The notes under the pieces are model-generated. The model was given only the letters and a program-made list of their open reading frames with translations. It did no database searches and was not told the DNA's origin. Positions 1 through 32,000 of a DNA stretch of 32,000 nt are shown here, piece after piece. Numbering within the stretch: the stretch's first letter is position 1; every line of letters starts with the position of its first letter. A program made the position numbers and the translations under genes. The DNA is from Nostoc punctiforme PCC 73102 (GTDB taxonomy: Bacteria > Cyanobacteriota > Cyanobacteriia > Cyanobacteriales > Nostocaceae), in contig NC_010628.1 of NCBI RefSeq assembly GCF_000020025.1, forward strand, positions 180,001 through 212,000, in the 5' to 3' direction.

Positions 1-2
1 TT

Positions 3-28
3 AAAAAAGACAGGCTTATTGCCTGTCT
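3..28 (-). terminator. Rho-independent terminator downstream of petA
   Basis: Inverted repeat agacaggc (8-15) / gcctgtct (21-28) with a 5-nt loop. On the minus strand the stem is followed by a T-run (complement of the A-run at 3-8). It lies 26 nt past the petA stop codon. Confidence 0.7.
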
Positions 29-53
29 CGTAAGTAATGATTTAGCAAAGAAT

Positions 54-1055
54 TTAGAAATTCATTTCAGCAGCTTGAACTTTCTCAACCTGCTTCTTCT
101 TCAGCACAAGCATAACTTGAGCCAACATTACAAGAGCTACGAATGCAATCATCCATTTGACTCTAGAGGAATCTTGCAGTACGATTTCTGCATCTATTTG
201 ACCGAATCCACCGACGTTCGGGTTGTTGGTCAAAGCATCACCAGTCTTAACTGCTTGCCCTTCGGAAACAATCAGGTCTGGCCCTAAAGGAACCGTATCA
301 ACAACAACATCACCAGATTCAGGTTGGATGTTTACTAGATATTTAACGTTCCCGTCTGCATCTTCCTCTTTGGCAATCTTGGTAATTGTGCCAGTGGCGG
401 AAGCGTTGTAAACACTATTGTTGCTCTTTTCGCCAGTAGGATAAACTTGTCCGCGTCCCCGATTACCACCTACGTGAACTGAATATTTACCGAAGTGGAT
501 GTTTTTGTCAGTTGCGGGGTTGGGAGAAAGAACTGGGAAGATGATTTCCTGATACTGTTCACCAGGTAAGGGACCGACGATGACGACATTTTCTTTGTCT
601 TCGCTGTAGGGTTGGAAGGCAGTGTCGCCAATTTCTTCTTTAAGTTCCTCAGAAATCCGGTCTTCGGGAGCAATCTTAAAGCCTTCAGGTAGCATCAGTA
701 CAGCACCGACGTTCAAGCCAACCTTAGAACCATCGGCACCAACTTGCTGGGCGGACAGATCGTAAGGGATTTTCACTATAGCTTTGAATACAGTGTCAGG
801 TAGAACCGATTGAGGAACTTCTACTTCTGTAACTTTGGCGGCTAGGTGACAGTTGGCACAAACAATGCGCCCAGTAGGTTCGCGGGGGGTTTCGGGATAG
901 GTTTGCTGTGCCCAAAATGGATAGGCGGCAGCTGATTGGGGAAGGGCTAGATCGCTGGTGAAGTAAAATGTCACAGTGGCGATCGCTATGAGCAATGTTT
1001 TTACGATCGCTCTAGCACTGCGAGTTAACCTCGCTGTTCGGAAAACATTTCTCAT
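54..1055 (-). CDS. petA: Cytochrome f (apocytochrome f of the b6f complex)
   Basis: The translation contains the mature N-terminus [28 protein letters not shown] with the CxxCH heme motif, and a C-terminal TM anchor ([18 protein letters not shown]). The track start at 1070 is TTG. ATG at 1055 (MRNVF...) is the more plausible start. Confidence 0.95.
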
Positions 1056-1082
1056 CTCTAATAAGGGCAACGATTGAATTTG

Positions 1083-1117
1083 TCATTAGTCATTGGTCAT
1101 TAGTCATTAGTCATTAA
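1083..1117. repeat. STRR-like heptanucleotide tandem repeat (5 units: tcattag/tcattgg/tcattag/tcattag/tcattaa)
   Basis: Directly visible 7-nt periodicity in the petC-petA spacer. It contains TTGGTCA, the STRR2-type heptamer known from heterocystous cyanobacteria. Confidence 0.8.
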
Positions 1118-1161
1118 GCCCTGAACAAAGGACGAATGACTAAGAACTAAGGACAAAATTA

Positions 1162-1701
1162 TTAACTCCACCAAGGTGCATCACCGGTGCGGAAGTCGGT
1201 TTCTGTCCAAGGGGTCAAAACGATTTTGTCGTCGCTTACATTGGTATGGGCTAAAGCCAAAGACAGTGGTGCTGGACCCCGAACAACCTTACCTGTTTCG
1301 TCATATTGGGAACCATGACAAGGACATTTAAATTTGTTCTCAGCAACGTTCCAGGGGACGACACAACCTAAGTGGGTGCAGATGGCGTTAATGCCATAAT
1401 CTTTGATCGCCTCTTTGCTGTCTACCACAATATAGGTAGGATCTCCCTTAAGTCCTTGGACTAGGTTGCGATCGCCTGCATTCCGGTTTTCTAGAAATTT
1501 GGTGACGCTAACATCGTTACCTAGCTCATCTTTTGCCGTTGTACCGCCACCAGCACCACCAGTTGCGGGTGGAATAAAGTAGTTGACAACGGGATACAAT
1601 GCACCCAGAGCTACTCCAGTGACAGTCCCAAAAGTGAGCAGATTCATGAACTGACGACGACCCATATCGGGCACGTCTGCTGATTCAGAAAATTGAGCCA
1701 T
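1162..1701 (-). CDS. petC: Rieske [2Fe-2S] subunit of cytochrome b6f
   Basis: Rieske boxes CTHLGC and CPCHGS are present, with an N-terminal TM helix. It sits immediately upstream of petA, the classic petCA operon arrangement. Confidence 0.95.
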
Positions 1702-1929
1702 AATCTACGCGCTCTTTGTGTATTTTGTTAAGCATTTTGACAAAAGTACTGTACTTGAGGAACTCTTGTCTAAGTCGAAATGCTAGCGCTCACAACGATG
1801 CCATACTTCTTTGTTCCAAGATATAAAAAGCATCTTTTCTGTTAGCATTACATTTCTTTATATCCTTATCATACTGGAGTCACGGAACTTAACATCATAA
1901 CTAAATGTAAAATCTGATTGAGAAAAGCT

Positions 1930-2238
1930 ATGACAGGACAGGAATTACGTCAGATGTTGCTTGATAAGTGGGGATATTCTTATGATGTCCAGTTCCGACG
2001 GGCACAGGGAAAGATATTTTTGCAAGTAATGTGGAAATATCTGGAGCAAGCTTCTTTTCCCTTGAGTGAGGCAGAGTACCAAGAGCATCTTGACAGCATT
2101 GCTAATTATCTCCATGCTTTGGGCGGGTCAACACAAGTACAAACATTTATTGCCCAAACACGCGATCGCCCCCGCCTCGGTAAGGCTGTTAGCATTCCTT
2201 TAGATTTGGGTGAACGTTCTTCTGAATGGATATTATGA
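1930..2238 (+). CDS. Conserved cyanobacterial hypothetical protein (DUF3067-like)
   Basis: The ORF is divergent from petC. I recognise the sequence MTGQELRQMLLDKWGYSYDVQFRR... as a small, conserved cyanobacterial family. The track start at 1918 is TTG, so ATG at 1930 is preferred. The family name is from memory and was not searched. Confidence 0.55.
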   Translation: MTGQELRQMLLDKWGYSYDVQFRRAQGKIFLQVMWKYLEQASFPLSEAEYQEHLDSIANYLHALGGSTQVQTFIAQTRDRPRLGKAVSIPLDLGERSSEWIL

Positions 2239-2587
2239 CCTACTATTGCATTCAGATGATTAACAACTCCCAGTTCGCACATTTTTTGAATAGTTATAAA
2301 AAAGCCTACATTAGGTATAAAATATTGACTAAAAAGTTTGGTATAGACGTATATTTACTTGATGTTTATGGACAAACTCTACTACGCGTTTTATTCATAA
2401 ATTGGGTGCGCCGGGAACTATTCGCAGTTTATTATTGGGAAGTGAGAAGTAGTGTTTAAATATTAGAAAAACTGCTAAATCTGTCTACTAAAAAGTTTTA
2501 AGCTATTGCTAGATAATAATAACAGTCTTATTTCTAGCATTTTATGCTGATGTGCTAAATGTAGGGTTTTAACCCAGATTTTAAATT

Positions 2588-2917
2588 TTATTTTTTGGAA
2601 GTATCTAATGCTTTTAAATCATCTAAGCTACAGAGCAAACGAGGTTTTTCAGGGTCAGTCAAATCTAGCTGCTCCCAAGATATTGTATAGCCACCGTGGA
2701 TTTTATGTGCGCCAAAAAGGTGTAAGATTCTTAACCCAATTGTCCAAGCAGATAGTCTTTCTAACACAGCAGTGGTTCCGATCAGATATTCTTCAATAAC
2801 CCATTCTTCACCTCGTTGTTGGGCACGTACTTCCTCAATGCGTCCGACAGACTTGCCAGTTGAATCCAATACTTGTTTGCCTAGTAGCAGTTCCAGATGA
2901 ATTTCACGAGTTGCCAT
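2588..2917 (-). CDS. PRC-barrel domain protein (putative)
   Basis: LLGKQVLDSTGKSVGRIEEV...WVIEEYLIG resembles the PRC-barrel signature. The ATG at 2917 overlaps the upstream gene stop by 14 nt. Confidence 0.5.
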   Translation of the reverse strand: MATREIHLELLLGKQVLDSTGKSVGRIEEVRAQQRGEEWVIEEYLIGTTAVLERLSAWTIGLRILHLFGAHKIHGGYTISWEQLDLTDPEKPRLLCSLDDLKALDTSKK

Positions 2918-3275
2918 GTTCTGCTCCTGGAATTCGTTCAATAATCTGTTCCCGAAGCCATTTTTCATAAGCTAATGCCGGAGTTGCTTCAGCCTCAATC
3001 TCAACTTCGACATCAATCCCAACATCCCGCACTTTTGACAACGGAATTCTAAACGGTTCACTGTGTTTAGCACCCCAGCTATTTTCAATTGCTGCTACCC
3101 ACCTTCCTAAACGTGGATGAATGCGTCGTGCAAGGGTTATCATACCAGTTTCGATATAAATGAGTCGTGGCGGTTCCCCGTCGCGCAACTCCATGACAAT
3201 TCCATCGACTTTGCCCAGCTTGCGCTGATTGCTGTCAACTAATTGGTTATCAAGTACATCTCTAATAATGTCCAT
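2904..3275 (-). CDS. PRC-barrel domain protein (putative)
   Basis: VLDNQLVDSNQRKLGKVDGIVMEL...RLIYIETG is a PRC-barrel-like N-terminus. It is a distant paralog of the downstream ORF and is co-directional with the Nramp-like gene. Confidence 0.5.
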   Translation of the reverse strand: MDIIRDVLDNQLVDSNQRKLGKVDGIVMELRDGEPPRLIYIETGMITLARRIHPRLGRWVAAIENSWGAKHSEPFRIPLSKVRDVGIDVEVEIEAEATPALAYEKWLREQIIERIPGAEHGNS

Positions 3276-3322
3276 TTTCTCTAACTTCCAGTTGATTATT
3301 TAACCTAAACCCGCAGCAGCGA

Positions 3323-4537
3323 TCACCCTCCAAGAATTTCTAGTGGGATAGCAACGATCGCTAACACGAATGTCAGCACAATTGTAAAGATAACAACACT
3401 ATTACTTATCCAACCGTTGCGATAATTGCCGACATATAATTCATCATTCATCAACACCAGAAATGGTATAATCACAGGCGGCAAAATTACTGCTGTAATC
3501 GCCATTGAAAACAAAGTCAATTGCAATGGATCGATTCCAAATACCATTAATAAAGAAGCGAGAAAGACAAACACAGTGTAGACCAAACTAAAACGTGCGG
3601 CATCTTTTGGTTTGAGATTTTCGCCCCAATTCCAACCAAAAGACTGAGCCACAATATAGGCTGTATCGAGAGTAACCTCCAGTGCTGCACCAAAGCAAGC
3701 AATGCCCAAGGACACGGCAAATAGCACAAAGCCCCAGTACCCAAAAGATTCTGTCAACATCAACGCCGCCTGTTCGTAGCTATCTACCTCAATGCCTTTG
3801 GGTTTGAGTACTAATGCCGACACAATCAATACCCCTAGTGATACGACACTACCAAAGCTCATCCCTAAACCGGCAACGGCGCGATTTACACCGATATACC
3901 CTTCATCCCATTTATCTTCTACTGCCCCAGATGAGTAGAAGTAAAATAAATAGGGGCTAATCAAAGCACCTAAAATTCCAACCCCAAGGTATAAATAATG
4001 AGCGGTATCTTGTTGTGGCAGAGTTGGCAACAAACCACTGCCAAGTTGTGTTAAAGATGGATGCAACTTGAAAGTAGCGACGACAAAAACTAGTGTCACC
4101 AACCCTAATACGGAAATACCATTTTCAATAATGCCAAAATTGCCGTACCAAATTAGCAACCAAATTGCAAAGGCAACGGGTAAAGCATACCACTGAAAGC
4201 TAATACCTGTTAGCAGTTGTAAGGCGATGCAAACACCACCGATTTCAGCAGCTAAAACTAAAAAGTCAACTATAATTTCTGCAATCAGTGGAATAATATA
4301 AAAATTAAACCCAAAACGTTCACGCACCGCAGCAGCTAATGTATGCTTGCTAACTGCTGCTAACCGCCCAGACATTTCTACCAAAAAAATCACACAAATT
4401 GTACCCAGGATAATCGCCCAGATTAATTGAAAGCCGAAAATAGATCCAGCCTCTGCTGCTGTGGCGATCGCACCTACATCCAAAAAGCCACCTATACTAG
4501 TCACAATCCCCAGCGCGATTTCAAAAATTTTCTTCAT
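3323..4537 (-). CDS. Nramp (SLC11)-family cation transporter, non-canonical metal site
   Basis: 404 aa and polytopic. The TM1 segment GGFLDVGAIATAAEAG aligns by eye with the MntH segment MDPGNFATNIQAGA. The TM6 segment GALISPYLFYFYSS aligns with GATVMPHVIYLHSS. Confidence 0.75.
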   Translation of the reverse strand: MKKIFEIALGIVTSIGGFLDVGAIATAAEAGSIFGFQLIWAIILGTICVIFLVEMSGRLAAVSKHTLAAAVRERFGFNFYIIPLIAEIIVDFLVLAAEIGGVCIALQLLTGISFQWYALPVAFAIWLLIWYGNFGIIENGISVLGLVTLVFVVATFKLHPSLTQLGSGLLPTLPQQDTAHYLYLGVGILGALISPYLFYFYSSGAVEDKWDEGYIGVNRAVAGLGMSFGSVVSLGVLIVSALVLKPKGIEVDSYEQAALMLTESFGYWGFVLFAVSLGIACFGAALEVTLDTAYIVAQSFGWNWGENLKPKDAARFSLVYTVFVFLASLLMVFGIDPLQLTLFSMAITAVILPPVIIPFLVLMNDELYVGNYRNGWISNSVVIFTIVLTFVLAIVAIPLEILGG

Positions 4538-4962
4538 GGTTTGTTCTGCTGTGGTAGTTGCGAGTCTAGTGTTTGTCCTTCTTGCGATAAGTCCCCAAGT
4601 CGTTGTGACACTACAGAATAATTTTCTTGTTCAACTGCGGTTGACATTTGCTCTGTGATTTTTGCTAACCGTTTGATATGACCCAAAAGTGCTAACTTGT
4701 AAGACTGGGGAATAGCTGTAGATGATTCTATCTGTGCTATGTTGTCGGTTTCTGTCTGGAACTCTTGCTGTGCTTTATTCAACGTTTGTTTCGCATAGAC
4801 TTTTGGCACAGCACCTCGTACCCAAGCATCAGCAACCATTTTGCTTGTAGCTGTCCATGACTTTACAGTTTGTAGTTCTTCTGTAAGCCTATCTGGGGCT
4901 GCTTTGCTACAAGCGGTTAATAATGTCAAGGCTAATAAATAACCTATAAATATGCTTTTCAT
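4534..4962 (-). CDS. Hypothetical lipoprotein
   Basis: Signal peptide with lipobox (LLTAC). ATGA overlap with the Nramp-like start. No recognisable domain. Confidence 0.6.
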   Translation of the reverse strand: MKSIFIGYLLALTLLTACSKAAPDRLTEELQTVKSWTATSKMVADAWVRGAVPKVYAKQTLNKAQQEFQTETDNIAQIESSTAIPQSYKLALLGHIKRLAKITEQMSTAVEQENYSVVSQRLGDLSQEGQTLDSQLPQQNKP

Positions 4963-5269
4963 CAGATGTCCGTTTTTGTAGTCCTCCTTAAAACTTCATA
5001 GTCATTCAATTCCTGTAACATAGAGCATTTGACAACTCGTGCGAGGTAACGATCTGCAATTAAAACTATTAATTACAGACAAAAAGTTTTCTATTACCTT
5101 TTAGGGTCGTTTTTTTCTAGCTTATAAATTATAGGGGTTTATGATAACTTGGTTCTATTCACCCATAGATTAGTCTATAAATTGAAATGATCTTTACTTT
5201 GGTCAGAGAAATGAAATAAATTTATGATTAATTACATCCAGTATTTTTATCCAAAAGCACCATAAAGTG

Positions 5270-5602
5270 CTAAAAGACTCTTTTGCCCACCGCTACATCT
5301 CTATCAGGCTGAATTAATACAACTTCTCCATCATCTAAAACTACTCCCAAGACTAAAACTTCGGAGACAAAATTAGCTATTTGACGGGGTGGAAAGTTAG
5401 TAACAGCTAATATTAATGTGTTGATTAATTTTTCTTGGTCATAAAGTTTAGTAATTTGGGCACTAGATTTTTTAATGCCCAAATCGCCAAAATCTATCCA
5501 CAATTTATAAGCTGGTTTTTTGGCTTGAGGAAATTCTTCGACTTTAATGACTTTGCCTACATGAATCTCGATTTTTTCAAAATCACTATAGCTAATAAAC
5601 AT
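5270..5602 (-). CDS. tRNA-binding domain protein (CsaA/YgjH-like, EMAP-type OB fold)
   Basis: 110 aa. FEKIEIHVGKVIKVEEFPQAKKPAYKLWIDFG...VTNFPPRQIANFVSEVLVLG matches the CsaA/YgjH pattern. Confidence 0.75.
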   Translation of the reverse strand: MFISYSDFEKIEIHVGKVIKVEEFPQAKKPAYKLWIDFGDLGIKKSSAQITKLYDQEKLINTLILAVTNFPPRQIANFVSEVLVLGVVLDDGEVVLIQPDRDVAVGKRVF

Positions 5603-5647
5603 TTGCTCAAAAACTCAGCATTAAAATCTTTTTACCTATTTTCTATG

Positions 5648-6442
5648 TTATTTACCTGTGAGCTTCACCAGCCCAACACCACCGAAATAAAGCCCTAAAA
5701 CGGCTCCCGCCAAAAGACTTTGAGTTAGAGGATCGGTAGAAGGTGTAAGTACAGCTCCTAAAACCACTGCTCCCATAATCACGTAACGCCAACCAGAAAC
5801 CATCCGTTCAGACGAGACAATATTCAAATTACCGAGCAACAATTGGATGATGGGAATTTGAAATGCTAAACCAGTGCTGAATAAAAGTAGCAGCACAAAT
5901 TCAAAATATTTATCTATTGACCAAAGTTGTTCAACTACATCTGCTCCGTAGCTGATGAAAAATTTCAACGCTGCGGGGATAAGGAGTAAATAGGCAAATA
6001 CTAACCCCGCGCCAAACAGTACACTCGAACCAAAAACCACAGGCCCCAATAAACGGCGTTCGCGGCGAGTCAGTCCTGGAAGCACAAACTGGATAATTTG
6101 GTAAAGAATGAAAGGACTAGAAAGCACTAAACCAGTGTAGGCTGCGACTTTGAGGGAGACAAAGAAATATTCACCAGGTGCAAGTTGGAGAAATTTGACT
6201 CCTTGTGCTGGAACCTCAAGCAGCTGGACAATCGGCTTAACGGCAAAGAAACAGCCAATAATACCTATCGCTACGGCAATCAGCGAATAAAAAATTCGTT
6301 GTCGTAACTCTTCTAGATGGTCGAAAAGGGACATTTCGACTTCATCTGGCAACTCATTAAGAGGATCTGTATCCGAGTTGCCATATCCTTCTGGGTCGAT
6401 GTTGGGAACGTTTACAGTATCTACGTCTTGTAAAGGCGGCAT
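5648..6442 (-). CDS. tatC: Twin-arginine translocase subunit TatC
   Basis: [18 protein letters not shown]... followed by six hydrophobic segments. A cyanobacterial-type N-terminal extension is present. Confidence 0.9.
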
Positions 6443-7185
6443 GAGTCAGCTAGTAGGCAACATTTATAACTGAGTGCTAAGTAATAAGCAAGATTTTTCA
6501 CTCAGGACTTGGAACTCAGCACTCTTCATTATTTTATCCGGGGAATGCAGTCACCAAGATATGTTTTTGGATGCTGTGGGTTTTTTGTCCTGTTTTTTAG
6601 GGTTGCATCTGCATAAGTTAGTAGGAAGCCATCTTGTAGGCAATGCCTAACCTAAAAAAAGGGTGGAACTGATAATTTAGAAATCACGTCTCTGCGGCTA
6701 GTAGTGTGTCTAACTTGTTTTAATGGTTTGTGGTAAGCATTTTAGTGCAAGAATAAGGGCTAAAATCCTTGCTACAAGATTGTCTACCCATCAATTTCAA
6801 GTTGAGACACTACTAGTAGTGCTGGGTAAATTCACACAACATCAACATATAATACTCAGTTTTAAAAATCCGGTTCATCAAGGTGGCATCTATACATACA
6901 TAGCGCAATCGGAAATTTTTAGCTGAGGTTGAGTATGAAACGGACAATTTGCATTGTCATGATGGCATTGCCTGTTTATTTATACAATGTTGGACTAAGT
7001 AATAGTCTTAGTAGTGACGTGACAATTGTCAAAAACCAGCCTCCGATAATAGCTGCTCTAATTGCTTACAGTACAAATGCTCCGTCACGCATATTGCCTT
7101 GGCAAATATCAGCTAGAGATGACCAAACTGAAGATTGTCTTCGGGCTGGTACTTGCAAAGATTGATATTAATTGGGAATCCCTTC

Positions 7186-7229
7186 CCTACGGGACGCTAC
7201 GCGATCGGCTTCTCTACGAGACGCTACGC
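7186..7229. repeat. Two copies of a 17-nt direct repeat (ctacgGgacgctacgcg / ctacgAgacgctacgcg)
   Basis: Copies at 7186-7202 and 7213-7229. It sits in the SDR gene upstream region, next to ggaattgg-type short repeats (7261-7315). Confidence 0.5.
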
Positions 7230-7341
7230 GTTAGCGGAGCTGATACGCTCAGGGCAAGTGGGAATTGGGAACTTGTACTGAGTGCAGTTGAAGTATGGGG
7301 AATTGGTGATTGGTAGTCCAAGTTATAAAAAAAGAAAATTA

Positions 7342-8199
7342 ATGGTTGTAGAACATCAACGTACAGTGGTGGTTACGGGAGCATCAACAGGAATTGGCCA
7401 AGCGTGTGCTTTGCTTTTAGACCAGTTGGGCTTCTCTGTTTTTGCTGGCGTGCGTCAAAATATTGATGCTCAAACACTTAAGCAGAAAGGATCGCCAAGA
7501 CTCATTCCCATTTTTTTAGATGTTACTGATGCTGAATCGATCGCAGATGCGGTTGATAAGGTAACAAATGAAGTCGGTGGTACTGGAATTTTAGGTTTAG
7601 TGAATAATGCAGGAATTGCTATCCCTGGGCCTTTAGAATTATTAGCGATCGCAGAATTTCAACACCAGATGCAGGTTAATGTCACCGGACAATTAGCGGT
7701 GACACAAGCATTTCTTGGTCTTTTACGCCAAAGTCGGGGCCGAATTATCAATATGGGTTCCATTGCTGGTAGGAGTCCTACGCCGTTCTTAGGAGCTTAC
7801 AATGCTTCTAAGTTTGCCTTGGAAGCACTCACTGATGTCATGCGGATGGAATTACGTCCTTGGGGAATCTCGGTTTCAATTATTGAACCTGGTTCCATCG
7901 CTACCCCAATTTGGGAAAAGTCCCTAAGTCAATCGGAAGTAGCACAGTATGATTTACCGCAATCGGCACAAAATCTCTACGGTCAAGCAATGAATATTGT
8001 CCGCAAGAAAATGCAGATTCTCGCATCTAAGGGAATTTCTGCGGATATTGTCGCTCAGACTGTTGTTCATGCGCTCACTGCAAAGCAACCCAAGACGCGC
8101 TATCTGGTTGGCTCAGATGCCAAACTCGGAGCGGTGCTAAAGCATATTTTGTCTGATAAGCTACATGACCAGATAATTTTATACTCAATGGGATTGTAG
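7342..8199 (+). CDS. Short-chain dehydrogenase/reductase (SDR) family oxidoreductase
   Basis: TGASTGIG cofactor motif near the N-terminus, NNAG, and the catalytic YNASK motif. The track start at 7282 is GTG. ATG at 7342 (MVVEHQRTVVVTGAS) fits SDR length. Confidence 0.85.
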   Translation: MVVEHQRTVVVTGASTGIGQACALLLDQLGFSVFAGVRQNIDAQTLKQKGSPRLIPIFLDVTDAESIADAVDKVTNEVGGTGILGLVNNAGIAIPGPLELLAIAEFQHQMQVNVTGQLAVTQAFLGLLRQSRGRIINMGSIAGRSPTPFLGAYNASKFALEALTDVMRMELRPWGISVSIIEPGSIATPIWEKSLSQSEVAQYDLPQSAQNLYGQAMNIVRKKMQILASKGISADIVAQTVVHALTAKQPKTRYLVGSDAKLGAVLKHILSDKLHDQIILYSMGL

Positions 8200-8230
8200 A
8201 TTAGCGATCGTCAATACTTCAGAGGAAGGG

Positions 8231-8401
8231 CGTGTTTTCAAACTACTCGTTTAGCCTCCTAATTTTTTAGATCCCCCTAAATCCCCCTTAAAAAGGGGGA
8301 CTTGAAGAGATTTTTAGCTCCCCTTAAAAAGAGGGACTTGAAGAGATTTCTAGCCCCCCTTAGAAAGGGAGGTTGGGGGGATCTAAAACTTTGAAAACAC
8401 G
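8231..8401. repeat. MITE-like nested palindromic repeat element
   Basis: Perfect 12-bp outer inverted repeat cgtgttttcaaa (8231-8242) / tttgaaaacacg (8390-8401). Inner 13-bp inverted repeat ttttagatccccc (8265-8277) / gggggatctaaaa (8376-8388). The interior has about 2.5 tandem units of roughly 35 nt (ccccttaaaaaGggggacttgaagagattt...), each with its own small hairpin. Confidence 0.7.
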
Positions 8402-8445
8402 TCCTAGTCACTCTGAATTCAAAAGCTGTCATGAACAAAAACATG

Positions 8446-8529
8446 ATTTTATTGATGAAAAGCATAATTTTCATCAATAAAATCGTTCTGGTCATCAATA
8501 AAATCGTTCTGGTCATCAACAAAATCGTT
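8446..8529. repeat. Iteron-like array: one inverted plus about 2.8 direct copies of a 21-nt unit tcatcaataaaatcgttctgg
   Basis: Direct copies at 8471-8491 and 8492-8512, plus a partial copy at 8513-8529. gattttattgatga at 8446-8459 is the exact reverse complement of 8471-8484. Confidence 0.8.
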
Positions 8530-8992
8530 ATTTTTGTAACTAGAGGCAGGAATCTAGTCAAAAATTAACTCTAAATTGAAGTTGTAATTAACCAACGCTT
8601 TTGCTAAAAGTCTTATGTTGCAAGGATTGTAGATTATTCTCTCGCAAAAGTGACAAAAGCTCTTTAATAACTCAAGCTGATGACGGGTTCAAGAGAGCTA
8701 CAAAACTGTACTTAACAGTACCTTTTTTTGTACCGGATATTTTTAATATTGATAAGAGTAGCTTATTTAATATTAGATATTTTTGCTATTTGTACTTATA
8801 GTAGTATTTTTGCTTACTTTAACTAAAATCTCAGCATTACTATGTGCTACATCTAACTTATGTATAAACAATTATCCGAAATTCTGCTAGTTTAGTTAGT
8901 AGTTTGATTAAAATAAAGCATAAATTCCCTAAAATCAATATATTTATTCAGTAAATTTTGTCATCCCCATTCTTGAGTGAACTTGATTAGTT

Positions 8993-10330
8993 ATGCTCCT
9001 AGATTTAGAAAGATTTTATCAGGCTTGCAATCCGAGCAGACCTCTAATCATAGGAAACGCCAGCGATCGCAGGTACTATATTGATTTTGCTGCGGTACGG
9101 GGTGGCAAAATCATCGAAGCTTTGCAGCGCACGATCGCTCGAATATCACCGGATGAACCAACTTGTCAGCTATTTACAGGACATCTCGGCTGTGGAAAAT
9201 CAACGGAATTGTTGCGGTTGAAAGCTGAATTGGAAGCGCAGCAATTTCATGTAGTTTACTTTGAGTCTACCCATGTCTTAGAAATGGCAGATGTGGATGT
9301 GACTGATATTTTGTTGGCGATCGCAGGCCAAGTAAGTGAAAGCCTAGAAGCTATGAAAATCAGGCTCAAATCTACTTACTTTACCAAGTTGTTTGGTGAA
9401 ATTGTGGATTTTCTGCAAACACCAATTGACCTGGGGGTAGAAGCAGAGTTGTCTGTGGGAATTGCCAAAATTACAGCCAAAACTAAAGAAAGTCCCCAAT
9501 TGCGGCGGCGGTTAAGAGATTATTTAGAACCACGAACAGCAAATATTTTACAGTCAATTAATCAAGAATTGCTAGAACGTGCCACCAAGGAACTGAAAAC
9601 TAAAGGTAAAAAAGGACTGGTGGTTATTGTTGATAACCTGGATAGAGTTGCAATTCGACCTTTGCCATCGGGGCGATCGCTGCCAGAATACTTATTTATT
9701 CAGCGTGGTGAACAGTTACGCAAACTAAATTGCCATGTAGTCTACACAATTCCTTTAGCCCTGACTTTCTCCAACGATAGCGCCGAACTTCAACATCGTT
9801 TGGGGGGAGGTGTCGCACCAAAAATGTTACCGATGATACCTGTACGTCTGCGCTCTGGAGAGATTTTTCCTCAAGGGTTAGCCATGTTGCGGCAAATGGT
9901 TCTAGCTAGAGCTTTCCCAGACATTTTACCTAGCGATCGGTTAGGCTTAATTACAGAGGTGTTTGATAGTTTGGAAACCTTAGATCGGTTGTGCTTGATT
10001 AGTGGTGGTCATGTCCGTGACTTGCTAGGGTTACTGTTTGACTGTCTGCGAGAACAAGATCCACCTTTTGAGCGGGAGTGTGTTGATTTGGTGATTCAAA
10101 GACAGCGAGATTACCGAGCCAACGCTATCGATCCTCAAGAGTGGGAATTAATCTTTCAGGTGGTGCAACAGCAACGGGTGAGAGGTGATATAGAATACCA
10201 CACTTTATTGCGAAGTTTATTTGTATTTGAATACCGAGATCATCAGGGAGCTTGGTTTGCCGTCAACCCAGTTTTAGCAGAGACGGAAAAATTTAAATCA
10301 TGGTTGAACGACACCCACAAGCAGATATAA
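8993..10330 (+). CDS. P-loop ATPase (AAA+/STAND-like, no sensor repeats), partner of the downstream giant NTPase
   Basis: Walker A GHLGCGKST (nt 9179-9205). Walker B-like LVVIVDNLD (about nt 9617-9643). The ORF overlaps the next ORF by 31 nt. Confidence 0.75.
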   Translation: MLLDLERFYQACNPSRPLIIGNASDRRYYIDFAAVRGGKIIEALQRTIARISPDEPTCQLFTGHLGCGKSTELLRLKAELEAQQFHVVYFESTHVLEMADVDVTDILLAIAGQVSESLEAMKIRLKSTYFTKLFGEIVDFLQTPIDLGVEAELSVGIAKITAKTKESPQLRRRLRDYLEPRTANILQSINQELLERATKELKTKGKKGLVVIVDNLDRVAIRPLPSGRSLPEYLFIQRGEQLRKLNCHVVYTIPLALTFSNDSAELQHRLGGGVAPKMLPMIPVRLRSGEIFPQGLAMLRQMVLARAFPDILPSDRLGLITEVFDSLETLDRLCLISGGHVRDLLGLLFDCLREQDPPFERECVDLVIQRQRDYRANAIDPQEWELIFQVVQQQRVRGDIEYHTLLRSLFVFEYRDHQGAWFAVNPVLAETEKFKSWLNDTHKQI

Positions 10331-13300
10331 GAGCGGCTAATGAGCGGGCTTTACGGAGTTTGGGGAGAGCAATTGCCCTTTCTAGCGGTCAATTTTCTCT
10401 GGTTTTGGTGTGCTGCAATTATCGAGTTTTACAAGAACTTATGCTGCAAAGACTCGAAGAACTCTCTTCAGGAGTACACCATATTCAAAAGGTAATTCTG
10501 CCGCATAATGCTAGAAGTCTTTACACAAGTATTCATTTACAACTGGTAACTGAAGAGAATCCGCCATCAGCGTTGATGATTTTGGGTTTGGAGTCAGTAG
10601 ATGGAATCGACGATTTACTAAGGTCTATCAATCATATTCGTGATGAATTTCGCAAACGCCACCCATTCCCGATGATTTTGTGGGTGAATGAAGAAGTGTT
10701 GCAAAAGGTAGTCCGTTTAGCACCAGATTTTGCGAGTTGGGCGGCTACACCGATTCGGTTTGAGATGACAACTCAATCATTGCGGCAATTTTTGCAACAG
10801 GAAACGGATTCTTTATTTGCCACGGTGTTACCAAGCGATGCTGGACAACACCAACCTCCTCAAGTTGCAAAGCATTATTTCACTGTGGAGCAAGTCTGGA
10901 AAAATAGCTATGAACTCCACTTTGCTATTGGAGAGTTGCACGATCGTGGTATTACCTTAGAGCCAGAATTACACGCTAGTTTAGAGTTTGTTTTTGGTCT
11001 AGATAATTATATTAGCGATCGCATCAATACAGCTTTAAGCCATTTTCAGCAAAGCTTGCAAGTTTGGCAAAAGTTGGAAGAAATAGGGGGAGCAGGAGAG
11101 CGGGGGAGCGGGGGAGCAGGGGAGCAGGGGGATGAGAGGGTATTTTCTTCGTCTACACCTCCTAATCGCCCATCTCCTCTACTTCTGCGACAGGGAGTCT
11201 TGCTGTTTTATATTGGGCTGTGTTATTGCCGTTTAGCAGAGCAAAATCAAATAGAAAACCGTCGTCATTGGTACACAGCTAAATTTTATTTTCAGCAATG
11301 TTTGAATGTTTTACAGGTGGCTGGGCGTTTAGATATAGTTGCTGGGTTTATTAGTCAACTCGCTGAAGTTTTGCAATATCTGCAAGAGTGGGAAGAATTG
11401 CAGACTGTTGCCCAAAAGTCTCTGGAGTTGCATCAAACTTATGGTAGTCAAATTCAATTAGCTTGTGACTACGGTTTTCTGGCACAAGTGGCTGTGCAGC
11501 AGTCACGGTGGATACAGGCGAGTATATTAGCGCATGTATCGCTGCTAAAATTAGGTGAAGCGCAAAAGCACAACGATCCTTATAACTGCTTATTTCCATT
11601 ACTGCTGGCGCAAATTTACTATTTAGTGTTGGCGAAAGCACAGAGAAATTTAGGTGAGCTAGTAATCGCTCATGAATACTTAGAAAAAGCTACAAAAGAA
11701 CTGCCAGCAGCTTTAGAAAGCAGTGCCCATCAATACGATGCCCATCGTTATATTCGCTTATTGCGGACACTGCGATCGCTATACTTTGAAGAAGGTCGCT
11801 ATTTGGAAGCCTATTACATTCGCCAGAAACGGCGTTCTGTTGAGCAGCAGTACGGCTTTCGGGCTTTTATTGGTGCAGGACGCTTGCAACCCCAAAGACA
11901 GGCGACAAACCCTGCATTGATGGCACCTTCTGGGAGTAGTAGCGTTGCTTTAGAAATTGCTGCTTCTGGTCGAGAGCGTGATATTAATAACTTAATTGGG
12001 AGAATTAGCCGCGCCGATCAAAAGCTGACGGTAATTCACGGTCAATCAGGTGTAGGTAAAAGTTCTACCGTAACGGCAGGTTTAGTTCCAGCACTGCAAA
12101 ATCGAGCCATTGGCGATCAAATAGCTGTGCCTGTAGTACTGCAAGTTTACACCGATTGGGCGCGGGAGTTAGAGAAATCTTTAAGTCAGGCGATGTCTAG
12201 TGACGCATCCCTTGCCGTCTACGCTGAGATTAAGCTAGAAGCAAACATTGAAGCGGCGGAGGTTTTGCCCTACTCTCCTACACCGATCACCATCGTCAGA
12301 ATTTTACAACAACTCCAACAAAATGCTGATAACCACTTGATCACAGTTTTAATTTTTGACCAGTTTGAAGAATTTTTCTTTGGTTATAGCGATCGCAAGC
12401 AAAAGCAAGAATTTGATAAATTTATTAGTGATTGTCTGAATATCCCCTTTGTCAAAGTTATCCTTTCCTTGCGAGAAGATTACTTACATCGTTTGTTAGA
12501 TTTTAAACATCTCTCCGCACTGGAAGCGATTAATAATAATATTCTCGACAAGCATATTCGTTACCAGTTGAATAACTTTTCACCAGAATATGCTAAAGCA
12601 ATTATCCAAAAATTGACCGAGCGATCGCAGTTTAATTTAGAGCCTGCTTTAATCGATGCCTTAATCGAAGATTTATCCACAGAATTTGGAGAAGTCCGCC
12701 CAATTGAATTGCAAGTTGTGGGAGCGCAAATTCAAGATGAACGCATTACTACTCTAGAAGAATATCAGCCATATAGACCCAACAAACTTATCGAGCGATA
12801 TCTTAAAGAACTGATTAAAGACTGCGGCCCAGAAAATGAACGAGCCGCCTTACTCGTCTTATACTTATTAACAGATGAAAGTAACAACCGACCTTTTAAA
12901 ACTCGTGCTGAATTAGCGGCACAGCTAGCAGAATTAGAAGATGCCAGCAAATTAGAGTTAGTATTAGACATTTTAGTAAGCTCCGGTTTGGTAGTACTAT
13001 TCCCTGATGTACCAGAACGCTATCAACTAATTCACGATTATTTAGTAGACTTAATTCGCTACCTACAGCAACAAGAATCAAGTTTACAGGTACAACTAAA
13101 TCAGTTGCGCCATAAAGTAGAACAAAGTAAAGCTGAAATTGAGCGGCTTAAAAGCGAACTTAGCCAAAAAAAGCAGCGTTCCACATTAGCAGATTCTCAT
13201 CCCCAACAGGGATTAGATTTATTAACAGAATTGCGAGAATTACACAAGCGAGAAGAATTGAGTCAGTTACAAATTGAGCAATTACGAGCTGAATTAAAAG

Positions 13301-15450
13301 AAAAAGAATTAACAGCTAAACTTGCAGAAAGTCAAAAGAAACAAAGACTTAGCGAAGCTCAATTAAATCGTTCGTTGAAAATTGCCCTGACTGCTTCTGT
13401 TCTTGCCATATTGGGATTAAGTGTTTCCATAGTAACAGCAGTAGATAGTGAAATTAAAACCCTTAGTGCATCCAGTGAAGCCCTCTTTGCCTCACAAAAA
13501 GGTATTGATTCTTTAAAAGAAGGTTTAAGAGCGGGAAGAAAATTACAACAAATAGTTTGGGTAGATTCCTACACAAGAGAGCAAGTACAGACGGCGCTCT
13601 ATCAAGCTGTTTCTGGGTTAAGAGAATATAACCGCTTGGAGGGGCATTTATCTGGAGTAAATAATGCTACATTCAGCCCTGACCGTTCTTTAATTGCTTC
13701 AGCTAGTGCGGATACTACAATTAAACTTTGGCTTCCTGATGGTAGCTTGTTCAAAACCCTATCTGGGCATGAAGATGTAGTGAATAGCGTCAGTTTCAGC
13801 CCCGATGGTCAAATTATTGCTTCCGCTAGTCAAGACAAAACGGTGAAACTTTGGAGTCGAGAGGGTGTATTACTTGTTACTCTATTAGGGCATCAGGGTG
13901 TCGTGAATAGTGTCAGTTTTAGCCCAGATGGACAGATTATTGCTTCTGCAAGTACAGACAAGACAGTAAAACTGTGGAGTCGGGATGGTAAACTGCTCAA
14001 AACCTTGCCAGGACATGATGGTGCAGTTTTGAGTGTCGCTTGGTCAACTGATGGACAAACCATTGCTTCAGGGAGTGCAGACAAGACAGTAAAATTGTGG
14101 AGTCGGGATGGGAAGCTGCTCAAAACCTTGCAGGGACATGAGGATGCAGTTAAAAGTGTAGCTTGGTCAACCGATGGACAGACTATTGCTTCAGCTAGTT
14201 TAGACCAGACAATCAAACTGTGGAATCTAGAGGGGAAATTACTGCGAACCCTATCAGGGCATAGTGCTGGAGTTACCAGCGTCAGTTTTAGCCGTGATGG
14301 TAATACCATCGCTTCTGCAAGTACCGACGAGACAATCAAACTTTGGAGTTTTGAAGGTGTGCTGCTAGGAACCCTGAAAGGACATAATAATTGGGTTAAC
14401 AGTGTCAGTTTCAGCCCAGATGGTCGCACCCTAGCTTCTGCAAGTCGGGACAAAACTATTAAACTCTGGCATTGGGACGATGTGTTATTGCGAAAACCCA
14501 AAGCCGATAATGATGACTGGATAACTAGCATCAGTTTCAGCCCAGACGATCGCACCTTAGCAGCAGGGAGTCGAGACAAAACTATAAAACTATTCAGCCG
14601 CGAAGGTAAATTACTCCGAATACTTACAGGGCATCAAGGTCAAGTTTGGGGGGTTAGTTTCAGTCCAGATGGTCAAGCGATCGCTTCGGCTAGTAAAGAT
14701 CAAACAGTAAAGCTTTGGGGTGCTGACGGTAAACTGCTCAATACCTTACAGGGTCATAATAGTACCGTCTTGAGTGTAGCTTGGTCGCCTAATAGTCAAA
14801 TAATTGCCTCGGCTAGTAAAGATCAAACAGTAAAGCTTTGGAGTCGAGATGGTAAACTGCTCAACACCTTGCAAGGACATAAAGATGCAGTGAATTGGGT
14901 AAGTTTTAGCCCAGATGGTAAATTGCTAGCCTCAGCCAGTGATGACAAAACCGTAAAAATCTGGAGTTTAGATGGTAAATTGCTATATACCTTAATTGGT
15001 CATAGCCGCCGCGTAAATGGGGTTTCTTGGTCGCCTGATAGTCAAGTAATTGCTTCAGTTAGTATTGATAGCACAGTCCAACTTTGGAGCCGGGACGGTG
15101 GTTTACTAAATACTCTCACAGGGGATGGTGATAGTTTTATTAGTGTGAGTTTTAGCCCCGATGGTAAGACTTTAGCAGCTAGCAGTGATGACAAAATAAG
15201 AATTTGGAACCGAGAAGGGACATTACTGATCGCTTTAAAAGGCTATGAAGCTGAGTTAACCAGCGTCAGTTTCAGTCCTGACGGTAAGACTTTGGCTGCG
15301 GGTAGTGGTAACGGCACAGTGATTTTCCAGAATTTGGCAGATATCCAACTGGAAAAATTACTGGCACGGGGTTGTTATTTGCTCTATGATTATTTGCAGA
15401 CTAACCAGAAAGTGATGAAAGGCGATCGCGCCTTGTGTTCTAGTAGGTGA
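10300..15450 (+). CDS. Giant STAND-class (NACHT/nSTAND-like) NTPase with TPR-like region, coiled coil, one TM helix and 14 WD40 repeats
   Basis: 1716 aa. The N-terminal roughly 160 aa have an unassigned alpha/beta-looking pattern, followed by a helical TPR-like stretch. Walker A is GQSGVGKSS (nt 12040-12066). Walker B is VLIFDQFEEFF (nt 12346-12378). A heptad-rich K/E/Q/L segment runs about nt 13075-13370. A hydrophobic helix IALTASVLAILGLSVSIVTAV lies at about nt 13381-13443. Then come 14 repeats of the GH...SFSPDG..IASAS.DKTVKLW type. Confidence 0.85.
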   Translation: MVERHPQADIRAANERALRSLGRAIALSSGQFSLVLVCCNYRVLQELMLQRLEELSSGVHHIQKVILPHNARSLYTSIHLQLVTEENPPSALMILGLESVDGIDDLLRSINHIRDEFRKRHPFPMILWVNEEVLQKVVRLAPDFASWAATPIRFEMTTQSLRQFLQQETDSLFATVLPSDAGQHQPPQVAKHYFTVEQVWKNSYELHFAIGELHDRGITLEPELHASLEFVFGLDNYISDRINTALSHFQQSLQVWQKLEEIGGAGERGSGGAGEQGDERVFSSSTPPNRPSPLLLRQGVLLFYIGLCYCRLAEQNQIENRRHWYTAKFYFQQCLNVLQVAGRLDIVAGFISQLAEVLQYLQEWEELQTVAQKSLELHQTYGSQIQLACDYGFLAQVAVQQSRWIQASILAHVSLLKLGEAQKHNDPYNCLFPLLLAQIYYLVLAKAQRNLGELVIAHEYLEKATKELPAALESSAHQYDAHRYIRLLRTLRSLYFEEGRYLEAYYIRQKRRSVEQQYGFRAFIGAGRLQPQRQATNPALMAPSGSSSVALEIAASGRERDINNLIGRISRADQKLTVIHGQSGVGKSSTVTAGLVPALQNRAIGDQIAVPVVLQVYTDWARELEKSLSQAMSSDASLAVYAEIKLEANIEAAEVLPYSPTPITIVRILQQLQQNADNHLITVLIFDQFEEFFFGYSDRKQKQEFDKFISDCLNIPFVKVILSLREDYLHRLLDFKHLSALEAINNNILDKHIRYQLNNFSPEYAKAIIQKLTERSQFNLEPALIDALIEDLSTEFGEVRPIELQVVGAQIQDERITTLEEYQPYRPNKLIERYLKELIKDCGPENERAALLVLYLLTDESNNRPFKTRAELAAQLAELEDASKLELVLDILVSSGLVVLFPDVPERYQLIHDYLVDLIRYLQQQESSLQVQLNQLRHKVEQSKAEIERLKSELSQKKQRSTLADSHPQQGLDLLTELRELHKREELSQLQIEQLRAELKEKELTAKLAESQKKQRLSEAQLNRSLKIALTASVLAILGLSVSIVTAVDSEIKTLSASSEALFASQKGIDSLKEGLRAGRKLQQIVWVDSYTREQVQTALYQAVSGLREYNRLEGHLSGVNNATFSPDRSLIASASADTTIKLWLPDGSLFKTLSGHEDVVNSVSFSPDGQIIASASQDKTVKLWSREGVLLVTLLGHQGVVNSVSFSPDGQIIASASTDKTVKLWSRDGKLLKTLPGHDGAVLSVAWSTDGQTIASGSADKTVKLWSRDGKLLKTLQGHEDAVKSVAWSTDGQTIASASLDQTIKLWNLEGKLLRTLSGHSAGVTSVSFSRDGNTIASASTDETIKLWSFEGVLLGTLKGHNNWVNSVSFSPDGRTLASASRDKTIKLWHWDDVLLRKPKADNDDWITSISFSPDDRTLAAGSRDKTIKLFSREGKLLRILTGHQGQVWGVSFSPDGQAIASASKDQTVKLWGADGKLLNTLQGHNSTVLSVAWSPNSQIIASASKDQTVKLWSRDGKLLNTLQGHKDAVNWVSFSPDGKLLASASDDKTVKIWSLDGKLLYTLIGHSRRVNGVSWSPDSQVIASVSIDSTVQLWSRDGGLLNTLTGDGDSFISVSFSPDGKTLAASSDDKIRIWNREGTLLIALKGYEAELTSVSFSPDGKTLAAGSGNGTVIFQNLADIQLEKLLARGCYLLYDYLQTNQKVMKGDRALCSSR
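13636..15336 (+). repeat. Intragenic tandem array of 14 WD40-coding units (about 123 nt each)
   Basis: 41-aa periodicity. Long near-identical nucleotide tracts occur between units, e.g. gacaagacagtaaaa(c/t)tgtggagtcgggatgg at about 13960 and about 14083, and gctagtaaagatcaaacagtaaagctttgg at about 14690 and about 14813. Confidence 0.9.
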
Positions 15451-15564
15451 TAGCGTATTTATTTATCAAATTTACTTTTTAGTTTTACTTTTGCCTTGTT
15501 CTACTAATATGTTTACTAGTTCAATTTAATGTCTACTATTTAAAAACTAACTTTACAACATTCG

Positions 15565-16587
15565 CTAATTTACATTCATACTTTCTTCTAAAATTTTACT
15601 TATAAGTTGACCGCGAACATTACGTCCTTTTCTACTAGCAGTACCTTGATGTGTATAATAATAATATTGAGCAAACATATTTTTAGATACATCTTCTTTT
15701 TTATTTATATGTAGTTCTTCTTCTAAAGATTTTAAAGCATGAGCTAAAGTTTGCTCTTGAGGTAAATAACCATACTTGTTTTTAATTTTGATTAATTCAA
15801 CCATTAAAGTAAACAAACTAGACTTCTTTATCCACAAACTATCTGGAGGGAGATTAGACTCAATAATTAATTTAGATGCTTCGTTAAAATTATTAGACAT
15901 TAACTCTTTATTTGGATATTCATTATTATATTTTTCTACATAGGTCTTTACCTCTTTATCACTAGTAAAATAACCACCTTCTTCTATTGTTGACATAATT
16001 AGCAATACATATTCCAGGTCTTTCATACGAGAAAATTCACCTTCACTAAAGACCTCTAAACTAGTAAAAAGAGCATTATTTTCTAGAATATTTTTAGCAG
16101 TTGTGATGAACTCCCCTTCATATAATGAGTTGCTAATTTCTATTGCATTTAGTGCGTATTGTACAGAGTTGATTCTCTTAAAAACTTCTCTAATTTCACT
16201 TTCAGGAATTCTTCCTAAATCTCTAACGACAACTGTATAATCAAAAAAATCTGTTTTTTCTTGTTTAGACAATTTTTCAAACTTACTGATATTTTTGATA
16301 GTGAATTCTGGTGATGCTGTGACATATTGGTAGATTGTACTTAATCTTTGTTGACCATCTACGACAAGTGTTTTTGATGTTTGAATATCAAGATCGATTT
16401 CACCATCAGCTAGATATATTTCAGGGAAAGGAAGTTTTAATAAAATTGTTTCTATAAATTTTTCTTTATGTGCATTATTCCATACAAGCTTTCTTTGAAA
16501 AGATGGAGCAAGTATTAAAGTACCAGTTTTCATCATGTTGAATAAATCTAAAACTTTTTTATTAGTTGCAATACCATTTTTGCTCAT
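15565..16587 (-). CDS. Stand-alone DUF262 (ParB/Srx-fold, GmrS-like) protein lacking a DUF1524 nuclease domain
   Basis: FQRKLVW and VVDGQQRLSTIY motifs, followed by FKRINSVQYALNAIE. These are hallmarks of the DUF262 N-terminal domain of GmrSD-type enzymes. No H-N-H/DUF1524-like motif appears in the C-terminal half. ATG at 16587 has GGAGG 9 nt upstream. An alternative ATG lies at 16596. Confidence 0.8.
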   Translation of the reverse strand: MSKNGIATNKKVLDLFNMMKTGTLILAPSFQRKLVWNNAHKEKFIETILLKLPFPEIYLADGEIDLDIQTSKTLVVDGQQRLSTIYQYVTASPEFTIKNISKFEKLSKQEKTDFFDYTVVVRDLGRIPESEIREVFKRINSVQYALNAIEISNSLYEGEFITTAKNILENNALFTSLEVFSEGEFSRMKDLEYVLLIMSTIEEGGYFTSDKEVKTYVEKYNNEYPNKELMSNNFNEASKLIIESNLPPDSLWIKKSSLFTLMVELIKIKNKYGYLPQEQTLAHALKSLEEELHINKKEDVSKNMFAQYYYYTHQGTASRKGRNVRGQLISKILEESMNVN

Positions 16588-16588
16588 T

Positions 16589-17200
16589 TTAAACATCCTC
16601 CTGTCTCAGTTTTTTGATATTCTGCATGTGATATTTTTCAAAGAGAGCGGAATTATAATAAATACCCCCTGCTATTTTTTGGGGTGTATATTTATAAGAG
16701 ATTGATTTAAAATACTCAAACCACTCATTTGTACGAGAATATTTAAATGGAAATAAATCTGGTCTTAGCCATCCTTTAAAAAAATATTTTAAAAATTTTT
16801 TATACCTTTGTTCTTCTTTATCAGTTCTAGATACTAAACTTATGTCGAAATCATATAATTCTGACCAAAATTTTTCAAAAATTTCTCTAGATATAATAGC
16901 TATATCTATATCTGATTCTTCAGAGAACAAATTCCATAATTTACTTGGAGCTATACTAAATCCTAATTTAGCTGAACCAACCATCAATACACATTCTGGT
17001 CTTTCTTCAAAATAAGTAGCAATTTCATGCTTGAGGTCAAAATATTTACCTTCATCATCTTTAAAAACATAAGGTGTACCATGTATTATATATTTTTGAA
17101 CAATTAATTTCTCTGTTAGAGAGTAATCACGTAATGCTGCTTTGAACATATCAATCTTTTGATTAATATGGCTTTGGTCAATTATTAAAGTCTGCCACAT
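16589..17200 (-). CDS. Putative minimal Pol-beta-superfamily nucleotidyltransferase
   Basis: 203 aa. VLMVGSAKLGFSIAPSKLWNLFSEESDIDIAII fits the G-S ... D-x-D pattern (G75-S76, D97, D99) of Pol-beta-type NTases such as the MNT, CD-NTase and AbiEii/MenT classes. The stop TAA (16589-16591) is 1 nt from ATG 16587 of the DUF262 gene. The fold assignment rests on motif only. Confidence 0.5.
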   Translation of the reverse strand: MWQTLIIDQSHINQKIDMFKAALRDYSLTEKLIVQKYIIHGTPYVFKDDEGKYFDLKHEIATYFEERPECVLMVGSAKLGFSIAPSKLWNLFSEESDIDIAIISREIFEKFWSELYDFDISLVSRTDKEEQRYKKFLKYFFKGWLRPDLFPFKYSRTNEWFEYFKSISYKYTPQKIAGGIYYNSALFEKYHMQNIKKLRQEDV

Positions 17201-17414
17201 AGAGTATTTTATTTAATCAACATAACTTGAACCAAGTTTTTATAGCTAAAAATACATATACTAAATGCTAAAAATTACTAAGTCAATAAGTGTATATACC
17301 TGAATAAATAGTGATTTGATTTTTTAGCTTTGTTAGTCCGAACAAAAGACAACAGAAGTTACAAACTGTTAATAGTCACAGAATACAATCGGATAATTAA
17401 AATAGGTATTTTCA

Positions 17415-17463
17415 CAAAAAGGCGATCGCACTACATTACCAATTGCGATCAGATCGCCTTTTG
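17415..17463. other. GC-containing hairpin with flanking A/T runs (bidirectional terminator-like) at the right edge of the AT-rich cassette
   Basis: aaaaggcgatc (17418-17428) pairs with gatcgcctttt (17451-17461). The stem contains a HIP1 site. It lies between two divergent gene starts, where a terminator is not expected. Confidence 0.45.
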
Positions 17464-17583
17464 TTAACCAACCTCAAGCCGTTGTTTCAAAACTACGGCA
17501 GAAAAATCAGCCAGGACTCATAGACAAAGCTGTACATCTTGGTAGCATTGAGTGAAGTACCCGTCAGCAAGGGAGCGAGGGCG

Positions 17584-18207
17584 ATGTATGCAAGCGTCAC
17601 ACAACCACTGACTTTTGAAGAGTTTCTTGCCTGGGATGATGGTTCAGGCAGAGAGTTTGAGCTATTAGATGGGATTCCCGTGCCATTATCAGAACCAAAT
17701 GCAAATCATGAGGATTTGATCCAGCGACTGTGTGCCTACTTAGAAAATCACTACCAAGAAAATGACCTGTCTTATGTGCCGCGCCAGTCCAAGCAGGTTC
17801 GGCTCAAAACAGCATTAGGAGAAAAGGAAAAAAGCCGGAAAGCAGATATTGTCATATTTGCAAGAGTTGAATGGCAGAGGATGAGAACTATCTCTAGTTC
17901 TGCTGCTGCATATATTCCACCACCGGGAATCATTGAAGTCGTTAGCAACAACTGGAAGGACGACTATCTGACAAAACTTGCTGAATATGAAGACTTGGGC
18001 GTTTTCGAGTACATCATTGTAGACTATGCTGCTTTTGGTGACATTCGGTTCATTGGCTTTCCTAAGCAGCCAACCATTACAATCTACCAACTTGAAGGTG
18101 CAGAGTATTTACCTCCGAAGGTTTTTCGAGGGCAGGATCTAATTCATTCTAAATTGTTTCCGAACATTCCCTTAACTGCTGAACAAATTTTTGCAATGAG
18201 TCGCTGA
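17584..18207 (+). CDS. Uma2-family (DUF820) putative restriction-endonuclease-like protein
   Basis: FEEFLAWDDGSGREFELLDGIPV..., ADIVIF, IEVVSNNWKDDYLTKLAEYEDLGVFEYIIVD. This is the pattern of the Uma2 family, which is abundant in cyanobacteria. ATG at 17584 is preferred over the TTG at 17539. Confidence 0.75.
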   Translation: MYASVTQPLTFEEFLAWDDGSGREFELLDGIPVPLSEPNANHEDLIQRLCAYLENHYQENDLSYVPRQSKQVRLKTALGEKEKSRKADIVIFARVEWQRMRTISSSAAAYIPPPGIIEVVSNNWKDDYLTKLAEYEDLGVFEYIIVDYAAFGDIRFIGFPKQPTITIYQLEGAEYLPPKVFRGQDLIHSKLFPNIPLTAEQIFAMSR

Positions 18208-18289
18208 TTAGCAACCAAGAAATTTATTCTATAGCGGTTCCCAGATGGGTAAGGTACAAAAAAATAATTAACCACAGATGAACACAGAC

Positions 18290-18510
18290 ACTTGTACGGA
18301 CACACTAGGGGCGAATTAATTCTTGTTTAGTCCACTAAGCGAGGACTTTCGCTATTAGCCGTAGGTTTCTAACCTATGACGGGTGATAGGTTCAAATGTA
18401 ATATTATGGACTTAGGTATTTACACTATTGTAGAATGTTGGCATTGTCCACACGTCCGCCTCAGAATAAATTCTGCGGCTCATAGCGAAAGTCATCTAAA
18501 GCTGACTGAA
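18290..18510. repeat. Cluster of short hairpin-forming dispersed-repeat-like sequences
   Basis: Palindrome gaattaattc (18313-18322). aacctat/ataggtt hairpin (18371-18392). cagaat-aa-attctg (18462-18475). agtca/tgact (18490-18507). They resemble small dispersed repeats of Nostoc-type genomes. The family was not verified. Confidence 0.3.
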
Positions 18511-18520
18511 ATTATATGTC

Positions 18521-18847
18521 CTATAGCGATATAACAGTTTCAGCAGATTGGCCAGACGCATGACGAGGGCGAAGATGTAAGTTGATTTCCGTATCGAGCC
18601 GCTTGAGGAAAATGAGGAGTTTACCCTCGCTGAACCGTTGAAACTCTCCTTTCATCAAATGAGATACTTCTGGCTGGGGAATGCCAAGAAGTTCGCTGAT
18701 TTCGCGCTGTTTCAGGTTGCGTTGAGAAAGGAGGCGCAGTACCTGAATCCCTATCTTGCCTCGCATAAAAAGTTCCGAAGCATCCTCTAAACCGAGATCA
18801 GCAAATACGTTGCCACTGCTTTCTTCAAAAACGGGTTCCTGTGTCAT
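18521..18847 (-). CDS. XRE-family HTH antitoxin (HigA-like)
   Basis: HTH segment LKQREISELLGIPQPEVSHLMKG. 4-nt overlap with the upstream toxin ORF. Confidence 0.75.
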   Translation of the reverse strand: MTQEPVFEESSGNVFADLGLEDASELFMRGKIGIQVLRLLSQRNLKQREISELLGIPQPEVSHLMKGEFQRFSEGKLLIFLKRLDTEINLHLRPRHASGQSAETVISL

Positions 18848-19218
18848 TGTTGTTTCTCCCTTGCCACTGCGTCTTTATAGCGTTGTTTAATCAGGTCAAC
18901 ATCAGCCTGTGGGGTTTTAATCCCCTGCTTTGATTTTTTCTGAAAAACGTGCAGAACATAGATTTTCTCTCCAATCTTTACCGCATAGACTGCCCTATAA
19001 GTATCGGTATCGTAGCGTTTGACGATTTCATACACGCTGCTTCCAACCCCTTTAAAAAGTTTGGCATCCATTGGTGTTTCCCCAGCTTGCACCAATTGCA
19101 GCGAATAGCCTAGTGATGCACGCACATCTTCAGGAAATGAGCGGATATTTTTGAGAGAGTCTCCCATCCAAACCAGAGGTCGTAAAGGAATTTCTATAAT
19201 ATCCTCGTCATCGTCCAT
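18844..19218 (-). CDS. RelE/ParE-superfamily toxin, Gp49-like/HigB-like (DUF891 type)
   Basis: 124 aa. LFKGVGSSVYEIVKRYDTDTYRAVYAVKIGEKIYVLHVFQKKS is typical of the phage Gp49-like HigB family. The toxin-first gene order is as in higBA. Confidence 0.7.
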   Translation of the reverse strand: MDDDEDIIEIPLRPLVWMGDSLKNIRSFPEDVRASLGYSLQLVQAGETPMDAKLFKGVGSSVYEIVKRYDTDTYRAVYAVKIGEKIYVLHVFQKKSKQGIKTPQADVDLIKQRYKDAVAREKQQ

Positions 19219-19269
19219 TTTATATGAATTTTCCTATAAAATAAGTTAGACAATAGCATAAAATGTCCC

Positions 19270-19518
19270 GTGTGCGAACGGTGTATCGCGTTATATATAT
19301 TAATTCTCGAAAAACTTGCTGCGGGTGAAACATCTGAGCAAATACTAGAAGCGCATCCGCGACTTACCGATGAAGGAATTAAAGCAGCTTTGGCATTTGC
19401 GGCTCAAGCTTTAAGGTATGATGTAGTTTATCCAACGATTGAGAAAGCTTTAATAAGTTTTTAGGGGACGAAAATTTAGATTGGCAAATCGTTGAACGTC
19501 TACGGCTTGATTGTTAAA
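19270..19518 (+). pseudogene. Remnants of a DUF433 antitoxin-like gene and the first 17 codons of a DUF5615/PIN-like partner
   Basis: 19270-19464 encodes ...ILEKLAAGETSEQILEAHPRLTDEGIKAALAFAA, a DUF433 C-terminal half with no proper N-terminus or ATG. 19465-19518 reads GDENLDWQIVERLRLDC-stop, resembling the N-terminus of DUF5615 proteins. Confidence 0.45.
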
Positions 19519-19643
19519 CTTCAGCAATCACAGGATGCGATTTATTGCTTGCCACTAGTTTGATGCGCGATCGCACTCCAAAAACTCCTAGCATGATAAA
19601 TAACTCAACTTAAAATCGCTCAGGCGTTTTCCAGCTACTACGG

Positions 19644-19692
19644 TAAAAATAAAATCCCTATGACCTGCTACTACTCAAGGTCTTAGGGATTT
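19644..19692 (-). terminator. Rho-independent terminator of tRNA-Arg
   Basis: aaatccctatgacc (19652-19665) pairs with ggtcttagggattt (19679-19692), with one mismatch. On the minus strand the stem is followed by TTATTTTT. Confidence 0.6.
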
Positions 19693-19701
19693 CTTTGCTT
19701 A

Positions 19702-19775
19702 CGGGACTGGTGCGGCTCGAACGCACGACCTGACGCTTAGGAGGCGTCCGCTCTATCCAACTGAGCTACAACCCC
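19702..19775 (-). tRNA. tRNA-Arg (anticodon CCU)
   Basis: The reverse complement folds by hand into a cloverleaf. Acceptor GGGGTTG/CAGTCCC has two G-U pairs. D-arm GCTC/GAGC. Anticodon stem GACGC/GCGTC with loop CTCCTAA. T-arm GTGCG-TTCGAGC-CGCAC. Discriminator is G. 74 nt, with no encoded CCA. Confidence 0.9.
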
Positions 19776-19808
19776 AACTATGAAGCACATATAATTATAG
19801 CAGTACTT

Positions 19809-20927
<1,119 letters not shown>

Positions 20928-20939
20928 TCAGTATGCGCG

Positions 20940-21569
20940 ATGTCTAACGACAAGCCGAAACGTCTACGCTCCGATATTAATCATGCTTATGAAATTCTTG
21001 GGCTAGAACCCGGTGCATCTCAAGCAGAGGTGAAGCGAACTTACCGTAAACTGGTAAAAATTTGGCATCCCGATCGCTTTTTCGATCAAAAGCAAAAACA
21101 GGAAGCTGAGGAAAAAATCAAATTAATTAACGTAGCTTACAACAAGCTCAAATCAGAAAATCCATCCGAACCTCCCACTTCTGAAAATCCCTCTTCATCT
21201 TCGCCTAAAAATCCCACAAAAATATCTGTCAATCGTTGGGATGCAGAAGCTTTCTATACTTTAGGCGTAGAGAATGCCACGGTAGGAAGATATGACGATG
21301 CGATCGCAGATTTTACCCATGCAATTCGTCTCAATCCTAACTATGTTGACGCATATAAATATCGTGGACTAGTTTGCTCCCAACTTGGATACGAATATAG
21401 AGCCGCTTCAGATTTAAATAAAGCTGCACAAATAGAACAAGGGTTAAAAAATCCTGGTGCTGCAAGGAGAGTGCGATCGCCTAGATATGTATCAAAGCCT
21501 AGGCCTCTGGTAGAAAGATTTTGTCAGGGGATTAAAAAGATATTGCGGCTAAATCGACGCTGGAGATGA
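20940..21569 (+). CDS. J-domain (DnaJ-like) plus TPR protein
   Basis: YEILGLEPGASQAEVKRTYRKLVKIWHPDRF contains the HPD motif. TPR-like AEAFYTLGVENATVGRYDDAIADFTHAIRLNPNYVDAYKYRG. ATG at 20940 is preferred. Confidence 0.85.
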   Translation: MSNDKPKRLRSDINHAYEILGLEPGASQAEVKRTYRKLVKIWHPDRFFDQKQKQEAEEKIKLINVAYNKLKSENPSEPPTSENPSSSSPKNPTKISVNRWDAEAFYTLGVENATVGRYDDAIADFTHAIRLNPNYVDAYKYRGLVCSQLGYEYRAASDLNKAAQIEQGLKNPGAARRVRSPRYVSKPRPLVERFCQGIKKILRLNRRWR

Positions 21570-21678
21570 AAAGCGCCATATTTTAAGATGCTTTGAATGG
21601 CGATACCATACTTTGAGTTAGTTAATACTTATGCTTGGGAATACTAAGTATATTGAGATTTGCTGCTGATTTTCTAGT

Positions 21679-23157
21679 ATGAGCGATCGCTTTGATATAA
21701 ATCATGTTTACAATATTCTTGGGTTAAAACCAGGTGCATCTGTTGATGAGGTCAAGCAAGCTTACCGTCAGATGGCTAAAACTTGGCATCCAGATTGTTT
21801 TTTCGAACCGCAGCAAAAGTTAGAAGCGGAAGAGAAAATCAAAGAAATCAATCAAGCCTATGCAAGGTTAAAGTCTTATCAGCCGGATGAGACAAATCAA
21901 TCTGCTTCCACTTCTATCAAAATTGATTTCACTCCATCTAATGCTGAAAGTTTCTACAAACTAGGGATAGAGAAAGCTCAAAAAGAAAAATATACTGAAG
22001 CAATTGAAGACTTTACCCAAGCGATTCGTCTCAACCCCAACTACTTTGAAGCTTACAAATACCGAGGGCTTGCTTGCTCGAAACTAGGATATGAAAATAG
22101 AGCCGAGTCAGATTTTAGAAATTCTATACAACTGGAACTGAAACAGAAAAAAGCAGCACCCAAACCTACATCACCACCACCAAAGCCAGCAACGCCGCCA
22201 CCACCCAAACCTACATCACCACCGCCAAAGCCAGCAACACCGCCACCACCTAAATCAGAGTCTCAACCTTCACCCTGGAAATGTGTACACACCCTGACTC
22301 ATCTCAACTGGGTTTTTACAACTGCAATCAGTCCAGATGGTAAAACTTTAGCTAGTGGAAGTAGTGATAATACGATCAAAATTTGGCATCTCGACACAGG
22401 GAAATTACTACATACTCTCACTAGTCATACAAAATGGGTAAGATGCCTAGCCTTTAGCCCAGATAGCCAAACTCTAGTTAGTGGCAGTGATGATAGCACC
22501 CTAATGATTTGGCAAGTGTCTACAGGTAAATTACTCAAGACACTCAAAGTACATTCAACCCCAGTTTTTTCTGTAATCATTAGTCCAGATGGTCAAACTA
22601 TCCTGAGTGGCGGTACAGACAGTACTATCAAGATTTCCCATATAGAGATGGGACAATTACTGCAAGTCCTCAAAGGTCATTCTGGCTTAGTTTACTCCCT
22701 TGCTATTTGCCCAAAACAACAGATTTTTGTAAGTGGCGGTGCGGATAATACCATTAAGCTGTGGAATTTGAAGAGTAACAAACTGCTGCAAACTCTCAAC
22801 GGACATTCAGGCTGGGTGATGTGTGTCGCCATTAGCCCTGATGGAAAAATTTTAGCTAGTAGCAGTTATGACCAAACTATCAAGCTATGGAATATCAATA
22901 CAGGTAAGGTAATTAACACTCTTGCCGGACATTGCAGCTATGTTTGTGCGATCGCTTTTAGTCCCGTTGGTCAGTATCTTGCTAGTGGTAGTGCAGATCA
23001 CAGTGTAAAACTATGGGATGTTAACACAGGACAAGAACTTTACACTTTGAATAACCATTCTGATTGGGTTAACTCCGTCACTTTCAGTCCTGATAGCAAA
23101 ACCCTAGCTAGTGGTAGTCGGGATATGACAATTAAGCTTTGGCAATGCGATATCTAA
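21679..23157 (+). CDS. J-domain, TPR, Pro-rich linker and 7 WD40 repeats in one fusion protein
   Basis: The HPD J-domain and TPRs are paralogous to the upstream gene. The linker is a duplicated KPTSPPPKPATPPPP. Seven WD repeats follow (…SPDGKTLASGSSDNTIKIW…). Confidence 0.85.
   Translation: MSDRFDINHVYNILGLKPGASVDEVKQAYRQMAKTWHPDCFFEPQQKLEAEEKIKEINQAYARLKSYQPDETNQSASTSIKIDFTPSNAESFYKLGIEKAQKEKYTEAIEDFTQAIRLNPNYFEAYKYRGLACSKLGYENRAESDFRNSIQLELKQKKAAPKPTSPPPKPATPPPPKPTSPPPKPATPPPPKSESQPSPWKCVHTLTHLNWVFTTAISPDGKTLASGSSDNTIKIWHLDTGKLLHTLTSHTKWVRCLAFSPDSQTLVSGSDDSTLMIWQVSTGKLLKTLKVHSTPVFSVIISPDGQTILSGGTDSTIKISHIEMGQLLQVLKGHSGLVYSLAICPKQQIFVSGGADNTIKLWNLKSNKLLQTLNGHSGWVMCVAISPDGKILASSSYDQTIKLWNINTGKVINTLAGHCSYVCAIAFSPVGQYLASGSADHSVKLWDVNTGQELYTLNNHSDWVNSVTFSPDSKTLASGSRDMTIKLWQCDI
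22159..22248 (+). repeat. Perfectly phased 45-nt tandem duplication encoding the Pro-rich linker
   Basis: 22159-22203 and 22204-22248 differ at only 2 positions. Confidence 0.85.
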
Positions 23158-23452
23158 ACACAAATTAAAAATTTAGATGATTTCAGTAATTTACTAGATT
23201 TTTTATCAATCCATCACCTGACAGTTTAATAACATCCATCTTTGGGATACTCTTTCTCTAGATTAAGTATTAACTTCCTATAGATAGAGCCACTTGTCCG
23301 ATCTCAGAGGTTATTCTGACATTAACCAACAATTGGGTAATAAAACAAACTCAATATTTATCAGCAACATAGATTTTTAAACTCATTAAAACCTCTTTTT
23401 CTTACAAAGTTTTAGTTTGTCAACATCATATCGAGGAGTGAAATCAATAGTT

Positions 23453-24187
23453 ATGTCTATTCCCAATGAACGCGAAATCAAAAACAGTGAAATTAAGCAA
23501 GAATCTTACACTGATACTAATGGTAATATTCACACTGACTTGACGCGAACTACAGAAACAGTCAAGAACAGTACAGCTAATCCCAACTCTTACACTAACG
23601 GTTACGTACAAGGTCGAAATACCGAGCGTAGCTACCAGCAAGCTGATTTAGCCGAGCGTGACAATGAAAATGCTAGCCGTGGTTTGCTGTTAGGTATTAT
23701 TGTTACTTCTCTAGTTGGTTTGATTGTAGGTGGGGTCTGGTACTTCAACCAACGCAATAACGCTGCGGTTGACACTACTGTGCCGGTCTTAGTTCCTGTA
23801 CCAAGTAATAATAGTCCAACTCCTAGTGCTTCTCCTCAACCACAAACGAAGATAATCGAAAGAATCAGAGAAGTACCTGTTCCTGTCCCTGTTCCACAAC
23901 AGCAGGTTACACCTCAATCTGCACCTCGCCAACCAGATATTAACATTACTATTCCACCCCAACAGTCTGCGGCAGAAAAAGCACCTTCTGTAACTCAGCC
24001 AGCCCCGAAAGCAACACAAAGTCCGGCGACAAGTCCAACTAGTAATACTGCCACTCCAGGTACGAAAGGTGATAGCACTAAAACCACTTCACCTCAAGGA
24101 GTAGACCAGTCAAACAGTACATCGAATAATGGTTCTTCTACCGCAAATGATGCTACAACAGGCGGTCTGCTCAATAACGGCTTCTGA
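23453..24187 (+). CDS. Hypothetical single-pass membrane protein with a P/S/T/Q-rich low-complexity C-terminus
   Basis: GAGGAG lies about 12 nt upstream of ATG 23453. One TM helix (LLLGIIVTSLVGLIVGGVWYF). The C-terminal half is low complexity. Confidence 0.6.
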   Translation: MSIPNEREIKNSEIKQESYTDTNGNIHTDLTRTTETVKNSTANPNSYTNGYVQGRNTERSYQQADLAERDNENASRGLLLGIIVTSLVGLIVGGVWYFNQRNNAAVDTTVPVLVPVPSNNSPTPSASPQPQTKIIERIREVPVPVPVPQQQVTPQSAPRQPDINITIPPQQSAAEKAPSVTQPAPKATQSPATSPTSNTATPGTKGDSTKTTSPQGVDQSNSTSNNGSSTANDATTGGLLNNGF

Positions 24188-24195
24188 ACTTCTAG

Positions 24196-24243
24196 CCCAC
24201 TTGCTTAGATGCTGGCATTAACGCCAGCATCTAAGCAAGTGGG
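24196..24243 (+). terminator. Perfect 21-bp stem hairpin downstream of the membrane-protein gene
   Basis: cccacttgcttagatgctggc (24196-24216), loop attaac, gccagcatctaagcaagtggg (24223-24243). It starts 9 nt after the stop. The T-tract is weak. Confidence 0.55.
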
Positions 24244-24743
24244 AATATTCTTAAGAAGGATTTCGGAATTGTTGCGATAAATTAATGGTGTTCAAGTTTG
24301 GTAAACGTATCTTGTAGCTAAACAAACATGATGCTAGATTAAGAGCAAGGTACAAACAGGTTAAAAGTTAACAAAAACTTTCAAGTTAGAGCCTGTACCT
24401 CCTGCTCTAATGTTCTTGCGATCGCTCTGAAGTTGTGACATCCATTGAATGTGTTTTGCTTTAAGTTCAATGAGTTCTTTTGGAGGTTTGAAAACGCACT
24501 GCCAGAAAATGCCTGCCTAGTTTGAATGTTAGGATGTGCAATTCTGAGTATAGCGATCGCGAATACTGTCCACCTTAGTTGAGTTATTTACTTCTGAATT
24601 CTCTAATCTTCAAGAAACCGCCCCAAGCTGCTGATATTTATCCATCGTAGCTTCCGGCGGTTTCTGCTTTGAGTGTTATGCATTTCTGTTCTTTGTCATT
24701 TGTCCTTTGTTATCTCTCTTCTTAAGAGAGGGTTGTTTAGACC

Positions 24744-24778
24744 AATGACTAATGACTAATGACTAATGACTAACTAAC
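24744..24778. repeat. STRR-like heptamer tandem repeat (aatgact x4 plus one degenerate unit)
   Basis: 7-nt periodicity. The unit is the reverse complement of the heptamer family at 1083-1117. It overlaps the last 5 codons and the stop of the metallophosphoesterase gene. Confidence 0.8.
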
Positions 24779-25596
24779 GTAATTACAGTCACTTCTGGCG
24801 GACAAAATAAACGTCCTGGTTTATAAGTTCCTAAACCCCGGTTGACATATAGTTGATTTTCTTGCACCTTGTGAAACCCTTGCGCCCACTCCCAATATCG
24901 CACGACTTTAGAACAGTCTCCTAGTAAAAACGTTACCCAACACCTTAATTTTTTGGGGATTTTTTTGAGTAGCTTTTTATAATGGAATACTAAAGGCCCA
25001 ATGCCAGGGATTACGATGTGACCGCCGTGGGTATGACCCGATAGTTGCAAATCTACACGCCATTGTTGCAGTATCTTGGCTGTATCTGGATTATGGGATA
25101 AAACGATGCGGGGTATAACAGAGTCTAGTTGATTCATCACAGGTGCAGGGTAGAATTCCCGCGACCAATAATCAGCTAGTCCTACAAATGGTAATTCTTT
25201 TCCTAGTGGATAGGCGATTTCATTCCAAAGCACATGCACCCCAATGCTAGTTAACGCTTGTGTAACTTCTGCTTTTGAATGACTGTAATAGATATCATGA
25301 TTACCCAGTACAGCATAGATACCACAGCGACTTTGCAAATGCTTAAGTCGATGCACCAATTGATGAATTGGTGTCGGATCGTCAGTTACATAGTCACCAG
25401 TTAATAGAATCAAATCTGGTTCAGCTTCGTTAGTAAGTGCGATCGCTTTTTCTAACATTTCTTCTGACAAGCGCAAACCATCGTAGTGAAAATCTGACAA
25501 CTGCACTAGCGTTGTACCTTGTAAAGATGCTGGAAGTTCCGCAATCTTAACCGTGATTTTATCTACTCTTAAATGTCCCGTAAACAACCAATGCAT
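24763..25596 (-). CDS. Metallophosphoesterase (calcineurin-like), paralog A
   Basis: Motifs LSDFHYD, TGDYV, GNHD, SGHTHGG. Start chosen at MHWLF by analogy with paralog B. The track start is 25617. Confidence 0.85.
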   Translation of the reverse strand: MHWLFTGHLRVDKITVKIAELPASLQGTTLVQLSDFHYDGLRLSEEMLEKAIALTNEAEPDLILLTGDYVTDDPTPIHQLVHRLKHLQSRCGIYAVLGNHDIYYSHSKAEVTQALTSIGVHVLWNEIAYPLGKELPFVGLADYWSREFYPAPVMNQLDSVIPRIVLSHNPDTAKILQQWRVDLQLSGHTHGGHIVIPGIGPLVFHYKKLLKKIPKKLRCWVTFLLGDCSKVVRYWEWAQGFHKVQENQLYVNRGLGTYKPGRLFCPPEVTVITLVSH

Positions 25597-25814
25597 AAGG
25601 CAACCGATACTCCTCATACCAGCGCTTACAGCTTACCAAATATCAAAATGTAACTTGAGAAACTGCAATAATTTATGTCACATACTCGAAATAAAATTAA
25701 CGAATTGATTTAAATCCTGAGACTAAACTAAGCAGGACTCACTCGAATTTACAGGTACTGATTAGCCAGAATACCTGCTGTGATTCCGTTCAGGAATTTT
25801 GAAATTTGGATTAC

Positions 25815-26645
25815 TTACTCACCCTGTAGGGTGATTATAGTAACTTCTGGGCGGCAAAATAAGCGTCCTGGGAGGTAAGTTCCCAAACCACGATTGACAT
25901 ATAGCTGATTTTTTCCCAGATGATGGAAACCCTGTGCCCATTCCCAATGGCTGACTACAGAAACATTTTCTTCCAAAAATGGAAATCGACGCTGCACTTT
26001 TTTAGGTATTTTTTTTGCAAGCTTTTCGTAAAAAAACATTGCAGGGCCAATTCCGGGAATCACGATTTGACCACCGTGAGTATGACCAGATAATTGTAAG
26101 TCAACTCGCCATGCTTGCAGTATCTCCGCAGTATCTGGGTTGTGGGATAAAACGATGCGTGGTGTGTCGGGATTTAGTTGATTCATCACAGGTGCAGGGT
26201 AGAATTCCCGCGACCAATAATCAGCTAGTCCGACCAATGGTAATTCTTTTCCTAGTGGATAGGCAATTTCGTTCCAAAGGACATGGATTCCAATGCTAGT
26301 AAGGGCATCGGTAACTTCTGTTTTGGCGTTTTTGTAATGTATATCGTGATTGCCAAGAATGGCATAGATACCACTGGGACTTTGCAGATGTTTGAGTCGA
26401 AGTATCAGTTGGTGAATCGGTGTCGGATCGTCAGTTACGTAGTCACCAGTCAATAAAATTAAATCTGGTTTAGCTTCATTAGTAACTGCGATCGCTTTTT
26501 CTAGCATCTCTTCCGACAGCCGCAAACCATCGTAGTGAAAATCTGACAACTGCACCAGCTTCTTACCTTGTAATGATGCAGGCAACCCTACAATCTTAAC
26601 CGTCAATTCTTCTCTACTCAACGGCCCAGATAATAACCAGTGCAT
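25815..26645 (-). CDS. Metallophosphoesterase (calcineurin-like), paralog B
   Basis: Same motif set as paralog A. Roughly four fifths of residues look identical to paralog A by eye. Confidence 0.85.
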   Translation of the reverse strand: MHWLLSGPLSREELTVKIVGLPASLQGKKLVQLSDFHYDGLRLSEEMLEKAIAVTNEAKPDLILLTGDYVTDDPTPIHQLILRLKHLQSPSGIYAILGNHDIHYKNAKTEVTDALTSIGIHVLWNEIAYPLGKELPLVGLADYWSREFYPAPVMNQLNPDTPRIVLSHNPDTAEILQAWRVDLQLSGHTHGGQIVIPGIGPAMFFYEKLAKKIPKKVQRRFPFLEENVSVVSHWEWAQGFHHLGKNQLYVNRGLGTYLPGRLFCRPEVTIITLQGE

Positions 26646-26773
26646 AAGACGTTCAATAAACTCTAATCATAGCGCTTACAGCTTAACGAAACATCATCGT
26701 TTTGTGTGTAGTGACGAGTGCAACTTATTGAAAATTTCATAAAATCTGTAGATTTAAACGTATTTATACTTAT

Positions 26774-27780
26774 TAGAGTTGTCGGGAAATAAAAGATAAG
26801 TGAGGCAATGCTGGTCTTGTAATTGGGATTCTCTTAAGCAGCCATCAAGTAGAAGTTCCATAATCCTGCTGCGGTCAGCATCAAATGGTCATCAAAGTTT
26901 TCAATCCGATTACGATAAATGACACTGGCGGCGTTGTAGCGCTTCACACCAGCAAAGGCATTTTCGCAAACTACACGGGATTGACTCAATTGACGATTCT
27001 CCGTTTTTTGAAGGTCACTTAACTTGCCCCCTTTGGGCTTTTTGTGAGGAAGATGGAGATTGTCATACTGCTTCTGTAATCCCTGAAAGCCCGAGTCTAC
27101 TTCAATCGGAATTTCATCAGGCACACTACCTGCAATGTCATCTTCGTCATGAAAACGTTTGTCATGCAGTTTGCCTTCTCGTGCTTTGCTTAAGATCAAG
27201 ACCCGTTTGGTTTCATCAACTGCTCTTCCAAGTGTTTACGCGTATGACGTTTCTTTTTACCGGAGTAATTCTGTTGTTGTTGTTCTCTTTCTTGAGGTCG
27301 CGCAATTGGGCGTTCTGTCCCATCAATCATCACTCGTTGCACTCCTGGAAAGCGTGACAAAAATGCTTCAATGCTTTCGAGATGGCGTTCCGGCAGCGCC
27401 ATCTTCTGTCCCAAAGCCGCTTCTAATATTGGCTGCAATCGATGCATCCACTCATGTGCCTGGGAGCGATGCATATCAAAGAGCAGTCCCGCCACATCAA
27501 AGGTCGGATAACATTTGAAATAGAAAAGGATGAAAAACAATTTGTCTTGGGCTGTAAGTAAGCGGGCTTTGCGTCCTCCACCCAGGCCACGTTGACGAGG
27601 CTTGGCCTGTTGAGTATCTAGGTACATCGTGGTAAACGTGGGCAAAAGGGCATCAAATGCTTTCCGGTTCAACCCAGTTAATGCCCTCAACAGTCGGTCT
27701 TGCTTCAGCGCACCTTCAATATTCAGCATCATTCTTCCCTACCACTGCTGTCTATTCTCTCTTATTTCCCGACAAGTCTA
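26774..27780 (-). mobile_element. IS5-family-like insertion sequence (PIF/Harbinger-type DDE_Tnp_4 transposase), about 1 kb
   Basis: Terminal inverted repeats: tagaGttgtcgggaaataa (26774-26792) versus the reverse complement of ttatttcccgacaaGtcta (27762-27780). They enclose the two transposase ORF halves. Confidence 0.75.
26834..27732 (-). pseudogene. DDE_Tnp_4-type transposase split by a 1-nt frame change
   Basis: ORF 27196-27732 carries the first catalytic region (MIDGTERPIARP ... YSGKKKRHTRKH). ORF 26834-27199 carries EVDSGFQG and RVVCENAFAGVKRY. The second frame is open back to 27235, reading TLGRAVDETKRVLILSKAREGK, so the frame break is around 27225-27240. Confidence 0.7.
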
Positions 27781-27902
27781 TTTAAATCAAAAATAAATTT
27801 ACTAACCAATTTTTGTCAAAAATACTACTTATTTTATATTGTAAGTGCGTAGATTTAGAGCATCGTATCTACAGCTACGCATCTACACACCTGGCCAACC
27901 TA

Positions 27903-29585
27903 CTACTGTAAACGCCAAACTTCTTTTAGGTGATGAATTAGCTGTTCCTGGCGCTTAGTGAGAACTTCAGCCGTCCATTCTTTTTCCATTAACACTTGTG
28001 TCGTTAGCGCAAAATTACAAATACCCGCTCTAGTTGTGAAATACTTCTGCTTTTTCAGGTCAAAGTCGTAGTTGTTCGCTTGAGCATTTTTAGAGGAAGA
28101 GAGCAAAACTAAATTTCCTATACGATGGACATATTTATCACGTTCTTCTTGGCTAGGAAATGATTGTACCCACATACTATCGGAGGTAGGATTTTGAGGT
28201 AGTACATGCTCAACACTAATATTACAGAAGTTATATGAAGCTTTTCCTTCTGAGAGTGCAGCATCTAAACGCAGTAAAACATAAAGTCGAATTTTTCTAA
28301 TTAAATAAAGGTCATCATTTAGGATTTTGAGAATACGCGTCTGTTCTTCAGGTTTCAGTTGCAGAGGTGAATAAGGTGCGTACAAATCTTCTCCAACCTC
28401 GATAGCATATAGTAACTTGCTGTAACGTTCTATTCGTTCATTAATATTATTCCGTTGAATCATTAGACCTGAAGCTAGGCGATCTAAATCTGTGAAAAAC
28501 CGTAATAACAATTCAGGATTGCTGTAATTGCGAGAGAGATATAAAATAGCTGGAGGTATCCAATCAGAATTATCAATCAAGTGTAACCATCTAAACTTTT
28601 GATTTACTTCTTCTTCTAAGATATCACTGTGATAGGCTAGATTATTAATGTCATAAAAAGCCTCAGCATAAGGAATTAGTATTTTATCAATTAACTGTTG
28701 AGGTGCATTAATTGGTTTAACGTCATTCAGGAATTCCTTAAGTATACTTTCGCGCGGCTTGGATTTTATGTGAATCATTCTGATGTGAGAAAATAGGCTC
28801 TTAAATATATCGCGTCCTAGTTTCTCTTCCGTTTCTTCCCACTTAGCACTGTATTTTTCCTGTTGTTCAAGGGAAATCTTACCGATAATTTCTGCTTTCA
28901 AAATATCAGCATGACACAGATCCATGCCTCGATTATTGATTACAGAAAATATTCTGTATGCAGAGTCAATATCTGGAGTTGCAACTACTACTAAGAAACA
29001 TCTTTTAATGATAAATTGAGTAAGCCGTAGAAGCTGATTATTAGTAAAGCTTTGTAAGCGATTTATAAACAATAATGTATTATCTTTGAAATTTTTACGA
29101 CTATCTGATAGTTTAGCAGTATGTAAATTTTTCAGCTTATCAATACCACCTTCATCCTGAATATATTCCTTGAAAAACTGTGCATCTCGCTCACGCACAG
29201 TCAAACGATAAACGTTATCATTAGGATCAAAATCATCTTCTTGATAAAGATATTTTGTTAATATATGTATGTTTTCTTTGGAAACTGATGCCCGTAAAGC
29301 AGCCAGCAATACAGTAAGTGTAGTCAAACGCTGTTGACCATCCACGACTTGGGCATCTGGTTTATCTCCTTTGATGAGTACGATATTTCCTAAAAAATAC
29401 GGGTTTATATCATCAATTTTATCGTCACTATCTCCCAACGCAGTGACCAAATCTTCAAGCAGTTCTCCTGCTTGCTCCGTTGTCCAGGCATAGGGGCGTT
29501 GATATAAAGGAATAGTGAAGATAAAATCATTGCTAAATATTTTAGAGATAGGATAATCATTAGCCTGAAGTTTAACCGCGCTCAT
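27903..29585 (-). CDS. GmrSD-family type IV restriction enzyme (DUF262 N-terminal domain plus DUF1524 His-Me nuclease domain)
   Basis: N-terminal motifs LYQRPYAW and VVDGQQRLTTLTVLL. C-terminal motifs VEHVLPQNP ... IGNLVLLSSSKNAQANN (DUF1524-type). ATG at 29585 is preferred over the GTG at 29642. Confidence 0.85.
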   Translation of the reverse strand: MSAVKLQANDYPISKIFSNDFIFTIPLYQRPYAWTTEQAGELLEDLVTALGDSDDKIDDINPYFLGNIVLIKGDKPDAQVVDGQQRLTTLTVLLAALRASVSKENIHILTKYLYQEDDFDPNDNVYRLTVRERDAQFFKEYIQDEGGIDKLKNLHTAKLSDSRKNFKDNTLLFINRLQSFTNNQLLRLTQFIIKRCFLVVVATPDIDSAYRIFSVINNRGMDLCHADILKAEIIGKISLEQQEKYSAKWEETEEKLGRDIFKSLFSHIRMIHIKSKPRESILKEFLNDVKPINAPQQLIDKILIPYAEAFYDINNLAYHSDILEEEVNQKFRWLHLIDNSDWIPPAILYLSRNYSNPELLLRFFTDLDRLASGLMIQRNNINERIERYSKLLYAIEVGEDLYAPYSPLQLKPEEQTRILKILNDDLYLIRKIRLYVLLRLDAALSEGKASYNFCNISVEHVLPQNPTSDSMWVQSFPSQEERDKYVHRIGNLVLLSSSKNAQANNYDFDLKKQKYFTTRAGICNFALTTQVLMEKEWTAEVLTKRQEQLIHHLKEVWRLQ

Positions 29586-29815
29586 ATATACCTGCTTTAG
29601 TGATGTAGTAGATTGCACTTTGACTAAACTTAGTTTTCCCACTAAAAACAGTAATATTTGAATGCATATAATTTTTTTATAGAACCTGGATACATCAAAA
29701 AGCCAAACAAAATGATGTCAAAATCTATCTACATATAGATTTGAGGCTATTTTATAGGTGTTTGTTCTTTGTCGAATACCAATTCAATTAATGATTGCAA
29801 CACATCCTTGGGTCA

Positions 29816-29997
29816 AGACGCGATTCATCGCGTCTCTACAAATGGTCTATTTGTCGCATTCTTTTTTCCAATTGGTATAAGTCCCACTAATCGGGTGACG
29901 GGGATTAGTGGCGTAAAAGCATTACGCTAATAGCAGTTTCTCATGGGCGAAACCGGACTCTTCTGCGGATTGCTTCACCGTAATGCACTGGCTCGCC
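29816..29997. repeat. Cluster of short hairpins and dispersed-repeat-like sequences
   Basis: agacgcgat-tc-atcgcgtct (29816-29835). ccactaatc/gattagtgg (29884-29911). gcgtaa/ttacgc (29911-29927). 29941-29997 shares GAGCCAGTGC and TGAAGCAA, in the same order on the opposite strand, with the 56-nt insertion at 31810-31865. Confidence 0.4.
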
Positions 29998-30098
29998 TGC
30001 AAAACAGCATATTTTTTTGAATGGCAAGTCTATAATATGGGATGCTAACAGCGATCGCACACCATTAAATCCCTACAAATTTTGATTTATCAAAAATT

Positions 30099-30140
30099 AA
30101 AAATAGCGCTAGCCTAATCACAGGCTGGCGCTATTTTTTT
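30099..30140 (-). terminator. Strong bidirectional rho-independent terminator downstream of the GlsB/YeaQ-family gene
   Basis: 16-bp stem aaaaatagcgctagcc (30099-30114) / ggctggcgctattttt (30123-30138) with one G-U pair, flanked by A and T runs. Confidence 0.75.
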
Positions 30141-30206
30141 GATTTAATTCACGATAGTTAAATAAGTTTCCTAAATTACTTTCAGTTATTGTCCGCAATT
30201 ATGCTT

Positions 30207-30479
30207 TTAGACTGCACTGCGATTTGTTAATAAATTCCAGAGGAAAACTGCAACAATTGCACCCAGAACTGCTACTGCAATACCCGGGATACTTAGAGTT
30301 GGAGCTGCTAAACTTAACGTTCCTGTACTGAAAAATACTCCTAGACTACCACCAACAAAAGCGCCGATGATTCCTAATAAGATTGTTCCTAGAATACCGC
30401 CACCTTGATGACCGGGGTAGATAGCTTTAGCGATCGCACCAGCAATTAGACCTAAAACAATCCAAGCAAGAATATTCAT
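30207..30479 (-). CDS. GlsB/YeaQ/YmgE-family (transglycosylase-associated) small membrane protein
   Basis: 90 aa. Gly-rich TM helices MNILAWIVLGLIAGAIAK...GGGILGTILLGIIGAFVGG are typical of this family. Confidence 0.8.
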   Translation of the reverse strand: MNILAWIVLGLIAGAIAKAIYPGHQGGGILGTILLGIIGAFVGGSLGVFFSTGTLSLAAPTLSIPGIAVAVLGAIVAVFLWNLLTNRSAV

Positions 30480-30657
30480 TGTTATTAATTCGGTAAACGT
30501 TTTTCACTCACGAATACATATTAGACCTCTTGCTCTTTTGAATCCATCTACCATCAGAATCAATCATTAATATCCATAAGGAATAGTTTAATTGCAACTA
30601 GGCTTTGTTGATATATACCGCCACTTCAGGTAGATAATCGCTAAAAAAAGATCAATT

Positions 30658-30691
30658 AAAAAAAGCTCCTAATAGGTCTTGAATTAGGAGC
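30658..30691 (-). terminator. Orphan minus-strand rho-independent terminator
   Basis: gctcctaat (30665-30673) / attaggagc (30683-30691) with a 9-nt loop. On the minus strand the stem is followed by seven T (A-run 30658-30664). No minus-strand gene lies immediately upstream, since the IS630 element sits there. Confidence 0.45.
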
Positions 30692-30895
30692 CGATCAAAC
30701 TATTGCTTGGTAATTGCAGTATATGGCTTTTTAATTAGGTCTCTCCTCTACTAGAAGAATTAAGCTGAGTTTTCAAAGACTGTCTCTAAAGTAATGTAAA
30801 GGAGCAAAATCAGGCAATTGCTACTAGTAGTGTACCAAGGTAACTTTGCTAAGTAAAACCTCTAATTGGTAAAATAGCCAAAAACGGGGTGTAAC

Positions 30896-31336
30896 ATGGC
30901 AAAAAAGTACATTGTTGACTTGAATGAAGATGAAGTTTCCCAACTGCAATCGATAATTAAGAAAGGTAAGCATAAGGCAAGAACCATAAGCCGTGCAAAC
31001 ATTCTTTTGATGGCTTCCGAAGGAGAAACGGATCAAGCGATCGCTAGCATAGTTAGAGCGCATGTTGCAACAGTGCAACGAATACGAGAAAAATTTGTCA
31101 TTGGAGGGTTAGATTTTGCTTTAAAGGATGAAGTTCATCCACCAAAACATAAAAAATTAGATGAAAAGCAAGAAGCATTTTTGATTGCAACAGCTTGTTC
31201 TAATCCGCCAGAAGGAAGAGTGCGTTGGACAATGCAATTATTAGCAGATCATTTAGTGAACGTTGGTATCATAGATTCAATCTCAGATGAAACAGTACGT
31301 CAAACTTTAAAAAAAATGAAATTAAGCCTTGGTTGA
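30896..31336 (+). CDS. IS630 transposase OrfA (HTH DNA-binding part)
   Basis: [38 protein letters not shown]... is the typical IS630 N-terminus. It ends just after the A8 run at 31309-31316. Confidence 0.8.
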
Positions 31337-32000
31337 AAGAACAATGGTGTATTCCTGAAGTTAACGCAGAATATGTTTTCCGAATGGAAGATGTGCTGGA
31401 TTTATACAATGAGCCTTATGATCCTAAACGCCCTGTAGTCTGCTTTGATGAACGTCCATACCAATTAGTAGAAGAAGTAAGACTTCCTTTGCCACCACAG
31501 CCAGAGCAACCTGAACGTTATGATTTTGAGTATAAACGTAACGGGACAGTAAATTTATTCGCATGTTTTCAACCCTTGGCTGGATGGCGGCATATCGAAG
31601 TTACAGAACGTCGAACTAAAGCCGATTTTGCTAAACAAATGAAAAATTTAGTAGATGTTTCCTACCGAGATGCCGATGTTATTCGTTTAGTAGTTGATAA
31701 CTTGAATATTCATACACCCAATGCATTATATGAAGTTTTTCCACCAGAAGAAGCACGTCGAATTATTCAAAAGTTAGAGTTTCACTATACTCCTAAACAC
31801 GCTTCTTGGTGAGCCAGTGCGTTGGGCGGGTTCCCCGACTTGAAGCAACTGGCGAACCCGAAGGGCTGAATCAGGTAGAAATCGAATTATCTGTTTTATC
31901 TCGCCAATGTTTAGAACGGCGTATTCCTAATGCAGAAACATTAACTTCTGAGATTGCCGCTTGGGAGAAAAAACGTAATCAGCAAAAAGCTAGTGTTTAT
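31309..32000 (+). pseudogene. IS630 transposase OrfB (DDE domain), reached by a -1 shift on A8 and then interrupted by a 56-nt insertion
   Basis: The -1 frame over the A-run reads ...[17 protein letters not shown], the canonical IS630 junction. The ORF stops at 31812 after ...YTPKHASW. The expected continuation LNQVEIELSVLSRQCLERRIPNAETLTSEIAAWEKKRNQQKASV resumes at 31866 in another frame. Confidence 0.75.
31810..31865. repeat. 56-nt small dispersed-repeat-like insertion inside the IS630 transposase gene
   Basis: tgagccagtgcgttgggcgggttccccgacttgaagcaactggcgaacccgaaggg separates the codons for W and L of the conserved HASW|LNQVEIE motif. Confidence 0.7.

Follow-up and report, generated by a model that had tools for sequence, protein, structure and literature searches.

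Among the closest described relatives of the locus analyzed in this work are the nSTAND1 NTPases, a group first delineated within predicted conflict systems of multicellular bacteria (Kaur, Iyer, Burroughs, Aravind 2021, PMC8195603), which combine a C-terminal repeat sensor, N-terminal adaptors (Death-like or EAD) and enrichment in filamentous cyanobacteria. The same authors described a two-gene operon, in which an active and an inactive STAND NTPase are accompanied by GT4/HEPN effectors and for which a hetero-multimer was proposed (PMC8195603), and iSTAND and iSTAND2 are components of the MoxR-vWA ternary systems (PMC8195603, PMC7159879). Other points of reference are the Apaf-1/CED-4 apoptosome with the bacterial Apaf-1-like STAND-WD40 proteins, the antiviral Avs and bNACHT proteins, the KAP-family or ORC/Cdc6-like defence ATPases (RADAR RdrA and BREX BrxC) and single-pass receptors (PknB-type kinases, ToxR/CadC and CHASE2 receptors).

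The window, i.e., the whole stretch of DNA analyzed here, comprises 32,000 nucleotides of the Nostoc punctiforme PCC 73102 genome (NC_010628.1:180001-212000). Two ORFs were recovered on its + strand: gene A (8993..10330, 445 aa) and gene B (10300..15450, 1716 aa), the latter encoding a predicted membrane-spanning nSTAND1 NTPase. As the original prediction had it, the 3' end of A runs over the start of B (ATG at 10300) by 31 nt (10300..10330, + strand) in a different reading frame, and all motifs cited for both proteins were located in the translations. B is composed, in order, of an N-domain, a helical/TPR region, the nSTAND1 NTPase, a coiled-coil-like stretch, one transmembrane (TM) helix and 14 WD40 repeats.

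The central nSTAND1 NTPase, the C-terminal repeat sensor and the enrichment in filamentous cyanobacteria are shared with the nSTAND1 conflict systems (PMC8195603), and a constant N-terminal module stands where their adaptors sit; unlike in those systems, this module is inactive and AAA+-like and not a Death-like/EAD adaptor, an active AAA+ partner is encoded separately, and a TM helix lies between NTPase and sensor. A STAND NTPase followed by two expected WD40 propellers recalls Apaf-1, which together with CED-4 is also matched at the fold level by the model of A, but the pair carries no CARD or caspase effector, its NTPase is nSTAND1 and not AP-ATPase, and B has a predicted membrane span before the propellers and an extra, obligate partner ATPase. 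With Avs/bNACHT it shares the tripartite logic, in which a central STAND switch lies between an N-terminal output and a C-terminal sensor, whereas no nuclease, protease or TIR is fused to B, the Avs and NLR models of PADLOC gave no match, and this copy, instead of being patchy and mobile, is inherited vertically and subject to purifying selection. As in the active plus inactive STAND operons and iSTAND systems (PMC8195603, PMC7159879), a dead STAND/AAA+ module is paired with an active NTPase; here, however, the former is a short 165-aa N-terminal domain beside B's own active nSTAND1, and where an effector occurs, it is the active partner that bears it (A-TIR), not the inactive one. The predicted N-in/C-out topology, which puts the sensor outside and the switch inside the cytoplasm, resembles single-pass receptors, although a STAND NTPase and its partner AAA+ ATPase here take the place of their cytoplasmic kinase, cyclase or DNA-binding domain. 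The pair was not described in the literature examined on nSTAND1 conflict systems and related STAND operons, and it looks like an undescribed wiring of an NLR-like sensor to its output.

Judging from its AF2 model (pLDDT 84.4, pTM 0.86), A is an ORC/Cdc6-STAND-type AAA+ ATPase built of an NBD, a helical lid and a winged helix. The top Foldseek match was Cdc6/Orc1 2qby (E 3.9e-6), and other top matches included ORC subunits, SSO1545, Apaf-1, CED-4, RdrA and BrxC. In Pfam, A exceeded the cutoff for KAP_NTPase (31.4 bits, cutoff 20), whereas ATPase_2, AAA_16 and nSTAND5 all remained under theirs. KAP proteins are defined by TM helices that interrupt their P-loop domain; unlike them, A has none, its maximum mean Kyte-Doolittle value (KD19) being 1.19, and therefore it has no TM segment. 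In contrast to the RADAR, BREX and MoxR-vWA systems, no RdrB deaminase, BREX, MoxR or vWA genes were found in the window. The Walker A motif GHLGCGKST (aa 63-71; 9179..9205, + strand) is invariant at G63, H64, G66, C67, G68, K69, S70 and T71 in 30 family members, as is the Walker B motif VVIVDNLD (aa 210-217; 9620..9643, + strand) at D214, L216 and D217, together with the following R218; D217 is a second acidic residue, giving the STAND-like pattern hhhhDxxD. An SGGHxR motif is invariant in the family alignment, too. The C-terminal winged-helix-like module (aa ~381-445; 10133..10327, + strand) was recognized from AF2 secondary structure (helices 381-393 and 398-406, and a beta-hairpin of strands 411-416 and 419-424) and retains E383, W384, Y414, D416, W421, N425 and P426 in all 30 members. 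A appears compact and catalytically intact.

The N-domain of B (aa 1-165; 10300..10794, + strand) contains the hydrophobic strands FSLVLVCC, ALMILGLE and PMILWVNE (within aa 32-131) and lacks a Walker A, the place of which is taken by CNY, in agreement with the original prediction. For the first 200 aa of B, Pfam gave no match even with the threshold at E<=1, and the AF2 model (pLDDT 86.7) gave Foldseek matches to ORC1/Cdc6, RFC, IstB, TnsC and Hda (best E 1.7e-4, TMq 0.41-0.59). By its model, this part of B is an inactive AAA+-like alpha/beta domain and not an enzyme. Profile comparison revealed no sequence kinship of the N-domain to A or to the nSTAND1 NBD, which speaks against docking of A on this domain. 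A profile search found 2291 clusters (50% identity) at E<=1e-3 and 623 at E<=1e-30, in which the domain is nearly always N-terminal. The following helical region (aa 166-555; 10795..11964, + strand), previously described as TPR-like, yielded a single TPR_12 match (aa ~352-408, 32.5 bits). Constraint within B is weakest in this region (dN/dS 0.152), where the orthologue indel map shows variable inserts of low complexity at aa ~179 and at aa 262-281. The assignment of B to bona fide STAND NTPases with a repeat sensor was borne out by the WD40 matches and by Pfam nSTAND1 (PF20703) on aa 557-940 (11968..13119, + strand), which scored 111.6 bits (cutoff 27.1). This module includes Walker A GQSGVGKSS (aa 581-589, nt 12040-12066) and Walker B LIFDQFEEFF (aa 684-693, nt 12349-12378), and its dN/dS is 0.070. 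The putative coiled-coil stalk (aa ~926-1025; 13075..13374, + strand) has the predicted K/E/Q/L-rich, helical composition (59% E/K/Q/L, with a single Pro and a single Gly over 105 aa) and weak matches to coiled-coil families in Pfam and PADLOC, but its heptad signal, measured crudely as a 3.5-residue periodicity, is weak.

The association of the two genes extends far beyond this genome. B follows A with an overlap of 25 or 31 nt in all 74 Nostoc loci holding enough sequence, and an A-family gene adjoins an N-domain gene in Microcoleus, a Nostoc paralogue, Roseofilum, Hormoscilla and two further chromosomal loci, as well as on plasmids of Acaryochloris, Nostoc and Calothrix; outside the Nostoc orthologues, the A-family gene likewise comes first in every other lineage examined. 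In an HMM scan of all loci, partners were found for 88 of 90 A genes and for 89 of the 90 N-domain genes, counts dominated by one orthologue group and representing only about 11 independent contexts; one N-domain gene without an A neighbour encodes a SepF-fused protein (L084). The pairing is far beyond chance, and members of this STAND family have the 445-aa ATPase as a near-obligate neighbour, in support of the original prediction. Taken across these genomes, A and B appear to be one copy of a widespread two-gene module recurring in filamentous cyanobacteria.

Neither Pfam nor PADLOC recognized an enzymatic effector domain in A or B of this copy, as claimed before. Relatives are more informative with regard to the output. 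A Calothrix plasmid operon encodes A1, then an A2-TIR fusion and then a B with two tandem N-domains, and the orthologous Goleter locus encodes a STAND-TPR protein with an A-like module attached to it, as well as A and a B with two N-domains. The numbers of N-domains and A modules are therefore equal in both operons (L092 and L095), the only two multi-copy ones, which suggests that A docks 1:1 on the N-domain (aa 1-165) and forms the output arm. An A/KAP-like module also takes the C-terminal effector position of a vWA protein in one VMAP-MoxR system on a plasmid of Nostoc C057; together with the A-TIR fusion, this fits the earlier suggestion that the partner ATPase may be the output.

We propose, giving this model as a whole about an even chance, that B is a membrane STAND switch with its sensor outside and A docked as the output. 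The cytoplasmic part of B (inactive AAA+-like N-domain, helical/TPR region, nSTAND1 NTPase and helical stalk) would be constant and the sensor past the TM helix, here a double WD40 propeller, variable. Ligand binding at the sensor would trigger nucleotide-dependent oligomerization of nSTAND1, and the clustered N-domains would then dock one A protomer each, as a heterotypic pair of inactive and active AAA+ modules like those in ORC/Cdc6 or clamp loaders. Docking would assemble or activate A, to which an effector such as TIR is attached in relatives; the output of this copy may come from the ATPase and winged-helix module of A itself, directed at a putative conserved target.

The WD40 array, predicted to be extracytoplasmic (13642..15363, + strand), consists of 14 repeats of 41 aa, as originally counted (14 Pfam WD40 stretches, E 3e-160), and is expected to form two 7-bladed propellers. 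Repeat positions 5, 7 and 23 differ among the 14 repeats and are conserved among 73 orthologues, indels of 41 aa are rare, and dN/dS of the array is 0.114, values for whole proteins being 0.055 (A), 0.11 (B) and 0.067 (TatC, the gene of which adjoins the pair, syntenic across Nostoc). This Nostoc copy, being under strong purifying selection, thus evolves like a core gene and not like a typical phage-defence gene, and its low dN/dS and conserved repeat-specific residues are in keeping with a conserved ligand and not with an arms race. What the Nostocaceae-wide orthologue senses is most likely a conserved ligand, be it a self/envelope cue or a foreign molecule that is itself invariant, and less likely a phage protein that evolves fast. 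Across the N-domain family, C-termini comprise WD40, TPR arrays, CHASE2 or a second NACHT, which suggests a constant core with a variable sensor, and since some orthologues or paralogues (L083, L095) stop right after the TM helix and lack WD40 altogether, the propeller is dispensable in some lineages.

A domesticated, non-immune module, in which B serves Nostocales as a TM STAND receptor for an envelope, periplasmic or filament-level cue and A is its ATP-dependent transducer, is possible, though we hold it only tentatively. It agrees with the core-gene-like conservation and synteny, purifying selection in every domain, the retained repeat-specific residues, the receptor-like topology (with CHASE2 at the same position in paralogues) and the housekeeping neighbourhoods of L085 and L086. 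One paralogue adjoins ftsQ-ftsZ and one N-domain is fused to SepF, but these are single cases. The STAND proteins MalT and AfsR act as regulators, which is a precedent for signalling. On the other hand, no orthologue with a phenotype was found in the literature searched, and the wider family bears conflict hallmarks (TIR fusion, plasmids, toxin-antitoxin neighbours).

Those hallmarks recommend a classical Avs-type anti-phage or abortive-infection system, in which WD40 would sense a phage protein, B oligomerize and A kill or arrest the cell, for example by depleting ATP or by acting on DNA. Its NLR-like architecture, the definition of nSTAND1 in predicted conflict systems (PMC8195603), the hugely expanded N-domain family with swappable sensors, the HicAB, RelE, integrase and NACHT genes adjoining plasmid paralogues, the A-TIR fusion and the A-like VMAP-MoxR-vWA module all argue for it, as do a weak PADLOC match of A to PDC-S20 and a distant A-like gene close to CHAT and TPR genes in Acidisarcina. 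Against it stand the synteny and apparent universality of the pair in Nostoc, a dN/dS of A below that of TatC, a WD40 array without diversification, a sensor predicted outside the cytoplasm and so away from the site of phage protein synthesis, and the absence of an effector domain, of any PADLOC system match and of homologues among 50,697 phage records. This reading is therefore doubtful for the present copy; the conflict role assigned in the original prediction is not established.

The proposed model with B as a membrane switch depends on the helix IALTASVLAILGLSVSIVTAV (aa 1028-1048; 13381..13443, + strand), which was predicted earlier and comprises 21 uninterrupted apolar residues with a KD19 of 2.24. 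It is kept in all 73 aligned orthologues (KD 2.10-2.41), where no other segment of B varies as little, and occurs in paralogues L083, L085, L086 and L087. Flanking K+R residues average 4.35 on the N side and 1.95 on the C side in 40 family representatives, the bias having this direction in 37 and being reversed in none; by the positive-inside heuristic, the N side is predicted to be cytoplasmic and B to be a single-pass protein with its WD40 array in the periplasm or thylakoid lumen. CHASE2, an extracytoplasmic sensor domain, takes the post-TM position in paralogues. Canonical WD40 propellers are typically cytoplasmic, B has no signal peptide and a very long N-terminal cytoplasmic part, and about 40% of long family representatives have no segment over the hydrophobicity threshold, all of which would suit a buried or oligomerization helix, or a peripheral anchor, in a wholly cytoplasmic, Apaf-1-like B. 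This is nevertheless unlikely in view of the hydrophobicity, constancy and charge bias of the helix and of paralogues which continue with CHASE2 or stop at once, like tail-anchored proteins. As regards the single-pass topology, it is unusual that a 660-aa propeller would be exported via a signal-anchor 1030 residues from the N-terminus.

A single gene split by frameshift or sequencing error, for which the different-frame overlap could be mistaken, was rejected with near certainty, as both ORFs are complete in the 74 Nostoc loci with just two overlap lengths, they are separate in unrelated lineages and on plasmids, the N-terminus of B can be aligned over the whole family starting with Met1, and a full A is fused to none of the roughly 230 N-domain proteins. 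The overlap suggests translational coupling, and the overlapping frames may yield A and B in a fixed ratio; at paralogue junctions, overlaps or gaps ranging from a few nt to about 210 nt were found.

The gene of the partner ATPase (A; 445 aa, 8993..10330, forward strand) and that of the nSTAND1 NTPase with WD40 repeats and a predicted membrane span (B; 1716 aa, 10300..15450, forward strand) share 31 nt, which are read in different frames, as the original prediction had it, and all the motifs it quoted for both proteins were recovered at their places. A scan of species-representative genomes revealed 335 loci with relatives of A, and the best 80 of these 335 all belonged to Nostoc or its close relatives; the wider breadth of the family was taken from contig look-ups and plasmid records. 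In each of the 74 loci with sufficient downstream sequence, the reading frame of the B orthologue begins 25 or 31 nt ahead of the A stop codon, and 73 of these Nostoc orthologues are complete (1706–1761 aa), the remaining one running off its contig. A single gene split by a frameshift or another artefact is ruled out by this overlap in 74 loci and by the fact that, among about 230 proteins with the N-domain (B aa 1–165), none combining it with a full A was found, so that two separate genes, as originally supposed, are indeed present.

Linkage, defined as an A-family gene lying directly upstream of an N-domain/nSTAND1 gene, is a property of the whole family. It was observed in Microcoleus (L083; A of 459 aa and B of 921 aa), in a second Nostoc paralogue (L085; 460 and 1960 aa), in Roseofilum (L086; 463 and 1562 aa), in Hormoscilla (L087; 470 and 1704 aa), in two more chromosomal loci with fragmented genes (L088 and L089), and on plasmids of the unicellular Acaryochloris marina, Nostoc ATCC 53789 and Calothrix NIES-4101. 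The HMM scan of the loci showed an N-domain gene after A for 88 of 90 A genes and an A gene before 89 of 90 N-domain genes, the unpaired cases being a fragmentary gene, the leading member of a tandem pair of A genes, and a fusion of the N-domain with SepF. Together with the 74 Nostoc loci, this bears out the near-constant neighbourhood of the ATPase and the STAND gene.

The structure model of A (pLDDT 84.4, pTM 0.86) comprises an AAA+ core, a lid and a winged helix. Its best Foldseek match was Cdc6/Orc1 2qby_A (E 3.9e-6), accompanied by ORC subunits and 1fnn, and further matches included the archaeal SSO1545, 2fna, Apaf-1 3sfz, CED-4 2a5y, RADAR RdrA and BrxC. As judged from this model, A belongs at the fold level to the ORC/Cdc6-STAND class of AAA+ ATPases. 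The family exceeds 3500 sequences; in an alignment of 30 members spanning paralogues (mean column identity 66%), Walker A, Walker B (hhhhDNLDR) and the motif SGGHxR are invariant. In Pfam, A remains under the cutoffs for ATPase_2, AAA_16 and nSTAND5 and passes that of KAP_NTPase (PF07693; 31.4 bits, cutoff 20), but only with aa 39–220. KAP NTPases are defined by transmembrane helices that interrupt the NTPase domain (Aravind et al. 2004). A does not have them, since no hydrophobic segment was found in the protein (maximum 19-residue Kyte-Doolittle mean 1.19), and the stretch from Walker A to Walker B is modelled as soluble helices; a canonical KAP NTPase is thus ruled out. NCBIfam gave nothing specific, cluster names read just "P-loop NTPase fold protein", and no sequence relatives of A or of the N-domain were detected in the PDB. 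Outside cyanobacteria, an A-like protein (27% identity over 79% of A) is encoded by plasmid pACPOL1 of Acidisarcina polymorpha (L093, 8202–9263), among CHAT, TPR and LRR genes and with no Pfam match of its own.

B reaches 111.6 bits against the nSTAND1 profile (PF20703, cutoff 27.1) over aa 557–940, i.e., profile positions 18–368 of 379. It carries an intact Walker A of the form GxxGxGKS/T (GQSGVGKSS, aa 581–589) and Walker B (LIFDQFEE, aa 684–691, with an extra downstream acidic residue), as well as the 14 WD40 repeats that the original prediction had counted and that were now found with Pfam. In all these respects (profile threshold, Walker motifs, C-terminal repeats as a sensor) it agrees with the nSTAND1 clade and with its initial description as a STAND NTPase with a repeat sensor. 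The region of B called TPR-like is supported by a single match, to TPR_12; it is mostly through low-complexity inserts here that orthologues differ in length. Gly/Glu/Arg-rich inserts were noted at 11083–11142 (aa 262–281) and at aa ~179. The N-domain, TPR region and nSTAND1 form the constant core of the family, and the C-termini vary: most are WD40 arrays, and the others consist of TPR arrays, CHASE2 or a second NACHT module.

The first 200 residues of B gave no Pfam match, even at E ≤ 1. The AF2 model of the N-domain (pLDDT 86.7) is a beta-alpha sandwich, for which the best PDB matches were ORC1/Cdc6, RFC, IstB, TnsC and Hda (E down to 1.7e-4, TMq 0.41–0.59). The Walker A position is occupied by C-N-Y, with C39 and N40 invariant, which points to an inactive AAA+-like domain. 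R114 and an APDFxSW motif also belong to the conserved residues of the N-domain. On the strength of the model, the N-domain is a distinct, unannotated module of this kind, and the suspicion that B has no recognisable enzymatic effector proved correct. A profile built from 34 copies retrieved 2291 clusters (50% identity) at E ≤ 1e-3 and 623 at E ≤ 1e-30, nearly always starting at residue 1 of proteins of 1300–2060 aa. Relatedness of A, the N-domain and the nSTAND1 nucleotide-binding domain beyond the P-loop was undetectable in hhalign and profile comparison, and a recent duplication of the nucleotide-binding domain of A or B as the source of the N-domain was rejected on this ground.

The single hydrophobic helix noticed earlier in B corresponds to 21 apolar residues (aa 1028–1048, Kyte-Doolittle 2.24), kept in 73 orthologues, of which it is the least variable segment; its transmembrane topology is predicted. 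A comparable helix, always after R/K-rich sequence, is present in the Microcoleus, Nostoc, Roseofilum and Hormoscilla paralogues, and exactly one such helix follows the NTPase in 49 of 85 long family representatives. Within 15 residues of the helix, K+R in the 40 of these 49 that also carry WD40 repeats averaged 4.35 towards the NTPase and 1.95 towards the WD40 array (larger on the N side in 37, equal in 3, smaller in none). According to the positive-inside rule, this bias predicts a cytoplasmic NTPase and an extracytoplasmic WD40 array. CHASE2, an extracytoplasmic sensor domain, follows the helix in some paralogues, in agreement with the prediction. Other paralogues and orthologues terminate just past the helix. 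In Microcoleus (L083, 8001–12129) the B-like gene stops directly after it (921 aa) and is followed on the other strand by an IS605-type TnpB, through the insertion of which the sensor may have been lost.

The WD40 repeats of B have a period of 41 aa. At repeat positions 5, 7 and 23, the consensus residue is shared by 3, 6 and 2 of the 14 repeats, respectively, and these positions are near-invariant among orthologues (minor-residue fractions 0.038, 0.023 and 0.035); variation between orthologues clusters at positions 3–4, 13–17 and 31–33. Repeat number is stable, with 41-aa indels being rare. Constant repeat number and repeat-specific residues fit recognition of a conserved ligand, and the sensor looks constrained rather than diversifying.

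Two operons with changed copy number, in which A modules and N-domains change in parallel, bear on how the two proteins may connect. On plasmid4 of Calothrix NIES-4101 (L092, 9001–16508), the order is A1, an A2 carrying a C-terminal TIR_2 domain (E 1.5e-33), and a B-like protein with two tandem N-domains (aa 4–166 and 232–392) ahead of the NTPase; GUN4, TPR and another WD-repeat gene were also seen in this region. At the orthologous locus of a Goleter-like contig, with tatC synteny (L095, 2395–11582), there are likewise two A modules and a B with two N-domains, which stops just past the transmembrane helix without WD40. One of these A modules, with 57% identity to A, makes up the C-terminal half of a STAND-TPR protein of 956 aa; the other, with 84% identity, is an unfused A of 445 aa. 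The upstream extras are this STAND-TPR protein and a 430-aa AAA_16/NACHT-like ATPase. Moreover, on plasmid p057_J of Nostoc sp. C057 (L094, 3958–9131), a system of VMAP (VMAP-M1 + VMAP-C), MoxR and vWA type has a distant KAP/A-like ATPase (24% identity over 83% of A) in the C-terminal effector slot of its vWA-type protein; an FGE-family gene and a HEAT-repeat gene trail this system. The Calothrix and Goleter copy numbers, the TIR fusion and the C057 effector slot are suggestive of docking of one A module per N-domain, with A as the output-carrying arm. We propose that a ligand at the sensor would lead to oligomerisation of B, that the oligomerised N-domains would then recruit A in a 1:1 manner, and that the output would be carried by the recruited A. 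The linkage of the genes, their matching copy numbers and the fusions support this scheme.

The pair differs from the systems to which it may be compared. In EAD-coupled systems, the same small adaptor occurs on core and separate effector proteins, i.e., coupling is homotypic (Kaur et al. 2020/2021), whereas the N-domain is virtually confined to the N-termini of TPR-nSTAND1 proteins and its coupling, to judge from gene content, appears heterotypic, with the A family. The one exception is a cyanobacterial MAG (L084, 2152–3138, P0213), where an N-domain (46% identical to B aa 10–153) is fused to a SepF cell-division domain; no A-family gene lies upstream of this fusion, the sole one in the data set. 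At another locus (L089, 2856–9674), an A-B paralogue adjoins divergent ftsQ (POTRA_1) and ftsZ, and its B gene is in three ORFs, probably owing to assembly frameshifts. The apparent fusion of an N-domain/nSTAND1 protein to full-length PEP carboxylase (P0267, 1932 aa; PF00311, aa 972–1932) may be a gene-calling or assembly artefact. MoxR-vWA ternary conflict systems comprise adjacent MoxR AAA+ and vWA genes with a third component (Kaur et al. 2020), but neither MoxR nor vWA genes were found among the neighbours of A-B in the window. In being an inactive AAA+/STAND-like core, the N-domain resembles the iSTAND/iSTAND2 modules (Kaur et al.). The published accounts of nSTAND1 and iSTAND (PMC8195603, PMC7159879) do not describe the A-B pair, the core-gene list of filamentous cyanobacteria (PMC2821919) contains no match to it, and the literature search found no description of the pair or of a characterised orthologue; SepT (All2460) is unrelated. 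A-B is best filed as STAND/NLR-like, distinguished by an nSTAND1 sensor predicted to span the membrane, an N-domain that is a novel inactive AAA+ module, and an obligate ORC/Cdc6-like partner ATPase.

The original prediction regarded the operon as a conflict system, and the window copy may have such a role. The NLR-like logic of the pair, the published context of nSTAND1 (PMC8195603, PMC7159879), the expansion of the family, plasmid copies beside HicAB, RelE, integrases and NACHT genes, and the A-TIR fusion speak for it. However, the effector (nuclease, protease, TIR, SIR2) fused to the N-terminus of Avs and other bacterial NLR defence proteins is absent from B, and no curated defence-system model in PADLOC matches either protein: A gave a weak PDC-S20 match (26.9 bits, P-loop alone), and B a WD40-driven one to HEAT-ARM_XIII and a weak one to LmuB. 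Furthermore, the sensor is predicted to be extracytoplasmic, and no homologue of A was found in a collection of 50,697 phage records. The copy also has the conservation and synteny of a core gene. Window A is 97–99% identical to many Nostoc proteins, with a median of 96.2% across the Nostoc loci (TatC 95.8%, dehydrogenase 90.4%, tocopherol cyclase 92.6%); B domains range from 87.9% (TPR) to 93.8% (nSTAND1). A orthologues in Cylindrospermum, Anabaena, Tolypothrix, Scytonema and Sphaerospermopsis are 83–91% identical, and tatC lies upstream of A-B in ~50 loci as well as in two less closely related Nostocales genomes. The dN/dS values (Nei-Gojobori, each orthologue against the window sequence) were 0.055 for A, 0.067 for TatC, 0.106 for tocopherol cyclase and 0.112 for the whole B; within B they were 0.126 (N-domain), 0.152 (TPR region), 0.070 (nSTAND1), 0.106 (stalk and transmembrane helix) and 0.114 (WD40), so the sensor, too, is under purifying selection. 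The window copy is an unusually conserved, possibly domesticated member of the family.

Multicellular cyanobacteria are rich in STAND/NLR-like proteins, most of which have not been assigned an output. The A-B pair suggests that effector-less nSTAND1 giants signal via a dedicated ATPase able to carry effectors, e.g., TIR. It also defines two families that lack annotation, A and the N-domain, the latter with at least 2291 clusters at 50% identity. If the sensor is extracytoplasmic as predicted, the STAND/NLR paradigm, hitherto one of cytosolic sensing, would come to include sensing across a membrane. A core-like orthologue within a mobile, expanded family may be an immune-type module co-opted for housekeeping, and such domestication, if it took place, bears on the evolution of NLR-like proteins alongside multicellularity. 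A bolder reading, which we consider rather unlikely, is that A and the N-domain form a heterotypic adaptor of a new type, in which an active ORC/Cdc6-like AAA+ protomer would dock 1:1 on a dead AAA+ domain and couple membrane-spanning STAND receptors with periplasmic or lumenal sensors to outputs, the window copy being domesticated to read a conserved extracytoplasmic cue, e.g., from the filament-shared periplasm, and not a phage protein, and thus constituting a transmembrane NLR-like pathway.

The genes for Nramp, TatC and a short-chain dehydrogenase (SDR) lie upstream of A; downstream of B there is a low-GC (29–34%) GmrSD_N-like gene pair, followed by genes for a Uma2 endonuclease, tocopherol cyclase and a DnaJ-TPR-WD40 protein. 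The Uma2-family gene (17539–18207) is ruled out as a third component, its orthologue being found downstream of B in only 30 of 66 Nostoc loci (absent from 36) and at a variable distance, with the interval from the B stop (15451–17538 in the window; equivalents in the Nostoc-group loci L001–L080) ranging from 147 to 4136 nt in these 30. The GmrSD_N (DUF262)-like gene (343 aa) with an overlapping 203-aa ORF, which has no Pfam match (15565–17200, reverse strand), has orthologues in 4 related Nostoc loci only, is likewise excluded from the system, and has the appearance of a restriction-type gene inserted recently, directly 3′ of B. Both distributions indicate that the 3′ flank of B is an insertion hot spot outside the system. 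Further downstream (21679–23157, forward strand), the DnaJ-TPR-WD40 protein, which appears unrelated to the A-B module, combines in 492 aa a J-domain with the HPD motif, TPR, a proline-rich PPPKP(T/A) linker and 7 WD40 repeats.

Follow-up and report, generated by a model that had tools for sequence, protein, structure and literature searches.

An AT-rich two-gene cassette of Nostoc punctiforme pairing a nucleotidyltransferase-like protein with a nuclease-less DUF262 protein, a possible immune module

Within the window, i.e. the whole stretch of 32,000 nucleotides of the Nostoc punctiforme PCC 73102 chromosome that was analysed, the list of open reading frames (ORFs) places two minus-strand genes directly behind each other, the first encoding a nucleotidyltransferase (NTase)-like protein of 203 aa and the second a DUF262 protein of 340 aa (Table 1). 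The longest form of the second frame (15565–16596) would give 343 aa, while an in-frame ATG at 16587 gives the 340-aa product. Across the junction the minus strand reads AGGAGG-ATG-TTT-AAA-ATG, and as the AGGAGG lies 9 nt upstream of ATG 16587, this ATG is the likely start, in agreement with most homologues. The TAA stop codon of the NTase-like gene at 16591–16589 is separated from it by 1 nt. ORF coordinates, stop/start spacing and the location of the Shine-Dalgarno sequence inside the first frame all agree with a first-pass annotation made from the letters alone. The NTase-like and DUF262 genes are translationally coupled; in most of 65 complete loci stop and start overlap or lie no more than 10 nt apart, with overlaps of −4 or −8 nt or a gap of +1 nt as typical junctions. 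The system is compact, measuring 1.6 kb, and self-contained. In the window the DUF262 gene is followed by a convergent STAND gene.

Table 1. Features of the cassette and its borders, in window coordinates.
Feature	Position	Strand	Remarks
AT-rich 3′ flank, DUF262 stop to STAND stop	15451..15564	-	relatives compared
NsnA-like ParB/DUF262 NTPase with predicted eight-helix C-terminal domain, without nuclease domain	15565..16587	-	Pfam GmrSD_N, E = 6e-21
NTase-like gene, 203-aa Pol-beta-like nucleotidyltransferase candidate	16589..17200	-	ORF; family phrog_32008, without Pfam/NCBIfam model
Shine-Dalgarno AGGAGG of the DUF262 gene	16597..16602	-	within the 3′ end of the NTase-like gene, 9 nt 5′ of ATG 16587
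AT-rich 5′ region of the operon	17201..17414	-	about 90 % conserved in ten Nostocales loci, including other genomic contexts
HIP1-based hairpin	17414..17463		at the GC/AT boundary between operon upstream region and divergent Uma2 gene

The segment from 15451 to 17414 (1.96 kb) has a GC content of 27.4 % compared to 41.1 % for the remaining window (z = −6.4), the lowest value of any equal-size window elsewhere in the stretch being 35 %. GC3 values of the cassette genes are 0.19 and 0.17 versus 0.34–0.45 in eight neighbour genes, so that the foreign composition proposed in the first-pass annotation is borne out by both windowed GC and GC3. The cassette had also been called free of the HIP1 octamer GCGATCGC; indeed, none of the 27 sites across the 32 kb lies between 15430 and 17421, but five other gaps in the window exceed this one of 2 kb (Poisson P about 0.19), so that it adds nothing beyond the low GC content. 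The hairpin at the upstream border, with HIP1-like arms and a folding energy of −19 kcal/mol (z = −4.65), had been taken for the terminator of the STAND gene, displaced by an insertion. This explanation is contradicted by the relatives, since the hairpin is kept together with the cassette upstream region in the Nostoc loci L005, L006 and L008, where no STAND gene adjoins the cassette. In L001, L002 and L005–L010 its arms are conserved and its loop is variable, while L003 has the hairpin deleted. The 5′ region contains a promoter-like site, TTGACT-17 nt-TAGTAT at 17286–17258, which is a consensus match only. Of the 3′ flank, only the first ~16–25 nt past the DUF262 stop (..GTTGTAAAGTT) are common to copies in other contexts, and a terminator-like hairpin sought in this flank was not found. 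A 12-nt direct repeat, AAAGGCGATCGC, flanks the cassette in the window and may be a target-site duplication, although copies in other contexts do not show it at their ends. An Rfam scan of 15000–18000 gave no match.

The 340-aa protein and all of its 59 diverse homologues match GmrSD_N, and the motifs F33-Q-R35..V38-W39 and D80-G-Q-Q-R84 are invariant across this set, as are RIN..E..N, R190/D193, E267, R325 and R328. PADLOC models were matched for NsnA (1.6e-32, residues 13–245), PD-T4-2_A (1.6e-24) and REase_II (4e-12), with HEC-06 and SspE also among the defence HMMs matched. Foldseek returned BrxU (7p9k, 1e-3) and SspE (6jiv) as best structural matches, besides ParB and Srx. The C-terminal half is all-helical, with eight predicted helices after residue 160. 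No DUF1524 was detected in the protein by Pfam or in the recurrent families of the 59 homologues, and its earlier description as a DUF262/ParB-like protein lacking this domain is thus upheld by Pfam, Foldseek and the homologues alike. A nuclease domain was recognisable in neither cassette protein using Pfam, PADLOC and the homologues. We also considered a HEPN domain in the C-terminal half, as HEPN_Apea is matched with E = 0.022 in the window protein, but only 2 of the 59 homologues share this match, both under threshold, and the candidate was ruled out; no Rx4-6H motif is conserved in the homologues, and the one His that is invariant, within the close set, belongs to the DUF262 domain. Judged by its sequence, the protein has the architecture of NsnA, a ParB-DUF262 domain followed by a helical C-terminal domain.

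The identity of the 203-aa protein is more equivocal. It belongs to a family with 318 word-indexed homologues and 1542 representatives of 50 %-identity clusters at E≤1e-3, and matches phrog_32008 at 2e-13; the PHROGs file this family under 'unknown function', while many members are called 'predicted nucleotidyltransferase' in IMG. Invariant over 60 sequences are G75, S76, K78, L79, F81, S82, S96, D97, D99, G143, W144, R146, P147, D148, P151, W160 and Y190. The hG[GS] motif V74-G75-S76 ends a predicted strand (71–74), and the [DE]h[DE]h motif S96-D97-I98-D99-IAII falls at a second one (98–103). In hhalign, GS aligns with GS and DID with DIE of a manually entered kanamycin nucleotidyltransferase sequence. 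A candidate third carboxylate, D148 (GW-x-RPD), is invariant in the 60 close and medium relatives and replaced in the P2-hotspot variant described below. The sole recurrent Pfam signal of the family at E≤1 is NTP_transf_2 (23/60 members) and Polbeta (10/60), yet every match of the 203-aa protein to the curated Pfam models stays under threshold (NTP_transf_2 13.8 bits at a cut-off of 21, Polbeta 12.3 bits at a cut-off of 26.9), as does the best NTP_transf_2 score among its relatives (20.1 bits), and NCBIfam gave no match. Compared with MNT proteins, the AF2 model (pLDDT 88.8) has three additional helices at the N terminus, and the spacer from GS to DxD measures 21 residues. A structural match at E≤0.001 was sought in PDB and BFVD and not found, the best Foldseek E being 0.74, with PAP, TUTase, Tam41, Pol lambda, cGAS and CCA enzymes as weak top matches. 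When the NTase alignment was run as a profile against PDB sequences, only chance matches were obtained, PADLOC gave no match for the protein and four relatives at E≤1 or 0.01, and Pfam HEPN was absent from the protein and its relatives. Of the Pol-beta NTase assignment made in the first-pass annotation, the GS and DxD motifs and the recurrent family signal therefore stand, whereas the fold lacks a comparable match among structures and HMMs.

The synteny of both genes across genomes, named there as a test, proved to be near-universal. A DUF262 homologue lies downstream of the NTase-like gene on the same strand in 78 of 80 GTDB loci, the other two being contig fragments, and in 74 of these 78 it starts no more than 130 nt from the NTase gene end. 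Reciprocally, three DUF262 homologues, one of them from a Nitrosopumilus MAG, all have the NTase-like gene upstream. The identities of the two proteins co-vary with r = 0.98, and in P0310 (536 aa) both are naturally joined as NTase::DUF262. The genes are co-inherited and co-diverging over many phyla and occasionally fused, and their putative catalytic motifs are invariant. Clustering of all flanking ORFs of the 80 loci yielded only these two gene clusters as common across loci and no conserved third gene; the Uma2 gene travels with the cassette within Nostocales only. An Aliarcobacter plasmid suggested that the NTase family might also pair with a DUF4365 nuclease; this was ruled out, the conserved partner of that 219-aa subfamily being an upstream gene for a Transgly-domain protein.

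The pair is present in bacteria of more than 12 phyla and at least one archaeal MAG. Its distribution among phyla is patchy, with ~50 % identity between copies from Cyanobacteria, Firmicutes and Bacteroidota. The cassette has a lower GC content than the flanking DNA in 64 of 65 loci, with a mean difference of 11 GC points. In Flagellimonas it is inserted on its own, with housekeeping genes on either side, and it is carried by the 6.2-kb ColE1-type plasmid pA84-3, and relatives were found in a prophage of the Escherichia coli phage P2 and on a plasmid of the enterobacterium Cronobacter. From its sequence and surroundings, the cassette appears to be a self-contained, horizontally mobile two-gene operon. 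In sequenced phages the NTase family was not detected by tblastn (0 of 50,697 INPHARED records), and on plasmids it is rare (2 of 72,556). Megablast with the P2-hotspot pair and a second prophage pair (L083) found no match in 5,426 complete E. coli genomes.

The pair in the P2 prophage is a distant one (hhalign 99.7 % to the NTase family) and directly adjoins gpQ; the portal gene product of this prophage is 100 % identical to that of P2, and the gpA–gpQ region of P2 is a defence hotspot (PMC9122126). Its DUF262 homologue matches PADLOC NsnA at 2.8e-40 over model positions 46–371 of 385. Other loci adjoin KAP NTPase/PDC-S20, HD-CE, SNF2 with RE_endonuc and SLATT/SMODS, HSDR_N or restriction-modification (R-M) genes, and locus-by-locus reading shows that immediate neighbours are frequently ordinary genes. 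As the pair is kept together in more than 12 phyla and sits in a prophage defence hotspot, it is probably an anti-phage or anti-plasmid module without a name. That it corresponds to no named system, as already stated in the first-pass annotation, agrees with our searches of PADLOC and the literature. WonAB and GrwAB were ruled out as names for the pair, being made of other components (PMC12137116).

Several described systems share parts of this layout. PD-T4-2, reportedly described by Vassallo et al. in 2022, is likewise composed of two genes around a DUF262 protein without DUF1524. Its second component is a HEPN domain protein (PF18735; PMC10952713), whereas the partner in the cassette is NTase-like, encoded upstream and not HEPN. 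NsnA of Menshen consists of a ParB-DUF262 domain and a ParBDB domain and carries a DGxQR motif (PMC12065111); the 340-aa protein likewise shows this type I architecture, its predicted eight-helix domain resembling ParBDB. Both NsnB (ABC ATPase and DUF3696) and NsnC (inPIN and nuclease) are absent here, however, and with no conserved third gene in 80 loci the sole partner is the upstream NTase-like protein, which has no PADLOC match. GmrSD, BrxU and SspE, which act in type IV restriction and phosphorothioate (PT) sensing, share the N-terminal DUF262 NTPase domain with its QR and DGQQR motifs, but they are single polypeptides with a C-terminal DUF1524 His-Me nuclease that is missing from the two-gene cassette.

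We consider the cassette to be most likely an anti-phage or anti-plasmid module that belongs to the DUF262 (ParB/Srx NTPase) group and has no name so far; its NTase would serve as effector, a reading we regard as close to an even call. The 340-aa protein would act as the sensor, modelled on GmrSD, BrxU, SspE and NsnA. With its DUF262 domain and its helical DNA-binding domain it would bind DNA that is foreign or modified, and DGQQR-based NTP binding and hydrolysis would be the switch. Because it lacks a nuclease, it would relay the signal to its bound partner, the 203-aa NTase, which would nucleotidylate a nucleic-acid or protein target such as tRNA 3′ ends and thereby stop the infected cell from growing or the phage from replicating. 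MenT/AbiEii-type NTases nucleotidylate tRNA 3′ ends, and growth arrest by nucleotidyl transfer would be common to AbiE/MenAT and the cassette if the NTase is the effector; the cassette protein differs in lacking an AbiEii/DUF1814 match, in the reversed gene order and in a partner that is not of the AbiEi/MenA type. With the NTase first, the gene order agrees with MNT antitoxins and differs from that of AbiEii, MenT and similar NTase toxins. This order, the replacement of D148 in the P2-hotspot variant, the rarity of the family in sequenced phages and plasmids, the frequently ordinary neighbours and the sub-threshold NTase matches were counted against this main reading. The first-pass annotation had suggested that the nuclease is replaced by the NTase as effector; this may be so and is one of several readings allowed by the data. 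Plausible, if somewhat doubtful, is the wider proposal of an undescribed, widespread two-gene immune system, in which a nuclease-less DUF262 sensor controls or is controlled by a new Pol-beta-like NTase family. Its read-out would be nucleotidyl transfer and not DNA cleavage, with tRNA, DNA ends or the sensor itself as acceptor.

The best-surviving alternative, though unlikely in our view, is a type VII toxin–antitoxin (TA)-like pair resembling MNT-HEPN, in which the NTase would be the regulator or antitoxin and keep a toxic or effector partner off by nucleotidylating (e.g. AMPylating) the DUF262 protein. Infection or loss of the NTase would release the latter, which would act by ParB-type NTPase activity or nicking. 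The cassette shares with HEPN-MNT modules a small Pol-beta-type NTase gene upstream of and overlapping its partner as well as the compact, mobile, AT-rich character, and occurrence as stand-alone cargo on a 6-kb ColE1-type plasmid fits an addiction module. The conserved C-terminal Tyr/Arg motif A309-x-YYYY..R322..R325..R328 offers a possible modification site, although the Tyr run is not invariant beyond the close family, and neighbourhoods in Gloeothece and in the window are TA-rich. The partner, however, is a ParB/DUF262 NTPase and not a HEPN RNase, with HEPN_Apea in 2/59 homologues and Rx4-6H not conserved, and the ~200-aa NTase scores under the MNT model thresholds. To our knowledge, no DUF262-only protein is toxic on its own. 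Fused TA systems exist; even so, the fusion protein P0310 would suit a permanent complex better than a labile antitoxin. Nicking and NTPase activities have been reported for ParB/Srx proteins in work cited in PMC12839542 and would be in line with a toxic partner.

It appears improbable that the pair is a restriction-type enzyme, either a two-subunit modification-dependent (type IV-like) nuclease or the restriction part of an R-M system that cooperates with a C5 cytosine methyltransferase. Among neighbours that are not lineage-specific, such a methyltransferase is the most frequent; it is adjacent in 6–7 of ~63 non-redundant loci and directly upstream in an operon-like arrangement in L026, and the REase_II match as well as the DUF262 restriction enzymes GmrSD, BrxU and SspE point the same way. 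About 90 % of loci, including the complete 6-kb plasmid and the solitary chromosomal insertions, nevertheless have no methyltransferase, several methylase loci possess their own restriction enzymes (NgoPII, DpnII) or candidate REase ORFs as second or third neighbours, and neither protein has a recognisable nuclease domain. We give equally little credence to the idea that the pair has no part in defence and hitch-hikes in variable regions as a selfish or housekeeping module, with a role for instance in plasmid maintenance, in regulation or in modifying DNA/RNA ends. Many loci do lie among ordinary metabolic genes, one Poribacteria lineage keeps the same context, and the related NT-like subfamily with the Transgly-domain partner is not obviously paired for defence; against this stand the patchy occurrence across phyla at ~50 % identity, the near-universal AT skew, the pair in the P2 hotspot and the fact that the characterised DUF262 proteins in the literature searched all act in defence. 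Least probable of all is a signalling pair in which the NTase makes a CD-NTase- or mCpol-like second messenger for an NTP-binding DUF262 receptor or effector, as the GS and DxD motifs, the DGQQR nucleotide pocket and a weak match of a distant NT-like relative to the PADLOC oligonucleotide-cyclase model (E = 0.005) are outweighed by the small size of the window protein (203 aa, far below CD-NTases) and its lack of the cyclase match that would be expected in CBASS, by a partner showing only DUF262 with no SAVED, CARF, STING or TIR recognised when sought, and by the fusion P0310, which makes a diffusible signal unnecessary.

Returning to the preferred reading of a defence module with an NTase effector, GmrSD, BrxU, SspE, Menshen, PD-T4-2, Dazbog and GrwAB are the defence systems with DUF262 proteins in the literature searched, and where an effector is known or proposed for them it is a nuclease. 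An NTase-like, strictly conserved partner would extend this sensor family to a new kind of output chemistry, and an unannotated family of ~1500 protein clusters at 50 % identity would gain a function. As the system is small and self-contained and has relatives in a P2 prophage and on a Cronobacter plasmid, its function is directly testable. In the N. punctiforme genome itself the cassette marks a small accessory island, with STAND/KAP NTPases, Uma2 and a Gp49-HTH pair as its neighbourhood in the window.

The two minus-strand ORFs of the cassette are tightly coupled, as the first-pass annotation had claimed and as their coordinates (see table) and the junction sequence AGGAGG-ATG-TTT-AAA-ATG confirm. 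A single base separates the TAA of the NTase-like gene (16591-16589) from ATG 16587, and an AGGAGG (16602-16597) lies inside the first ORF 9 nt upstream of this ATG, which is therefore the likely start of a DUF262 protein of 340 aa, as most homologues agree. The proposed foreign composition was likewise borne out, as the GC content of 15451-17414 is 27.4 % against 41.1 % in the remaining window (z = -6.4), where the lowest value for a stretch of the same length is 35 %, while GC3 is 0.19 and 0.17 in the cassette genes compared to 0.34-0.45 in eight neighbouring genes. The HIP1 octamer (27 sites in 32 kb) is indeed absent from 15430-17421, but five gaps in the window are larger than these 2 kb (Poisson probability ~0.19), and the absence adds nothing to the GC argument. 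Further short low-GC stretches (29-33 %) at 8501-9000, 5001-5500 and 23001-23500 are all both shorter and less low in GC than the cassette.

Features of the cassette and its surroundings in the window
Feature	Position	Strand	Remarks
KAP/STAND P-loop NTPase gene (445 aa), overlapping the start of the 1716-aa protein gene	8993-15450	plus	
DUF262 ORF	15565-16596	minus	343 aa; 340 aa from ATG 16587
NTase-like ORF	16589-17200	minus	203 aa
Uma2-family putative restriction endonuclease gene	17539-18207	plus	Pfam 8e-27; divergent from cassette
Overlapping Gp49-like (HigB/RelE-type, 124 aa) and HTH_37 (108 aa) genes	18521-19218	minus	
tRNA-Arg(CCT)	19701-19776		after Gp49/HTH_37 pair

Homologues of the 203-aa protein (318 word-indexed matches; 1542 cluster representatives, at 50 % identity, reached by a profile search at E<=1e-3) occur in Cyanobacteria, Bacteroidota, Bacillota, Actinomycetota, Chloroflexota, Planctomycetota, Acidobacteriota, Poribacteria, Omnitrophota and other phyla. 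A scan of 185,579 GTDB species genomes confirmed 183 stretches, 80 of which were fetched as loci, and the proposed synteny holds across them: a DUF262 homologue lies downstream of the NTase gene on the same strand in 78/80, the other two being contig fragments. The gap does not exceed 130 nt in 74 of these 78, the called ORFs usually overlapping by 4 or 8 nt or being 1 nt apart; the other four are accounted for by a frameshift in L010, a fragmentary NTase in L036, and insertions of 1.6-3 kb in L060 and L070. The latter two loci (L060 at 6604-9663) stem from two Poribacteria genomes, in whose lineage the pair sits within a conserved TPR/AP_endonuc_2 context. Viewed from the DUF262 side, an NTase-like gene is found directly upstream in all three homologues checked (Gloeothece, Anoxybacillus and a Nitrosopumilus MAG). 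When all ORFs flanking the pair in the 80 loci were clustered, no third conserved gene emerged. The two proteins are predicted enzymes with conserved active-site motifs that are obligately co-encoded. Their identities to the window proteins co-vary (Pearson r = 0.98, 71 loci), and a natural fusion exists in P0310 (536 aa, metagenomic), a single polypeptide with the NTase-like part N-terminal to DUF262 and all motifs intact. Translational coupling, co-divergence and fusion make it probable that both proteins act in a complex.

The assignment of the 203-aa protein to the Pol-beta NTase superfamily stood only in part. Its GS and DxD motifs are invariant among 60 sequences down to 31 % identity (G75, S76, K78, D97, D99, W144, R146, P147, D148, W160, Y190), whereas structure search gave no significant match (best Foldseek E 0.74), the weak top matches being poly(A) polymerases, TUTase, Tam41, Pol lambda, cGAS and the CCA enzyme. 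In the confident AF2 model (pLDDT 88.8), three helices at the N-terminus precede an alpha/beta core, in which V74-G75-S76 closes the first strand and S96-D97-I-D99 lies at the second, the GS-to-DxD spacer being long with 21 residues. No family in Pfam, NCBIfam or PADLOC matches the protein above threshold, and its PHROGs entry, phrog_32008, is of 'unknown function'. Below threshold (E<=1), NTP_transf_2 matches 23/60 and Polbeta 10/60 family members, the best NTP_transf_2 score being 20.1 bits at a cut-off of 21, and no other Pfam family recurs in more than 2 of the 60. In hhalign, helix-strand-GS and DID/DIE of the family align exactly with kanamycin nucleotidyltransferase (E 0.044), and many members are named 'predicted nucleotidyltransferase' in IMG. 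As these signals agree, all of them below threshold, we consider membership in the superfamily quite likely and an NTase fold probable. Points against it are the outcome of the structure search, the length of the GS-to-DxD spacer and the loss of D148 in the P2-hotspot variant.

The claim that the partner is a DUF262-only protein could be substantiated. GmrSD_N matches residues 16-159 (E 6e-21) as well as 59/59 diverse homologues, DUF1524 was not found, and the invariant residues include F33-Q-R35, W39, E59, D80-G-Q-Q-R84 and R141-I-N143 as well as E153, N156, R190, D193, E267, R325 and R328. Its AF2 model (pLDDT 82) matches BrxU (E 1e-3), SspE, ParB and sulfiredoxin, and the eight helices of its C-terminal half match the DNA-binding 'ParBDB' domain described for NsnA, DndB, GmrSD and SspE (PMC12065111). 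The weak HEPN_Apea match seen for the window protein recurs in only 2/59 homologues, among which no conserved Rx4-6H motif was found. Since NsnA is also the best PADLOC model (1.6e-32; 2.8e-40 over almost the entire model for the prophage homologue), the protein is predicted to be a sensor or NTPase of the NsnA kind that lacks an effector domain. In Clostridium estertheticum (L086, 10001-15399) the partner has 472 aa with a C-terminal extension of ~140 aa and is followed by a 1029-aa HD-CE/HATPase gene, a second, divergent DUF262 gene lying 4 kb upstream.

The pair shares its sensor with several known systems and differs in what accompanies it, as NsnB and NsnC of Menshen, the DUF1524 of GmrSD, BrxU and SspE, and the HEPN partner of PD-T4-2 are all absent. 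PADLOC-DB v2 holds no model for the NTase-like protein, and no account of a DUF262-nucleotidyltransferase pairing turned up in full-text searches of the open-access literature, including all DUF262 papers of 2025-2026, in line with the initial view that no named system matches. We regard the pair as a candidate DUF262-centred defence system with a new partner, an unclassified NTase-like family. The central idea of a conserved, foreign module survived the synteny, composition and named-system comparisons, with an NTase fold and a function in defence being probable only. This is a solid candidate, broadly distributed and amenable to experiment, which extends a known sensor family.

The strongest contextual clue to function is the distant pair on L081, an IMG/VR prophage contig (NTase hhalign probability 99.7 % to the family, D148 not kept; DUF262 30 % identical to that of the window), which directly adjoins, in convergent orientation, a portal gene 100 % identical to P2 gpQ. 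The cos-proximal gpA-gpQ interval is the defence hotspot of P2-like phages and harbours old and tin in P2 (PMC9122126; PMC13586616). A KAP NTPase/PDC-S20 adjoins the pair in a second prophage copy (L083); elsewhere we find HD-CE and a second DUF262 gene (C. estertheticum), SNF2 helicase with RE_endonuc, and SLATT/SMODS (Anoxybacillus), an HSDR_N protein (Nitrosopumilus MAG) and TA genes (Gloeothece). R-M genes occur near the pair in about 10-15 % of loci, and many loci sit among ordinary genes. In the window, the KAP/STAND NTPase, the 1716-aa STAND-WD40 protein (>=14 WD40 repeats), the Uma2 gene, a close homologue of whose product matches the PADLOC candidate PDC-S03, and the Gp49/HTH_37 pair, a probable toxin-antitoxin module, form with the cassette a small accessory 'conflict' island beside housekeeping genes (tocopherol cyclase, TatC). 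Small overlapping ORF pairs resembling toxin-antitoxin-type modules also lie at 2588-3275, 4534-4962, 26834-27732 and 30896-31812.

Following the logic of DUF262 systems (PMC10952713, PMC12065111), the DUF262-ParBDB protein would sense DNA via an NTP-dependent switch, with the NTase as its output. Its chief competitor is a model of opposite, MNT-HEPN-like polarity, by which the upstream NTase would modify and silence its partner; the gene order favours it, and a conserved Tyr/Arg-rich C-terminal helix of the DUF262 protein is a candidate acceptor site, although this partner is not a HEPN protein. Signalling and restriction by the pair appear less likely. A restriction-modification role, suggested by C5 methyltransferases adjoining 6-7 of ~63 loci, is a minor rival because most loci lack a methylase and, across the C5-methyltransferase loci, separate restriction enzymes (NgoPII, DpnII) as well as candidate REase ORFs turn up among the second and third neighbours.

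Judged from composition and context, the cassette is mobile. In 64/65 loci the GC content of the pair is lower than that of its flanks, by a mean of 11 points, also in hosts with 60-70 % GC. The pair is found as a lone insertion between housekeeping genes in Flagellimonas, and in Cronobacter dublinensis it is carried by a 6.2-kb Rop-encoding (ColE1-type) plasmid on which no methyltransferase is annotated. A block from 15549 to about 18215, which holds the DUF262 and NTase genes with their conserved upstream region as well as the hairpin and the divergent Uma2 gene, is shared at ~88 % identity with the Nostocales loci L006 and L008, and the same parts recur in L005 as two aligned pieces; the Uma2 gene thereby co-travels with the cassette in otherwise different contexts. 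The hairpin at 17414-17463 (-19 kcal/mol, z = -4.65), whose arms are kept and whose loop varies in these loci, is deleted in L003. It had been proposed as the displaced terminator of the STAND gene, a reading contradicted by its presence with the cassette in L005, L006 and L008, where no STAND gene is adjacent. A perfect 12-nt direct repeat, AAAGGCGATCGC, brackets the AT-rich cassette at 15418-15429 and 17418-17429, exactly 2000 nt apart, its copies holding the only two of the 27 HIP1 sites with an AAAG prefix; a target-site duplication is unproven, since the repeat was not found at the cassette ends of L006 and L008.

A distant NT-like subfamily (~219 aa) occurs in Klebsiella, where it adjoins an integrase, Serratia, Sulfurovum and Aliarcobacter (L085 5295-6549, L090, L091 7409-8660, L092 7439-8654). 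Here DUF262 is replaced as partner by a Transgly-domain protein of ~200 aa, whose gene lies upstream and overlaps that of the NT-like protein; this would make it a second two-gene module on the same predicted NT-like fold.
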